A stretch of DNA of 63,349 bases, filler included. It is 9 parts of 9 records of this genome, joined end to end, with 100 filler letters (N's around TTAATTAATTAA, not from the genome) between each part and the next. Parts side by side here need not be neighbours in the genome. Positions count along the whole stretch, not along the records: positions 43,420 to 49,092 come from SRR31156797_33274; 8 more parts are not named here. One strand, written 5' to 3'. How positions within the stretch are numbered: position 1 is the first letter of the stretch; every line of letters begins with the position of its first letter. Positions 1-63,349 of the stretch are shown here, piece by piece. The notes under the pieces are model-generated. The model did not search any database and had not been told where the DNA came from. It saw nothing but the letters and a program-made list of their open reading frames with translations. The translations under genes and the position numbers were made by a program.

Positions 1-673
1 CAGGATGAAGGGCGATCTGCCCAAGAACCTGGCGGTTGCCGAAGAGTGCGGCACCACCATTGAAACCTTGCGCGCCTACATGGAAAAAAGGGAAATTTTC
101 CAGATGGTCGATACCATCATGGAGGCGGGCAGGCGGGCGGCCCAGATCGTGGAAAACATGCTCAGCTTCAGCAGAAAGAGCGAAGGACGGCCAAAACCTG
201 AATTTCTCGAAAAGCTCATGGACAGGACCATTGAACTTGCGGAAAACGATTATGACCTGAAAAAGAACTTTGATTTCAGGCAGATCGAGATCGTCCGGGA
301 ATTTCAGCCGGACATGCCGCCTGTGGTATGCCAGGCAAGCAAGATTCAGCAGGTGCTGCTGAACCTTCTGAAAAACGGCGCCCACGCCATGGCCGACAAA
401 GAGGGGCCAAGCCAATTTTATCTAAGCATTGCCATGGAGGACGGCATGGCCTGTATGAGGGTGACGGACAACGGTACCGGCATGGACAAGGCCGTGTGCA
501 AACGAATCTTCGAACCCTTTTTCTCCACCAAAAAAAGCGGCACCGGCCTTGGCCTCTCCATCGCCTATTTCATCATTTCGGAGGACCATGAAGGTACCAT
601 CGAGGTGGAATCCGCCCCGGGCAAAGGCACCACCTTCATCATACGGCTGCCCATGGTTGACGCCCCCGCCTAG
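1..673 (+). CDS. Sensor histidine kinase, C-terminal part with HATPase_c domain (5' truncated)
   Basis: QVLLNLLKNGAHA (N box), DNGTGM (G1), FEPFFSTK (F), GTGLGL (G2). Confidence 0.9.
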   Translation, partial: RMKGDLPKNLAVAEECGTTIETLRAYMEKREIFQMVDTIMEAGRRAAQIVENMLSFSRKSEGRPKPEFLEKLMDRTIELAENDYDLKKNFDFRQIEIVREFQPDMPPVVCQASKIQQVLLNLLKNGAHAMADKEGPSQFYLSIAMEDGMACMRVTDNGTGMDKAVCKRIFEPFFSTKKSGTGLGLSIAYFIISEDHEGTIEVESAPGKGTTFIIRLPMVDAPA

Positions 674-755
674 GACAGGCGATTTGCAATAACCGGGAGG
701 GCTGAAGAAACGGGCATGGTCTCCTCGACGTCTCCGTTTCTCAAACGGGTATGAT

Positions 756-1634
756 TTACATCCGTTCGTTCATCCAGCTGAGAATATTTCCAAATATTTC
801 ATCACGGTTTACTTCATTGTAATTTTCATGGAAATTATCTTTATAAAAGTAGGATTTGTGCAATTCTTCCGGTATGGTGCCAAGCACGTCCCTTGAAACA
901 ACCGGATCTGCAAGATAATCTTTGCCTGCAATCACTGAAAACAGAGGATATTTCCTCCAGTTTTGAATATTTTCGATTACCCAGTTCTGGCATTTCTGTG
1001 ACTCGACGCCGAGTCTGGCACTCACTTTGGTACCCCTCAATCCCTTTCTTTCATCTTCATAATGTCTTTTGGTGATTTCCCGGTCGTGGGTGAGTTTATC
1101 GTTCAAAGATTCGAGTGTTACTGCAAATCTTGGAAAAACCGTTGCCATGAATTTGGAAAAGGACAGCAACACCGGCGAAATTTCAACCTTATTTTTCAGC
1201 CATGGTGAAGACAGGATAAATCCTTTGATATTTTCGTTTTTTCCCACGGAAAGGGCATACTTCAATGAGATGAGTGAACCGTTGGAGTGGCCCATGATAA
1301 AAACAGGCGTATCAGGATACTCTATTCTTATCATTTTATAATAATTGTGAATGTCCGTTGCATAATCATCATAGGAATTAATATGGAAGAAGTTTGTCTC
1401 ATTTTTATTGTATACGGGAAACGTGCCGTGCCATCTTAAATCCAGTGCAAATGTGGCGATATCGTGTTCCTTAAAAAAAAGAGCCGGGGTTACACAGTCA
1501 CCTGCGTGGGCAAACCCGCCGTGAATATTAATGATTATCGCCTTTATCTCATTATCGGGGAGCCACATATGGGACAATAGGTTCGTGTAAGGGTCAGCTT
1601 GAAATATTTCACATTTTGTTTCAGAAAATTCCAT
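756..1634 (-). CDS. Alpha/beta hydrolase, lysophospholipase/monoglyceride lipase (Hydrolase_4) family
   Basis: IHGG oxyanion loop, GHSNG nucleophile elbow, C-terminal FHE; ATG at 1634 preceded by AGGAGA. Confidence 0.85.
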   Translation of the reverse strand: MEFSETKCEIFQADPYTNLLSHMWLPDNEIKAIIINIHGGFAHAGDCVTPALFFKEHDIATFALDLRWHGTFPVYNKNETNFFHINSYDDYATDIHNYYKMIRIEYPDTPVFIMGHSNGSLISLKYALSVGKNENIKGFILSSPWLKNKVEISPVLLSFSKFMATVFPRFAVTLESLNDKLTHDREITKRHYEDERKGLRGTKVSARLGVESQKCQNWVIENIQNWRKYPLFSVIAGKDYLADPVVSRDVLGTIPEELHKSYFYKDNFHENYNEVNRDEIFGNILSWMNERM

Positions 1635-1760
1635 TATTTCTCCTAAAAGATCATAGAGATCAGCCACGCATTCAACATATTATCCTGATAATTATCAACC
1701 CCTCACCCTGAAGGCAAGGGCATATTGTATATTTTACGGGAAACGACTTCCTGTCGGTTA

Positions 1761-2987
1761 TCAGTCTTCTGCAGACGACCGCCCATGATTGACGCTCCCC
1801 GTCGGGAACAGATGATTCTCAACCACCGGGGGACTGGAGAAACGGACATCGTCCCCTGATACCCAAAGATTGAAAAACGAATCTCCATTGGTATGGATCT
1901 CTTGGGGGCCGGAACCGTTGAGGATGACGGTTCCGTAATTGTGAACAAACCCGCCCTCATTGTCCATATGGCCCGAAATCCTGATATCGGCCCCTTCCCG
2001 GGGAAACAACACCCCGTTGGTATCGATGAAGACGTTATGAAACCATGAATTCGTCGCCGGGGCAAAGATACCGGAGTAGATGGAAAGGAACCGGGCGCTC
2101 ATGGCGTCGGCCTCGACCTGGAAACCGGTATCGATCTCCAAACAATTAAAACGGGTAAACCCGACAATTCTCTGGGGCCCTTCTCCGCTGATGACAACGG
2201 TTCCCTGGCCTGGTACCACAAGGCCATGGTTGGTCCAGTCCCCCGTGACCATGAGCCGGGTGTCGTTTCCCAGGATTAATTTTCCCCTCTCCGAGATGGC
2301 GAAATCCTTGACAAACACAGGATTCACAGATTCCAGGATCAGGGTTCCATGGAGGACATTGATGGTTCCGTTGATGCGCAAGCCGGCATTGACAACCACT
2401 ATGGCACCGTTGGAGATGGTAAGGGTTTCATATGCCGTATCCGTATCCATGAAATAAACAATTGGCTTGTCAAACACCTGCTGGGGTGGAATACCAGGCG
2501 ATGGGGAATAAGACTCGATCCACCCATACCTGTAATGGAGTCCGTAATCATCCATGCGGATAAATTCAATGACGCAAAACCCCTCCTGGTACCGGATCAG
2601 GAGAGTGGTCCCATGGACTGAATGTATCGGGTCCTCTTTCAGGGTATCAAAAACGATAAGCGTCTTGTTAAAAAACGGAATGGCATGGGGATCAAAGGTC
2701 TGGCCGTCGATTTTGACGCCGACATAGGAGTAATATCCAATGGAGTTCCAGGAGGGGGGACCGGGGATAACATTGGCAAAGGAAACGCCCTCAATGGCGT
2801 AGACATATCCAAACCTGCCGTTTGCCCGGCTCCAGGGCATCTTGAATCTCCCCAGATCCATGGGAGTACCGAGACGACTGACCCCCTGATGTTTAATCAC
2901 ATCGCAATCCCCTGCCTGTCCCCACAGGCAGTTCATACAAACCGCCATCACCATAAACAGAATATATCTCAACGCCATAAGAAACAA
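1761..2987 (-). CDS. Secreted hypothetical protein with beta-rich adhesin/passenger-like repeats
   Basis: N-terminal signal-like segment; two similar units GDWTNHG..GQGTVVISGEGPQRI and GHMDNEG..NYGTVILNGSGPQEI. Confidence 0.6.
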   Translation of the reverse strand: MFLMALRYILFMVMAVCMNCLWGQAGDCDVIKHQGVSRLGTPMDLGRFKMPWSRANGRFGYVYAIEGVSFANVIPGPPSWNSIGYYSYVGVKIDGQTFDPHAIPFFNKTLIVFDTLKEDPIHSVHGTTLLIRYQEGFCVIEFIRMDDYGLHYRYGWIESYSPSPGIPPQQVFDKPIVYFMDTDTAYETLTISNGAIVVVNAGLRINGTINVLHGTLILESVNPVFVKDFAISERGKLILGNDTRLMVTGDWTNHGLVVPGQGTVVISGEGPQRIVGFTRFNCLEIDTGFQVEADAMSARFLSIYSGIFAPATNSWFHNVFIDTNGVLFPREGADIRISGHMDNEGGFVHNYGTVILNGSGPQEIHTNGDSFFNLWVSGDDVRFSSPPVVENHLFPTGSVNHGRSSAED

Positions 2988-3082
2988 CCTTTAAACCAAT
3001 AATAATTTTCATTAAAAACAACATTCTTCGGTAGCTAAACCATGGTACTCAGAAACAAAAATCGTTCCCGGATTCTACCAGT

Positions 3083-3098
3083 AGCAAATACCTTGCCA
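3083..3098 (-). promoter_or_regulatory. Sigma54 (-24/-12) promoter of the 1761-2987 gene
   Basis: Minus strand TGGCAAG-GTAT-TTGCT with exact GG-N10-GC spacing, about 95 nt upstream of the ATG. Confidence 0.75.
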
Positions 3099-3177
3099 GT
3101 CGGCAACCGACCATGGAACCCTCTGATTTTATAGGCGTTATTCAACAGAAAACAATAAAGACACCCATCCATGGACT

Positions 3178-3195
3178 TGTATGGAATTCCAGACA
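3178..3195. promoter_or_regulatory. Putative GlrR/QseF-type upstream activator site
   Basis: TGTA-TGGAATTCCA-GACA is a near-perfect palindrome, one mismatch from the TGTC-N10-GACA GlrR box; about 80 nt upstream of the sigma54 site. Confidence 0.55.
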
Positions 3196-3373
3196 GTCGA
3201 TCATGTCCCACAGGGAGTCCCCGTCACAACAAACTGGATTTTAAGGTCTTTTCTCACATTGAAGGGTTTTCCCTGCACCATGAAGCCGGGGAGTTCCCGG
3301 GAGGGATAAAACCGGGGAAAGGCCCCGGGGAAGCAGGGGCCTTTTTACCCTTGGCAGGATTGTATGAATTTAA

Positions 3374-4762
3374 CTACAGATCTCCCCTGAACTGGTCGGC
3401 CGTTAATCCGCACCGCTTCATCAGGTCGTAAAAATCAGCCCGGTAGCGGCCGGCGAGTTTCGCCGACTTGCTGACGTTCCCCTTGGTCAATCTGAGGAGC
3501 TGAACCAGGTAGTCCCGTTCAAAATCGAGCCGGGCCTCTTTCAAGGGCTTCAGTTCCACGGTCCGCCCCTGGATGTCGGGCATGATGAGGTCGTCTGAAA
3601 TCACCCGGCTTTCCGAGGTGGCAACGCAGAACTCCACCACATTCTTGAGTTCACGTATGTTTCCCGGCCATGGATGGTAAACGAGCTTTTCCATGGCCTT
3701 TGGGCTGAACTTTTGAACATCCCTGTCCATACGCGTCCTGAACTGGTTTAAAAAATGGTTGGCCAGCAGGGGAATGCTCTCCCGGCGCTCCCGTAAGGGC
3801 GGAAGGGTGATGGGAATCACATGGATCCGGTAGTACAGATCCTCCCTGAAGCTGCCCGAAGCGACCTCGTCGGCAAGGGTCCTGTTGGAGGCGGCAATGA
3901 TTCTTGCATCCAACCGTTTTTTTTCGCCGCTACCAAGGGGGTAGAATTCGTTTTCCTGGAGCACCCGCAACAGCTTGACCTGGATCGACAAGGGGATTTC
4001 TGAAATTTCATCAAAAAAAAACGTGCCCCCCCGGGCCTGCTCCAGCAACCCTTTTTTACTCTTGGAAGCCCCGGTAAACGCCCCCTGGGAATAGCCGAAC
4101 AGCTCACTTTCAAACAGGGTTTCCGGAATCGCACCGCAGTTGATGGCGACAAAGGGACCGTCCCGCCTGTCACTGGCCACATGGAGGGTCTTTGCGATGA
4201 GCTCCTTGCCGGTGCCGCTCTCTCCCTGGACAACCACCGTGGAATCGGTCATTGCGGCCTGGGAAACAAGCTTGAGGACCTCGACCATCTTATCATCCCT
4301 GCCGATGATATTGTCAAAGGCAAACCGGTCGGACACCATGCCCCTGAGCTCCTTCACCTCCCTGGCAAGCTTGTTTTTTTCAAGGCACTGGTTGACCTGC
4401 TGAATCAGGGCCACATCGTTATAGGGTTTTTCAAGAAAGCTGTAGGCACCTTTTTTAATGGCTTCCACCGCCTTGGCAATGGTTCCGTGGGCCGTAAGAA
4501 TAATCACCGCCATTTCAGGATCGTTCTGTTGAAGCCGCTCCATCAGCTCAACCCCGGTTTCCCCGACGAGCTGGTAATCGATCACGGCCAGGTCAAACAG
4601 ACCTGACGCCTGTTTTTCCAGGGCCTCCTTGCCGCCCAGCACCCCAGTCACCCGGAACCCCTCGGATTGAAGCCGCAACCGGATCAGCTTGAGCAAGCTT
4701 TCATCATCATCCACCACAAGAATGTTACCACGATTTTTTTGAAACTCTTTTTTTACAGCCAT
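3374..4762 (-). CDS. glrR: Sigma54-dependent response regulator, GlrR/QseF-like (REC-AAA+-HTH)
   Basis: REC domain, GESGTGKE Walker A, GAFTGA loop, and C-terminal FERDYLVQLLRLTKGNVS..AGRYRADFY characteristic of GlrR. Confidence 0.8.
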   Translation of the reverse strand: MAVKKEFQKNRGNILVVDDDESLLKLIRLRLQSEGFRVTGVLGGKEALEKQASGLFDLAVIDYQLVGETGVELMERLQQNDPEMAVIILTAHGTIAKAVEAIKKGAYSFLEKPYNDVALIQQVNQCLEKNKLAREVKELRGMVSDRFAFDNIIGRDDKMVEVLKLVSQAAMTDSTVVVQGESGTGKELIAKTLHVASDRRDGPFVAINCGAIPETLFESELFGYSQGAFTGASKSKKGLLEQARGGTFFFDEISEIPLSIQVKLLRVLQENEFYPLGSGEKKRLDARIIAASNRTLADEVASGSFREDLYYRIHVIPITLPPLRERRESIPLLANHFLNQFRTRMDRDVQKFSPKAMEKLVYHPWPGNIRELKNVVEFCVATSESRVISDDLIMPDIQGRTVELKPLKEARLDFERDYLVQLLRLTKGNVSKSAKLAGRYRADFYDLMKRCGLTADQFRGDL

Positions 4763-4799
4763 GGCCTGTCCTTATTAGATTCCGGTTATGGACTCCGCC

Positions 4800-5354
4800 C
4801 TATTTTTCAACGGTACCCCCCGGCTTTGGTTTTATGGTGCCCAGCCCGAGATCAATGGCCTTGTAGCTTTTGATCTGCTGTTTCAGCCGCGCGTTCTCCT
4901 TTTCAACCCCGCGAAACCGGACCAGGGACTTTTCCCGGGCCTTTTCCATGGCCTTGATCTTCTTTTGGAGTTTTTTCGCGGCTTTCGCCATGGAATCCAG
5001 GGATTGCGAAAGTTCCCGTTTTTGGTTATCCCGGGCCAATATCCCGTCAAGAAGCGTTGCGTAGATCTCCACCTCCTGTTTCAACAAGACTGTGGACACC
5101 CCATCCTGTTCAGAAAGACGATCCAGGCACCCTTTCACCCTGTTGTTCTCCTTTCTGGCCTGTTGAAACGCTCCCGTGTCCACCATCTCACGGAATCCCC
5201 CGCTATGCCGGCAGGCCTCGATCCCGGGATCCGCCACCGGTGCGACCTGCCTGGGTCCCCGGGGGTAACATCCCGCCAGAAAAAGGATCAGGCCTAAACA
5301 GCAGGCAAGGTAAAGATCATGGTTGTTCCCTGTGAAAGATCGCTTTTCGCCCAT
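4800..5354 (-). CDS. Coiled-coil lipoprotein, QseG/YfhG-like
   Basis: Lipobox LAGC, helical coiled-coil C-terminus ending LKQQIKSYKAIDL; lies between kinase and regulator. Confidence 0.6.
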   Translation of the reverse strand: MGEKRSFTGNNHDLYLACCLGLILFLAGCYPRGPRQVAPVADPGIEACRHSGGFREMVDTGAFQQARKENNRVKGCLDRLSEQDGVSTVLLKQEVEIYATLLDGILARDNQKRELSQSLDSMAKAAKKLQKKIKAMEKAREKSLVRFRGVEKENARLKQQIKSYKAIDLGLGTIKPKPGGTVEK

Positions 5355-6772
5355 AAATTTCCCCTGTGCGCCTTGATGATATATTTTGAGATGGAAAGCC
5401 CCAGCCCCGTTCCCATCCGTGTTCCCACGCCATTATCGATCTGCTTGAATTTTTCAAATACTTCTGTGAGATGCTTGGGAGCGATACCGCATCCGGTATC
5501 GCTCACCGATACCTTGACCTGGTTCTCCTCCTGGTCCCAGCCAATGGATACGGAGATCCTCCCCTGCTCGGGGGTATACTTTATCGCATTGCCGATCAGA
5601 TTGTTCATCACTTCCAGTATCCTGTCCCGGTCGATGAGCACCAACGGAAGCTCCTTAGGCGGCGGAACAAACTCAAGATCGATGTTCCGGGTATCACAGA
5701 GAGGGGCAAGCTTCAATATGGACCTCTGAATCACCTGGGGAAGGGAGAAGGAGTCAAAGCGATACGCCATCTCGCTGGCCTCCATCTTGGAGTAGTCAAG
5801 GATCCTGACCACGGAGTTCAGGAGACGGTCGCACTCATCCCGGATCAGGTGGTGCATCTCCTCCTGCTTTTCCCCATCCCCGGCAAAGAACCCGTTGGAA
5901 AGCATGGACGAAGCCTGCTTGATGGCCGCAAGGGGCGTCTTGAGCTCATGGGAGACATGGCTGAGCAAATCGGCCTTCAGGGCGTCGAGTTCCCCCAGGC
6001 GCTGGCACATGCGGTCGAAATGATCGGCAAGGTCCTGTATCTCGATGGGCCCCTGGAGGGAATCGATCCTGTCAAACCGGCCCTCGGCAATCTCCTTGGT
6101 TTTCTCCTTGAGAAGTGAGACCGAACGGGTGATGGAACGGATGGTAACGGTTAAAATGGAGATGCCTGCCGCAAGAACCGCCAGGGCGACCACCAGGGTG
6201 ATCAACGGAATCCGGTCGATCAGCCTGTCGGAGAGGATGGTCTTTTCCTTGATCGCCGCCTCGTTCAACTTCTTGATCTGCTGAAGGGCTGAAACCGTGC
6301 CCGCCCGACAGCACACCTTTTCCTCCGGCATCGGTGGGGGAAGATCATTTATCGCCTTAGTACGATGAATGGACAGCTCCTCAAGGGCAAATAGATACAG
6401 GTTGCATTCGCTTCTGGCAAGGCCAAGCAATTGCCGGTCTTCCGGGGTGTTGAGGAGACGGTCCAGTTCGTCCATATCGGAAAAAAGCGTCTGCCTGAGC
6501 AATTGAAACCGTTCATAGTAATCCATATCACCGGAGACGACATACTTTTCGCCAGCCTTGACAAGGTCCGGAAACGAATTCAGGAGGCGCTCAACAATAA
6601 TAATACCGGTCTTGTTGACATCGACGATCTCCCGGTTCACCTTTCGCAAGCTGTTAAGATTGACCATCACCACGCCGGCGAGGAGCACGATGAGCATGAG
6701 AATAACCAGGCTGCCCGCCAACAAACGGCCGGAAATGGTCAAGGGTACGATCTGTTTTGGAACGAGTTTCAA
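5294..6772 (-). CDS. Membrane sensor histidine kinase, GlrK/QseE-like (2 TM, HAMP, HisKA, HATPase)
   Basis: SHVSHELKTPL H-box, GPIEIQDL HAMP, GTGLGL; co-oriented with the GlrR-like regulator. Confidence 0.85.
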   Translation of the reverse strand: MKLVPKQIVPLTISGRLLAGSLVILMLIVLLAGVVMVNLNSLRKVNREIVDVNKTGIIIVERLLNSFPDLVKAGEKYVVSGDMDYYERFQLLRQTLFSDMDELDRLLNTPEDRQLLGLARSECNLYLFALEELSIHRTKAINDLPPPMPEEKVCCRAGTVSALQQIKKLNEAAIKEKTILSDRLIDRIPLITLVVALAVLAAGISILTVTIRSITRSVSLLKEKTKEIAEGRFDRIDSLQGPIEIQDLADHFDRMCQRLGELDALKADLLSHVSHELKTPLAAIKQASSMLSNGFFAGDGEKQEEMHHLIRDECDRLLNSVVRILDYSKMEASEMAYRFDSFSLPQVIQRSILKLAPLCDTRNIDLEFVPPPKELPLVLIDRDRILEVMNNLIGNAIKYTPEQGRISVSIGWDQEENQVKVSVSDTGCGIAPKHLTEVFEKFKQIDNGVGTRMGTGLGLSISKYIIKAHRGNLWAKSDLSQGTTMIFTLPAV

Positions 6773-6963
6773 TACAAATCCCCTGTTGGCTATTTATTTT
6801 TATGTACCGTGTTTATAACAGAAGGTAAACAGAAATTGCAAGCAGCTGTTCTTCACTTTTGAAAACAACACTGTCCGCATTTTTTCCATTTTACTAGACG
6901 GGGTGTCAGGAAATTTGTCAGGGGACGGTAATTTTAAACCCGGACATGGGCGTCCGGGTCACC

Positions 6964-7063
6964 NNNNNNNNNNNNNNNNNNNNNNNNNNNNNNNNNNNNN
7001 NNNNNNNTTAATTAATTAANNNNNNNNNNNNNNNNNNNNNNNNNNNNNNNNNNNNNNNNNNNN
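6964..7063. other. Artificial contig linker (N44-TTAATTAATTAA-N44). The same linker recurs at 12540-12639, 18083-18182, 31401-31500, 37777-37876, 43320-43419, 49093-49192 and 55934-56033
   Basis: Identical 100-nt N-spacers with a six-frame stop cassette; GC content and gene style change abruptly across each one. Confidence 0.98.
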
Positions 7064-7090
7064 CATACATTATGCTATTTGATTGATCAT

Positions 7091-7120
7091 AAAAAAAGGG
7101 TAACCATAAATGGTTACCCC
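7091..7120 (-). terminator. Rho-independent terminator after tmRNA
   Basis: GGGTAACCA-4 nt-TGGTTACCC hairpin followed by a U7 tract on the minus strand. Confidence 0.85.
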
Positions 7121-7136
7121 GTCAAGAAATAAAAAA

Positions 7137-7514
7137 TGGAGGTGGGGGGAATCGAACCCCCGTCCTATTGGGCGCTACCCAGGCCTCTACAGGTATAGTC
7201 TCTGCTTGAAATTTCGGACTGAACGAGAGGAAAAGACAACCCTGAACAATCCTACTTCCGGAAAGATGTCCCCTTTTAATCCCGGACTAGAAAAAGGGTA
7301 AGTCCTGGTTTCTGGCGGGCAGCCCCAGTCTCAGAACGGCGCCTGAGGTACCCGTCGCAACGTTAATTATGCTGCGAGTGCAAGTGCGGAGTTGTCGAAA
7401 GAAACGACAACTGTGTCTTCTTTTTTGGCACTTATCAAAAAGACAGTTTAAGGAGATAACGCTCCACCTGCAGCCCGACCAACGGAATCCAACAGTCGAA
7501 ACCTTTACACCCCC
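7137..7514 (-). ncRNA. ssrA: tmRNA; tag reading frame 7429-7367 encodes (A)AKKEDTVVVSFDNSALALAA*
   Basis: 5' GGGGGTGTAAAGGTTTCGAC and 3' GGGGGTTCGATTCCCCCCACCTCCA form a tRNA-Ala-like acceptor (G3.U) and T-arm; resume codon after ATAAGT; tag ends ALAA; smpB on the same contig. Confidence 0.97.
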
Positions 7515-7535
7515 GAAAGGGTAAATGGTGGGATC

Positions 7536-7564
7536 ATCATATAGAGATGCGGGCCCAGAGTCAA
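7536..7564 (-). promoter_or_regulatory. Sigma70 promoter of ssrA
   Basis: TTGACT-17 nt-TATGAT, ending 21 nt upstream of the mature 5' end. Confidence 0.8.
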
Positions 7565-7755
7565 GAGAGCCCCCGTATGAACGCTTATCCGGAATGAGGA
7601 AGAGCCTCTTGAATTCCACATTGGTAGTAAGCAGCATGGAATGATTAAAGACAATGGGGAAGGATTGGTCGAAGGCCTCCCTTCAATGCTCGTATTGATG
7701 GTCTTTATGTTGGGGGTTATACTGAATCCTCTTGTCTGGAACCGGAGGGATTGAA

Positions 7756-8067
7756 ATGAATACGCTGCAGGAGACTGTGAAATGGTTCTGTGATGAACAC
7801 AGCATGAACGCCGATGCGGAGAGCAGGTTCATCGATCTCAGCTCGGAACTGGGAGAGCTTGGCAAGGAGATCCTCAAGGGGACCGATTACGGAACCAGGG
7901 ATTTCTTAAAAAGCGAGGATCTGGCCCTTGAGATGGGGAATGTGCTGTTTTCCCTCCTGGCGCTGGCGAATGCATGCGACGTCGATATCTCAGAGGCTCT
8001 GTCCCGTGTACTGGATAAGTACAAAAGGCGGCTGGCCAAGGGCTCGGCCGGTTCCGAGAACGATTAG
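7756..8067 (+). CDS. MazG-like NTP pyrophosphohydrolase
   Basis: LSSELGELGKEILK...LALEMGNVLFSLLALAN helical motif; GGAGG RBS before ATG 7756. Confidence 0.8.
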   Translation: MNTLQETVKWFCDEHSMNADAESRFIDLSSELGELGKEILKGTDYGTRDFLKSEDLALEMGNVLFSLLALANACDVDISEALSRVLDKYKRRLAKGSAGSEND

Positions 8068-8107
8068 AATGAGAAGAAAATCTATAACAAGGCAGGTAAT
8101 GTGAACC

Positions 8108-9064
8108 GTGAGAGAGTTAAGGATCCATCACTTCTTCGATATTATCCGGGACTATGGGGCCGGCAAGGTCCTGGAGCCCCACGAATACGGCCACTCCTAT
8201 CATACCATCGGAGAAGAGATCTATAGCAACAGTCTGGAAGATGTCAGGTTCATTGTGAGAAACGACGATATCTGCCAGGGCTGCCGCCATTTGGATTCGG
8301 GAATCTGTCTTGATACCATCGGCCACCGAGCCGATTTCAGCTCCAAGCAGGAGTTCAACGACTACCTGGACCGCAGGATTATGAAGGCCATGGGGTACAG
8401 GGACGGCCAGGATATACGGGTTCGGCAGATCATCGAGGATGCGGACGCCTATCTGGACTCTATCTTTGAGATCTATGAGGGCAACGATCCGGAACATACG
8501 GAGATGAGGAAGAAGAACGTAGCCCTCGGGATCTCCCAGAAGAAACAGGAACTGCTTCAGGGAGGGGAGGAAGGAGACGCTATGAACGAAGAGCGGATCA
8601 GATTAGAGACGCTTGTCGATGAGCTTATGGGAAAATATTCTCATCTGAGCGAAGAGTTCTGTTCCCTGAAGCTTTCACAGGACAAGTGGTCGGTCAAAGA
8701 GATCTTCGGCCACCTTATCGACTCCACGGCCAACAATTATCAGAGGTTTGTCAGACTGCAGGAGAACGATGGACTGGACTTTCCCGCCTACGATTATAAC
8801 TGGGTGAATCTGATAAAGTACAATTCATATCCCTTTGGGCAGATCATGGCCCTTTGGAAGCAGTATAATCTGCTTCTGTGCCATATCATCGGCAACGTCG
8901 ATGCCTCTGCCCTCGATCATTGTTGGGTTGTGGGAGGGGATCGCCTGTCTTTGCGTTTTCTGATCTCCGATTATATCGATCATATGGAGCTTCATATTCG
9001 GCACCTGGAAGAACGGCTTGCAGAAATCCGTAGGGAAAGCGGACATGTCGGGGAAAATGATTGA
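8108..9064 (+). CDS. DUF1284-like domain fused in frame to a DinB_2 family protein
   Basis: N-half LRIHH...DDICQGC..C; C-half WSVKEIFGHL...DHMELH; internal RBS plus ATG at 8582. Confidence 0.6.
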   Translation: MRELRIHHFFDIIRDYGAGKVLEPHEYGHSYHTIGEEIYSNSLEDVRFIVRNDDICQGCRHLDSGICLDTIGHRADFSSKQEFNDYLDRRIMKAMGYRDGQDIRVRQIIEDADAYLDSIFEIYEGNDPEHTEMRKKNVALGISQKKQELLQGGEEGDAMNEERIRLETLVDELMGKYSHLSEEFCSLKLSQDKWSVKEIFGHLIDSTANNYQRFVRLQENDGLDFPAYDYNWVNLIKYNSYPFGQIMALWKQYNLLLCHIIGNVDASALDHCWVVGGDRLSLRFLISDYIDHMELHIRHLEERLAEIRRESGHVGEND

Positions 9065-9122
9065 ACCATAGGGATGCGAAAATGGACCTTTTGACCATAG
9101 GGCAAGGGCTTGAGGAGCTGCT

Positions 9123-9524
9123 GTGAGGAAGCTGCACCACATATGCATCCAGACCGACTGCTATAGGGAGTCTCTGGAGTTCTACTCCCAGATCCTGGGG
9201 TTCCGCATTGTTCAGGAAAGCCCGGATTTTCATTCGAGAGACTACAATAGCTGGCTGGAGTCGGACGGCCTTATGGTTGAGCTCCAGACGGGTAAGAGAG
9301 GGCAGGAGCTGACCAGTTCCGGATCCGGCAGCAAGGGCATCGTCCATCTGGCCTATTGGGTTGATGATATTCAGAAGGAATATATGAGGATCCGCGATCT
9401 GGGATACGGCCGTTTCAAAGCAAAGGACGGCGCAGACATCTATAGCGTGGAAGGCGGCAGGCTCTTCAAACTCCTGGCGCCTGAGGGTACGGTGATTGAG
9501 TTCCGTGATAAGCGAGGGATCTAG
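9123..9524 (+). CDS. VOC/glyoxalase family protein
   Basis: LHHICI..SLEFYSQILGF, IVHLAYWVDDI, APEGTVIEF. Confidence 0.88.
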   Translation: MRKLHHICIQTDCYRESLEFYSQILGFRIVQESPDFHSRDYNSWLESDGLMVELQTGKRGQELTSSGSGSKGIVHLAYWVDDIQKEYMRIRDLGYGRFKAKDGADIYSVEGGRLFKLLAPEGTVIEFRDKRGI

Positions 9525-10411
9525 TCGGCTGGGACAGGTCTTCTGACTGCTCTCCCCCTGTGCAGGTGGAATGTGGAGGCCAGGATCATCAGGACGCCCA
9601 GGACTTTGACCGGGGAGGGCTCCTCTCCTTCCAGGAAAACCGCCAGGATCAGGGCGATGATCGGCGTCAGGAGGGTGGTGTAGGCGGCCTTGGAAGGTCC
9701 TATCCTGTTGACCAGGGTGAGATAGACCGTGAAGGCTACCACCGAACCGGGAACGGCCAGGTAGGCCAGGGGAAAGAGGTAGGACCAGCTGAGGGGGATG
9801 GTAAAATCCGTTCCGCTCAGCACCATGGCCATCCCCAGGATCAGGGTTCCCGCCGACATCCCATAGCAGTTGCTGAGAACGGGACTGTTTCCCAGGCGGC
9901 CCTGTTTCAGGCTCACCATGTTGCCAAGAGAGAAAAGCCCTGTCCCTCCCAGAGCCAGGAGGAGCCCCTTCCAGGACGAACCGTTCAGACCGCTGAGGAT
10001 CTCCCGGGAAAGGATAAGGAGCAGGCCGAACAACCCGATGGCAAAGCTGTGCAGAAAACGCTTTGAGAATCTCTGGCCATAGAAAACCCGGCTTCCTATT
10101 CCGTTGAAGAAAGGGGCGAAGGAGAAGATCAGGGCTTCCATACCGCCGCTGATATAGCGGGCTCCGTTGTAGAAGCAGATGAAGTTAAAGGAGAAGAGGG
10201 TTAATCCCTGGAGCAGAGAGAGGAAAAAACCTCTGCGGCCGATCCATCTGAGTCTGCCGTTCAGGGCTGTCAGGAAGGTCAGAATCAGGGATGCCGTCAG
10301 GAATCGGTAGAACACCGAAGTCAGCGCCGGAGCGAGGTCCGCCTGGGAGGATATGGCCAGCCAGGTCGTCCCCCATATGGTAACGATAAGAGTGTAGAGC
10401 AGGATATTCAT
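9521..10411 (-). CDS. EamA/DMT family transporter
   Basis: IWGTTWLAI start, about 10 TM segments; GGGAGG RBS before ATG 10411. Confidence 0.9.
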   Translation of the reverse strand: MNILLYTLIVTIWGTTWLAISSQADLAPALTSVFYRFLTASLILTFLTALNGRLRWIGRRGFFLSLLQGLTLFSFNFICFYNGARYISGGMEALIFSFAPFFNGIGSRVFYGQRFSKRFLHSFAIGLFGLLLILSREILSGLNGSSWKGLLLALGGTGLFSLGNMVSLKQGRLGNSPVLSNCYGMSAGTLILGMAMVLSGTDFTIPLSWSYLFPLAYLAVPGSVVAFTVYLTLVNRIGPSKAAYTTLLTPIIALILAVFLEGEEPSPVKVLGVLMILASTFHLHRGRAVRRPVPAD

Positions 10412-10544
10412 AGTTTGCCTCCCCCCGCATCCTGACAGGTACTCCCGCATCTCATATTACACAAAGCTGCTCTTTTTATACAAAAATGCGCAATTCGAGT
10501 GCCCCTCTATTGTGTGCGGCATCGGGACGGGATATTTTAGGATA

Positions 10545-11420
10545 ATGAGAGTCGCCGTTAAAGAAACGCTTAGAAACAGCAGGGCCCGCATGGAGGGCTC
10601 CTACAGATCCGATCTGGGATTTGAACTGGTTCGATGGGAAAACGGCCTGGATGCCGTGGATTACGGCGGATCGGATCATCACACTCTCAGCCTCTACCGC
10701 TGGGGGTACGGAAACGCCCTGAGAAGCGACATAAACAAGAGAGGCGAAACAGACTCCTACTGCCTGATGCCGGCCGGAGCGCCCTCCCGCTGGGTATTGG
10801 ATGGAGAGATAAGCTTTCTTCATATCTACTTTGACGACAGACTGTTCCGCGGCACGGCGGAGAGGCTGTTCGACCGGAGCGCCGATCATATCAGCCTTCC
10901 CGAACTGACCTACGAAAGGGATGAGATCCTCCATCTTCTGTCCCGAAGGCTGCTCCACATACCCCTGGACGGAACGGTGGAACCCATGCTGATTGAGGAG
11001 GATCTCAGCGAACTGATGGGAACCTTCGTCTCCGGGCTTCTGGGCCGTTCCAGCGACGGTTTGTACCGGGGAGGCCTCTCCCAGCGGCATGAGTCGCTTG
11101 TGGATGATTATATCCGTTCCCGTCTGGGGGAGCGCATCCCTCTGAAGGAGCTTGCGGATTTAACGGGATTGAGCGATTTCCACTTTCAGCGTATGTTCAG
11201 GAAGAGCTTTCATATGCCGCCGCATCAGTATATTAACCGCCTGAGGATCAGCAAGGCTCTCAGCCGCATCGACAATACCGCGCTGTCCGAGCTGGCGCTT
11301 CTCAGCGGGTTTTCAAGCCAGCAGCACTTCAGCCGGGTTTTCAAAGGCTTTATGGGCATTTCCCCCGGAAACTACAAACGGCTCAGGAAGGAAAAAAAGC
11401 GGCCCCGCCGGTGGGCCTGA
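10545..11420 (+). CDS. AraC family transcriptional regulator, divergent from eamA (start uncertain)
   Basis: C-terminal double HTH: LKELADLTGLSDFHFQRMF...GFSSQQHFSRVFK. Confidence 0.9.
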   Translation: MRVAVKETLRNSRARMEGSYRSDLGFELVRWENGLDAVDYGGSDHHTLSLYRWGYGNALRSDINKRGETDSYCLMPAGAPSRWVLDGEISFLHIYFDDRLFRGTAERLFDRSADHISLPELTYERDEILHLLSRRLLHIPLDGTVEPMLIEEDLSELMGTFVSGLLGRSSDGLYRGGLSQRHESLVDDYIRSRLGERIPLKELADLTGLSDFHFQRMFRKSFHMPPHQYINRLRISKALSRIDNTALSELALLSGFSSQQHFSRVFKGFMGISPGNYKRLRKEKKRPRRWA

Positions 11421-11432
11421 TCCAGGTTCCTT

Positions 11433-11903
11433 CTATTTCATCCGGAAGTTACGTTCGGCGTCCCGCTTGAGGTCCTTCTCCTTGATGGTGGCTCTCTTGT
11501 CATAGAGCTTCTTACCGCGGCAGACGCCCAGATCGATCTTGACGCGGCCGTTCTTCAGGTAGAACTTCAGGGGGATCAGGGTGCAGCCCTTCTCCTGGAC
11601 CTTGCGTTCCAGCTTCTTGATCTCCTGCCGGTGGGCCAGGAGCTTGCGGACCCTGTCGGGAGCGTGGTTATGGATATTGCCGAAATCGTAGGGCGTCACC
11701 GAGAGGTTCCGGATAAACAGCTCGTGGTTCCTGACCTCCACAAAGGCGTCGGGAAAGGAGAACTTGCCCGCCTTGATGGATTTGACTTCCGTCCCTTTCA
11801 GGGCTATACCGCATTCCAGATTCTCAAGGATCTCGTAGTTGAATCTGGCCTTTCTATTCTCGCCCAGTACGTTGGAGGGCGTTTTCTTTTTCTTCTTTGA
11901 CAT
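11433..11903 (-). CDS. smpB: SsrA-binding protein SmpB
   Basis: NRKARFNY, GIALKGTEVKS, RKLLAH, GKKLYDKR motifs. Confidence 0.98.
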   Translation of the reverse strand: MSKKKKKTPSNVLGENRKARFNYEILENLECGIALKGTEVKSIKAGKFSFPDAFVEVRNHELFIRNLSVTPYDFGNIHNHAPDRVRKLLAHRQEIKKLERKVQEKGCTLIPLKFYLKNGRVKIDLGVCRGKKLYDKRATIKEKDLKRDAERNFRMK

Positions 11904-11907
11904 CTTC

Positions 11908-12539
11908 TTACCTCTGGATCAACAGGACCGGACGGAATCCGATATAGGGAGTGCACCAGGACGCGGGCTGGGAAGCCCTTGTTTCCGGGGCGATCTCCCC
12001 GGGCGCGTTGGCCCAGCTTCCTCCTCTGACGGCGAAGGTGGGCATTTCCCGGTCGTACTGTCTGAGCTGGGAAAGGCTATTATAGAGAAACCGGTCGTTC
12101 GTGCCAAACCCGTTCCGGCACCATTCCCACAGATTCCCCTCCATATCGTAGATATTGAGGGCGCCGCCCCTTACGGAACCGGCTTCCAGGGGGCCCAGAT
12201 TCTTCTGGGAAGGGCGCTGCCCGCTGTCCCGTCCGTTCGCCCGGGCGATCTCCTGCCACTCCCATTCGTCCGGCAGCCTTACGGTCATCCCGTCCCCGGG
12301 GAAATAACGCTCGTCCAGCCAGGCGCAGAAGGCCTCTGCCGCGGGAAGGGAGACGTAGTTCAGGGGTTCCAGGGAGTTTTCGTAGGCCTTGCCCGTATCC
12401 CAGTCCGCAAGATAGTTCTCATCGACAAGGTCCCGGCTTATAAGGTCCCTCTTCGCTGCGGGAGCCCAGGCGGGATTCTCCATAAGGAAAAGGGCGTAGA
12501 GCCCCTTTGTGATCTCCCTGTCGGCGGCATAGATAAGAT
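11908..12539 (-). CDS. FGE-sulfatase (SUMF1/EgtB/PvdO) domain protein, 5' truncated
   Basis: RLPDEWEW, IYDMEGNLWEWC, VRGGSW, IGFR; frame stays open to the contig edge. Confidence 0.85.
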
Positions 12540-12639
12540 NNNNNNNNNNNNNNNNNNNNNNNNNNNNNNNNNNNNNNNNNNNNTTAATTAATTAANNNNN
12601 NNNNNNNNNNNNNNNNNNNNNNNNNNNNNNNNNNNNNNN

Positions 12640-13385
12640 AACTGGAATATGCCTGTCACGGACCAAATCCAAAGGACGCCCTGACGCTTGTTTTTTTACA
12701 TGAAGGGCTGGGCTGTGTGGATTTATGGAGAGGCTTTCCGGCCAAGGTCGCTGAAGAGACAGGCTGCGGCGTCCTGGTATATAGCCGGCTCGGATACGGC
12801 CGATCCGATCCCTGCCCTCTGCCCCGTCCGGTAGGTTTCATGCATGAGGAAGGCTTAATAATTTTGCCGCGGGTAATCGAAGCCGCCGGCGTCAGGGAAT
12901 TTGTCATTATAGGCCATTCAGACGGAGGATCCATAGGCATCATTTACGCCGGCGGAGTTTCGCATCCAATGCTGCGAGGAATAGCAACCGAGGCGGCTCA
13001 TGTTTTTTGCGAAGAAATAACACTAAGCTCCATCGAACAGGCGCGTGAGTCATATATAAATGGCGATTTGAAAACAAAGCTTGCCAAATTTCACGGATCC
13101 AACACGGATTGCGCGTTTTTTGGCTGGAACGGGGTCTGGCTCAATCCTGAATTTGTTAAATGGAATATAGAAGAATACCTCCCGGGTATCAAGGTCCCCT
13201 TGATGGCCATACAGGGAGAAAAAGATCAATATGGAACGATAGCGCAAATTGAAGCCATACAAAGACAGGCCGGAAGAGGAGCTAGGGTCGAGATTATTGC
13301 TGAGTGCGGCCATAGCCCTCACCTGGAAAAAGAGAAAACCGTCTTGAACCTTATTAAAAATTTTGTGGCCGATGTTATGAAATAA
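12640..13385 (+). CDS. Alpha/beta hydrolase, 5' truncated
   Basis: Frame open from the contig edge (VFLHEGLG); GHSDGGS nucleophile, GHSPH. Confidence 0.88.
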
Positions 13386-13442
13386 AATAGGCAGGAATGG
13401 TTCATCGAGATGAAATTGAAATTGGGGGCGGGTTCGTTCCTG

Positions 13443-14111
13443 TTAATCGCCCCAGAGATCGGGATCTATGATACCCATGCGTATAGCTTCCTTGACCAGG
13501 CCCATCCTGTTCTTGATGCCGAGCTTTTTCATAAGATTGGTGCGGTGTTTTTCAACTGTTTTAGGGCTTACAGAGAGCAATTCCGCGATTTTATTGGTGG
13601 AATTTCCTTCGGCGACAAGGCTGAAGACCTGCTGCTCGCGTTCGGATAATAGGTCGTAGCCTTTAACAGGGGGTTTTTCCCTGCGGCTATGGAGATAGGC
13701 GGAAACAACTTCGGCGCGGATTTTTGAGCTGAGGTAGTATTCGCCCCTGTGGGCGGCCCGCACGGCCTCGATCACGTCCATAACGGGCGAGGCCTTGAGT
13801 ACGTACCCGAGGGCGCCCGAATCCAGCATACGGTGGATCATGGATTCCTTGCTGTGCATGGTCAGAACCACGACAGCGCATTCGGGAACGACCTCGCGAA
13901 TGAGAGAGATCACTTCAAGGCCGCTGACTCCGGGCATGCCGATGTCGAGCACGATCACATCCGGCCGGATCATTCGCACCATTTCCAGCGCTTCCATGCC
14001 GTCCACGGCCTCGCCGACAACTTCCATGTCCGGTTCATTGGATAGAATCTGCCTTATTCCCTCCCGAACCACCGAGTGATCGTCAGCAATGATCACCTTG
14101 ATTTTTTCCAT
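13443..14111 (-). CDS. NarL/LuxR family response regulator (CrbR-like context)
   Basis: IADDH REC domain; LSEREQQV...SPKTVEKHRTNLMKKL HTH. Confidence 0.93.
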   Translation of the reverse strand: MEKIKVIIADDHSVVREGIRQILSNEPDMEVVGEAVDGMEALEMVRMIRPDVIVLDIGMPGVSGLEVISLIREVVPECAVVVLTMHSKESMIHRMLDSGALGYVLKASPVMDVIEAVRAAHRGEYYLSSKIRAEVVSAYLHSRREKPPVKGYDLLSEREQQVFSLVAEGNSTNKIAELLSVSPKTVEKHRTNLMKKLGIKNRMGLVKEAIRMGIIDPDLWGD

Positions 14112-14148
14112 ATCTCCCGCCCTTCCCAGGCCGAATTATAGATCCGGG

Positions 14149-17100
14149 CTACCTGGAACTAACGTTTTTCAGATCAGCCAGGCTTACCCCTTCCAGTGAG
14201 ACAACCGGGAGCGTGGCCTTTATGACTGTTCCCTTGCCCGGGGTGCTGCGCACGTCAATTGATCCGCCGGCCGAAGCCGCGCGCTCCCTCATGGATATCA
14301 GGCCTATTCCTCCTTTACCGTCAGGATGCGGAAAGGGGGGGCCTTCCATTTCAAATCCCTGACCATTATCACTGATTATCATAATTACCCGCGGATGGTT
14401 ATATGTCAAACGGACATCGACCTCATCGGCTTGTGCGTGTTTTACCACGTTATTAAGAGCTTCCTGAAGGATTCTGTATAATACAATTTCAATCTGGCCG
14501 GGCAATTTGCGTTCGTGGAATCCGGCCGCCTCGAAATTGATCGAGATTTTAGGGGCTCTTTCCTTGAAATCGTTGATGTACCATTCCACGGTGGGAACAA
14601 GCCCGAGGTGGTCCAGCATATCCGGCCGCAGCTCCGTAGTTATGCTTCGCAGGGAATCAGCCAAGTGTTCTATAAGGTTTATGAGTTTATGGCCTTTCAG
14701 AGTAATTTCTTCCTGGTCGGGCTTTAGGGAGTTTATAAGGGATTCCATGCCCAGGTGGAGGCCGGTCATGGCCTGACCGAATTCGTCGTGCAGATCGGCG
14801 GCCAGACGCCTGCGTTCCTCCTCAATACCGTCGATAAGACGTTGGCTGAGGTGATGTATCTGCTCCTCGGCCAAACGTCTCTGGGTTACATCCCTGAGAT
14901 AAGCCAGGATCAGGGTTTCGCCGAGGTAAAACATGGTGGTTGCGCTTACGGCCACGTACATGGGCTCTCCACCGTTTTTACGCCCCATGAAATCGTACCG
15001 CCGAGGCGTGGGAATGCCTTTTTGCCGGTTCCGGCTGATACCCAAAACGCGCGGTTGGTCATCCGGATGAACAATAGTGGCCAGGGGCTTGCCGAGCAAA
15101 TCTCTTTTGCTTTTATAACCGAATATTTCGGCTACCCGGGTGTTTCCCCAGACAATGGTCAGATCGCGGACCACGATTACGCCGTCATTGGAGCTTTCGA
15201 TGGCCAGGCGGTAGCGCTCCTCTGACTCGCGAAGGCTGTGTTCGGCCTTGTGGCGCATGTTGATTTCATTTTCCAGTTCAGCGACTTTTTCCTCAAGTTC
15301 GGCCGCATGTTTTTCGAACAGGGTTTCCCGTTCTTTGTAGAAGTCCATTTTCCGTTTGAGTTCCGCAGGTTGAGCCGTGAGGTCCGCCAGTATTTCGGCG
15401 TACATTTCCCGCAGCTCTTCGTGTTCGATATGAGTAAAGAATTCGGCCCTGGCCAGAGCCCGGTTAGCTGTGGCCGAACCGATGGAGCCGGCCAATGTTT
15501 TTTCAAGGTAGTCGTATAATTCGGCCAGTTCCGTGATGGAGGCAGTATCCCGGCCTTTCAAACCCGCGGCTTCAAAGGCCTGTTCGGTCATTGCTTCGGC
15601 CTGGTCGGATGTAAAATATCTAGAAAAAAGAACCATGGCCTTGCGCCTTTTATCTTCAAGCGGCACAAGGGTGTGATTCCTGGCCGAAACCGGAAAAAGC
15701 GAAGCTGCATTACTGCCTACAAATGATTCGGCCAGGCTTTGGCTTTGCTGGCCCGCTTTAGTGAGCAGACTTCCGAGGATGAAGAAGCTGACGTTAAGGG
15801 TCAGGCTCCAGAAGATCGAATGAGCCACCGGATCCAGTCCGTCCAATCCGAACATACCCTGGGGACGCAGCAATTCGATTCCCCACGGCCCTTGGGCCAG
15901 AAATTCGGACGACACCCAATTGCCATTTGCAAAGACGGGCATGAGCAACGTATAGGCCCAAATAAAGAATCCGACCAGCAGCCCCCAGAGAACGCCTTTT
16001 TCGTTCCCTCCCCGCCAGAACAAACCTCCGAACAAGGCCGGGGCCAGTTGAAGAATGGCGACAAAGGAAAGCATACCGATCGAGGCCAGGGGTAGAGAAC
16101 CGACAACGAAACGTTCAAACAGGTACCCCAGGGATATAAAGCCCCCGACCGCCAGCCAACGGGCCTGCAACAGACGGCGTTCTATAAAGATCATTTGGGG
16201 AATCCAGTCAACCAGTGGAAGCAGCAAATGATTGCTTATCATGTTGGCCATGGTCATGGAGCAAATGAGGATCATGCTGGTGGCAGCGGAAAATCCTCCT
16301 ATAAAAACAAGAAGGGCCATGATGTGATTGTCTGTTGACAAAGGGAACCTGAGCACGAATGTATCGGCATGGAACAGGGGAAAACCCTTGAGCAACCCGC
16401 CCATGGCCACCGGGTAAATGAAAATGTTCAGGAGAAACAGGTACAGGGGAAAAAGGAACATGGCCCACCGGATATGGTTTTCAGCCCGGTTTTCCACAAC
16501 CGAGATGTGAAATTGCCTGGGCAGGCACAAGATTGCATTGGCCGAGACGATAATATAACAGACAAAGGTCATAAGGGAGACCGAAGCCCCGGCAGGTCCG
16601 GGCGAAATGATCGAGGATTGCATTTTTTCAAGACGTTGAAAAATGTCTCCAATGCCGTCAAAGACGAAATAGACGACAAATATTCCCGCCGCGGCCAAAG
16701 CGACCAGCTTGACAATTGATTCCACGGCCACGACCATAACCATACCGCCGTGTCTTTCCGTGGGTTCCAGGCTGCGGACGCCGAAAATGATGGTGAACAG
16801 GATCATCAGCCCGACCACGATGGCGGAGACATGGTCGCCCACCCAGCTATGTCCTCCTCCTTCGTGAGCCGTGACTACGGCAAAGCTGGTAAGCACGGCT
16901 TTAAGCTGCAGAGCCACGTATGGAATAGTCCCCAAAAGGGAGATGATGGTCACCAGAGCGGCCAGACTTTCGGATTTACCGTAACGGGTGCTGATGAAAT
17001 CCGCGATAGATGTGATCCGATGGATATTTTTCAGCCTGACCAGTTTTCGCCATATCCCGCCTCCGAAAATAAGCATGAGCGTCGGACCGATGTAGATGGC

Positions 17101-17310
17101 CAGAAAAAGCATGCCCCGATTGGCGGCCAGGCCCACGCTGCCGAAAAAAGTCCAGGATGAACAATATACGGCCAGGGACAGGGAGTAAATTAAAGGATTA
17201 TTTACCGGGCTTGGCCCGGTTTCTCCGCGTCGCTGAGCCCAGAGCGCAAGCACAAACAATGCACCCATGTAGAGACAGAATATGGCGATGACAAAAGTGC
17301 TTGACAGCAT
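14149..17310 (-). CDS. Sodium:solute symporter (SLC5)-STAC-PAS-HisKA_3 sensor kinase, CrbS/CbrA-like
   Basis: YSLSLAVYCSSWTFFGSVG and LPRQFHI SLC5 motifs; EKTLAGSIGSATA STAC-like; PAS; ERRRLAADLHD H-box. Confidence 0.9.
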   Translation of the reverse strand: MLSSTFVIAIFCLYMGALFVLALWAQRRGETGPSPVNNPLIYSLSLAVYCSSWTFFGSVGLAANRGMLFLAIYIGPTLMLIFGGGIWRKLVRLKNIHRITSIADFISTRYGKSESLAALVTIISLLGTIPYVALQLKAVLTSFAVVTAHEGGGHSWVGDHVSAIVVGLMILFTIIFGVRSLEPTERHGGMVMVVAVESIVKLVALAAAGIFVVYFVFDGIGDIFQRLEKMQSSIISPGPAGASVSLMTFVCYIIVSANAILCLPRQFHISVVENRAENHIRWAMFLFPLYLFLLNIFIYPVAMGGLLKGFPLFHADTFVLRFPLSTDNHIMALLVFIGGFSAATSMILICSMTMANMISNHLLLPLVDWIPQMIFIERRLLQARWLAVGGFISLGYLFERFVVGSLPLASIGMLSFVAILQLAPALFGGLFWRGGNEKGVLWGLLVGFFIWAYTLLMPVFANGNWVSSEFLAQGPWGIELLRPQGMFGLDGLDPVAHSIFWSLTLNVSFFILGSLLTKAGQQSQSLAESFVGSNAASLFPVSARNHTLVPLEDKRRKAMVLFSRYFTSDQAEAMTEQAFEAAGLKGRDTASITELAELYDYLEKTLAGSIGSATANRALARAEFFTHIEHEELREMYAEILADLTAQPAELKRKMDFYKERETLFEKHAAELEEKVAELENEINMRHKAEHSLRESEERYRLAIESSNDGVIVVRDLTIVWGNTRVAEIFGYKSKRDLLGKPLATIVHPDDQPRVLGISRNRQKGIPTPRRYDFMGRKNGGEPMYVAVSATTMFYLGETLILAYLRDVTQRRLAEEQIHHLSQRLIDGIEEERRRLAADLHDEFGQAMTGLHLGMESLINSLKPDQEEITLKGHKLINLIEHLADSLRSITTELRPDMLDHLGLVPTVEWYINDFKERAPKISINFEAAGFHERKLPGQIEIVLYRILQEALNNVVKHAQADEVDVRLTYNHPRVIMIISDNGQGFEMEGPPFPHPDGKGGIGLISMRERAASAGGSIDVRSTPGKGTVIKATLPVVSLEGVSLADLKNVSSR

Positions 17311-17316
17311 GTCGGA

Positions 17317-17586
17317 TTAATCCCAACTTGAGCCGCCCTGTCGAAACGGCGGCAGGGAAGCGGCTATAACGGCGACTACGACCACGTTGAAAAACCATAC
17401 AATGAAAAGGAATACATACCTGTCGAAGCCGGTCCAGTGGATGGATGTCGGCAGGAAGGGCCAGCTATAGAGAAGCATAAAAAGGAGGAATAAAAAAATC
17501 CACAGGGCCGGGCGGCGAAAAAAGGCTTTAAGCCGTTCTCGGCCATGTTCCGGTAATTCGGGAGTATATTCCTGGGGCGATTCCAA
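17317..17586 (-). CDS. Small two-TM membrane protein directly upstream of the SLC5 kinase
   Basis: Two hydrophobic segments; stop codon 6 nt before the kinase start. Confidence 0.6.
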   Translation of the reverse strand: MESPQEYTPELPEHGRERLKAFFRRPALWIFLFLLFMLLYSWPFLPTSIHWTGFDRYVFLFIVWFFNVVVVAVIAASLPPFRQGGSSWD

Positions 17587-17801
17587 TTTCGCACCTTTTC
17601 GGTTGAAGAAATCGACCTTTCTTGCATAGCCATTAATTAGTATTTTTTGATAAACATCTTTAATTACATAATTTATCAGAATTTCTTGTTATTCGTCGAG
17701 AAAAAAATGCGAGTTGGATGATATACGTGAGGGCCGGCCCCTTACGGCCCTCTGCATGATTTTAGAACTGCTATGGTTTCAACTCCGGAAAAAGCCGGAC
17801 A

Positions 17802-18082
17802 TCAGGCTTTTTTCGGGTATCCGATCACCGCGAGCGAGTCCCTGATTTCATCAAGAGAAGTCGGATCGTCAATTGTCGAAGGGATCTTATACTCTCCCCC
17901 GTCGGCAATCTTGCGCATTGTTCCCCGGAGAATCTTTCCGGACCTGGTCTTGGGCAGCCGCGGCACTACGACTGAATCCTTGAAAGAAGCTACCGGCCCG
18001 ATCTGGTCGCGGACCATTTGAACCAGTTCGCTGGTTATTTCGTCGGAATCGCGTTGAACGCCGGCCTTGAGCACGACCAGGC
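17802..18082 (-). CDS. Propionyl-/acetyl-CoA synthetase C-terminus (PrpE-like), 5' truncated
   Basis: LPKTRSGKILRGTMRKIADG...PSTIDDP adenylation-domain A10 motif. Confidence 0.85.
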
Positions 18083-18182
18083 NNNNNNNNNNNNNNNNNN
18101 NNNNNNNNNNNNNNNNNNNNNNNNNNTTAATTAATTAANNNNNNNNNNNNNNNNNNNNNNNNNNNNNNNNNNNNNNNNNNNN

Positions 18183-18831
18183 GATGAAAGCTCCTGCCGG
18201 TCAAATGTCTATTGTAACTCTTCCCGATGGTACAACGGTATATTTAAATTCTGATAGTAAACTTTCCTACTCCAGTAATTTCGCATCTGGCAACCGAGTT
18301 GTAAAACTCGATGGAGAAGGTTATTTTGATGTAAAAACCGATAAAGAACACCCCTTTATTGTAAATACCGGGGGAGCAATAAATTTAAAAGTATACGGTA
18401 CCTCATTTAATGTTCGGGCATATCCGGTTGATGAAGAAATAAATGCCACGTTAGTTGAAGGGAGCATTGGAATAACCGACAACCAAGGCAATGAACTTAC
18501 AAAATTACTTCCGGGAGAGAATGCCAGGTACTCCAACCACACCCGCGAAATTATTGTATCAAACGTGGATACTGAATTTTACACTTCATGGAAAGACGGG
18601 ATGGTTACCTTTAGAAATGAACCTCTCGAGTTAATTGCCTTAAAAATAGAACGTTGGTATAACGTTGAGATTATAATTAAAAATGAAAAACTGGGTAAAG
18701 AGTTGTACAACGGTACAATAATGAAAAATAAACCAATCGATCAAATCCTGGAAGTATTCAGATTAACCAGCTCTTTACAATACGAGATTATATCAAGAAC
18801 AGATCAACCCACATTAATTTACTGGAAATAA
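18183..18831 (+). CDS. FecR-family anti-sigma factor, 5' truncated
   Basis: LPDGTTVYLNSDS, GEGYFDV, VYGTSFNV, SWKDG motifs; upstream of susC. Confidence 0.92.
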
Positions 18832-19032
18832 ACAACAATCAATAAAACATTAAAAATAACTTACTAAAACCAAAACTTATGAATCAAAAAGCTTTCTTCT
18901 GAGAAAAAGGCCAAAAATACTGACAATATTTTCGGCCTTCACAAAGGATGGCTCTCTACCATCCATCATTCAAATAAACAATCACCTGCTGACAACAGGT
19001 AATCAATTCATTAATTTAAACAGTTCAAATTT

Positions 19033-22000
19033 ATGAAAAAAACTTTTTATGGCCCACTGTGGACATTAACTAATCAAATTTGGCGGATTATGAAAATAAC
19101 AACATTTCTGCTTCTCGTATTTTGCCTACATACCTACGCCGCTTCGTATGGGCAATCACAAAAAATCTCTTTAAAAATGAATTCTTCAGTTGAAGAGGTT
19201 TTTGAGCACCTGGAAAAAATTACAGAGTACCGCTTTGTTGTAAAATCGAACGAAGCAATTTTAAATGAAGTCGTTGATGTTACGGTTGAAGACAAGACCA
19301 TTGAAGAACTTTTGGGGGAGATGCTTGAAAACAGCAATTATACCTACAAAATCATCGACCGTTATATCGCTATTTCTCCTGTTAATGAGAAAGCAAATTC
19401 GGTTATTGATCAACAAAAGGCAGTATCGGGTAATGTAAAAGATGAAAAAGGTGAGCCTCTTCCCGGTGTAACTGTAATTATTAAAGGAACTACCAATGGT
19501 TCGGTAACCGATATCGATGGTAATTTTATCATTCCTAACGTACCGGAGGATGCAACGCTTGTATTTTCTTTTGTTGGAATGAAATCGCAAGAAATTGAGG
19601 TGGCAGGGCAAGTATTAATTAATGTTTCAATGGAACTTGATGCAATTGGACTTGAAGAGGTAATTGCCGTAGGTTACGGTACGCAAAAGAAAGCATCGGT
19701 AACAGGAGCTATTGCACAATTTAGTGCAGAGCAGTTAAACGAACGTCCTGTACAACGTTTAGACCAGGCATTAGTTGGTCAGATGGCAGGTGTGAGGGTA
19801 AAACAAACCAGCGGTATGCCTGGAAAAGGGATGAGTATACAGGTGCGTGGTACCGGATCGATTACAGCCAACAACGAACCTTTATATGTTATTGATGGAT
19901 TCCCGTTGGAGATGTCTGAACAAAGCTCTTCGGGCAAATTCTCAACCGGTAACCCATTGGATAACATTAACCCTAACGACATTGAGTCAATTCAGGTATT
20001 AAAAGATGCAGCAGCAGCAGCCATTTATGGTTCGCGTGCATCAAACGGTGTTGTGCTTATTCAAACCAAAAAAGGGAAAACGGGTAAAGCCCGCATCAAT
20101 TTTAACATGTACACGGGTTGGAACGAGCCAAACCGTAAAATGGATGTATTAAGTACCGACGAATGGATTGACCGTGCCATTGAATGGATGGATGCAAATT
20201 ATATAGCCAAAGATCCGGGAGACCAAAACCGTTCATCTTCCGACGATTACAATACACGTGTTGCAAACATAGGAAGTTTTGACCGGAATCAAATCCCCGA
20301 TTCTGATTGGTACCTTGAAGACTATGGAAAATATGAATCCGTTGACTGGCAAGATGAAATATTTAGAAAAGGATTGGTACAAAACTATCAGTTATCAGCA
20401 GCAGGTGGTACCGAAAGTGTAAAATACTTTGTTTCTGGTGACTACTTGAGTCAGGAAGCTTATTTTAAAAATGTTGATTACGAACGTTTCTCTGTTCGTG
20501 CCAATATTGAAGTAAAACCAAATGATAAAATTACAGCCGGAATTAATATTGCTCCTTCTTTCTCAATGGGCAACGATCCTGGCGTGGAAGGAAAAGACCG
20601 TATACTTCACGTAGCAGTAGGTATGCCACCTATTACAGAAGAGGAAGTTGGATTGGATATCAACGTGGGTGAAAACGGACAACTTACATACGGGAACTCC
20701 AGAAACAGCCCGGTTAGAGTATTGGAAAATACAATTGGTGAAACTAAAATATTTAGAACACTTTCTACCATTTTTGGTCAGTATGAGATTATTCCGGGTT
20801 TGCGTGTTAAGTCAACCATCAACCTGGATCATACTGATCAGAAATACAAATATTACAAACCAGCATGGGTAAGTGGTAAAACAACCTCAAGCCGTGTGGC
20901 AAGTGGGAGTTACAGCGGTTATGTTCGTCAAACCTTTGTAAATGAGAATACCATTTCTTACGACAAAATTATTGCCGAGAATCATAGTATATCTGCAGTT
21001 GCCGGTATATCTTATAACCTGAATAAATTCGAAAATTTTAAAATCAGTTCTACAGGTGGTTTTAATTCGGATTATATCACAACCTTAAATGATGCATCTG
21101 AAATTAAGTCTAGTTCTACATATACCAATGAAACAAAAAGTACCATGCTTTCCTATTTCGGTAGGTTAAACTACAGTTTCCTTGATCGTTATATGATGAC
21201 TGCGAGTATCCGTCGCGATGGTTCTTCTCGTTTTGGAAACGATACAAAATGGGGTATCTTCCCTGCTGCGTCTATAGGTTGGCGTATCTCTGAAGAAAGT
21301 TTCCTTGAAGATGTGGAATGGTTGAGTAACTTAAAAGCGCGTTTTAGCTGGGGTAAGGCAGGTAACAACAGTATTGGAGATTACTCGCACATTGCTTTGC
21401 TTGAATCATCTAACTATTCTTTCGGTGGCAAAAATGGATCTCAGGCTACTGGCTGGTCTCCAAAAGACTACGCTAATCCAAATTTAGGTTGGGAAGAATC
21501 TGAAACACTTAACTATGGGATTGACTTTGGTATTTTTGGGAACCGCCTTTATGGTTCGTTCGAATATTATACAAAAACAAATACCGACTTATTATTGGAC
21601 ATCCCGGTTCCATCTGCAACTGGTTTTACCGAGGCATTAACCAACATAGGAGAAGTATTTAACAGTGGCTGGGAACTTGAACTTAATTCAAGAAACTTAA
21701 CGGGAGCGTTTGAGTGGACTACAAGCTTCAATATCGGACATAACGAGAATGAGGTAAGACAGTTGGGGCCTGAGAACACACCCATTTTAGGAGGTTCTTA
21801 CGATATTCACCATAATATTTTAACAGTTGGAGAAGCGATGTACAGCATCTACGTTGTTGAACAGGACGGAATCCTAACACAATCTGACATTGACAATGGC
21901 GCTGCTCTGTACGGTAACCAAACAGAAGGCGATCCAAAATATGTTGATGCAAATGATGACGGTGTCATTTCTCAAGACGATCGGGTAATTATGGGGCATC

Positions 22001-22491
22001 CTAATCCTGATTTTGTTTGGGGTATTACCAATAACTTCCGCTGGAAAGGTTTTGATTTAAGTATTTTGGTTCAGGGACAACAAGGTGGAACACTTTATTC
22101 CACTTTCGGACGTGCAATTGACCGTACTGGTATGGGATGGTTAGACCAGGCTATCGGGCTTTGGGCAAATCGCTGGAGATCTCCGGAAGATCCTGGAGAT
22201 GGCTTAAAAGGAAAGGTTTATTCAAAATTCGGTCGTATTAAAAATACCGACTGGATGTATTCAAGCGACTACTGGAGAGTTCGTAACATAACGTTGGGAT
22301 ACGATCTTGGACAACACATTACAAGCGATGTATTTAGTGGAATACGAATATACGCCACAGCAGAAAACTGGTTTGGCAAAGACAAATACGATGGAGGTTT
22401 TAATCCTGAAGCGGTAAATACCGGAGGAGATGACTATGGTGGTTCACCACTTGCAAAATCAATGATCTTTGGTGTTAATATTACTTTCTAA
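19033..22491 (+). CDS. susC: SusC-like TonB-dependent transporter with N-terminal signalling (STN) extension
   Basis: PLYVIDG, DIESIQVLKDAAAAAIYGSRASNGV, RRDGSSRF, C-terminal F. Confidence 0.96.
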   Translation: MKKTFYGPLWTLTNQIWRIMKITTFLLLVFCLHTYAASYGQSQKISLKMNSSVEEVFEHLEKITEYRFVVKSNEAILNEVVDVTVEDKTIEELLGEMLENSNYTYKIIDRYIAISPVNEKANSVIDQQKAVSGNVKDEKGEPLPGVTVIIKGTTNGSVTDIDGNFIIPNVPEDATLVFSFVGMKSQEIEVAGQVLINVSMELDAIGLEEVIAVGYGTQKKASVTGAIAQFSAEQLNERPVQRLDQALVGQMAGVRVKQTSGMPGKGMSIQVRGTGSITANNEPLYVIDGFPLEMSEQSSSGKFSTGNPLDNINPNDIESIQVLKDAAAAAIYGSRASNGVVLIQTKKGKTGKARINFNMYTGWNEPNRKMDVLSTDEWIDRAIEWMDANYIAKDPGDQNRSSSDDYNTRVANIGSFDRNQIPDSDWYLEDYGKYESVDWQDEIFRKGLVQNYQLSAAGGTESVKYFVSGDYLSQEAYFKNVDYERFSVRANIEVKPNDKITAGINIAPSFSMGNDPGVEGKDRILHVAVGMPPITEEEVGLDINVGENGQLTYGNSRNSPVRVLENTIGETKIFRTLSTIFGQYEIIPGLRVKSTINLDHTDQKYKYYKPAWVSGKTTSSRVASGSYSGYVRQTFVNENTISYDKIIAENHSISAVAGISYNLNKFENFKISSTGGFNSDYITTLNDASEIKSSSTYTNETKSTMLSYFGRLNYSFLDRYMMTASIRRDGSSRFGNDTKWGIFPAASIGWRISEESFLEDVEWLSNLKARFSWGKAGNNSIGDYSHIALLESSNYSFGGKNGSQATGWSPKDYANPNLGWEESETLNYGIDFGIFGNRLYGSFEYYTKTNTDLLLDIPVPSATGFTEALTNIGEVFNSGWELELNSRNLTGAFEWTTSFNIGHNENEVRQLGPENTPILGGSYDIHHNILTVGEAMYSIYVVEQDGILTQSDIDNGAALYGNQTEGDPKYVDANDDGVISQDDRVIMGHPNPDFVWGITNNFRWKGFDLSILVQGQQGGTLYSTFGRAIDRTGMGWLDQAIGLWANRWRSPEDPGDGLKGKVYSKFGRIKNTDWMYSSDYWRVRNITLGYDLGQHITSDVFSGIRIYATAENWFGKDKYDGGFNPEAVNTGGDDYGGSPLAKSMIFGVNITF

Positions 22492-22506
22492 CAAACTAAA
22501 TTTTAA

Positions 22507-24015
22507 ATGAAAATGAAAAGAATATATTTCCTACTAATATTGTTTATTATCGGGCTTAGTGCCTGTGAAGATAAACTGGACCAGGTACCAATTTCATCGA
22601 TGAGTGCCAGTGGTTTTTATACCAGCGAAGATGGTTTTGAACAAGGAATTAATGGTATTTACCAAGCATTAAGTGCTTATCCCGAGCGTCAGTTTCATTT
22701 ATCTGATGTACGATCGGATAATATCTATGGTGTTGGATCGATGGGTGTTCGTGCACATGAACCTGTAAATAATTTTGCACTTACACTAACCACAAACGAC
22801 TACATGGAAGAAGCATGGGACAGTAATTTTGAGGGGATTATGCGGGCCAATACTATTCTCGATAATTTATCGGAAGAATATGTGGAAGATGATGCTACCA
22901 GAAATCAGTTTGAAGGAGAAGCTAAATTCCTAAGGGCCTTGTTCTATTTCGACCTGGTAAAAGCCTTTGGACCTCTTCCTATTATTGACAAATTAGTAAC
23001 ACCTGAAGAAGCGCTGGAGATTGGCAGAAGCCCTGTGGCCGATGTTTACAACCTGATTGTTAGCGACTTGCAGGATGCTGCACAGTTACTTCCTGATTCT
23101 TATTCTGATTCAGAAATAGGACGTGCAACCTCATATGCTGCAAAAGGAATATTGGCACGTGTACTGCTAACCCGCTCAGGACCTGTACTTCATGCTGATG
23201 GGCCATGCCTGGGAACAGGAGAATACAGTGAAGCACTACGTTTATTGAACGAAGTTATTAGCGGGCCTTTCGAAATGCTTGATGACTATGCCTGGACATT
23301 TGATCTTGATAATGAAAATAATTCTGATATTGTCTTTGATATTCAATATCAAATGGGAGGCTTGGGAATTGGCTGTGCTTACCCCGGAGAATTGGCAGGA
23401 TCTGCCTATTGGCGCTCAGTAGATTATCCCTATTCCATTGGGTTGGAAACTAAAGATGTTTCGTACGATCTGATTAACTCGTATGATACGATTAACGACG
23501 TACGTTTTGCCTTTAATGTACAAATGGGGTATATTGAAGCAACCAACGGACTGTACGTTGAAGATCCTGTAACGATTAAATTCTCACGTCCCGATCCTGC
23601 AACCTGGGGAGCTGACCGTTTTGATTTTGGAATTAACTTCCCAATTCTACGGTTTACCGATATTCTTCTTATGAAAGCAGAATGTATCTTACAGGGAGCC
23701 TCGGGAAGTCAGTCAGAAGTAGACGATATTATAAACAGCGTTCGTACACGTGCGAACCTTGATCCAATTTCAAATGCAACAATGGACGACCTTTTGGAAG
23801 AACGTCGTAAAGAATTCCTGGGAGAAGGCTTACGTTGGCACGACCTGGTAAGAACCGGTAAAGTACTTGACGTAATAAATGCATGGATTCCGGTTGAGGA
23901 TGTTGCCGGTCAAATGAGAGAATCGATCAATGCAGACCATATAATTTATCCTGTTCCAATTGACCAAATGGAAGTAAAAGAGGGTTTATATACCCAAAAT
24001 GCAGGCTACGAATAA
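22507..24015 (+). CDS. susD: SusD/RagB glycan-binding lipoprotein
   Basis: Lipobox LSAC, GEAKFLRALFYF, ERRKEFLGEGLRWHDL, terminal QNAGY. Confidence 0.95.
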   Translation: MKMKRIYFLLILFIIGLSACEDKLDQVPISSMSASGFYTSEDGFEQGINGIYQALSAYPERQFHLSDVRSDNIYGVGSMGVRAHEPVNNFALTLTTNDYMEEAWDSNFEGIMRANTILDNLSEEYVEDDATRNQFEGEAKFLRALFYFDLVKAFGPLPIIDKLVTPEEALEIGRSPVADVYNLIVSDLQDAAQLLPDSYSDSEIGRATSYAAKGILARVLLTRSGPVLHADGPCLGTGEYSEALRLLNEVISGPFEMLDDYAWTFDLDNENNSDIVFDIQYQMGGLGIGCAYPGELAGSAYWRSVDYPYSIGLETKDVSYDLINSYDTINDVRFAFNVQMGYIEATNGLYVEDPVTIKFSRPDPATWGADRFDFGINFPILRFTDILLMKAECILQGASGSQSEVDDIINSVRTRANLDPISNATMDDLLEERRKEFLGEGLRWHDLVRTGKVLDVINAWIPVEDVAGQMRESINADHIIYPVPIDQMEVKEGLYTQNAGYE

Positions 24016-24060
24016 AAATGGTTTGTTCGATTAAGAATAATCTTGGTTAGTTAGTTATCT

Positions 24061-24113
24061 TAGAGGACAGTTTAGTAATGTACAAATACAGGGCTATCCT
24101 GTCCTCTTCTTTT
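24061..24113 (+). terminator. Stem-loop between susD and the enzyme genes (terminator or mRNA-stabilising)
   Basis: AGAGGACAG...CTGTCCTCT inverted repeat followed by TCTTTT. Confidence 0.45.
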
Positions 24114-24125
24114 AAACAAAAAAAA

Positions 24126-26963
24126 ATGAAACTTTTAACAACATCCTTTTCCGCTGTTTTATTATTAGTCATAATTTTTTGCAATTCCTGCCAGCAACAA
24201 ACCGTTCCGCAATGGCCCGGGCAAACCAACGAAACCAAACCCTGGACCCGTTGGTGGTGGCACGGTAGCGCTGTTGACAAATCCAACATAACGGCAAATC
24301 TCGAACAATTAGCCAAGGCAGGTTTTGGCGGTGTAGAAATAACCCCTATTTATGACGTAAAAGGGGATGAAGACAAATCCATATCGTTTCAATCGAAGAA
24401 ATGGATGGAAATGTTTGAACATACCTTAAAAGAATCGCAACGATTAGGATTGGGTGTTGATTTAGCCAACGCATCAGGTTGGCCTTTTGGTGGCCCCTGG
24501 ATTGATGCAGAACATGCAAGTAAAAATGTTCAGTATAAAAAGTATACGCTTAAAACCGGCGAACAACTAAACGAAAGGATCGAGTTTATCCAGCCATCAA
24601 TGGTGCGTGCGGTAAACAAAAAAGTCGATATCTCGGAAATTAAGTTTCCCATTAGTAGCAACAGCAATTTGCAGAAACTGGCACTTGATCAGGTTCGTTT
24701 TGAAAAAGCTCTGCCTTTGCAAACACTTATGGCGTATAACAACAAAGGCGAATCTTTAGATTTAACCAGTTTCGTTAACGCAAACGGCATCTTAGAATGG
24801 ATCGCTCCTCAAGGTACCTGGGATTTATACGCTGTATTCCAGGGATGGCATGGAAAAATGGTTGAACGTGCCGGAACCGGAGGAGAAGGAAACGTTATCG
24901 ATCATTTTTCGGAGGAAGCAACCCGCTTGTTTCTTTCTGATTTTGACAAAAACGCCAAAGAAATTGATTTAACCGGTCTTCGTGCTTTTTTTAACGATTC
25001 TTACGAGGTGGATGATGCACGTGGAGATGCAAACTGGACCCCTCTGTTTTTTGAAGAATTTAAGCAACGCAGAGGATACGATTTAAAAAACCACTTAGCA
25101 GCTTTGTTCGGAAATGCTGATGATGAAAACAATAAACGTGTATTATGCGATTATCGTGAGACCTTATCTGATTTAATTCTGGAAAACTTTACAAATGTTT
25201 GGGCGAATTGGGCCGAATCACACAATGCTACAATTCGAAATCAAGCTCACGGTTCTCCGGCTGCAATTCTCGATTTATACGAAGCCAGTCACATCCCGGA
25301 AACGGAAGGAACCGACCCCATGCGTATAAAAATGGCCACATCTGCCGGACATACTTCCGGAAAACCGCTGATCGCATGTGAAGCTGCCACCTGGTTAAAC
25401 GAACATTTCTTAACAAACCTGGCCAACGTAAAACAAAACGCCGACATATACCTTACGCATGGTGTAAACCATATTGTTTACCACGGAACCCCCTATTCTC
25501 CTATTGACGAGAAATGGCCGGGTTGGATGTTTTATGCAGCCGTTCATTTTGCCCCAACCAATACCTGGTGGGAAGAGCTAAAAACGGTTAACCAATATGT
25601 TGCAAATTGCCAATCGTTTTTGCAGAATGCAACACCCGAAAACGATATTCTACTTTATTTCCCTATTTACGACGCCTGGTCTGAACGAACACGCGAACAC
25701 CTTCCCCACTTTGGAATGCACACCGAAGAACTTACAAAAGAAATCAGTTATGCGTTACTGGAACAAGGCTATACCTTCGACTACATCTCCGACAAACAAA
25801 TTTCCAACCTTAAATTTGAAAACGGAAAAATAAAAGCTCAGGGTGCATCTTACAAAACAATTTTGGTTCCTGAATGCGATTACCTGTCATTGGCCACATT
25901 CAATAATTTGATGGAACTGGCCATGTCCGGAGCAAATATCATTTTCCAAGATCAAATTCCGGCTAAAGTACCCGGCTTAAACAACCATAAAGAACAGGAA
26001 AATGAGTTAAAAGAAACTTTAAAAACCTTACAGTTCCACAATCAAGAGACAATAAAGGTTGCGAAACATGGAAAAGGTAACATCTTTACGGGAGAAGATG
26101 TTTCGAAACTACTAATGGAAACAAAAGTATACCCGGAAGAATTGTCAAAAGCAGGCCTGTGGTTTAACCGGGTAAGCAGAACCGAAGGTAGCTGTTATTT
26201 TATCAGCAATTGGACTACCGAAAACATTGACCGCTGGGTAACCATAAACAATTTGGAACAAGATGCGGTTTGGTTTAATCCGATGGATAAAACGTTAGGT
26301 AAGGCTTTATTCAGAAAAGAAAATAAAACAACAAAAGTGTACCTTCAATTAAAACCGGGAGAAACCCTGATCCTTCAAAGTTATGCAACACCAGTGAAGG
26401 CTTCGGCTTATCCGGTTTGGGAAACTTCTAATATAAAGAAAGAAATAAACAGCTCCTGGGAAATCGTTTTTGAAAAAGGTGGACCTACACTACCTGAATC
26501 TTATAAAACAGAAAAGTTAGTGTCATGGACCGAAGTTTCAGAAGAATTGCAAAAATTTTCGGGAACAGCTGTCTACAAGACCAGTTTTGATTTACCAGCC
26601 GATTCTGAAAAAAATTACCTCCTTGATCTAGGTGTTGTGCACGAATCAGCCGTAATACTATTAAACGGAAAAGAATTAAAAACTTTAGTGGGACCAAAAT
26701 TTCAAATTATATTACCCGGCAGCCTTCTTGAAACTACTAATACACTAGAGGTGAAAGTAACCAATTTAATGGCTAACCGAATTATTGATATGGATAAAAA
26801 TGAAATAAACTATAAGAAATTCTATAACATCAATTTTGCAGCTCATAAAATAGAAAATCGTGGCCCGGACGGCAACTTTACAGCAGTACACTGGCAACCT
26901 TTGCCATCAGGTTTGCTTGGTCCGGTTACCATTACAGAAATAATCAAAAAAGAAATTCAATAA
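24126..26963 (+). CDS. Glycoside hydrolase family 106 (alpha-L-rhamnosidase)
   Basis: KPWTRWWWHG, GFGGVEITP, GWPFGGPW, FFNDSYE motifs. Confidence 0.88.
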   Translation: MKLLTTSFSAVLLLVIIFCNSCQQQTVPQWPGQTNETKPWTRWWWHGSAVDKSNITANLEQLAKAGFGGVEITPIYDVKGDEDKSISFQSKKWMEMFEHTLKESQRLGLGVDLANASGWPFGGPWIDAEHASKNVQYKKYTLKTGEQLNERIEFIQPSMVRAVNKKVDISEIKFPISSNSNLQKLALDQVRFEKALPLQTLMAYNNKGESLDLTSFVNANGILEWIAPQGTWDLYAVFQGWHGKMVERAGTGGEGNVIDHFSEEATRLFLSDFDKNAKEIDLTGLRAFFNDSYEVDDARGDANWTPLFFEEFKQRRGYDLKNHLAALFGNADDENNKRVLCDYRETLSDLILENFTNVWANWAESHNATIRNQAHGSPAAILDLYEASHIPETEGTDPMRIKMATSAGHTSGKPLIACEAATWLNEHFLTNLANVKQNADIYLTHGVNHIVYHGTPYSPIDEKWPGWMFYAAVHFAPTNTWWEELKTVNQYVANCQSFLQNATPENDILLYFPIYDAWSERTREHLPHFGMHTEELTKEISYALLEQGYTFDYISDKQISNLKFENGKIKAQGASYKTILVPECDYLSLATFNNLMELAMSGANIIFQDQIPAKVPGLNNHKEQENELKETLKTLQFHNQETIKVAKHGKGNIFTGEDVSKLLMETKVYPEELSKAGLWFNRVSRTEGSCYFISNWTTENIDRWVTINNLEQDAVWFNPMDKTLGKALFRKENKTTKVYLQLKPGETLILQSYATPVKASAYPVWETSNIKKEINSSWEIVFEKGGPTLPESYKTEKLVSWTEVSEELQKFSGTAVYKTSFDLPADSEKNYLLDLGVVHESAVILLNGKELKTLVGPKFQIILPGSLLETTNTLEVKVTNLMANRIIDMDKNEINYKKFYNINFAAHKIENRGPDGNFTAVHWQPLPSGLLGPVTITEIIKKEIQ

Positions 26964-26973
26964 ACCCATTTCA

Positions 26974-29109
26974 ATGAAAATTTTATCAGGCTTTTTGCTA
27001 CTCCTAGTTACTTTTTTGTCGTGCACCGTTCGGGAAAAAGACAATGCAATCGACCGGGAAGCACTGGTTATGCGAAACAATGTAGTAATAGAAAAATTCG
27101 ATCCGCTGGCATCGCTTAGTGTTGGAAACGGAGAATTTGCATTTACCACAGACATTACCGGATTGCAAACATTTTATAAAGAATACCACGATGGTGTACC
27201 TCTGGGGACACAATCAAATTGGGGCTGGCACACCATTCCCAATACCGAAAACTTTAAAATGTCGGAAACACTAAAATATTTTGAAGTTGAAGGAAGACAG
27301 GTTCCCTATCGCCACCAAATAAAGGGTGATGCAAGAAAACAGGCAGCATGTAATTATTTCCGGGAGAATCCGCACCGTATGCATTTGGGGATAATTGGTT
27401 TTGTCCTCACCAAAGAGAACGGTGAAAAAGCAGCGATTCAGGACATTAAAAATGTTCACCATAAATTGGATATGTGGACCGGTAAAATCTCAAGCAGTTT
27501 TGAGTTTGAAAACCAACCGGTAAAAGTTGAAGTATATTGTCATCAAACGCAAGACCAGGTTTCAGCAAAAATTGAGTCTCCTCTCATTGCCTCAGGGAAA
27601 TTAGCGGTAAAATGGCAATTCCCTTATGGAGCACCTATTCATTGTCATCCTGGTTATGATTTTGAATCTCCGGAGAAACACCAGACCGAACTAATTTCAG
27701 GAGAAAACACTGCATTGTTTAACCGTCAGTTGGACAACGACAAATATCAGGTTGCTGTAAACTGGCAAGGCAATGCCTCTTTTAAAAAGAATGCAAAACA
27801 TGAATATGTTCTTCAGCCAGAATCGGGAGAATCGTTGGAATTCAACTGCTTGTTTGCACCGAACACCAACCAAAGTCAACCTAAAAGTTTTGCGGAAACC
27901 CAAACAAATAATGCCGAAACCTGGAAATCATTCTGGGGAAATGGTGGCATAGTCGATTTTTCAGCTTGTACCGATCCACGAGCAAAAGAACTGGAACGCC
28001 GAACTGTACTTTCGCAATACTTAACTAAAATTCAAAGCTCCGGCTCGCTTCCACCGCAGGAAACCGGACTTACTTACAACAGCTGGTTTGGAAAATACCA
28101 CATGGAAATGCACTGGTGGCACATTGCACATTTTGCCCAATGGCAACGCGAACAATACATGGAAAAGCAGTTGGATTTCTACAACGAAATGTACAACAAA
28201 GCCCGTGAGACTGCCCAAGACCAAGGATACAAAGGTGTGCGCTGGCAAAAAATGCAGGGGCCAAACCACGAAAATAGTCCTTCTTCGGTTGGTTCGTATT
28301 TAATCTGGCAACAACCGCACATCATCTGGTTTGCCGAACAAATGTACCGTCAAAATCCAACGGAAGAAGTGCTCAACAAATACAAAAAGCTGGTTTTTGA
28401 AACAGCTGAATTTATGGCCGACTTTCCAACCTGGAACGAAGAATTAAAACGATATGACCTGGCACCACCATTAATTCCTGCACAGGAACACTGGCAACGC
28501 GAAACAACTACTAATCCGCCATTTGAACTGGCTTATTGGTACTGGGGATTAACTACCGCGCAAAACTGGAAAGAACGTCTACAGGAAGAAAAAGTAGATG
28601 AATGGGAACAAGTTCGTTTAAAACTTGCAGCTCCAGACCAGGCAGATAGTGTTTACCTTGGAATTCAAGGGGCCACTGAATCGTATACCGACTCTGAGCT
28701 TATGAGAGACCATCCTGTTGTTCTTGGCGCGTATGGTATTTTGCCCGACTGGGATAAAATCGATCCGGAAATTATGCGAAACACCATGCATATAATTGCA
28801 GAAAGATGGAACTGGCCCGAAACCTGGGGGTGGGATTACCCTATGGCGGCCATGGCGGCAACTCGCCTTGACGAACCGGAAATGGCCCTTGAGTTTCTTT
28901 TAAAAGATGTACTAAAAAACACCTACCTCAAAAACGGACATAACTATCAAGGAGAACGACTTCGTTGCTACATGCCTGGCAACGGAGGTTTGTTAACTAC
29001 CATAGGGATGATGTGTGCTGGTTATGATGGATGTACAACCGAAAACCCGGGCTTTCCAAAAGATGGGAAATGGGATGTAAAATGGGAAAACATTTCTCCG
29101 GTATTTTAA
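26974..29109 (+). CDS. Six-hairpin glycosidase-like lipoprotein, family not assigned
   Basis: Lipobox FLSC; LSVGNG N-terminus, PPQETGL..NSWFGKYHMEM, WGWDYP; PUL context. Confidence 0.6.
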   Translation: MKILSGFLLLLVTFLSCTVREKDNAIDREALVMRNNVVIEKFDPLASLSVGNGEFAFTTDITGLQTFYKEYHDGVPLGTQSNWGWHTIPNTENFKMSETLKYFEVEGRQVPYRHQIKGDARKQAACNYFRENPHRMHLGIIGFVLTKENGEKAAIQDIKNVHHKLDMWTGKISSSFEFENQPVKVEVYCHQTQDQVSAKIESPLIASGKLAVKWQFPYGAPIHCHPGYDFESPEKHQTELISGENTALFNRQLDNDKYQVAVNWQGNASFKKNAKHEYVLQPESGESLEFNCLFAPNTNQSQPKSFAETQTNNAETWKSFWGNGGIVDFSACTDPRAKELERRTVLSQYLTKIQSSGSLPPQETGLTYNSWFGKYHMEMHWWHIAHFAQWQREQYMEKQLDFYNEMYNKARETAQDQGYKGVRWQKMQGPNHENSPSSVGSYLIWQQPHIIWFAEQMYRQNPTEEVLNKYKKLVFETAEFMADFPTWNEELKRYDLAPPLIPAQEHWQRETTTNPPFELAYWYWGLTTAQNWKERLQEEKVDEWEQVRLKLAAPDQADSVYLGIQGATESYTDSELMRDHPVVLGAYGILPDWDKIDPEIMRNTMHIIAERWNWPETWGWDYPMAAMAATRLDEPEMALEFLLKDVLKNTYLKNGHNYQGERLRCYMPGNGGLLTTIGMMCAGYDGCTTENPGFPKDGKWDVKWENISPVF

Positions 29110-29130
29110 AATTCGACAAAAATCAACAAC

Positions 29131-31032
29131 ATGATAAAGAAATCACTTCCTGTAATATTTATTTTACTTGCACTTTTTGCTTGTACGCAAAAAGAACAAG
29201 AAGCCCCAAAAAGTGAGTTAGTTCAACGCCTCGAAGGATTTTTTTACAACAAAGAGTTTGTTGTAATTCCTGATGCCACCTTCAATGTGGCAGATTTCGG
29301 AGCCATTGCCGATGGGAAAACAATAGCAACAGAAGCCATCCAGAAAGCGATTGATGCCGCAGCAAAAGCTGGAGGTGGCAAAGTTATTTTTGAGCCTGGC
29401 ACCTATTTATCAGGGGCTCTTTTCGTAAAATCAAATGTGGAATTGCACATTGCAGAAGGGGTGGTTATCCAAGCCATTCAAAATAACGATTATTACCCGC
29501 GAAAGTGGACACGAATTGCCGGAATTGAAATGAAATGGCCCGCTGCTTTAATAAATGTTTACGATGAAAAGAATGTTCGCATTACTGGTAAAGGTGTTAT
29601 TGATGGCAACGGAAGATACTGGTGGAACAAATTCTGGGGCGACCCAAAATACAGTGGAGGTATGTGGGGCGAATACAAAGAAAAAGGCATCCGCTGGGCA
29701 GTTGACTACGATTGTGAGCGAGTGCGTCCGGTGGTGATTTGGGAATCGGAAGATGTTTTATTGAAAGATTTTACCGTTCAACGTGCTGGTTTCTGGACTG
29801 TTTCGTTAACCTACAGCACCCGTGTTCATGTTGATGGTTTGCTTGTTCGTAATAACATCGGCGGACATGGTCCAAGTTCAGATGGAATTGATACCGATTC
29901 TTCAAAAGATATATTGGTTGAAAACTGCGACATTGATTGTAACGACGACAACCTGTGTATAAAAGCAGGAAAAGATGCCGATGGATTACGTGTAAACCGT
30001 CCGGCTGAAAACATCGTTTACCGGAACTGCATTACCCGGGCAGGCCATGGTTTATTAACGCTTGGTAGCGAGACTTCAGGTGGTATGAAAAACATCGAGG
30101 TGTACGGGCTTGAGGCAGACGGAACCAACATTGGAATCCGTTTTAAATCGGCAAAAGTACGAGGTGGGTTAATGGAAAATATCCATTTTCACGATATCAA
30201 AATGAAAAATGTGGCTAATCCGTTTCATTTCGAGTTAAACTGGTATCCGGAGTACAGCTATTGTAATATTCCTGAGTCCATTCCTGAAGAAGAAATAAAA
30301 GAGCGCTGGAGGGTATTAAGTCAACGTGTTATTCCTGAAGAAAAAGGAATTCCTGAATTCAGAAACATAAAGTTGAGTAATATTAAGGTTGAAAAAGCCA
30401 AACGTGCATTTTATGCCAATGCCTATCCCGAAAAACCAATACACCACATTAGCTGGGAAAATGTTTCGGTTGAAGCGGAAGAAAGTGGCAAATTAAGTTA
30501 TGCCAGCGACTGGACCATGAAAAATGTCCAGCTTAAATCGGCCAGTGGTAAGCCAATTGAACTAATTGAGTGTACAAATATTCAGCAACCGGAATTGATT
30601 AAAATGGCTGCTGCACCAAAACAAGAAGAGCGAAAACTAACACTAGATGAACAATTCAGGAAAATAAACTTTAAAGCCGAATTGGTTATTGTACCGGTAA
30701 ACCCCAGTGAAGTGCAAGCTTTGGTAGATGGCGATACAACTTCTTACTCCAAAGAATTTGTTGTACACATTTTAAAAGAAGAAGATGCTAACATGCATTT
30801 TTACGAGCCTCTTGGCGATGGTTTCTACCAGTCGAAGGTTGAAATCGCCACTAAAACCCAGGGAAAACTTATTGAGGTAAAAGGGCAAAAAGACCACGAC
30901 TATACCATAAAAGTACTGCGTACAACCAAACCCCAAAATGTAAAAGGGGCGGATAATTGGAGCTACGACGAAAACACAAGAAAAGTAATAATTGAAAAAT
31001 CGGGAAAAAGTTTCTCACTTCAGATTGACTAA
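29131..31032 (+). CDS. Glycoside hydrolase family 28 (poly/rhamnogalacturonase-like) lipoprotein with C-terminal extension
   Basis: DFGA..DG, SDGID, NDDNLCIKAG, GHG, GSE motifs. Confidence 0.92.
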   Translation: MIKKSLPVIFILLALFACTQKEQEAPKSELVQRLEGFFYNKEFVVIPDATFNVADFGAIADGKTIATEAIQKAIDAAAKAGGGKVIFEPGTYLSGALFVKSNVELHIAEGVVIQAIQNNDYYPRKWTRIAGIEMKWPAALINVYDEKNVRITGKGVIDGNGRYWWNKFWGDPKYSGGMWGEYKEKGIRWAVDYDCERVRPVVIWESEDVLLKDFTVQRAGFWTVSLTYSTRVHVDGLLVRNNIGGHGPSSDGIDTDSSKDILVENCDIDCNDDNLCIKAGKDADGLRVNRPAENIVYRNCITRAGHGLLTLGSETSGGMKNIEVYGLEADGTNIGIRFKSAKVRGGLMENIHFHDIKMKNVANPFHFELNWYPEYSYCNIPESIPEEEIKERWRVLSQRVIPEEKGIPEFRNIKLSNIKVEKAKRAFYANAYPEKPIHHISWENVSVEAEESGKLSYASDWTMKNVQLKSASGKPIELIECTNIQQPELIKMAAAPKQEERKLTLDEQFRKINFKAELVIVPVNPSEVQALVDGDTTSYSKEFVVHILKEEDANMHFYEPLGDGFYQSKVEIATKTQGKLIEVKGQKDHDYTIKVLRTTKPQNVKGADNWSYDENTRKVIIEKSGKSFSLQID

Positions 31033-31043
31033 AGAAATACATC

Positions 31044-31400
31044 ATGAAACGACTGGCAACCTTATTTTTAAGTATTGTTTTAGTGCTCAATGTTTGGGCC
31101 ACCCCGGGAAAAAAAGAAATAAAATACCTCTCGGGAACGGATAACGAAAACACCGTAAGCTGGGATTTTTTCTGTACAGAAGGACGCAAAAGCGGAGAAT
31201 GGACTACTATTGAAGTTCCGTCTCATTGGGAACAACAAGGTTTTGGCGAATACGACTATGGACGTGATTACCGCACCTACGGTAAAAAGTTTGAGTTCTC
31301 GAAAGAAAGTGGGATTTATAAACACAAATTTAGCATTCCTGAAAACTGGAACGATAAAAAGGTATATATCGTTTTTGAAGGTTCAATGACCGATACCGAA
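31044..31400 (+). CDS. Glycoside hydrolase family 2, N-terminus (3' truncated)
   Basis: WTTIEVPSHWEQQGFG and VYIVFEGSMTDT of the GH2 sugar-binding domain. Confidence 0.8.
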
Positions 31401-31500
31401 NNNNNNNNNNNNNNNNNNNNNNNNNNNNNNNNNNNNNNNNNNNNTTAATTAATTAANNNNNNNNNNNNNNNNNNNNNNNNNNNNNNNNNNNNNNNNNNNN

Positions 31501-32147
31501 GCATGCCCACCATTACGGTGCAGTGCGACCCCCGGTCGGGTCTTGCATCGGTCCTCGAACATCGCCTTAAAAAACAGATCGAAGCCATTCCCCTTCCGCC
31601 CGGATACACCCTGGAATGGGGCGGCGAATCCGAAGAGAGCCAAAAAGGTCAGGCGAATCTCAAGAAACTGTTCCCCATCTGCCTACTGGGCATGTTTGTG
31701 CTGGTGGTCTGTCTGTTCAATTCCCTCAGGGAGCCGATCATCATCTTTCTGTGCATCCCCCTTGCCATTATCGGGGTGACCCTGGGGCTGCTCACATTTT
31801 ACATGCCCTTCGGGTTTCTGGCGATCTTAGGGTTTCTTGGGCTCACCGGCATGTTGGTCAAAAACTGCATCGTCCTGCTGGATCAGGTAAAAATGGAGGT
31901 GAAAGGGGGCGCCGGCCCATACCAGGCCCTGCTCAATGCCTCCGTGAGCCGTTTGCGGCCGGTGATCATGGCGGCGGGCACCACCATTTTGGGGATGATG
32001 CCCCTGTTGTTTCATCCCTTTTTTGCCTCCATGGCCGCCACCATCATGGGCGGGCTCATGGTGGCCACGGTGCTGACCCTGTTGATTGCGCCGATTTTGT
32101 ATACGATTTTTTTCCGGATTAAGAAGGAAGACATGCGTTTGGAATGA
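31501..32147 (+). CDS. RND (AcrB/AcrD/AcrF) efflux transporter C-terminus, 5' truncated
   Basis: LPPGYTLEWGGE, GMLVKNCIVLLD, RLRPVIM, GGLMVATVLTL. Confidence 0.93.
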
Positions 32148-33634
32148 GGAGAAAAATGACTAATCCGAACCCAGTTCGCCTGCGCCTCAAAGGGGTTATG
32201 ATCGCTTTTTTGGGGGTGGTTCTGGCTGCCTTAACCGGGTGTGCCGTGGGCCCCGATTTCAAGGCGCCTGAAAACCCCTACGGGGTAAAATGGGGCGATG
32301 CGCCGAAGACCTCCCAACTGGTTGCCTCCGAACCCGCAGGGACGGATTCATGGTGGCGAAATTTCAATGACCCGGTGCTGGATGAGCTCATTTCCCAAGC
32401 CAACGGTCAGAATATTACCCTGAAGATCGCCGGTCTCAGGGTCCTGGAAGCAAGGGCCTTGAGAGGGGTGGCCGTGGGCAATCTCTTTCCCCAGTCCCAG
32501 TTCCTGGAAGGGGGCTATAGCCGTGCTAATTTAAGCACTGAAACGGCCAATGTATTTCCGGTGCAGGATTTCAACCAATACCATGCCGGCTTCGACGTGT
32601 TGTGGGAACTGGATGTGTGGGGCCGGTTTCGGCGGGGCGTGGAAGCAGCGGATGCATCCTTGTATGCGACGGTCATGACCTTTCATGACGCATGGGTGTC
32701 CATCACGGCGGAAATCGCCCTGGCCTATTTCGACCTTTGCGCTTACGACCAGCGGATTGAATTGTTGAATCAGAATATCCATATTCAGGAAGAGACCCTC
32801 CGCCTGGTGAAGGCCCGTTACCGACACGGCGCCACCACGGAGTTGGACGTCAAGCAATCCCTGGGGGAGTTGCGCAATATCGAGAGCGCCCTGCCGCTTC
32901 TGGAGACCGGTCGGCAGACCTCCAAGAATCGTTTGTGCCTGTTGCTGGGGCTGGGGCCCGGGGATCTGAATATCATGTTGTCCCAGCGGGGAAGGATCCC
33001 TACACCGCCCGAAAACGTGGCCGTGGGGATTCCGGCGGACCTGCTTGAAAGGCGTGCGGATATAAGACAGGCGGCCTTCTCGGCCCAGGCCCAATGCGCT
33101 CGTATCGGAGTTGAAAAATCGGATTTTTTGCCCCACATCTTTCTCTATGGCAGCGTGGGGTTCGAGGCCGCAAACGCAGGGGACCTCTTCAGCAGCGGCG
33201 CATTTACAGGCATGATCGGGCCGTCATTTAGGTGGAACATCCTCAATTACGGTAGGATCCGGAACCGGGTAAAAGCCCAGGACGCCCGGTTTCAGCAGGC
33301 CATGGCCAATTATCGTTTGACCGCGGTCCGGGCCTTGAATGAAGTGAACAGCGTTATGACCGCCTACATCAAAACTCAAGATCAGGTGGTTCGGCTCTCG
33401 GAAAGCGTTTCCGCCATCCGGAAATCCTTCAAACTGGCCACACTTCAATACGAAAACGGGCTCATCGATTTTCAACGGGTGCTGGATTCCCAATCCTTCC
33501 TGGTGCGGCAGCAGGATAACCTGGCCTCGGCCCAACGGGACGTGGTCCAGAACCTGGTGCGCCTATACAAGGCCCTGGGCGGCGGCTGGGAGGTTCAGGC
33601 AAAAACGGAACATGCCGAAAAAGCGCAACCGTGA
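32144..33634 (+). CDS. TolC/OprM-family outer-membrane efflux lipoprotein
   Basis: TGCAVGPDF lipobox, WELDVWG, LLERRADI, LYKALGGGW. Confidence 0.95.
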   Translation: MRRKMTNPNPVRLRLKGVMIAFLGVVLAALTGCAVGPDFKAPENPYGVKWGDAPKTSQLVASEPAGTDSWWRNFNDPVLDELISQANGQNITLKIAGLRVLEARALRGVAVGNLFPQSQFLEGGYSRANLSTETANVFPVQDFNQYHAGFDVLWELDVWGRFRRGVEAADASLYATVMTFHDAWVSITAEIALAYFDLCAYDQRIELLNQNIHIQEETLRLVKARYRHGATTELDVKQSLGELRNIESALPLLETGRQTSKNRLCLLLGLGPGDLNIMLSQRGRIPTPPENVAVGIPADLLERRADIRQAAFSAQAQCARIGVEKSDFLPHIFLYGSVGFEAANAGDLFSSGAFTGMIGPSFRWNILNYGRIRNRVKAQDARFQQAMANYRLTAVRALNEVNSVMTAYIKTQDQVVRLSESVSAIRKSFKLATLQYENGLIDFQRVLDSQSFLVRQQDNLASAQRDVVQNLVRLYKALGGGWEVQAKTEHAEKAQP

Positions 33635-33681
33635 GCTTTTCCCCGGATATTCATGGGCAATGGCTTTCCTGAAAATGAAGA

Positions 33682-34797
33682 TCACTGGGTCAGATAAAGG
33701 TTGGCCATCCGGTCCGCTACCCGATCCCAATCGTGTTTCAGTGCCCGATGGCGGGCACGTTCTCCCATCTTAAACCGGTTCTCCGTATTTGAAAGGAATT
33801 TTATTTTTTCGCACAATTCAGTGGCCGTCGGAGGATCACTCAAAACGAACCCCTCCACGCCGTCATTCACCAGGTCCCGGGCTCCCACTGTCCGGCTGAT
33901 GATCACGGGCAACCCTGCCGCCATGGCTTCCAGAACCGCCATGCCGAAGGTATCGTAAACCGACGGCATGGCAAAAATATCGCTTGCAAAATAGTATTTT
34001 TCCACCTCGTGGGTTACCCCCGCAAATATGACCCGGTCAGCCACACCATATTCCCGGGCCATATCCGTATAAACCGTCTCTTTTCCCTTGCCCACCACCA
34101 GAAGCTTGACGCCCTCTCCTTGACCACCCCCCGGTGACGCGCTCGAAATGCCCTTGATGAGCAACCCCAACCGTTTGATCTCAAAATTCATCCCCACAAA
34201 CAGAATAACCAGGTCCTCTTTTTTGATCCCGTGACGCATCCGGATCTCTTGTCTACAACCCGGGTTATCCATCTCTCTAAACCGTTCCAGGGATACGCCC
34301 GGATGAATCACCTCAATACGGCTTTCCGGAACCGGGTAGTTCTTTTGCAGCTCATCTTTGACCAGGGTCGAAACCGGAAGCACCATGGGGATGGGTGACC
34401 CCGTCAATCCCTTTTTTTCCACCCATGCCATCCCACGATCAAAAAAACTGAGCCGTTTATTTCTCATGCGCCTGATCCAGGTCTCGTGGGGAATACCGTG
34501 CAGGGTAAAGAGATTCATTTTGAAAATCCGGTCGTGGCTGTGAACCAGATGGTATGAGGACTTTTGGATTTGGCGATTTACAAACCAGGCAAAGCTTATC
34601 TGTTTCAGAAAACGCGGAAAAACAAGTATGGGAACCCGGTGAAATACAATGGGGGCGCTCCCCCGGCGGTAGCGGTTCGCAAACACATGAATCTCAAATT
34701 CATCCCGCATGGCCAGTCGTTCCGTGAGGGCGTAAACAAACCCTTCCGCACCACCCAGCAAACCATATTTTGGTATAACCACCGCAATTTTTATCAT
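33682..34797 (-). CDS. GT4 glycosyltransferase (RfaG/WaaG-like)
   Basis: GGAE N-terminal motif, PSVYDTFGMAVLEAMAAGLP; likely start MIKIAVV at 34797. Confidence 0.9.
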   Translation of the reverse strand: MIKIAVVIPKYGLLGGAEGFVYALTERLAMRDEFEIHVFANRYRRGSAPIVFHRVPILVFPRFLKQISFAWFVNRQIQKSSYHLVHSHDRIFKMNLFTLHGIPHETWIRRMRNKRLSFFDRGMAWVEKKGLTGSPIPMVLPVSTLVKDELQKNYPVPESRIEVIHPGVSLERFREMDNPGCRQEIRMRHGIKKEDLVILFVGMNFEIKRLGLLIKGISSASPGGGQGEGVKLLVVGKGKETVYTDMAREYGVADRVIFAGVTHEVEKYYFASDIFAMPSVYDTFGMAVLEAMAAGLPVIISRTVGARDLVNDGVEGFVLSDPPTATELCEKIKFLSNTENRFKMGERARHRALKHDWDRVADRMANLYLTQ

Positions 34798-34961
34798 GGT
34801 GAAACCGAATCCAATGAGCCTTTCCCTGCTGCGAAGCCCTCCCTCCACCGGGTCCCGCGGAACATCCAAAGAATTGGGGAAAACAAAACTATACTTTATC
34901 AAAAATGGCATGTAAAGTATCCTCTATATATACCCTTTGCCCGTTTTGACATGACGATCAT

Positions 34962-36077
34962 ATGAAAATTGAACGGTATCTGAAATATGCACCGAAGCGG
35001 GACGTGGTGTTTGTTCTGGGCGCAGGCGCCTCCTATGGAGACGGCGTTCCCCTGCAACGGGATATCCTTCCCATGCTCCTGGACGGCAGCATGGAGAACC
35101 TGGAGCGCTCTGCAATGGGGCGGCAGGTGAAGGCATTCATTGAATCCAATTTTTATGTGGATGCGGAGGCGGGGGAATTCCCCAAACTGGAAGCGGTGTT
35201 CGGTTTCCTTGATTATTTCATTTCCCAGCGTGAAAGCCTGAATGCCCGGTACGACTATGAAGAAATTGTCCTGATCAAGGAAAATCTGATCAAAATCATC
35301 CATTACATTGTCAATGAACGTTCAAACCGGCAAAGCCCTTTTTATCACCGTTTCTGGGAGGCCATAGGGCGCCATAATCGCAACGTATCCATCATTACCC
35401 TCAATTATGACACACTTCTGGAGCAGGCTTTTAAACCCCTGTATTCGGAAACGGGGTATATTGACTATTGCATTCACCTCATGAACTATGAAAAACATGA
35501 GGCACTAAAGGAGTTTCAATTCTGGGTCAATCCCCGGGAGCCGGTCCCGGCGGAACCCCATGAAGATCCTGCGCCCTTTAAAATCATCAAACTTCACGGC
35601 AGCCTGAACTGGAAATATTGCAACTGCTGTAACCAGGCTCTCTTAACCACCTGGGACCGCAGCATCGATCTCGACAGCGGCAGTTTTGTGGGCTATACCC
35701 AACCGGAGAAGAAGGCATATGATTACATCTGTCCCGTGGACGGGACCGAATTTCAAACCCTGATCCTGCCGCCTTCATATGTGAAGACCCTCAACAACCC
35801 GGTGATCAGCCGGCTTTTCAGCGAAGCCTCCCGGGAAATACGCGCCACCCGCCGAATCGTTTTTATCGGCTACGCCCTCTCGGATGGGGACGTTCACATG
35901 AAGGCCCTCTTTCAAAAACACCTTCACCCGGATGTGGATCTGCTGGTAATCAACCCGAAATCATCCGAAAGCGTCAGGCATCGGTACTCGGCCCTGTCCC
36001 GCAAAACGCGGTTCTGCCGGAGGACTTTCGAAGACCTGGTTCAAAACGAAGATCTCATGCGGAAACTCCTGACATGA
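34962..36077 (+). CDS. SIR2-like (SIR2_2) protein with Cys-rich insert
   Basis: FVLGAGAS, ITLNYD, KLHGSLNW, CNCC...CP, FIGYAL. Confidence 0.85.
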   Translation: MKIERYLKYAPKRDVVFVLGAGASYGDGVPLQRDILPMLLDGSMENLERSAMGRQVKAFIESNFYVDAEAGEFPKLEAVFGFLDYFISQRESLNARYDYEEIVLIKENLIKIIHYIVNERSNRQSPFYHRFWEAIGRHNRNVSIITLNYDTLLEQAFKPLYSETGYIDYCIHLMNYEKHEALKEFQFWVNPREPVPAEPHEDPAPFKIIKLHGSLNWKYCNCCNQALLTTWDRSIDLDSGSFVGYTQPEKKAYDYICPVDGTEFQTLILPPSYVKTLNNPVISRLFSEASREIRATRRIVFIGYALSDGDVHMKALFQKHLHPDVDLLVINPKSSESVRHRYSALSRKTRFCRRTFEDLVQNEDLMRKLLT

Positions 36078-36184
36078 GGCGACTCGTTAAATGACAGGAA
36101 AGTTTTAGGCAAGTACGTTTCAAATCGCTTTTGTCAGTAAATTTATTTTTCAACGCCCGCTTTTCCGGATGAGGAGGCCATGCC

Positions 36185-37012
36185 ATGGATGAGAATTACC
36201 TTAAGCATATCGATCGGTTGATTCGACAGAGACCTGCGGCCGGTCCCACACTGCAGCCATATCGTGAATTGGCTTGTCTCATGATTCAGGCTGACCCGGC
36301 CCTCGAAACCAAAAGACCGGAACACGGGCATCCGGAGATCCGGAGAAAAGAAGGGTTTCCCCTTTTTTCCAGGGAAAATCTGCCCCTGGATTTTGGTGCG
36401 GCCGCCGCGCTTTTGAACCGATGCTTCAAATATTTGAGCGAAACTGACCGGAAGGATCGGCGCGGGTTAGCAAACGTCCTCAAAGAATCGGAAAGGGACC
36501 CCCGATGGGCCAAACGTCTATTCATGGCCATCCTGAAACAGGACCAAAAGGGACTGGCAACCATGGCGGGCCGGACCGGTCCGGACCCTGCCGTGCTCCT
36601 TTTTCTGGGAAAGACGGCTTTGCGACCTTCATTTACAGCCCTTCGCCATTTGATGGAACAAAACATCCATGACAAACATTGGAATCATGGATATTGCCCC
36701 CTATGTGGTTCCCAACCGGACATGGCCTGTTTTACAAGAACGGGTAAGAGACGGCTTCATTGTGAATTGTGTGGAGAAACGTGGGCTTTTCCTCGAATGG
36801 GGTGTCCCTTCTGCAACAACGAGGCACAGGAAGATTTGGGTTATTTTGAGGCTGAAGAGGAAGAAGGCTTGCGGGTCTATTTCTGCCGGGTCTGCCAAAG
36901 GTACTTGAAAACCATTGACAGCCGGGTATTTGAGGAACTTGCACCTATGGAACTGGAAAGCCTTGCCACGCTACATCTGGACGTCATTGCCCACGAAAAT
37001 GGATTCAAATAG
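36185..37012 (+). CDS. fdhE: Formate dehydrogenase accessory protein FdhE
   Basis: Four CxxC pairs (CPLC, CELC, CPFC, CRVC) followed by YLKT; upstream of the FDH alpha subunit. Confidence 0.9.
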   Translation: MDENYLKHIDRLIRQRPAAGPTLQPYRELACLMIQADPALETKRPEHGHPEIRRKEGFPLFSRENLPLDFGAAAALLNRCFKYLSETDRKDRRGLANVLKESERDPRWAKRLFMAILKQDQKGLATMAGRTGPDPAVLLFLGKTALRPSFTALRHLMEQNIHDKHWNHGYCPLCGSQPDMACFTRTGKRRLHCELCGETWAFPRMGCPFCNNEAQEDLGYFEAEEEEGLRVYFCRVCQRYLKTIDSRVFEELAPMELESLATLHLDVIAHENGFK

Positions 37013-37264
37013 AAGGGAAGGCTTATGTCAAGGTTGACACATATAAATAATTGATTTTTAAGGAGAATTATGTTGACAAAATTTTTATGGGGGTATTTAA
37101 TTTCTGTTCAGGGCGGCATCTTTTACATTGGGACATCCCATGTCAAGTTCGGTCTTTTCCCGCTGATCCACCATATTATCTCTTGTGGTTCACACGCCCC
37201 ATTGATTTTCATTTATCCTTATTTTAACCCAAATTCAAAACCCTAGATTAAGGAAGGAGATACC

Positions 37265-37776
37265 ATGAACGTTAATCGTCGTGACTTTCTTAAAATCGCA
37301 GGGGCTTCCGCCGCAGGCGCCGCCATTTTCGGCCTGGACCTGGATTTGAAACCCATCAAAGCCCACGCCCAAACCCTGAAAATCCGCCATGCCAAGGAGA
37401 CAACCAGCATCTGTTGCTATTGCGCCGTGGGCTGCGGCGTGATCTGCAGCACGGGAGAAACCGGCGCGGGGAAAATCATCAACATCGAAGGGGATCCCGA
37501 CCATCCGGTCAATGAGGGGGCCCTCTGTGCAAAAGGCGCCGGCCTGAGCCAGCTGGCCAACAACGACAGCCGCATCACCACGCCCATGTACCGGGCGCCC
37601 TACAGCAACAAATGGCAGGAGGTGTCCTGGGAATGGGCACTTTCAACCATTGCGGAAAGGGTCAAGAGAAGCCGGGATGCCAGCTTCGAGCATCAAAACC
37701 ACAAGGGTCAGGTGGTCAACCGCACCATGGGCATCGCCAGCGTGGGAAGCGCGGCCCTGGACAATGAAGAATGCTG
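37265..37776 (+). CDS. fdnG: Periplasmic formate dehydrogenase alpha subunit (FdnG/FdhA type), 3' truncated
   Basis: Tat signal NRRDFLK; CCYCAVGC Fe-S motif; EGDPDHPVNEGALCAKG; DNEEC. Confidence 0.9.
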
Positions 37777-37882
37777 NNNNNNNNNNNNNNNNNNNNNNNN
37801 NNNNNNNNNNNNNNNNNNNNTTAATTAATTAANNNNNNNNNNNNNNNNNNNNNNNNNNNNNNNNNNNNNNNNNNNNTTCACA

Positions 37883-37910
37883 GTACGGGTAGACTCCCAT
37901 GTCTACACTG
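37883..37910 (+). repeat. REP-like palindrome, copy 1 (downstream of RAYT)
   Basis: GTACGGGTAGAC-TCCCAT-GTCTACAC. Confidence 0.8.
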
Positions 37911-37923
37911 TTTTTAGCACGTT

Positions 37924-38490
37924 TTACTTAAACCTCTCATAAAATCTATCCTCTTCCCAATTCCTAGGATTATTTCTTATATAATTGACTACTCTTTCAT
38001 ACTTCTCTTCATTTCGAATTATATTTTCATAATAATTCCTGTGCCAAATACGCCTATCAAACGATGGCAAAATTCCATCTTTCACAGCTTTTATATATCT
38101 ATTTGTTGTTAATGTCTTATATCTTTGAATCAATTCCGAAATTGATAATTGTTTTTGCCTCTGTACGGGCAGACTCCTATCTCTGCCCTGTATTTTTAGG
38201 TGCTCTTCAGCTTTGTCCACTATCTCAATTATCCCATGAATATGATTTGGCATTACTACATAATCATGCAGTTCAAAACCACTATAATATTCAGGAATTT
38301 CCTTCCAACACTTCTCTATTAATCTTCCCGCATAATTCAGTTCCATTTTATTTTCAATTATTTCACCAAATAGATATCCCATATTTTGCGTCCCAATAGT
38401 TATGAAATACAGCCCCTCTTTAGAATAATCATATCCTTTCAATCTTATTGATTGCCTTTTATGAATATCAGAATCAAATCTTTTCCCCAT
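37924..38490 (-). mobile_element. REP-associated tyrosine transposase (RAYT; Y1 HUH family)
   Basis: RQSIRLKGYDYS..GLYFIT, VVMPNHIHGII (HUH), WHRNYYENIIR, YIRNNP. Confidence 0.92.
38163..38190 (+). repeat. REP-like palindrome, copy 2 (inside the RAYT CDS)
   Basis: GTACGGGCAGAC-TCCTAT-CTCTGCCCTG. Confidence 0.8.
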
Positions 38491-38507
38491 GCTATATCTC
38501 CTACTCT

Positions 38508-38535
38508 GTACGGGCAGACTCCCATGTCTGCCCTG
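38508..38535 (+). repeat. REP-like palindrome, copy 3 (upstream of RAYT)
   Basis: GTACGGGCAGAC-TCCCAT-GTCTGCCCTG, perfect 8-bp stem. Confidence 0.85.
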
Positions 38536-38821
38536 CTTTTCCTCTTACTTTTATATTCAACATTACTCCTATTCTATCCCATCCAGCTTTCTTTTACAAG
38601 AATAGTTTATATAGCAAAAATGACACATCCAACTGTGTCATTTTCTTCCTAGTTTTATTTTTATCGGTTTTTTAACCATTAGTTTCTATTTTTAATCTTT
38701 TTCTGTCTTTTTATCTAGTTTTAGCCATGAAAACTTTTTTTATAACACTGTCTCATTTACTTTCCTTGCAAATTTTAGCTCTCAATAGTATCTTTATAAA
38801 TTCTCTTTTAGTAAAGCCAAA

Positions 38822-38850
38822 TTGAATTTGATTTTATAAAGTGCTATAAT
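38822..38850 (+). promoter_or_regulatory. Sigma70 promoter of the diguanylate cyclase
   Basis: TTGAAT-17 nt-TATAAT with TG extended -10. Confidence 0.65.
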
Positions 38851-38891
38851 TAATTGAAAATACGACAAAATTTAATTTAGGGGCTGATAAT

Positions 38892-40310
38892 ATGAGGAAA
38901 AATAATTCTATTCATATTTTTGTTACTTTGGTATTAATTGCCGGTTTTTTGGGAACTAGTATAACCAGCTATTTTGTTTCGAGAAGCTCAATTCGAAAAC
39001 AAATCACAGTTAAACAACTTCCCCTTACCAGTGATAATGTCTATTCTGAAGTTCAAAATGATTTGCTAAAACCTATATTCACCTCATCATTGATGGCTTC
39101 CGATACCTTTCTAAGGGATTGGTCATTAAGCGGAGAAAAAGATATCTCCAAAATAAAAAAATATCTTAATGAAATAAAAAATCAATATGGCGTTTTTAGC
39201 AGTTTTTTCGTTTCAGAAAGTACTAAAAATTATTATTATTCAGAAGGAATTCTTAAAAAAATAACTCCTTCAGAAAAACGTGATATTTGGTATTATCGAG
39301 TAAAAGATTTATTTGATAATTATGAAATCAATGTTGACCCTGATATGGCAAATAATGATTATCTAACTGTTTTTATCAACTACAAAGTTTTTGATTATGA
39401 GAAAAATTTTATAGGAGTTGCCGGAGTTGGTCTGCAAGTTGATAAAGTAAATAGAATCATTGCGAACTATCAGAGAAGATATAACAGCAGAATTCATTTT
39501 ATAGACAAAAATGGTAATATTAAATTGAGCAGTTCGAAATCACTTAACACCGCATACCATACTGAAATAAAAAAATATGAAATCAATGATACAGATTCAT
39601 ACAACATCAATACTTTTTCATATAAAGAGAATGGAGAAAACATACTCGTCAATATAAGGTATATTCCTGAACTTAATTGGTATCTAGTTGTGGAACAATC
39701 TGATAAAGATGATACAAAAGCACTATTGCATACTTTAATGTTTAATACGATAATTACTTTTTTAGTTAGTGCTCTTATAGTTCTAATTATAAATAATCAC
39801 TGGAGAAAGCATCAACTTCAATTGTTAGAAACGGCTTCTACAGACAAACTCACAGGAACATGTAACAGACAGGCATTTGATATAGAGATCAATTCTCTAC
39901 TTCAAAATTACAAAAAATCTAAATCAACATTTTCATTAATGATTTTTGATATTGATAATTTTAAGTATATTAATGATAATTACGGGCATCTAGCTGGTGA
40001 TTCCGTTATAAAAACTATATCTGATATACTTCTTGAAACTATTAAAGATAAATATAGTATATTTCGCTGGGGTGGAGATGAGTTTATTATTTTATTCAAG
40101 AATAAAAATCTTAGTCAATCTTATGAAATTGCTGAAAAAATAAGGACAAATATCTATAATAATAAAAACTTATCGAAAATGAAAACCAGTATTAGTAGCG
40201 GACTTACCGAATACAAGGATCACGCTTCGGTAGATGAACTTATCAAGGAAGCTGATGAGCTAATGTACAAAGCTAAAGCCAAAGGAAAAAATCAAACTGA
40301 AATTGAATAA
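38892..40310 (+). CDS. Cache-sensor diguanylate cyclase
   Basis: Two TMs flanking a Cache-like domain; DIDNFKYINDNYGH; RWGGDEF active site. Confidence 0.92.
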   Translation: MRKNNSIHIFVTLVLIAGFLGTSITSYFVSRSSIRKQITVKQLPLTSDNVYSEVQNDLLKPIFTSSLMASDTFLRDWSLSGEKDISKIKKYLNEIKNQYGVFSSFFVSESTKNYYYSEGILKKITPSEKRDIWYYRVKDLFDNYEINVDPDMANNDYLTVFINYKVFDYEKNFIGVAGVGLQVDKVNRIIANYQRRYNSRIHFIDKNGNIKLSSSKSLNTAYHTEIKKYEINDTDSYNINTFSYKENGENILVNIRYIPELNWYLVVEQSDKDDTKALLHTLMFNTIITFLVSALIVLIINNHWRKHQLQLLETASTDKLTGTCNRQAFDIEINSLLQNYKKSKSTFSLMIFDIDNFKYINDNYGHLAGDSVIKTISDILLETIKDKYSIFRWGGDEFIILFKNKNLSQSYEIAEKIRTNIYNNKNLSKMKTSISSGLTEYKDHASVDELIKEADELMYKAKAKGKNQTEIE

Positions 40311-40317
40311 AATCAAT

Positions 40318-40351
40318 AAAAACACAAAGATTAAATGTTCTTTGTGTTTTT
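40318..40351. terminator. Bidirectional terminator-like hairpin
   Basis: AAAAACACAAAGA-8 nt-TCTTTGTGTTTTT between convergent genes. Confidence 0.7.
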
Positions 40352-40541
40352 ATTTTCTAAGATTTCACTTCATTGTTAGTAAATATCATCATATCTATAA
40401 AAATATAAATTGTTGTTGCAAACAAAATTTCAATTATCCCGAGGGGCTCGTTGCACGTGCCCGGGCATGTACAGAGTGTAAACATGAACCTAGTTTTCTC
40501 AAATAATTATTATATTCTTTTCCCACTCTTGAAACTCTTTG

Positions 40542-41369
40542 TTATTTCCTATACTTCTTCTGCCCTATTATCTCCCTAAGTGTTATCTCCGGATGTGTAT
40601 ATCTCCTTCTTCCCTTAGTTTTTTCTCCATATTCTACCGCACATTTTGGACAATAGTTCAAACATGCCAAGCATTGCTGGCAATGATGCTGCCATACAGG
40701 TTGCTTTTCTTTTATGATAATATTATCTACCGGACAAATGTTTTCACATATCCCACAAGCATTACAACTACTTGTAACTCTAAACTCCCGATCTTTTTCA
40801 TTTACTTCTCTTACAAATTTAGCACTCCTTATTTTCCTCATAAATTTAATTGGCTCAATATCATAATGTTTACTCTGTTCTCTAATGATCTTAACTATCT
40901 GTTCAACTTTGAATTTCATGTTAATCAGTTTTTCCCATTCCAGCTCTTCCTGTGGAAGTTCACTCCACGTCGGATCATTAAAGGGCATATCTATATAAAA
41001 AGCTGAATCAAGTTTTCTATTATACTTTGTAAATATCTCGTTTGTATGATCAATACAGGCTGGTAAATGTTTTAGAATATTCCCTGCAAATCCGCCTACA
41101 TTCATTACACCTCTATTTGCAATCAGAAAAATATACTCTGTTTCACTTAAGTCAAGTCGTTCTAAAAATTCCAAAGCTATTTTGGGAAAACTTAAATAAT
41201 AAACCGGAAAAACAAAACCGACTTTTTTACCTAACTTTATTTCACTTTTTTCATTTTTCATCAATGGAACTATAGGAATCACTTCAGCTCCTCCTAACTT
41301 AAGCTTTAGCTCATTCGCTATTGCTAAAGAATTCCCAGTTCCGGTAAAATAATATATTTCATAACTCAT
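40542..41369 (-). CDS. EFR1-family flavodoxin-ferredoxin fusion
   Basis: YFTGTGNS flavodoxin loop; CNACGICENICP and CQQCLACLNYCP 4Fe-4S motifs. Confidence 0.9.
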   Translation of the reverse strand: MSYEIYYFTGTGNSLAIANELKLKLGGAEVIPIVPLMKNEKSEIKLGKKVGFVFPVYYLSFPKIALEFLERLDLSETEYIFLIANRGVMNVGGFAGNILKHLPACIDHTNEIFTKYNRKLDSAFYIDMPFNDPTWSELPQEELEWEKLINMKFKVEQIVKIIREQSKHYDIEPIKFMRKIRSAKFVREVNEKDREFRVTSSCNACGICENICPVDNIIIKEKQPVWQHHCQQCLACLNYCPKCAVEYGEKTKGRRRYTHPEITLREIIGQKKYRK

Positions 41370-41371
41370 CT

Positions 41372-42034
41372 CTATACCTCTTCTATTAATTCAACCACTG
41401 TTTTTGGTGTTCCCGGCGCTCCTCTTCTCATTTCAGCTCTTAACATTACGCCATCAGATTTTCTATACCAGTAATGTGCTCTCCAAAATATTGATCTCAT
41501 ATCCGGAAATGTTAATCTAACTTTTATCGTTTTTACTTCCTCGCCGTTTATCAGTAAAATCTCCTCTTTTTGTTTATAAAGTACCATCTCCATAAGAGCC
41601 ATCCCCTCTTTACCAGATAGTCTTTCATCGAAATTTTCACTTAAGAATACAAAATGTTTACTTCTATCCTTTCCTGTAATAAAACTTTTCCTTATATTTC
41701 CCAGTTGATACCATGACAGGCCCTCAAGCTCTTTTTCAAATTTACCTGATACAATTTTATCTTCTTTTTTTAGATACTTTAGAATATTACCGGATTTTTC
41801 TACTCTGTAGCCTACAGCTTCCTCTTTATCATTTTGCCAAACATCTAATGTTTTATCTTCAAATTTCCCGTGAATTCTTTTCCCTATTTCTTCTTCATAA
41901 ATCTCTAATGTGTAAAACTCTTTTTTCCCTTTTGTCGTTTCCCGATATTTCAATCTCTTCTCTAACACTTCATTTCCTCCAAACATATTTACTGACAAAA
42001 CTATAAATACTATTATTCCTGCTAATCTTTTCAT
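41372..42034 (-). CDS. Secreted hypothetical protein
   Basis: AGGAG RBS before ATG 42034, signal peptide, stop 2 nt before the ferredoxin gene. Confidence 0.7.
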   Translation of the reverse strand: MKRLAGIIVFIVLSVNMFGGNEVLEKRLKYRETTKGKKEFYTLEIYEEEIGKRIHGKFEDKTLDVWQNDKEEAVGYRVEKSGNILKYLKKEDKIVSGKFEKELEGLSWYQLGNIRKSFITGKDRSKHFVFLSENFDERLSGKEGMALMEMVLYKQKEEILLINGEEVKTIKVRLTFPDMRSIFWRAHYWYRKSDGVMLRAEMRRGAPGTPKTVVELIEEV

Positions 42035-42311
42035 TTTTACCACTCCTTTTTTAAGACACATTTTTTGGCTTTCGCCTCTGACAATAGTAATTTACTCTAT
42101 ATTTCTACTTATTAAAATCGGGATTCCACCCTAAAATAGAAAAAAACAGAAATAGGGAACCTCCACTACTTCTATTTTTATTTAGTTTTATGATACTGTA
42201 TCAATCAATTTTTTATATTTTCAGTTTTAATCTTTAGAATTTTTCAACATAAAAGTTTAAATTATATTAAATATTCTTATAAAATTTTAATCTATTCTTT
42301 ACAAAATTTCA

Positions 42312-42340
42312 TTGACAACAAACAAAATATTTTGTATAAT
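42312..42340 (+). promoter_or_regulatory. Consensus sigma70 promoter of the FNT gene
   Basis: TTGACA-17 nt-TATAAT, a perfect match. Confidence 0.85.
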
Positions 42341-42409
42341 TTCAAGTACTTTGTTTTATATATCTTAACATTGTTAAATAATTTTAAATTTTTATATAGG
42401 AGGAAAGAA

Positions 42410-43228
42410 ATGAAAGAATCAAAAACTTTATTTCTTACACCAAACGAATCGATTGAGCAGGTTATCAAAATGGGAATTAAAAAAGGTAACACTTCTGCTA
42501 AAAAAATCTTTATACTTGGTGTACTTGCTGGTATGTTTATTGGTCTGGCGTATGTAGGTTATATGACTGTTACTCAAACGCTTGGAGGTTTTGACAAAGG
42601 TTTTGCTAAATTTATGGGTGCATGTGTATTCCCGGTAGGGATTATGTTAGTACTTTTTATTGGTGGATCTTTATTTACAGGTAACAACTTGATGGGTGTA
42701 GCGTATCTTGACAAGAAAATCAGTATTGGTCAAATTGCTAAAAACTGGAGTGTTGTTTGGTTAGGAAACTTTGTTGGATGTTTTTTACTTGCAGTTATTG
42801 CATATTACGGAGGAGTGTTCGACGGGATTCATATGAAGGAAGCTGCTGTACATTTAGCTGAGCACAAAGCTCACCTGAATTTTGTAAATGCTCTTTTCAG
42901 CGGATTCTTATGTAACTTAGTTGTTTCAACAGCTGTTTGGATGACTCTTTGTGGTACTGATCTGTCTGGTAAAATTTTAGCTTCTTGGTTCCCGATTATG
43001 TTATTTGCCTTATCTGGGTATCAACATTCAGTTGCAAATATGTTCTGTTTAAGTATCGGTAAAATTTTAGCACCACAAGCTTTCACTTTAGGACAAGCTT
43101 TCTTTAATAATTTATTACCTGTTACTATTGGTAATGCTTTATCTGGTGGTATCTTTATCCCGGTTATTTATTACTACTTATATGGTAAGAAAAAAACTGA
43201 AGCTAATCTTGCTGCTGCAAAAAATTAA
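42410..43228 (+). CDS. Formate/nitrite transporter (FocA/NirC family)
   Basis: VFPVG, LFTGN, GNFVG, GFLCN, GYQHSVANM, TIGN motifs; AGGAGG RBS. Confidence 0.95.
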   Translation: MKESKTLFLTPNESIEQVIKMGIKKGNTSAKKIFILGVLAGMFIGLAYVGYMTVTQTLGGFDKGFAKFMGACVFPVGIMLVLFIGGSLFTGNNLMGVAYLDKKISIGQIAKNWSVVWLGNFVGCFLLAVIAYYGGVFDGIHMKEAAVHLAEHKAHLNFVNALFSGFLCNLVVSTAVWMTLCGTDLSGKILASWFPIMLFALSGYQHSVANMFCLSIGKILAPQAFTLGQAFFNNLLPVTIGNALSGGIFIPVIYYYLYGKKKTEANLAAAKN

Positions 43229-43419
43229 ATTAATATAATATATTTACCGTAGGGAGGCTGACCGAAAAGTCTTTACCCGAATGTGAGCAATAGGTTTCTC
43301 CTGACTTGAGGAGAAACCGNNNNNNNNNNNNNNNNNNNNNNNNNNNNNNNNNNNNNNNNNNNNTTAATTAATTAANNNNNNNNNNNNNNNNNNNNNNNNN
43401 NNNNNNNNNNNNNNNNNNN

Positions 43420-45336
43420 AATGCCATGTTTATCATCCTCTCCGTAAATGGTCCAAATTTCTTCCAGGGTAAAAGCTTTACCATCGTGTAAATATGGTGC
43501 CGATGCATAAATGTTATTCAAGTGAGGTGTATCGAATAACATTGAGTCGTCGGTTGCTGCAAGCGTTCCTACATCGAACATTTGGAAATTGGAATAATAC
43601 GGTGCCGGGTGACAAGTAACGCATCGATCCAGTTCGGCAATTTCATTTCCATTATTATCTACCGTTCTTTCAAATATCTCTTTCCCACGTTTTTGAGATT
43701 CGGTTAGTTCGCCATTAGGATTGTGCATCAGGTTTGGAGGTGCTTTTATATCGGTTAAAATATACGAAACCAGCGCATCCAAATCGGGATAACTAAACTG
43801 TTCTGTTCGTGTTAACACCGTTGAGAACCGCATGCCATCCTGTTTGTAAACGGTTTGATTTTTCCCATTCCATTTAAAAGGAGCTGTACCATTTATTTCT
43901 CTTAACGACTGTGTATTTGTTGTGTTTCGTCCCATATCTTTTCCGGCCATATTATAAATCAAACCATCTTCGTGCGAATCGGGATGACATGTATAACAGG
44001 CATACTGATTTTGGAAAGTACCGGCAGCACTGCTAAAAACCCTTCTTCCTTTTCGGGCAACTGTAATCCGTTCGGGTCCACCCAAATCTATTTGATTTAT
44101 CGATTCCAATGTTTCAGTATTTATCACATTTACTTTATCGTTTAAATGCTCAGCCACATATAAATAAGCGCCATCGGGTGAAATTGCCATCCCCTTTGGA
44201 TTATGCCCGGTTGGAATTCGTTTTATTATATAACGGCTGCTGAGGCCAAGATTATTTGCCAGGATTTCCAGATCTTCGTTAACCGATTCCTTTAATATGG
44301 TCCGAACAGAATCCAATGAAATTACCGAAATACAATCGACACCAGCACTGGAGACAAAAGCTTTTTTCCCATTGGGTGTGATTACGATATCAAAAGGATC
44401 GGAATAGTAAGAATTTGGCTCGTCGAGTAGCAACTGAATTATTCGTCCTTCACCGGATTGTTCTATAATTCCAAAACCATGATTCATCATCCACCCTCCT
44501 TCAACCTGAACGGTAGGAACATTATTTTTGGGTCGAATTAAAACCATTAATGCCAGGTCTCCGGTTGGTGTAAATGTAATGTTCTCCATTAAATAGGCCG
44601 ATTCTATACCCAACGCTTTTGAAACTCTTTGGTTTTTCCCATTTATTTCCATAACATCGGTAACCAAAGGTTCGCCAAAATGAACCATGTGCCCGCGTCG
44701 GCTGGAAACATATAGTTTTTCACCCCCGGGAGAAATTGCCATTCCCGTAGGATCATTTCCTGCCGGTAATCTTTTTATTTCCTGTTTATTTTCAAGATTT
44801 ATTACTGAAAGATCGGATCCAAATGTATTGACTACATACAGCAAACTTCCATCTTTACTTAATGATAGTCCGGATGGGCCATTTCCTGTTTTAAGCGTAT
44901 CAACAACTTCATATTTTTCAAGATTGATAACAGAAACATTATCTGACCACTGATTACTCACATATGCAAAGTCTCCTTCATTGGAAAGCACAATGCTGTG
45001 CGGATGGTTTCCTACTTTAATTTTATTGATAACACTGTTTCCTTTTGCATCTACAACAATTAGTTCTCCGGCATCCTGTGCCACAACAAACAAAAGATTG
45101 CCGTCGTTTGATACCACTAAATTATATGGAGACAGATAATCTTCTTTGTTAAAAAGTTTATTTGCCAAACTGTTTTCCTGTATATAAAAATGGCAGGATG
45201 TGCAGTTTAGTGGATGATCATCGACTGCCGTTTGATAATTTACATGCTCCCGCGCAAAATACCTTCCGGGAAAATAGATTAATAATCCCAGAACTACAAT
45301 TACAGCTAATACTGTGAATAATTTTGATACTTTCAT
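43420..45336 (-). CDS. N-terminal haem-c + YVTN beta-propeller + di-haem CCP/MauG-like protein (HzsB-HzsC fusion-like), 3' truncated
   Basis: CTSCH near the N-terminal anchor; repeated YVxN..VSVI..G..P propeller blades; CYTCH, TAPFKWNG, CVTCH, FDTPHL..SAPYLHDG. Confidence 0.8.
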
Positions 45337-45338
45337 AA

Positions 45339-46760
45339 CTATTCCAACTCTACTTTAAATTCAGTTATTCCTTCAATTTCTTTTGGAATAAACACAGGAT
45401 CTTTCTTTACTGAAAGTGGTTGTCTGTTAAAAGGTGAAATTTCATTTCCTGAATGACAGCCCACACATCCCCGACGTTCGTTTGGTCGCATATACATCCA
45501 TGCTCCTGGCCCACTTACATTTTCACCATTAGCTGTTAACGTTTGCAACCTAAACGGAGTATCGGCCAAAATTTTTATATAAAAAGAACCATCTGTTTCC
45601 ACATTCACAACCCCAATTGTTGAATCGATTCCCATAATTGCAACCTTTTCTGCTTTTAGCTTTTCAGGATTATTATCTCCCAATTCAGTTCCATAAAAAT
45701 TTATATCCTGGCACATTAGCAATCCGGTTTTTACTCCCATATTTACTTCACTGGGTAAATTTCTTGGTCGTTCGCGTTGAATAACTTCAACTGCATCACC
45801 AATGTTAAATCCTTCCTTTTTGTAAATTAATGAAAGCTGAGAAGTTTCATCATCTAACTTATAGAGAGAATAATTGTCAGCGTTATTGTTGCGGAAAGCT
45901 ACCAAAAATCCTCCCGATTGAGATGGATGAACATTACTAAAATTGCCTTCAATATCAGATGATATATTTATATTGCTTTTTAGCGGACGATTATAATCAA
46001 CCGAAATTAAATCTCCTTTGCCTTCATTGGATTCGACAAATACAATTTTTCCATTTTGTGTTTCCTTTACCCGACTTATGATTTTACCATTTCTCTGATG
46101 TTCGCAAAACAATTCTAGTTTTGTGCCATCAGGTCGCATGACCATTATTTTATCATTGTTTTTTTCTGGGAAAACCTGTTGGCTTATTGTAATTATCCGG
46201 CCATCATTAAGAATATTCGAAGCCAAATAGGTATTTGGATTAAACGTAATTTGTCGAAAGTCAGTTCCATCCAGATTTCCAGTAAAAAGTGTATAAGCTG
46301 TTTTTACTGTATCGTTGTTTAGTTTACGGCTAAATACAAATCTTCCTCCGGGCAAATATACCGGACTAACACAATTTTCATTAAAAAATGTTATTTGTGA
46401 AGCCTTGCGGTTGGATAAATTCATATGCCAGATTTGCCATGTCGCACCCGGTTCTTTTTGCGCCGAAAAAAGCATGGATTTCCCGTCGTATGAAACGGAA
46501 GGCGAAACGGCAGAAGTAAAATCTTCTGTAAGACTTAAAACTTCATTTCTCTTCTGATCGGGATTTATTGCCATGATTTGAGATTCCTGAAGAGTTACTA
46601 GTGAATTCAAATCACTTTTCCCTGTTTCTGTTTTTTCTGCCGGAATTTGTGTAAACACAATCATTCCATCCTGTGGTTTATTATTACATGAAAAAAAACC
46701 AACAATAAATAAAACAAAAACCCATTCTTTCAAATATTTCAATGAAATGTTTCTTGTCAT
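45339..46760 (-). CDS. Hydrazine synthase alpha-subunit-like lipoprotein (PD40/TolB-like propeller + HZS alpha middle domain, one haem c)
   Basis: Lipobox FFSC; PSVSYDGKSMLFS propeller; VETDGSFYIKILADTPFRLQTL...WMYMRPNERRGCVGCH. Confidence 0.75.
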   Translation of the reverse strand: MTRNISLKYLKEWVFVLFIVGFFSCNNKPQDGMIVFTQIPAEKTETGKSDLNSLVTLQESQIMAINPDQKRNEVLSLTEDFTSAVSPSVSYDGKSMLFSAQKEPGATWQIWHMNLSNRKASQITFFNENCVSPVYLPGGRFVFSRKLNNDTVKTAYTLFTGNLDGTDFRQITFNPNTYLASNILNDGRIITISQQVFPEKNNDKIMVMRPDGTKLELFCEHQRNGKIISRVKETQNGKIVFVESNEGKGDLISVDYNRPLKSNINISSDIEGNFSNVHPSQSGGFLVAFRNNNADNYSLYKLDDETSQLSLIYKKEGFNIGDAVEVIQRERPRNLPSEVNMGVKTGLLMCQDINFYGTELGDNNPEKLKAEKVAIMGIDSTIGVVNVETDGSFYIKILADTPFRLQTLTANGENVSGPGAWMYMRPNERRGCVGCHSGNEISPFNRQPLSVKKDPVFIPKEIEGITEFKVELE

Positions 46761-46769
46761 AATAAAATA

Positions 46770-48443
46770 CTATTCCGGTTCATCAACTGTTACTACCTGG
46801 TTTACTTTTACATTCTCTAAGGTTTGCAATTTACCGGAAGGCCACTTTATTTCTATTTTTTCAATATTATCGGCATCGGCAATCCCAAAATGCACTCTTG
46901 AATCGTTTTGCGACAAGTAACCTGTAGTACTCTTCACTTGTGCAATCTGTGTTTTTCCTCCTGCGGTAATTTTAATTCTTGCTCCTACTCCGTCGCGATT
47001 ACTTGAATGTCCTACCAGTTTAAGAAGTATCCAATTATTTTCCTGCCCTTTGTTGTTGCGTAAGAACTTACTTTGCCCGTTTAAATTCAAAATAAAAACA
47101 TCAATATCTCCATCATTATCATAGTCGCCTAGACAGGCACCTCTTCCAACAAATTCTTCTCTAAAATAGCTACTCAAATTTACCGAAACATCGCTGAATT
47201 TACCATTACCCAAATTCTCAAACATTTGATCTTCGTGCCCGTATAAATGTTTCGTTTCTCCATTCGATTTAAAAATGTCTACATCGCCATCGTTATCGTA
47301 ATCAATAAAAGAAGACGACCAGCCAACAAACTGCCCCGATGCAATTGAAATTCCTGAAACGTACGATTTATCGCTAAACACTCCATTTCCTAAGTTTTCG
47401 TATAAAGAGCAATAGTTATCATCTGAAATAAACATATCCAACAACTCGTCGCCATTAAAATCGGCAAAATCTACCGACATGCTAACGGTGGCTTCTCCGG
47501 CCTGGCTAAAACCTGTCCCCGACATTGTCCCTTTATTTGTAAAACTCCCACCTCCGTTATTATGCCATAAATAATTCACAGTATGGTCGTTGGCAACATA
47601 AATATCGACATAACCATCGTCGTTATAATCGGCAGCTCCAACTCCCATCGCCCGGCCATCGACATCTGTAATTCCCATTTCTTCTGTTACATCTTCGAAA
47701 GTGCCATTTCCAAGATTACGATATAAAATATCGGGTTGACTATCGTATGCCAGTGGTCCGGGAAAACCATCGGGTGCATAAAAATAGTTGTACTCGGGAT
47801 CGAAACTGAGGTAGTTTCCAACATAAAGATCCAGGAATCCGTCGTTATCAAAATCAAGCCAAACCGCACCAACACTAAATTGTTCTTCTTCGCCTCCAAC
47901 TTTGGCTCGTTTTGTAACATCGTCGAATGTTCCGTTTCCATTATTCTTATACAGCACATTTTCGCCATAATTGGAAACAAATAAATCGGGATATCCATCG
48001 TTATTATAATCGCCAACAGTAACACCCATGCTATACCACGGACCTCCAACACCGGCCTTTTGGGTAACATCTTCAAAAGTTCCGTTTCCAAGATTGTGAT
48101 ACAAACGATTACCCGGCAAATTATCCGGTTTTTCTTCGTCGCTTAATCCTTCAATCCAAGTTCCACTGCATGTGTAAAGATCGATAAATCCATCCTGATC
48201 GAAATCGAGAAATGCAGCTCCCGAACCGCTCGATTCTACAATATTATTTAATTCATCGTCGCCCAGTGAATGAATAAAATCCAAACCAATTTCTTCTCCT
48301 ATTTGCTGAAAATACTCGTTGTTTGAAGGTGGTGGTTCTTTAATTTCCTGTTGAGATTCGGAATGCGTATTGTTGTTCGAATTACACCCAATAAGGATGA
48401 TAATAAAGACGATAAGAATAGTATAGTTATAGTTTAATTTCAT
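46770..48443 (-). CDS. CRTAC1-family FG-GAP propeller + ASPIC/UnbV lipoprotein
   Basis: Lipobox LIGC; multiple D(F/Y)xxDGxxD repeats; SNRDGVGARI, GYLSQNDSRVHFG, IKWPSG. Confidence 0.92.
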   Translation of the reverse strand: MKLNYNYTILIVFIIILIGCNSNNNTHSESQQEIKEPPPSNNEYFQQIGEEIGLDFIHSLGDDELNNIVESSGSGAAFLDFDQDGFIDLYTCSGTWIEGLSDEEKPDNLPGNRLYHNLGNGTFEDVTQKAGVGGPWYSMGVTVGDYNNDGYPDLFVSNYGENVLYKNNGNGTFDDVTKRAKVGGEEEQFSVGAVWLDFDNDGFLDLYVGNYLSFDPEYNYFYAPDGFPGPLAYDSQPDILYRNLGNGTFEDVTEEMGITDVDGRAMGVGAADYNDDGYVDIYVANDHTVNYLWHNNGGGSFTNKGTMSGTGFSQAGEATVSMSVDFADFNGDELLDMFISDDNYCSLYENLGNGVFSDKSYVSGISIASGQFVGWSSSFIDYDNDGDVDIFKSNGETKHLYGHEDQMFENLGNGKFSDVSVNLSSYFREEFVGRGACLGDYDNDGDIDVFILNLNGQSKFLRNNKGQENNWILLKLVGHSSNRDGVGARIKITAGGKTQIAQVKSTTGYLSQNDSRVHFGIADADNIEKIEIKWPSGKLQTLENVKVNQVVTVDEPE

Positions 48444-49192
48444 ACTGCAATAATAATTATTCTCTTTAAACATTTCAACTTTTCAATTAATTAGTTTAGC
48501 CCCATTTCAAGAAAAAAACAATTTTTAACTCTACCTCAAAATCAACAGAAAATAAATACATTAAATAGAATTTCTACTTTAAATATCCGTTGATCAGACT
48601 ACCATTGCAAACCAAACAAATATAACATATGTTCGATTAATAAAAAATATTTATTACTCTCGATCCGCATTTATTGCACATTCCGTGGACAAAACAAAAG
48701 ATGTATTGGAACTTTTAATCTACTACCTTTTTGTAATATTTACAACTCTAAAACTTTATACACCGTACAAAATCAGCATTTTTAGAAATAAAAAAGCTCT
48801 ACCATTCATTATAAAAAATTCTACAGAAAAAATATTAACTAAAATCATTATAAATATTCAATCTGCATTACCGGATTCAACTGCGTTAATTTTGGGTACA
48901 AAAAGCTCCATAAGTAATTGAATAAAAACAACTGCTATTTTTAAAATTCTTAAATAATATCGACTTATTTTTTAATTGCCTAGTTCTCTAAAACCAATTC
49001 ATTATTTCATTCGAATTTTGCAAAATGAAAAGGGACAATCCTTTCCATGGTTCAATAATCTCATAAGTTTTTCTACATTTGTGCCGGAATTANNNNNNNN
49101 NNNNNNNNNNNNNNNNNNNNNNNNNNNNNNNNNNNNTTAATTAATTAANNNNNNNNNNNNNNNNNNNNNNNNNNNNNNNNNNNNNNNNNNNN

Positions 49193-50757
49193 ATTGCAAT
49201 TTTTCCATACTCGGAATCAGAAGCCATTTCTTCGGCGTGTGTAATTAGCTCCCGGCCAAAACCTTTGTGTTGCCAGTCTTTGTTTCCGGCATCTTTTCCC
49301 ACAGCCACAGTTGATCCAAAAATATGTAGCTCCCTGACAAGTGCTGTATTTTGTAACTCTTCTCTGTGAGGCTCATCCGGGAACCTCAATCTCAGGAATC
49401 CTATTAATATGTCTTTTTTAACGTCCTCAAAGGCAATAAAGTGTTCTTTCCCGCCGCAGCAGTCATAGGATTCAACTGTCAACTCTATGTTTTCCATGTC
49501 AGGCTCAATCCCTCTTAGCATATTGTGTCCGACTTCCCGGCATCTGATACAGCGACACTTTCCACCATGTTGTTCCAGGTGTTCATGTGCAAGCTGACGA
49601 ATGTTGCTTTTTCGAACACCTGCAAGTATCTGTGGCGAGGGTATATCTCTTTGTATGCGTTGTAGTCTGACCCATTTAGGTATGAATGATTTTATCCTTG
49701 ACAGTAACAATGTAGCTTCATCATCTGTCAGGGCATCATATTTGCCCTGCTTCCACATCTCATGCAGTTCTGTTCCTTCGGTAACAAGGGTGGGATATAT
49801 CTTGAGATAATCCGGCCTGAATTCCGGATTATTAAAAAGTCGTTTAAATATCCTTTCATCCATCTCCACATCGGTTCCCGGAAGGCCGGGCATCATATGG
49901 AATCCAACTTTTAAGGCACTATCTCTCAGGGCACGATTGGCCTCAATGCTGTCGGCAACAGTGTGACCCCGCCTCATTCTTTCAAGAATAAAATCATAGG
50001 TACTCTGTACTCCGATTTCAACCTTTGTTGCTCCAAGTTCCAGCATCTTGTCGATGTGCGGTCCTTTTGTCCAGTCCGGACGTGTTTCAAATGTGATGCC
50101 GGTATTCCTGACCTCAGCTGTTTCATTTGCCTTCTGGACGTCTTCAATCGTATAATATGGAATTGTTTTTCCTATGGGACTTGCCTGTTCTCTCCAGGAA
50201 TCTCCATAGAAATCATTCATTGCCTCAAGGCATCGTTTAGTGTACCATTCCTGGTAGTCTATGGACCTTGCAGAAAAAGTCCCTCCCATGACAATGAGCT
50301 CGGCCTTTTTTACCTCATGTCCTATCTGTTTTAGTTGGGTAAGCCGGTTAGTCACTATTTTGTAAGGATCGTATTCAAACTGCATGGCTCTCATGGTGGA
50401 AGGTTCCCTTCCCATGTAGCTCTGTGGTGAATGAAATTCTGATTCCGGGCCGCCAGGGCATGGAAGGCAGATTCCATGAGGGCAGGGTGCAGGTGATGTC
50501 ATTGCTGCGATTACGGCAACACCCGATATGGTTCGCACGGGTTTGCGCTGGAGTATTGCACGGACCCTTTCCTGTTCTTCATCGTTTCCCGAAATAATTA
50601 TGTCTGCATTTTTCGGGAGGGTTGAAAGACGAAAACTTTTAGCAATCTTTTTCTTTGCTACATTTAACTGCTTTTCATCAGTTATGCTACCTTCCAGTAC
50701 CATATCCAGTATTTTCCGGCAGCCTTTTTGAAAATCGTCTGTGTTGTTGTCTGTCAT
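49193..50757 (-). CDS. elp3: tRNA U34 acetyltransferase Elp3 (radical SAM + GNAT), 3' truncated
   Basis: RTISGVA, CPHGICLPC, PQSY, ETRPD, RIQRDIP, WQHKGFG. Confidence 0.95.
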
Positions 50758-50794
50758 TCAAACCATCAATGTTTAAAAATATGAACTCTGCAGT

Positions 50795-51823
50795 TTACTG
50801 GCAGAATCCTGCAACGAGAGCTTCAAGCTGTATCCGATCGTTTGCACTTTCAGTCAGGTAGAAATCAGTGTCAGCTATCTTGGTGACCCACCTGGCAATG
50901 ATATCATCCGGTTCATTGTAGTTAACTGCGGTCTTATGAAGCTCCAGCAGTATTTCCTGTCCTGAAAGACCCTCTTCAAGTATCAGCGCATCAATGTATT
51001 TTCTGGATTCAAGCACATTTTTTGCAATAATTGATTCAAAGAGCTTCGTAACGTTCTCTGATTGCTCTCCAAGGGTTGCATCGTAGATCTGCTGTGGTCC
51101 TATACTTTCAGTCTCCGGCTGAATTGATGCTATCTGGAGTGTATTCAATGCCTTTGCAATGTTTCCTCTTGCATGATACACCAGTGCATCAATGCCATCA
51201 GTGTCAACTGTCAGACCCTCTGTCTCAATGACGGATGATATAAATTTTGCAAGCTTATCGTGGGAAACATGAGTAAAGAATAGCTGCAATCCTCTTGACC
51301 TCAAAGGTGCTATTAGTTTTGAGGGTTGGGTGGTCGAGAGAATAAAACGACACGTTGTCGTATATTTCTCCATAATTCTTCTTAAGGCATGTTGTGCATC
51401 AGAATTGAGAGATTCGGCATTGTCTATGAAAATTATCTTGTAATCTGCATCCATTGGCGCCATGCCTGCATATTCATTGATGACTTCCTTGAATACGTAT
51501 ATCACGCTATGGCTGATCTTCTTCGGGTCATCTGTCCCGAGAATACGCAGGAATCTCTTGTCTCTCACAAGGTAACTCTTTCCCTGCTCAAAGAAATCAG
51601 ATGCATTAAAATATGCCATGTTGCGCTCGTAACCCTCGCCATATAGCTCAAAGGCAAGTGCAAAGGCTGTACTTGACTTGCCTGAGTTTTCCGGTCCATG
51701 GAATACAAGGTGTGGAAGGTTGTTGGACTCTACCAGCTTACTGATCATTTCCAGGGATTGTTCATTTCCAACGATGTCCTCCAGGGTTTTAGGCCGGTAT
51801 TTTACAGTCCACAGGTCCTTCAA
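50795..51823 (-). CDS. Replication factor C small subunit, second (RFCS2-type) paralogue
   Basis: WTVKYRPKTL, NASD, ALRRIMEKY, PLRSR; altered Walker motifs. Confidence 0.85.
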   Translation of the reverse strand: MKDLWTVKYRPKTLEDIVGNEQSLEMISKLVESNNLPHLVFHGPENSGKSSTAFALAFELYGEGYERNMAYFNASDFFEQGKSYLVRDKRFLRILGTDDPKKISHSVIYVFKEVINEYAGMAPMDADYKIIFIDNAESLNSDAQHALRRIMEKYTTTCRFILSTTQPSKLIAPLRSRGLQLFFTHVSHDKLAKFISSVIETEGLTVDTDGIDALVYHARGNIAKALNTLQIASIQPETESIGPQQIYDATLGEQSENVTKLFESIIAKNVLESRKYIDALILEEGLSGQEILLELHKTAVNYNEPDDIIARWVTKIADTDFYLTESANDRIQLEALVAGFCQ

Positions 51824-51837
51824 TAGATCACTTCTCC

Positions 51838-53529
51838 TTATTCTGCATCTACTGCTTCTGATACAAGTACTTCATGTATTACTTTTCCGTATACAGGTCT
51901 TGCGATCAGGATTCCTATAAGTACTCCCACAATGGTCGTGATGGCAAATCCTTTAAGCGCACCAAATCCCATGACGACCAGAGGTGACATTGCAATAATG
52001 GTTGTTGCAGCTGCTGCAAATATTATTCCGAATGCTTTTGTTATCCTTGAAAGGTAGACCTTTCTCGGAGGTAGCTTTCCTTCGTACAGCACTTCGTCTG
52101 TGATTATCACCAGGTGGTCGATTCCGGTTCCTATGGCTGCAATGATACCTGCAATACTTGCAAGATCAAGCTGCCACCCGATTGCAGATGCAAATCCGAG
52201 TATCATTATTACTTCGCTGATGGAAGTGCTCACCATTGGTACGAGAATAGCTGGCTTGTGGTATTTCCTGAATACTACTAAAGCAACAGCAAGCAGTGCA
52301 AGAAGTCCTGCGATGACAGCCTGTGTCTTGAACTGTTGTCCAAGGGTTGCATCAACATGTCCAGAACCCATTATTTCTACTTTTACAGGTAATGCACCGG
52401 CTCTTAAGTGAATTTGCAGTTCCTCTGCCTGTGTCTTACTTTCATCATCGGGTCCGGTGGATGCCTGCCATGAGTAAATAGGTGTTGAGGCAAGTCTTGC
52501 TGCTGCAGAATAACTAAGAGGTGCACTGTAAACCTCATTCTCGTCGAGGTACATCACAAGGTTATGTGACATAGGGTCAGTTGTAGCACCGGTCTCAATG
52601 GCAACTTCCTGAAGCGCAAGAGCTCCGTCTTCCGTTAATGTGAATGGTACATACCATTGTCCGTCTGCTTCATGGAATCCTACAATGCTGACAGATTCGA
52701 TCTCATCTCCATAAAGGGCATGTTTTGACTCGTTACCCTGGGTTATAATTCTTATTTCGAATTTCCCGGGTTTTTCAGCAATGTTCTTTGCTGTTGCAAG
52801 ATCTATTCCTGCAAAGTCAATGAGTATATAATCGTCACCTACGGTTTTTACCGGGATGTCCTTAAGACCAAGGGAATTGAGTTTATCGCTCAGGATATCT
52901 TTTGTCATATCCCTTGTTTCTGTTGTAACACCTTCCTTGTAGATTGCATCACCGTTGCTGTCAGTCTCAATGGAACCACCAACGTTTGCCATGAGTTCTT
53001 CAAGTTCTTCCTGGTTGACTGCGGTTCGTATTTCATATTCGATTCCATCGGAAACAAGTGTAGGCAGAACTTCTGCTTTGAGTGAATCAGCAAGGTACGA
53101 ACTTATCAGTGTTGACTTTGATGTGTGCATTATCACATTGGTGACATTGTTACTTCGGGATATTGTTGCCTGTCCCACTCCAAGCTGATCCATCTGGGTA
53201 TTTGTGAGTATTGAAGATGAAGAAAACTTAATTGTAGTATCATCGTCTTCCTCCTCAACAGATATGATCTCAACTTCCTCTCCAAGATTGATATTGACTA
53301 TTTCCTTCATGAGCAGGCCATTGTCAGCGTCAAGCTGGGCAACAGCACCCTGAAGTCTTAGTTGTAACCAGGAACCACCTTCAAGATCAAGCCCGTAATT
53401 AAGGTTAGTTGTAAATCCTTCATCAGAGGAATATCCGGGGTGTATGAATATTATTGATCCGAGAATTGCAAGGATGAAAATTATTACTCTGGCATCCTTG
53501 AATAAACTCTGTTTTTCATCGTCCTTCAT
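51838..53529 (-). CDS. secD: Protein-export membrane protein SecD (archaeal)
   Basis: YGLDLEGG, LRAGALPV, IGTGIDHLVII; ATG overlaps the secF stop (ATGA). Confidence 0.95.
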   Translation of the reverse strand: MKDDEKQSLFKDARVIIFILAILGSIIFIHPGYSSDEGFTTNLNYGLDLEGGSWLQLRLQGAVAQLDADNGLLMKEIVNINLGEEVEIISVEEEDDDTTIKFSSSSILTNTQMDQLGVGQATISRSNNVTNVIMHTSKSTLISSYLADSLKAEVLPTLVSDGIEYEIRTAVNQEELEELMANVGGSIETDSNGDAIYKEGVTTETRDMTKDILSDKLNSLGLKDIPVKTVGDDYILIDFAGIDLATAKNIAEKPGKFEIRIITQGNESKHALYGDEIESVSIVGFHEADGQWYVPFTLTEDGALALQEVAIETGATTDPMSHNLVMYLDENEVYSAPLSYSAAARLASTPIYSWQASTGPDDESKTQAEELQIHLRAGALPVKVEIMGSGHVDATLGQQFKTQAVIAGLLALLAVALVVFRKYHKPAILVPMVSTSISEVIMILGFASAIGWQLDLASIAGIIAAIGTGIDHLVIITDEVLYEGKLPPRKVYLSRITKAFGIIFAAAATTIIAMSPLVVMGFGALKGFAITTIVGVLIGILIARPVYGKVIHEVLVSEAVDAE

Positions 53530-54428
53530 GCTTTGCGCCTCCTTGTTCCGGCGTTGGCTACATGCCATCTGAGTATGGATGTGTTAAGCAACCATGTATT
53601 CATCATATCGGCTATCAGTCCGAATATCAGGACGATGGATATGTTTGACAGAAGTGTAATTTGTGATAGTGATGAGCTTAAAAGGTATGCGTAGGTTGAT
53701 ACAATATACATCACTGTTAGTGCAGCAAGGGTCGTGGTTGTCATTGTTATACCGGTATGCATTGCATTGGTAATGTTTTCCTGTGGGGTACCACGTCTTT
53801 TAAGCACCCTTGTGGTAAGCAATATGTCACTGTCTACCGAGTAACCGATAAGCATTAACAGGGCTGCTACGGTTCCAAGAGATAGCTCAATTCCCAGTAT
53901 ATTCATGAAAGCAGCTGCAATAGTTATGTCTGAAAGTGCTGAAACAACAACTGCAAGGGAAGGTACCACTGTCCTGAATATCAAGAAGACAACTAATGCC
54001 ATGCCTATGAATGATATAATTACAGCTTTTATGGCCTGTTTCTGCAGTGATTCACCGTAAACCGGTCCAATCTGGTTTATTTCCACATTCTCGTATGAAT
54101 CTATTACTCCACTGATCAGCTCTTGCTGTAATTCTTCACTCATTGGTCCGAATTGCATTATGACACGTGATCCGGTCTGTCTGACATCAGTGAGGGGGTA
54201 ATCTGCATACTTTTGTTCAATTGATGACACACTTTCCCCGGTTGCCACAGAGATTAGTGTACCACCTTTAAATTCCATTCCTAGCTTTACAGGTGCACCA
54301 CTGCTTGCAAACATAGCTGCAAGTATCAACAATGATATTGCAAAAATAGCAAGTGGTATGGCTGCAAGCTGACGATCGTTATGTTTTCTGACAAAAGAAT
54401 CTAAACGTTCAGTCAAACCGACTTCCAT
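53526..54428 (-). CDS. secF: Protein-export membrane protein SecF (archaeal)
   Basis: LGMEFKGGT, LMLIGYSVDSDILLT. Confidence 0.95.
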   Translation of the reverse strand: MEVGLTERLDSFVRKHNDRQLAAIPLAIFAISLLILAAMFASSGAPVKLGMEFKGGTLISVATGESVSSIEQKYADYPLTDVRQTGSRVIMQFGPMSEELQQELISGVIDSYENVEINQIGPVYGESLQKQAIKAVIISFIGMALVVFLIFRTVVPSLAVVVSALSDITIAAAFMNILGIELSLGTVAALLMLIGYSVDSDILLTTRVLKRRGTPQENITNAMHTGITMTTTTLAALTVMYIVSTYAYLLSSSLSQITLLSNISIVLIFGLIADMMNTWLLNTSILRWHVANAGTRRRKA

Positions 54429-54538
54429 GCTTTTATACTCCGGGAATAATAGCTTAACAATTCCTTATAAATTATTGAATTGATAAATACTCTCTTACAC
54501 TATAACTTATATATACCACTTACTGCCTCTCTTATGCA

Positions 54539-55000
54539 ATGACTGACAGGCCAAGTATAGATGAGTATTTGCTTGAGATCGCGACCGTTGTGGCTAAACG
54601 TTCCACCTGTCTTAGAAATAAGGTAGGCGCTGTGATCGCCAGGGATAAACGCATACTTTCCACGGGATATAATGGTGCTCCAAGGAATATGGCTCATTGT
54701 CTTGATATAGGCTGCATCAGGGAGCAAAACAACATCGCTTCAGGCACACGCCATGAAAAATGTCGTGCTGTTCATGCTGAGCAGAACGCTATTATCCAGG
54801 CAGCTCTTCATGGAGTAAGTACCGATGGTGCAACGCTTTACTGCACCCATCAGCCATGCATACTGTGTACCAAGATGATAATTAATTCTAATATCAAAAG
54901 GGTAGTTTATATCCAGCCTTATCCTGATACCGATGCCCTTGATTTCTTCTCGGATTCCGGTGTCGAGGTTATCAATATAGCAATCTCAGACTTTGCTTAA
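54539..55000 (+). CDS. dCMP deaminase (ComEB-like)
   Basis: RSTC, GYNG, HAEQN, PCILC zinc motifs. Confidence 0.92.
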
Positions 55001-55747
55001 ACAGCGAAGTCCTTTTTTTACTATATCTTCCCGCTCACTGCGGTACATTTCTTTTATTGAGCCTTCTTCTGACCGAAGCTCAAGTCCTCTGACAATAACT
55101 ACAGGATATCCTCCGTCACCTTCTCCCATGAGCAGATTTGCTGCCCCTGCAATCTCATCTGCTATGGCTTCCTCGGTGATTTCCAGAGTATTGCCAAAAA
55201 GATCTTTCTGTCCTTTCCAGTTCATAATCGGATGAATTTTGTACACGCCAACGGCAATGCCAGTTTGCCCGATTTTAAACGCTCTGCCGTTGGTGTCTGT
55301 TACAATGATACTGACTTTCTTTCCGGTCTGCTTTTCTATTTTCTCTCCGATGAGTCCTGCACTCTGGTCGGGATCAGTAGGAAGGTCTGCAAGGTATCCT
55401 TTGTCAACATTTGAGTCATCGATCCCGGCTTTTATACAAACATGTCCGTTGTCGGTTTCTACAAGAAGTATCGGGAATTCCACAAGAATCTCATGACTAC
55501 GGTCAAGTACTGCCTGTACGAATCTCGGATCCAGTCCATGATGCATATTTGCAATCCTTTCTGCATCATTGCATGCAGTTATATCTTCAAGCCTGAACAT
55601 CCTGCCATTAGCTTTTGAAATGATGGTGGATGCTATGACTATGATATCATTGTCTTGAATTTCTGTTTTTTCACAGATGATCGATGCAATATCATCTCCC
55701 TCATTTATCAGGGGGATGTTCTCGACAGTAAATACCTGCATGTTCAA
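54986..55747 (-). CDS. cofE: Coenzyme F420-0:L-glutamate ligase
   Basis: [36 protein letters not shown]. Confidence 0.95.
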
Positions 55748-56033
55748 TTAGGATTCTCCGGACGTATACGTTCTTTGTTACTTCAATTACACTCCAATGT
55801 TAAATAAGGATGTGATGGTTTGGCTCTGTAAAAAATCTGCTAAATAAACTTTTGACTCAGCATTTTTCGATAGCTACATTATTTCTTTACTCTTCAGGAT
55901 AGTAGTGAAGGAACGCGCCGCCTGCGGCGGGTGNNNNNNNNNNNNNNNNNNNNNNNNNNNNNNNNNNNNNNNNNNNNTTAATTAATTAANNNNNNNNNNN
56001 NNNNNNNNNNNNNNNNNNNNNNNNNNNNNNNNN

Positions 56034-56150
56034 TAAAGGGATGGTAAAAAGAGAGGCGAGAATCAGGCCCCCGGTTCTTAAATCATATCGGTAAATCCGG
56101 TTTTCATCTGACCCGGAGAAGCGGGATGCTCCGATTTTTATTTTGCTCAT
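56034..56150 (-). CDS. Hypothetical protein N-terminus (3' truncated, absent from the ORF track)
   Basis: AAGGAG RBS, then MSKIKIGASRFSGSDENRIYRYDLRTGGLILASLFTIPL open to the contig edge. Confidence 0.65.
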
Positions 56151-56185
56151 AAGTAACTCCTTTGTGTTTGGCAGCCTATTGCATT

Positions 56186-57367
56186 TTATATTTCGTAATT
56201 GGCCATAAGCCTGGCTATTTCCCGCTCTATGGTTTTGGAAATATCAACCCTATAATTATCTATATTGTCATAATAGCTTTTGATCAGATCCAGATCTTCA
56301 TCGTCTGTTTCTTCCATCTCTTTAATAGTCGATTTCAATTTCTTGACAGCTTTTTCTTTCCGACTGTCAAGAAGGTACAGATCACTCAGAAAAACAAGGG
56401 TTTCCCCGACTTCCCATTCCTCAAAAAGGAAGGTCAGGCTTTTTTCAGCCTCCAGGAGATTTCCCGCTTTGACATAACACAGGGCCATACCGTGAAGATC
56501 GACGGGATCGCCGAAATCATTATAGGCTGTCCGGAATTGTTTCAACGCCTCTTCCGTCTCTCCTTTCCGGAAATAGACATATGCCAAACGGGATACCAGA
56601 TCGCTGTAAAAATTCAGCCGTTTGTCCCGGATTTTTTCCGCCTGGTCAATGGCTTTCCGGAGTTCCGATCCGGCATATTCCCAGTCTTCCTTTTTTTCAT
56701 AGTCCCAGGCCTGTTTATAATAACATTCCGCCAGCACAAATATCTCTTTGGGTGATTTATTCCTGATCATTTCCAGTTTACGGATTTTTTCCCTCCGTCC
56801 CCGTTCTCCCTGATTTATTTGAAGCGACATTTTTGAGGGATTTTCCGAAGAAGCGCGATAGCTCATATAAGCGGCCAGATCGGGTAGGAAATGTTCATCA
56901 TCCTCACTCAGCTTGATGTAATTGACATGATAGGGAAGCAGCGTTTTCTCCCGGATTTTCTTCCCGGCCAAAAACAGATTAAAGGCCGAATGGGTCGATC
57001 CCTGAATATAGACTTTACGGGTCTCCATATCCGAATAGTCCGCGCATCTTTTGACAAGTCTGAAGAGCCATGAAGACGAGACTGTCTGATCTTTTCTATT
57101 AATCACAACTTTCTTTTTCAACAATCTGGTTCCCCAAACTATACCGGCCGAAAGGATCAGGGCAATTATGAAAGATAGAGAAAGCAGCTGAGAAAGCTGC
57201 TGCGTGTGGAATCTTTTAGTCGATATTACTATTGCCCCGAATCCGAAATAAAAAAATAGAGCCATTCCGGGAAAGAAGATCCAGGTAAATTGGGCATTTT
57301 CAAAACGAGTTATCATATGGTCGTTGAGAACCTTGAATCTTTTTTGTCCGATATTGATTGTCTTCAT
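56186..57367 (-). CDS. Membrane protein (2 TM) with C-terminal TPR-like repeats
   Basis: AGGAG RBS; LAYVYFRKGETEEALKQF and MALCYVKAGNLLEAEKSL TPR-like helices. Confidence 0.75.
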   Translation of the reverse strand: MKTINIGQKRFKVLNDHMITRFENAQFTWIFFPGMALFFYFGFGAIVISTKRFHTQQLSQLLSLSFIIALILSAGIVWGTRLLKKKVVINRKDQTVSSSWLFRLVKRCADYSDMETRKVYIQGSTHSAFNLFLAGKKIREKTLLPYHVNYIKLSEDDEHFLPDLAAYMSYRASSENPSKMSLQINQGERGRREKIRKLEMIRNKSPKEIFVLAECYYKQAWDYEKKEDWEYAGSELRKAIDQAEKIRDKRLNFYSDLVSRLAYVYFRKGETEEALKQFRTAYNDFGDPVDLHGMALCYVKAGNLLEAEKSLTFLFEEWEVGETLVFLSDLYLLDSRKEKAVKKLKSTIKEMEETDDEDLDLIKSYYDNIDNYRVDISKTIEREIARLMANYEI

Positions 57368-57519
57368 TTATTCTCCTTTTCCAGATTTATACCTATTTCA
57401 GCCCCATCTCTAACATTATAGCCGTTATTTGAGAAGTAAAATCACCATAGAAGTCCCTGATATCAGTTCGGAACAGGCAATGAATGGCAATAATCCGACA
57501 GATCTAATACTGACAACGC

Positions 57520-59442
57520 TTAATAGGAAACAACATAATATAATACCCCCAGGGACGTAACAGCCGGAGCCGTGTAGTAGAACAGTGGATTTTCTGCCAA
57601 CTTTTCTCTCAATACGACTCCACTGATGAGTCCTCCGAGAAACCCGATAAGAGCGCCTATGATAAAGCTGGCCGGCTTGCTGTCTATCAAGAATCCCGAC
57701 TCATGGGGAGTGAACGCCGCAAATATCAATCCTGTTCCCACAGCGCATACCATTCCCATAAACAGGGATCCGTTTATCCCTACAAAAGGATTATAAGCCA
57801 GTTTCTCCCTGCCCAGATAGGAAAGGCCCAGCCAGATCAGGGGAATGGCAAGTTTGAAAATAACAGCGGCAGTCTGTTTTTTCTTCTGATCTTTTTCCCA
57901 TTCCTGATAAAAATTGATTTTTGCCTGATACTCGGCTCCAAAGTCTTCGGAGGCAAGAAAATAGGAATGGAGTTCCGGCGATTCTGTCTGCATTCTTTCA
58001 AGGGCGGACTTGCTTTCCAGAACCATATCCACCGGCCTTTTACCATCATCCTCGGCCTCGATCAGATAATCGGCCCCTTTTTGAATCAGCTCATAGGCAA
58101 AATCAAAGTATCTGTTGCCAGGGCCAAGGGCGATACGGAGCGGTGTATACCCATCCCGGTTCCTGCTGTTGACGTATTTTTCCGGTATGGGTAAAAGATC
58201 CCATATATCCGAAGCTTCCATATAGGTATAGTCAAACAATATACTTTTCCCTTCCAGACTCTTCTGTTCAGGATCAGCTCCATTCTCCAGGAGGAAACGC
58301 GTCACTATCCTATTACGGGCGGCAGTGAACAGATAGGGTTCCCCATCTTCGTCCAGGGCGTTTACTTCGGCGCCTCCATTCACTAGAGCCTGTAACACTT
58401 CTATCTTTCCCCGGTATGTACGCTTCAAGGCTTCACCCAGAGGAGTCTCTCCGGAAAGGGATCTCACATTGGGATCGGCTCCTGCCTGCAGTAGCAGTTC
58501 AACAGCTTCCGCTGTGTCGGCCAGGTGGATCGGATAGATACCGTTATCATTAGGAACATTTACATCAGGTTTATAACGCATTAAAGAGGGGATGAGCAAT
58601 TGGCATCCGGGATTTTTCAGGGCATGGTGCAGTACGGTGTTTCCGTTCAGGGATGGAATGCTTAGGTCTGAATGGTTGTCCATAAGGAAGGTCAGAAGTT
58701 CTTCCGTAGGCCGCAGAGTAGAGAAAACCGCGTTTATAAGAGTTTCTCCTCTGTCATTTCCCGCATTTAAATCCATTCCAGCCTCAAGCAGCATTTTCAA
58801 TATTTCCAGATTACCGTTTTGAGCGGCTTCAAAAAGGATATCCGGATTTTCCAGAGAAACCTGGTGTTTCAGCAACAATTTCACCATTTCAGTCTGACCT
58901 GAGGAAACCGCCAGTAATAGGGGAGTCCCATTTTGATTATCAACAGCATTAATATCCGTTCCACGATTTATCAAAACCTCTGCCAGATTGAGAGAGAAAG
59001 GATACGATTCCTCACAAAGATAATGCAGGTAGCTGCGATTTCGTACACCTTTCAAATGAGGATCAAGATCCGAAGAGACGAGTCTGGCTGCAAGGGGTTC
59101 CAGTTCTCTATCTTTGCGAAGCATTATGAGTACATGGTAAAAATAGGTTTTACCGGTAACCGGGTAAGGCTTAAGGTGAGCTCCTTTATCCAGAAGAAAA
59201 AGCAGGGTCTTAAGATCAACCCTTTCATTGAATGGTCCAAGATGTTCCAGAGTGGCATAGAGCATTTCCGGATAATCCTCAAGCAGGGAGGGCCAGCCGC
59301 CGTGAGAATCAGCTAGAGCCTCAAGTCCCTGAAGGTCATTCACCCATAGGAGCTCATTTACATCCTGTTTCAAGTCTTTTCCATATGCAAGCATTTGTTG
59401 AAAAAACAAAATGACACAGAATCCGATAAGTTTATTTTTCAT
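57520..59442 (-). CDS. Ankyrin-repeat protein with signal peptide and C-terminal TM helices
   Basis: GTPLLLAV, GNTVLHHA, GETPL, GYTPL repeats; hydrophobic C-terminus. Confidence 0.88.
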   Translation of the reverse strand: MKNKLIGFCVILFFQQMLAYGKDLKQDVNELLWVNDLQGLEALADSHGGWPSLLEDYPEMLYATLEHLGPFNERVDLKTLLFLLDKGAHLKPYPVTGKTYFYHVLIMLRKDRELEPLAARLVSSDLDPHLKGVRNRSYLHYLCEESYPFSLNLAEVLINRGTDINAVDNQNGTPLLLAVSSGQTEMVKLLLKHQVSLENPDILFEAAQNGNLEILKMLLEAGMDLNAGNDRGETLINAVFSTLRPTEELLTFLMDNHSDLSIPSLNGNTVLHHALKNPGCQLLIPSLMRYKPDVNVPNDNGIYPIHLADTAEAVELLLQAGADPNVRSLSGETPLGEALKRTYRGKIEVLQALVNGGAEVNALDEDGEPYLFTAARNRIVTRFLLENGADPEQKSLEGKSILFDYTYMEASDIWDLLPIPEKYVNSRNRDGYTPLRIALGPGNRYFDFAYELIQKGADYLIEAEDDGKRPVDMVLESKSALERMQTESPELHSYFLASEDFGAEYQAKINFYQEWEKDQKKKQTAAVIFKLAIPLIWLGLSYLGREKLAYNPFVGINGSLFMGMVCAVGTGLIFAAFTPHESGFLIDSKPASFIIGALIGFLGGLISGVVLREKLAENPLFYYTAPAVTSLGVLYYVVSY

Positions 59443-59456
59443 AGACTCATCCCCTG

Positions 59457-60140
59457 CTACTTCATATAAACAATGTATTTTTCACGGATACGTATCTTAT
59501 CGCTGAAGATTATTTCTCTGGTGGGGCGGTGCTTTTCATCGTATTGATAATGGTAGACATAGTTGCCTGAGGAAAAGAAGTAATCGTCAGAATAGATTTG
59601 CTCCAACGTCACCGGATCGTACCATGTCCTGGTAAAACCGTCTTCGCCTTTATTCCATGTTCTGTATAAGGCGATCAATTCATTGGAGTCATAATTATAT
59701 TGGTAGGTTTCCGTCAAATGGCTTTCGGAAGAAACCTGATTGATAACGATATATTCGGGAATCCCGTCTATATAGGATATTATTTTCTCCTCTATGGATT
59801 GATCCGTTTTATGATCCTGATTTTCTATTCGTTCTTCGTAGTCAAAGGATTCTCTGGGATAGTAGGTGCTTAAATCCGGTAGTAAAGGGCTGCTCGTTTC
59901 TATCACATCCTGATGGGCTGAATAAAATACCTGCTGGCCTCGATTATACAGCTTAATTTCAAAAGCATCGTTACTGCCCGAGTTCGTATACCATTGGATC
60001 GCCTCCAGTCGATCCTGGGCCGCTGCAGAAGCATGACAGAATATAAGAGTAAGTAATAGAAAAGTTGAAGAGTTCCTTTTCAAGAAATTCCTCCGCCCCT
60101 TAAGTCTGTCCGTCATCGTGTCAATCTCAGTCAGGTTCAT
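59457..60140 (-). CDS. Hypothetical exported Tyr-rich protein (start uncertain)
   Basis: Signal-like FLLLTLIFCHASAAA; ATG 60140 overlaps the upstream stop (ATGA). Confidence 0.6.
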   Translation of the reverse strand: MNLTEIDTMTDRLKGRRNFLKRNSSTFLLLTLIFCHASAAAQDRLEAIQWYTNSGSNDAFEIKLYNRGQQVFYSAHQDVIETSSPLLPDLSTYYPRESFDYEERIENQDHKTDQSIEEKIISYIDGIPEYIVINQVSSESHLTETYQYNYDSNELIALYRTWNKGEDGFTRTWYDPVTLEQIYSDDYFFSSGNYVYHYQYDEKHRPTREIIFSDKIRIREKYIVYMK

Positions 60141-60934
60141 TTGAATCCGAGTCCCAGATGGCTTCCGGAGAGATGCAGATCCATCGCGGGAGTCCCTTCC
60201 CATCCTGTATCCCATACGCCATACAGTACGGCAATGCGGTTTTCATAAGGGCTTTTAAAAGCTCCGAATACAGTAATGCCAATCTGCGGAACGAGATCGT
60301 CCTCAGGCGTTATCCCCTTATAGATGACCTTACTTCTCCTGGTGTCTTTTTCAATCCGGATTCCATATTCGGATAGGTAGTGCTCTCGATCATTTTCATC
60401 ATAACCTTCGATGCCGAAAGGGTGGGCTTGATAAGTTTCATTATCCAGAACTAAGGGAAAGGTTGAAAAATCTGATAGGGTAATCTTTCCTATTCTCTGT
60501 CGGGTCAGTTCTTGTTCATACTCTGCTGAAATTTTCTTCCAATCCTCATAGGAAGCGAGTGGAGAGTTAGCCACTTCACCAATGAAATCATCATCAAAGA
60601 TGGTTTTCTGATAGATCAGTTCATCTTCTACCATATCCATGATGTTGAAACTTACAGGACGCCATGATCCTCCCCTCTCGCTAAAAGACTCTTCAATGAT
60701 ATAAGCGAACTTTCCGTCATCCGACCATCCTATGGGATAAAATCCCTCGGGATGATAACCCCATTGATCGTTCTCAATGGCTTCTGAAACAGTTTGATCC
60801 ATAAAAGAAACGCTTACGGAAACGGGTCTTTCTATATCTCTATATTCCAACAGGGGCAGGGGCCAGTAATTGGCCTGGGCAGACAGAGATGCGGTTACCA
60901 GTCCCAGAATTACGATGGTACAAAACTTTTTCAC
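60137..60934 (-). CDS. Hypothetical secreted acidic protein
   Basis: AGGAG RBS before GTG; signal peptide ending SLSA. Confidence 0.75.
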   Translation of the reverse strand: MKKFCTIVILGLVTASLSAQANYWPLPLLEYRDIERPVSVSVSFMDQTVSEAIENDQWGYHPEGFYPIGWSDDGKFAYIIEESFSERGGSWRPVSFNIMDMVEDELIYQKTIFDDDFIGEVANSPLASYEDWKKISAEYEQELTRQRIGKITLSDFSTFPLVLDNETYQAHPFGIEGYDENDREHYLSEYGIRIEKDTRRSKVIYKGITPEDDLVPQIGITVFGAFKSPYENRIAVLYGVWDTGWEGTPAMDLHLSGSHLGLGFK

Positions 60935-60951
60935 AAACAGCTCCTTCTTGT

Positions 60952-61650
60952 TTAATTCATATTCCTGTAAAAAGGAATGCTTTGGCTTTCTCCGTTACTA
61001 TAGACCACGAATAATAGCTCTTCATCGAAATCAATATTAATATCGGTTAAATTTACCGGTTTGCCGTCATCTCCCTCTTCTTTTGGAATGTAATCATAAA
61101 AGATTCCGTAACCGTCGGCGATTCGACCTCCGTCCGATTCTATTTCATCCGTAAAGACCATAAGGGCATTATTTGTTTCATAAAATCCGGATTCCTTGGT
61201 TCCTATATGAAAAACACCGTACTCATTTTCAATTCTTTTTCGATAAAGCCAGCCTTTTTCATCGGGGACAAGAGATTTTTCTTCTGCCAGTCTCCATTGT
61301 ATCAACGATTTCTGAGGACGATTTCCTGGCAGTTCCATAGTAAAGGTAAAGCCCGAATCTCTTTTCTCACAGAAAAACCCGTCATCAATTCTGTATACGC
61401 CGTCATCTCCGAATCCCTGTGGATCAAAGGGAATCAAGTCGTATCTGAACTCTTCTCCATCAATCGTTTTGACAAGAGCATCTTCGCGGACGTCCCATTC
61501 TTCTCCGGGATACTCAACTGAATGCCAGATCCGGGAATCGTTTTTTTCAAAAACATACAACTCTCCCTCCCTGTCAAAGGCCAGCTGGACGGCATCATCC
61601 GGGGCAAACAGGACAGCCATATAAAACAACAGTTCAATCCAGGGTATCAT
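60952..61650 (-). CDS. Hypothetical protein with N-terminal hydrophobic segment
   Basis: AGGAG RBS; operon-like spacing with neighbours. Confidence 0.7.
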   Translation of the reverse strand: MIPWIELLFYMAVLFAPDDAVQLAFDREGELYVFEKNDSRIWHSVEYPGEEWDVREDALVKTIDGEEFRYDLIPFDPQGFGDDGVYRIDDGFFCEKRDSGFTFTMELPGNRPQKSLIQWRLAEEKSLVPDEKGWLYRKRIENEYGVFHIGTKESGFYETNNALMVFTDEIESDGGRIADGYGIFYDYIPKEEGDDGKPVNLTDINIDFDEELLFVVYSNGESQSIPFYRNMN

Positions 61651-62111
61651 TAGTTTTTTCTCCTATTCCCGGCGGGTTTTCTGAAACGACGTATAAAAAA
61701 TCGCCTGATCTCTCTCCTGCTAATATAAAGGGAAATAAATAGACCAATCATCATAGAAACGGCAATCGGGCCTCATTAAATGCGGATATTCGCGAATTCA
61801 ACATTCCGTTTATCCAGAGAGGAATATAAGATTCGGCGAGTATCTCCTATTTTCGCCTTTAAGGGGTAACGGGTTTTGTATATCCCTTTCTGTGAGGTTC
61901 CTTCCTCATCCTGGTAACGGAATACATATTGGTATAGAGTCTGGTATTCGGTTTCCAGACCGAAAAATTCATTTACAGTTATAACCGTCCCGATTGTTAC
62001 CTGCCCTGAATAACGTCAGGATAAATTGTAGAAAATGTATATGGAACTCAAAAACAATCCGGTAAATACAGGGATAAAATAAGTTCACTGTGGATTCTTG
62101 TTTTTTTACAT
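61650..62111 (-). pseudogene. Nonsense-disrupted TM-beta-TM membrane protein (DUF3592-like)
   Basis: One 154-codon frame with in-frame stops at 62108, 62087, 62018, 61778 and 61775 and no frameshift; final TAA overlaps the next ATG. Confidence 0.6.
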
Positions 62112-62531
62112 TTCTCTTTTATGTTCACTGTACAATAAACTCTTCAGATATTTTCTTTAGGTGAAATATATTGTCCCTCTGATTATAAAAATCATTAAAA
62201 CCAGTAATAAATAGCGTCCAGTTCCTATAATGTATTCCCTTTCTTAAAGGATTTCAAAGAGCGTATCTTCATTGTTCAATAAAAGGAGATGCCTGACAAA
62301 CAATTCAAAGGGGCAATTACATACCCCTTTGGGGGTATTTTGATATAATAGTGACGGAGAAGGTAATAAGAAGGTACTAGAAAAAGTTCTTTCGATAATC
62401 TAAATAGATATCCTCCATTGTTATATATAATGAACCCATATTGCTTTAAATAAGTGGTTTTTGATAAATTTTCTGTCTGGATTGCTATTTTTACGTTCTC
62501 TATTTTAACTTGGAAGGAGACTATTTTTAAT

Positions 62532-63329
62532 ATGGATGTGTATATAAATAAAGGGAGCTCATCCCTTAAAGGGATTCTATTATTTCTTTTTCATGGTTTC
62601 ATTGGCGGTCTCATAGGGGCTCTTCTTGTATTCTTAATCGAATGGAAGCTTAATATCTCTCTTATTATCCTTTTTCCGGCATTCATGGGATTTACGGCCG
62701 GACTTGGTTGTGTACGTGGCATTAAAAAAGGTGCGTTGCGCCATAATCCAACGGTTATGGTACTTGCCGTAGTTCTTGGTATTATAGTGTATTTCGTGCC
62801 TCTCTTTTTCAAGTCGATTGCATGGGGGCTTGGATTTTCTGAACTCCTGTCTCATCTTATCAGGGAGGGCTTTATCATCAAAAGAGCCGCTTTTGCGGGT
62901 GTATGGGTTCTTATAATCTGGCTCATTGAATGCATTATCACTGTATTTATATGCTATTCCATAGCATCTAAGCAGGCAAATAAACCCTACTGCAGCCAAT
63001 GCCTTACCTGGGCCGATGACTATTCTGGAAATGTATACAGTCATATTAATACGAAAGGAGCATTAATTGATTCAATAAAAAACGAAGAATATCAGACTTT
63101 CATCAATGCTATCGCTCCGGTAGAAAATGAAGAGGTCCCGCGAGTGGAGCTGGAACTCCATGTTTGTCCCGATTGTGATGATTTTCATTATTTATCTCTA
63201 TTGCATCATTTCAAGAATGAAAAAGGGAAAGAACGATCTGAAAATATACTGCAATATGTGAAAATCCCTTTGTCCTTGTCCAAGGCTCTCCGGGAAATCT
63301 CCCCTTCCGATTCCCGGGAAAAGGGATAG
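62532..63329 (+). CDS. Four-TM membrane protein with C-terminal CxxC...CxxC zinc-ribbon-like domain
   Basis: AAGGAG RBS before ATG 62532; YCSQC and CPDC. Confidence 0.75.
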   Translation: MDVYINKGSSSLKGILLFLFHGFIGGLIGALLVFLIEWKLNISLIILFPAFMGFTAGLGCVRGIKKGALRHNPTVMVLAVVLGIIVYFVPLFFKSIAWGLGFSELLSHLIREGFIIKRAAFAGVWVLIIWLIECIITVFICYSIASKQANKPYCSQCLTWADDYSGNVYSHINTKGALIDSIKNEEYQTFINAIAPVENEEVPRVELELHVCPDCDDFHYLSLLHHFKNEKGKERSENILQYVKIPLSLSKALREISPSDSREKG

Positions 63330-63349
63330 CGGTCAGAAGAGCTTCGATT

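Follow-up and report, generated by a model that had tools for sequence, protein, structure and literature searches.

Described relatives of the locus

The hydrazine synthase of Kuenenia stuttgartiensis (HZS; structure 5C2V) combines an alpha subunit, made of a propeller and a middle haem domain and carrying two haems and a Tyr/Zn site, with a seven-bladed beta propeller and a di-haem gamma subunit that has a conserved His near its C-terminus. The features taken here as marks of a hydrazine synthase were the ligand of haem alpha-I, Tyr591, which in the account given by PMC12758564 lies four residues past the His of CxxCH, the bis-His haem alpha-II, gamma Cys165 as the third covalent link to haem gamma-I, gamma His144 and, in the beta subunit, a seven-bladed propeller whose blade-6 loop holds a Mg-binding Glu. 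Scores were also set against the NCBIfam equivalog models for the anammox enzyme (NF052339-NF052342).

The text of Hagglund et al. (Genome Biol Evol 2025; PMC12758564) describes clusters of HZS homologues outside the anammox bacteria. In its clade III, an FG-GAP/CRTAC1 gene lies upstream of an alpha gene, and this upstream of a fused beta-gamma gene; alpha is short of about its last 100 aa, without haem alpha-II and without an equivalent of Tyr591, while beta-gamma has exactly one extra haem motif and a Trp instead of gamma His144. Two substrate-binding-protein genes follow downstream. The same text gives the beta loop Glu as not conserved in the homologues, and its main part names no clade III taxon. 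A study of cold seeps (Nat Commun 2025; PMC11828985) describes, under the term "previously undescribed HzsA", genes that resemble HzsA and have fused BC partners in 16 Bacteroidota MAGs and in other phyla, notes their transcription in sediments, and in the passages on these genes calls them functionally capable, an interpretation in terms of anammox capacity.

The bacterial di-haem proteins of the CCP, MauG and MbnH type (PF03150) carry a pair of haem motifs some 125 residues apart with a Trp between them, as well as a C-terminal signature region. In di-haem CCP/MauG proteins the distal pocket is peroxidatic and the second haem is ligated by Met or Tyr, the haem ligand of MauG being a Tyr.

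The locus considered here is best read, with a probability of about 0.8, as the 5' part (three of some eight or more genes) of a non-anammox, hydrazine-synthase-like operon of Bacteroidota, clade III in layout, that does not make hydrazine.

The contig and its relatives

The window, that is, the whole stretch of DNA analysed (63,349 nucleotides, filler included), is a pseudomolecule of nine contigs with six-frame-stop linkers between them. The contig of interest occupies 43420..49092 (5,673 bases, GC 0.365) and has an N44-TTAATTAATTAA-N44 join at either side: one at 43320..43419, composed of N44, a 12-base six-frame stop spacer and N44, and one of identical form at 49093..49192. Because the record is concatenated and the contig spans only these 5,673 bases, genes outside it have no physical linkage to the trio. 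The "contig" of the preliminary description is no more than this, and any inference from neighbouring genes fails, since the neighbours belong to other contigs.

Within the contig are three tightly packed ORFs, all on the minus strand, with intergenic gaps of 9 and 2 nt as had been claimed: a CRTAC1-type gene (46770..48473), an HzsA-related gene (45339..46760) and an HzsBC-related fusion (43420..45336). The trio originally proposed stands, except for its start site: position 48443 is the second in-frame Met, and the ORF reaches 48473. Export signals are present in all three proteins, two of them lipoproteins and the third anchored at its N-terminus, in agreement with the signals first proposed. 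Upstream of the CRTAC1-type gene is an AT-rich non-coding stretch (48474..49092), presumably a promoter region, where a search for open frames of more than 112 codons found none and a comparison with the genes upstream of the trio in relatives found no similarity.

The search for relatives gave 214 confirmed cases, the best 80 of which are listed and were used for counts of loci, with counts of residues made on 41. All of the best 80 of the 214 are Bacteroidota records, which bears out the non-anammox, Bacteroidetes-like host proposed at the outset. Cultured strains of Maribacter, which are aerobic heterotrophs, are among them, and the nearest of the 80 is a Prolixibacteraceae MAG (L001; 74/56/76% identical). 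A survey of synteny, one of the checks suggested earlier, found the order of the trio kept: among the best 80 of 214, a CRTAC1 relative lies directly upstream of alpha in 79 loci and a beta-gamma relative directly downstream in 79, both misses (one of each kind) being contig ends, and the gaps are 2-12 nt. Downstream, 63 and 59 of these 80 loci have Peripla_BP_6 genes, which correspond to two binding-protein genes, and upstream, 28-30 of them have a two-component pair of the CusRS/HprRS type. Members of the CusRS/HprRS family respond to copper or peroxide.

One might suspect that the adjacency of the three genes is an artefact of assembly, the record being made up of short metagenomic contigs that stem from different organisms and have been concatenated. 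This is scarcely credible, given that inspection of 43420..49092 for internal joins revealed none and that order and spacing are the same in 79 of the 80 independent loci just described. A fraction of 0.90 of sampled words also turned up in one public DNA run, a match that is not independent because the run may be the source sample.

Comparison with hydrazine synthase

The first gene encodes a lipoprotein of 567 aa with a signal peptide and a lipobox Cys30 (48384..48386, minus strand) that at least 90% of the 41 relatives share. Pfam finds in it FG-GAP_3 (seven stretches, E 4.5e-55, 184.5 bits) and, at the C-terminus (46788..46991), UnbV_ASPIC (E 3.7e-24, 84.8 bits against a cut-off of 23.4). 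The arrangement of an FG-GAP repeat propeller followed by UnbV_ASPIC is that of the CRTAC1/ASPIC-UnbV family, as the preliminary description had it, and the protein is 63-78% identical to the product of the upstream gene in related loci.

The second gene encodes a lipoprotein of 473 aa (lipobox Cys25 at 46686..46688, minus strand) with a PD40/TolB-like propeller followed by an HZS_alpha middle domain (45453..45638; residues 375-436, Pfam E 1.1e-15) that ends in the protein's sole haem motif, CVGCH (45453..45467). The relationship to HzsA, asserted previously, holds up: the NCBIfam family hydrazine_alpha matches with E 6.4e-30, a sequence search of the PDB gives 5c2v_A with E 5.2e-17, and the AF2 model (pLDDT 82.6) retrieves 5c2v_A first in Foldseek (E 3e-23, TMq 0.77), with TolB at 6e-11. 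The protein, however, terminates 37 aa past its only CxxCH, the C-terminal domain with bis-His haem alpha-II is missing (TMt of the match to 5c2v_A is only 0.49), and so the initial statement that the locus has exactly the folds of hydrazine synthase goes too far. A single CxxCH is also found in all 41 relatives. Alignment to 5c2v_A shows no Tyr within 11 residues past the haem motif in the window protein, and such a Tyr is present in only two of the 41.

The third gene lacks its 3' end, since position 43420 is the end of the contig, followed by the N44-linker-N44 join; 639 aa can be read, and about 36 are missing from the C-terminus, full-length relatives having about 675. The readable part comprises, all on the minus strand, an N-terminal membrane helix (45265..45321), an extra haem motif CTSCH (45190..45204), a seven-bladed HzsB-like propeller (44116..45147) and an HzsC/CCP-like di-haem domain (43420..44076) with motifs CYTCH (43984..43998) and CVTCH (43609..43623) about 125 residues apart. 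Between these lies Trp489 (43870..43872), and near the end is His637 (43426..43428). Three CxxCH motifs are likewise present in all 41 relatives. Pfam places the propeller among YncE/lactonase-type families; the NCBIfam matches are to hydrazine_beta (1.9e-58), hydrazine_BC (4.3e-59) and hydrazine_gamma (6.5e-18). The earlier assignment as a fused HzsBC homologue is upheld by PDB sequence matches to 5c2v_B (4.2e-47) and 5c2v_C (1.8e-14) and by Foldseek, in which the propeller finds 5c2v_B first (E 3.8e-34, TMt 0.91). The fold of the gamma-like domain rests on sequence alone, its model having a pLDDT of about 30.

These matches establish a true, though distant, homology of the alpha, beta and gamma parts to Kuenenia HZS, and the alignments show that the residues defining hydrazine synthase chemistry are missing. 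Trp489, which is Trp in 41/41 relatives, aligns with gamma His144 of Kuenenia, and the position of gamma Cys165 falls in a deletion of five residues in the window protein (alignment to 5c2v_C), with a Cys anywhere around that region in only one of the 41. One HZS-like feature may be retained, in that the blade-6 loop aligns with the Kuenenia beta loop and keeps an acidic residue opposite a loop Glu (37 Glu and 4 Asp among the 41). The locus differs further from the Kuenenia enzyme in having beta and gamma fused, with the extra N-terminal haem and membrane anchor, in its CRTAC1 partner and in its gene order, alpha and then beta-gamma.

That the homology extends to all three HZS subunits, and that PMC11828985 in its passages on such genes regards them as functionally capable, might speak for a genuine hydrazine synthase and thus for unrecognised anammox capacity in Bacteroidota. 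I consider this very improbable. None of the bit scores comes near its equivalog cut-off (alpha, 103.7, cut-off 800; beta, 198.3, cut-off 560; gamma, 64.8, cut-off 625; BC fusion, 200.4, cut-off 1250), alpha has neither the Tyr ligand nor the haem II domain, gamma lacks Cys165 and has Trp in place of His144, as CCP/MauG proteins do, and for these reasons the trio is not taken as a hydrazine synthase. Cultured Maribacter strains among the carriers also count against anammox. A search for HAO/HDH-type multihaem proteins (PF13447) in five carrier genomes found none, a weak point since 14 control genomes were equally silent. Judged by its sequences, then, the Bacteroidota system is not a hydrazine synthase and makes no hydrazine, and the residue tests argue against the anammox reading of the cold-seep genes.

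The novelty implied by the preliminary description does not survive, as the trio is of a cluster type already in print in the texts of PMC12758564 and PMC11828985. It agrees with the former's clade III in gene order, in the shortened alpha without haem alpha-II or the Tyr591 equivalent, in the single extra haem motif of beta-gamma and in the Trp at the place of gamma His144, an assignment made from the paper's description in words rather than from a tree with its sequences. The two downstream binding-protein genes of that description are matched in the relatives' loci only, the contig here ending inside the third gene and so holding just the first three, the last truncated. Conservation of the acidic residue in the beta loop sets the present proteins apart from that account.

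The di-haem domain and the proposed function

The domain was originally called a CCP/MauG-type di-haem domain. Its two haem motifs and its homology to HZS gamma are borne out, but the Pfam family CCP_MauG (PF03150) scores marginally under its cut-off (25.4 against 25.6 bits). Compared by profile, the domain matches 5c2v_C at 2.8e-24, as against 1.3e-6 for MbnH (6e1c) and 5e-6 to 1e-4 for di-haem peroxidases, and alignment with a bona fide Maribacter CCP was confined to the C-terminal 66 columns, so that a distal pocket of the peroxidase type is putative. Fusion to a propeller is another departure from PF03150 proteins. The invariant His637 sits a few residues past the Met of the aligned solved peroxidases, presumably their haem ligand, and aligns instead with a His of the Kuenenia gamma subunit that I take to be a haem ligand as well.

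These results bear on the possibility that beta-gamma is a plain tethered di-haem peroxidase used in defence against H2O2, with alpha and the CRTAC1-type protein merely co-expressed in the envelope and taking no part in a joint catalysis. The invariant Trp between the haems, the alignment of the C-terminal CCP signature region with solved peroxidases and the CusRS/HprRS-type pair upstream of some relatives are what one would then expect. I nonetheless regard it as rather unlikely: no solved peroxidase comes nearly as close to the domain as HZS gamma does, His637 matches the Kuenenia His, and the trio is strictly syntenic and, according to the text of PMC12758564, occurs in three separate clades. 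The carrier Maribacter luteus, moreover, encodes a separate canonical CCP besides the trio.

Somewhat less probable still is a maturase like MauG or MbnH, in which the di-haem domain would use H2O2 or O2 to oxidise the CRTAC1-type or alpha partner and so form a protein-derived cofactor or metal site. Agreeing with it are the Trp that separates the haems, the constant adjacency of a partner gene, a two-component system of metal type that part of the relatives have upstream, and weak matches to the MbnH and MauG families (TIGR04039, 1.3e-6; TIGR03791, 4.9e-4; and the 6e1c match given above). His637, with its Kuenenia counterpart, does not, nor does the haem that alpha carries, needless in a mere substrate.

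The most likely function for the hydrazine-synthase-like trio is that of a periplasmic, membrane-tethered haem oxidoreductase with chemistry of the peroxide or NO type. The cautious function first offered, a tethered periplasmic multihaem complex with its chemistry left open, marks the limit of the present evidence too, and the complex itself is putative. As a tentative scheme, which taken as a whole I hold somewhat more doubtful than not, the three proteins would form one membrane-tethered redox complex in the periplasm. Electrons from the membrane would enter through the extra N-terminal haem of beta-gamma, pass to the C-terminal haem, probably bis-His by way of His637, and cross Trp489 to reach the gamma-like domain's N-terminal haem. 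This haem would reduce or activate a small oxidant, most likely H2O2 in the style of CCP/MauG or, failing that, NO. The alpha homologue, through its one haem with canonical His ligation, would provide a second site for reaction or for electrons, and the CRTAC1-type propeller may be an accessory subunit or a partner that presents the substrate.

A bolder suggestion, quite unlikely in my estimation, is that the Bacteroidota complex is a two-site nitrogen enzyme in the style of HZS but outside anammox. The gamma-like haem would reduce NO (or NO derived from nitrite) to hydroxylamine, which would move to the alpha haem and there either yield ammonium by reduction or be joined to an amine supplied by the orphan binding proteins of the operon. 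If true, this would place N-N or N-O chemistry in ordinary heterotrophs, with aerobes among them.

Contigs of the window and the three linked genes

Eight identical joins (44 N's, a 12-base six-frame stop spacer and a further 44 N's, at 6964-7063, 12540-12639, 18083-18182, 31401-31500, 37777-37876, 43320-43419, 49093-49192 and 55934-56033) separate nine contigs in the window. Among them GC content runs from 0.31 to 0.54, and the window is therefore a mix of organisms. The three genes considered here lie on the contig at 43420..49092 (5,673 bases, GC 0.365). The genes that flank them in the window belong to other contigs, partly from other kinds of organism, and so permit no inference about the host or pathway of the trio. 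A link to the formate/nitrite transporter gene at 42332..43228, suggestive beside genes of this kind, was rejected, since it lies on a separate contig (37877-43319).

That contig is very AT-rich (GC 0.31) and also carries a dCache-GGDEF cyclase, a flavodoxin/4Fe-4S protein and a fragment of an IS200-like transposase. The contig at 49193-55933, from an organism other than that of the trio, has genes of archaeal or eukaryotic type: an ELP3-like radical SAM/GNAT protein truncated by the join, SecD/SecF, and the small subunit of replication factor C (50795..51823). Farther from the trio are a Bacteroidota-type polysaccharide locus (19033-31032), running from SusC/SusD-like genes to a GH106 alpha-L-rhamnosidase and two more large genes, a gene for a TAT-signal molybdopterin oxidoreductase (37265-37776) that is cut by the contig end after about 170 codons, and, among others, sigma-54 regulators.

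The preliminary description had read the trio as tightly packed genes resembling those of hydrazine synthase (HZS), a reading confirmed by open reading frames, Pfam domains and matches to the NCBIfam models hydrazine_alpha, hydrazine_beta, hydrazine_BC and hydrazine_gamma. All three genes lie on the minus strand, separated by gaps of 9 and 2 nt. Gene 1 (46770..48473, 567 codons), preceded by 619 non-coding bases, encodes a CRTAC1-type protein whose signal peptide ends in a lipobox cysteine and which has seven FG-GAP_3 stretches (E 4.5e-55, Pfam) and a UnbV_ASPIC domain (E 3.7e-24, Pfam). Gene 2 (45339..46760, 473 codons), the alpha homologue, has its lipobox cysteine at position 25 and an HZS_alpha middle domain (E 1.1e-15, Pfam) that ends in CVGCH, its only haem motif. 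Gene 3 (43420..45336), the beta-gamma fusion, proceeds from an N-terminal hydrophobic helix through a CTSCH haem motif and a YncE/YVTN-type propeller to a di-haem domain with the motifs CYTCH and CVTCH; its 639 readable codons are truncated by the contig end, so that about 36 amino acids are missing by comparison with full-length relatives of about 675. The three proteins are thus shown to carry export signals, and four haem motifs in total.

Comparison with hydrazine synthase

The homology of the alpha, beta and gamma parts to HZS is real. Gene 2 matches hydrazine_alpha at 6.4e-30, and gene 3 matches hydrazine_beta at 1.9e-58, hydrazine_BC at 4.3e-59 and hydrazine_gamma at 6.5e-18 (NCBIfam). 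In a sequence search of the PDB, the top match for each part was the HZS of Kuenenia stuttgartiensis (5C2V): chain 5c2v_A for the alpha homologue (5.2e-17), 5c2v_B for the beta part, over its full propeller (4.2e-47), and 5c2v_C for the di-haem domain (1.8e-14). For the alpha homologue, an AF2 model with a pLDDT of 82.6 likewise matches 5c2v_A (E 3e-23, TMq 0.77) well before TolB (6e-11, TMq 0.47), and the propeller model of gene 3 finds 5c2v_B (E 3.8e-34, TMt 0.91). The beta-gamma model has a pLDDT of about 30 over residues 434-639, and for this reason I make no claim concerning the fold of the gamma-like part.

Two alternatives concern the di-haem protein. One is a plain peroxidase: the CCP_MauG score of the di-haem domain, 25.4 bits, is just short of the Pfam cut-off of 25.6, and a profile of the domain built from 41 relatives reaches di-haem peroxidases at 5e-6 to 1e-4, but it reaches 5c2v_C at 2.8e-24, and in a profile comparison with a canonical CCP of Maribacter only the C-terminus aligned. 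I consider this unlikely. The other, a protein maturase like MauG or MbnH, has in its favor the tryptophan between the two gamma-like haems of gene 3, a feature shared with CCP/MauG, and the same profile places MbnH at 1.3e-6; it seems to me quite unlikely.

There remains the reading of the trio as a true hydrazine synthase, which the homology by itself would invite. All four NCBIfam hydrazine scores, however, fall far below the equivalog cut-offs. Residues were mapped through printed alignments to 5C2V, with the gamma numbering set by the first gamma haem motif. Trp489 of gene 3 is the aligned partner of gamma His144, a deletion of five residues covers the position of gamma Cys165, and the alignment of gene 2 to 5c2v_A shows no tyrosine among the residues following the alpha haem motif. 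The 41 relatives behave in the same way: the tryptophan at the His144 position is invariant, any cysteine in the Cys165 stretch occurs in one of them, and a tyrosine within 11 residues of the alpha haem motif in two. The haem motifs themselves, one in alpha and three in beta-gamma, are present in all 41, as is His637, aligned with a histidine of the Kuenenia gamma subunit, and an acidic residue of the beta loop is conserved (37 Glu, 4 Asp). PF13447, the HAO-type multihaem family, was found in none of five carrier genomes, and control genomes were equally silent. By scores and residues, a true hydrazine synthase is very improbable.

Clusters of this kind are known. Outside the anammox bacteria, Hagglund et al. 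(2025; PMC12758564) distinguish four clades in which alpha and beta-gamma homologues are co-located. In clade III an FG-GAP/CRTAC1 gene lies upstream of a short alpha that lacks haem alpha-II, the beta-gamma protein has one extra haem motif, and two genes for binding proteins lie downstream. The window trio and its relatives match this layout, and the assignment is by layout rather than by tree. The paper also concludes that the homologues do not conserve the key residues and are not hydrazine synthases, with which the residues of the trio agree, the acidic residue of the beta loop excepted. A survey of cold-seep MAGs reads such genes, in 16 cases from Bacteroidota, as anammox potential (PMC11828985). 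As judged from sequence, the residue tests side with the former and against the anammox reading of the latter. The feature first described is thus real and was correctly read, though the cluster type had already been published in 2025, and the trio is a truncated new member of it. I put at roughly four in five the probability that this identification, including the statement that the trio is not a hydrazine synthase, is correct.

Relatives and the longer operon

Database relatives of the alpha homologue number 1,269 (E <= 0.001, over the range of lengths searched). The top 120 are about 475 amino acids long and 45-58% identical; the few among them that are named are Bacteroidota, and one is titled "HzsA-related protein". 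A scan of 185,579 species, one genome for each, gave 214 confirmed relatives, the best 80 of which all come from Bacteroidota, among them Bacteroidales, Prolixibacteraceae and Flavobacteriaceae. These 80 include the cultured strains Maribacter luteus, M. aquimaris and M. polysiphoniae, and the closest is a MAG of Prolixibacteraceae (L001; 74, 56 and 76% identity for the three proteins). A further 300 genomes sampled from the class gave no match at E <= 1e-30. The family is rare and patchy.

Of the 80 loci, 79 have a CRTAC1 relative immediately upstream of alpha and 79 a beta-gamma relative immediately downstream, each miss being due to a contig end, and the genes of the trio are thereby shown to be strictly co-inherited. 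Beside such counts, the explanation of the trio as an artefact of assembly is negligible. The trio stretch was found in one public DNA sequencing run, which may be the source sample; no RNA run was listed. The alpha homologue diverges much faster than its neighbors (43-56% identity, against 63-78% for CRTAC1 and about 59-76% for beta-gamma, L001-L080 compared with 43420-48473 of the window). Three loci (L025, L031 and L036) have two tandem CRTAC1-type genes 5' of alpha, the second copy in L025 seemingly fragmented, and in L036, L059, L064 and L076 the beta-gamma gene is in two pieces, through frameshift or assembly error.

Related loci have a longer conserved operon with the trio at its head (e.g., L016, 5918-18603; L057, 8194-21283), as determined by ORF calling and clustering over the 80 loci. 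The operon includes genes for a Reg_prop propeller (70 loci), a RidA/L-PSP-like protein (52), a first Peripla_BP_6 binding protein (63), a DAHP synthase (52) and a second Peripla_BP_6 binding protein (59), often followed by a gene for a large TPR-FG-GAP-UnbV protein. A search of the window's other eight contigs for the remaining operon genes found none. The fourth gene of the operon found only Reg_prop propellers in the ESM Atlas. The RidA-like protein and DAHP synthase lack signal peptides (N-termini judged by eye at three loci); the former was called cytoplasmic and the latter a true DAHP synthase. The two binding proteins are orphans, with no transporter genes. Upstream, 28-30 of the loci have a CusR/CusS-type two-component pair, and 8-13 have a SusC/SusD pair in divergent orientation.

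A tentative mechanism and the meaning of the family

The three proteins may assemble into a periplasmic complex tethered to the membrane. Electrons drawn from the membrane would first reach the N-terminal haem of beta-gamma and then pass, by way of a probably bis-His haem and Trp489, to a catalytic haem resembling gamma-I, which would reduce or activate a small oxidant, most likely peroxide, possibly NO. The alpha haem could provide a second site, and CRTAC1 might serve as an accessory or substrate-presenting propeller. A literature search on the function of bacterial CRTAC1/UnbV proteins found nothing bearing on the matter, and a predicted complex of alpha (26-473) with CRTAC1 (45-567) scored 0.01 against a mark of 0.34, which has no bearing either way. 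Taken as a whole, these details are tentative, with somewhat less than even odds of being right.

Hydrazine synthase was long believed to be without relatives, and HZS-like clusters now offer the sole view of its origin. Their genes are also being tallied as "hzsA" in environmental surveys. Against such counting, the Bacteroidota form lacks HZS-specific residues, occurs in cultured Maribacter, is rare and patchy, and is part of a larger operon. The window itself contributes only a truncated new member. The trio, though, represents a strictly conserved envelope system of three proteins and four haems whose function is open to test, and the cultured Maribacter carriers make the chemistry of the family testable.
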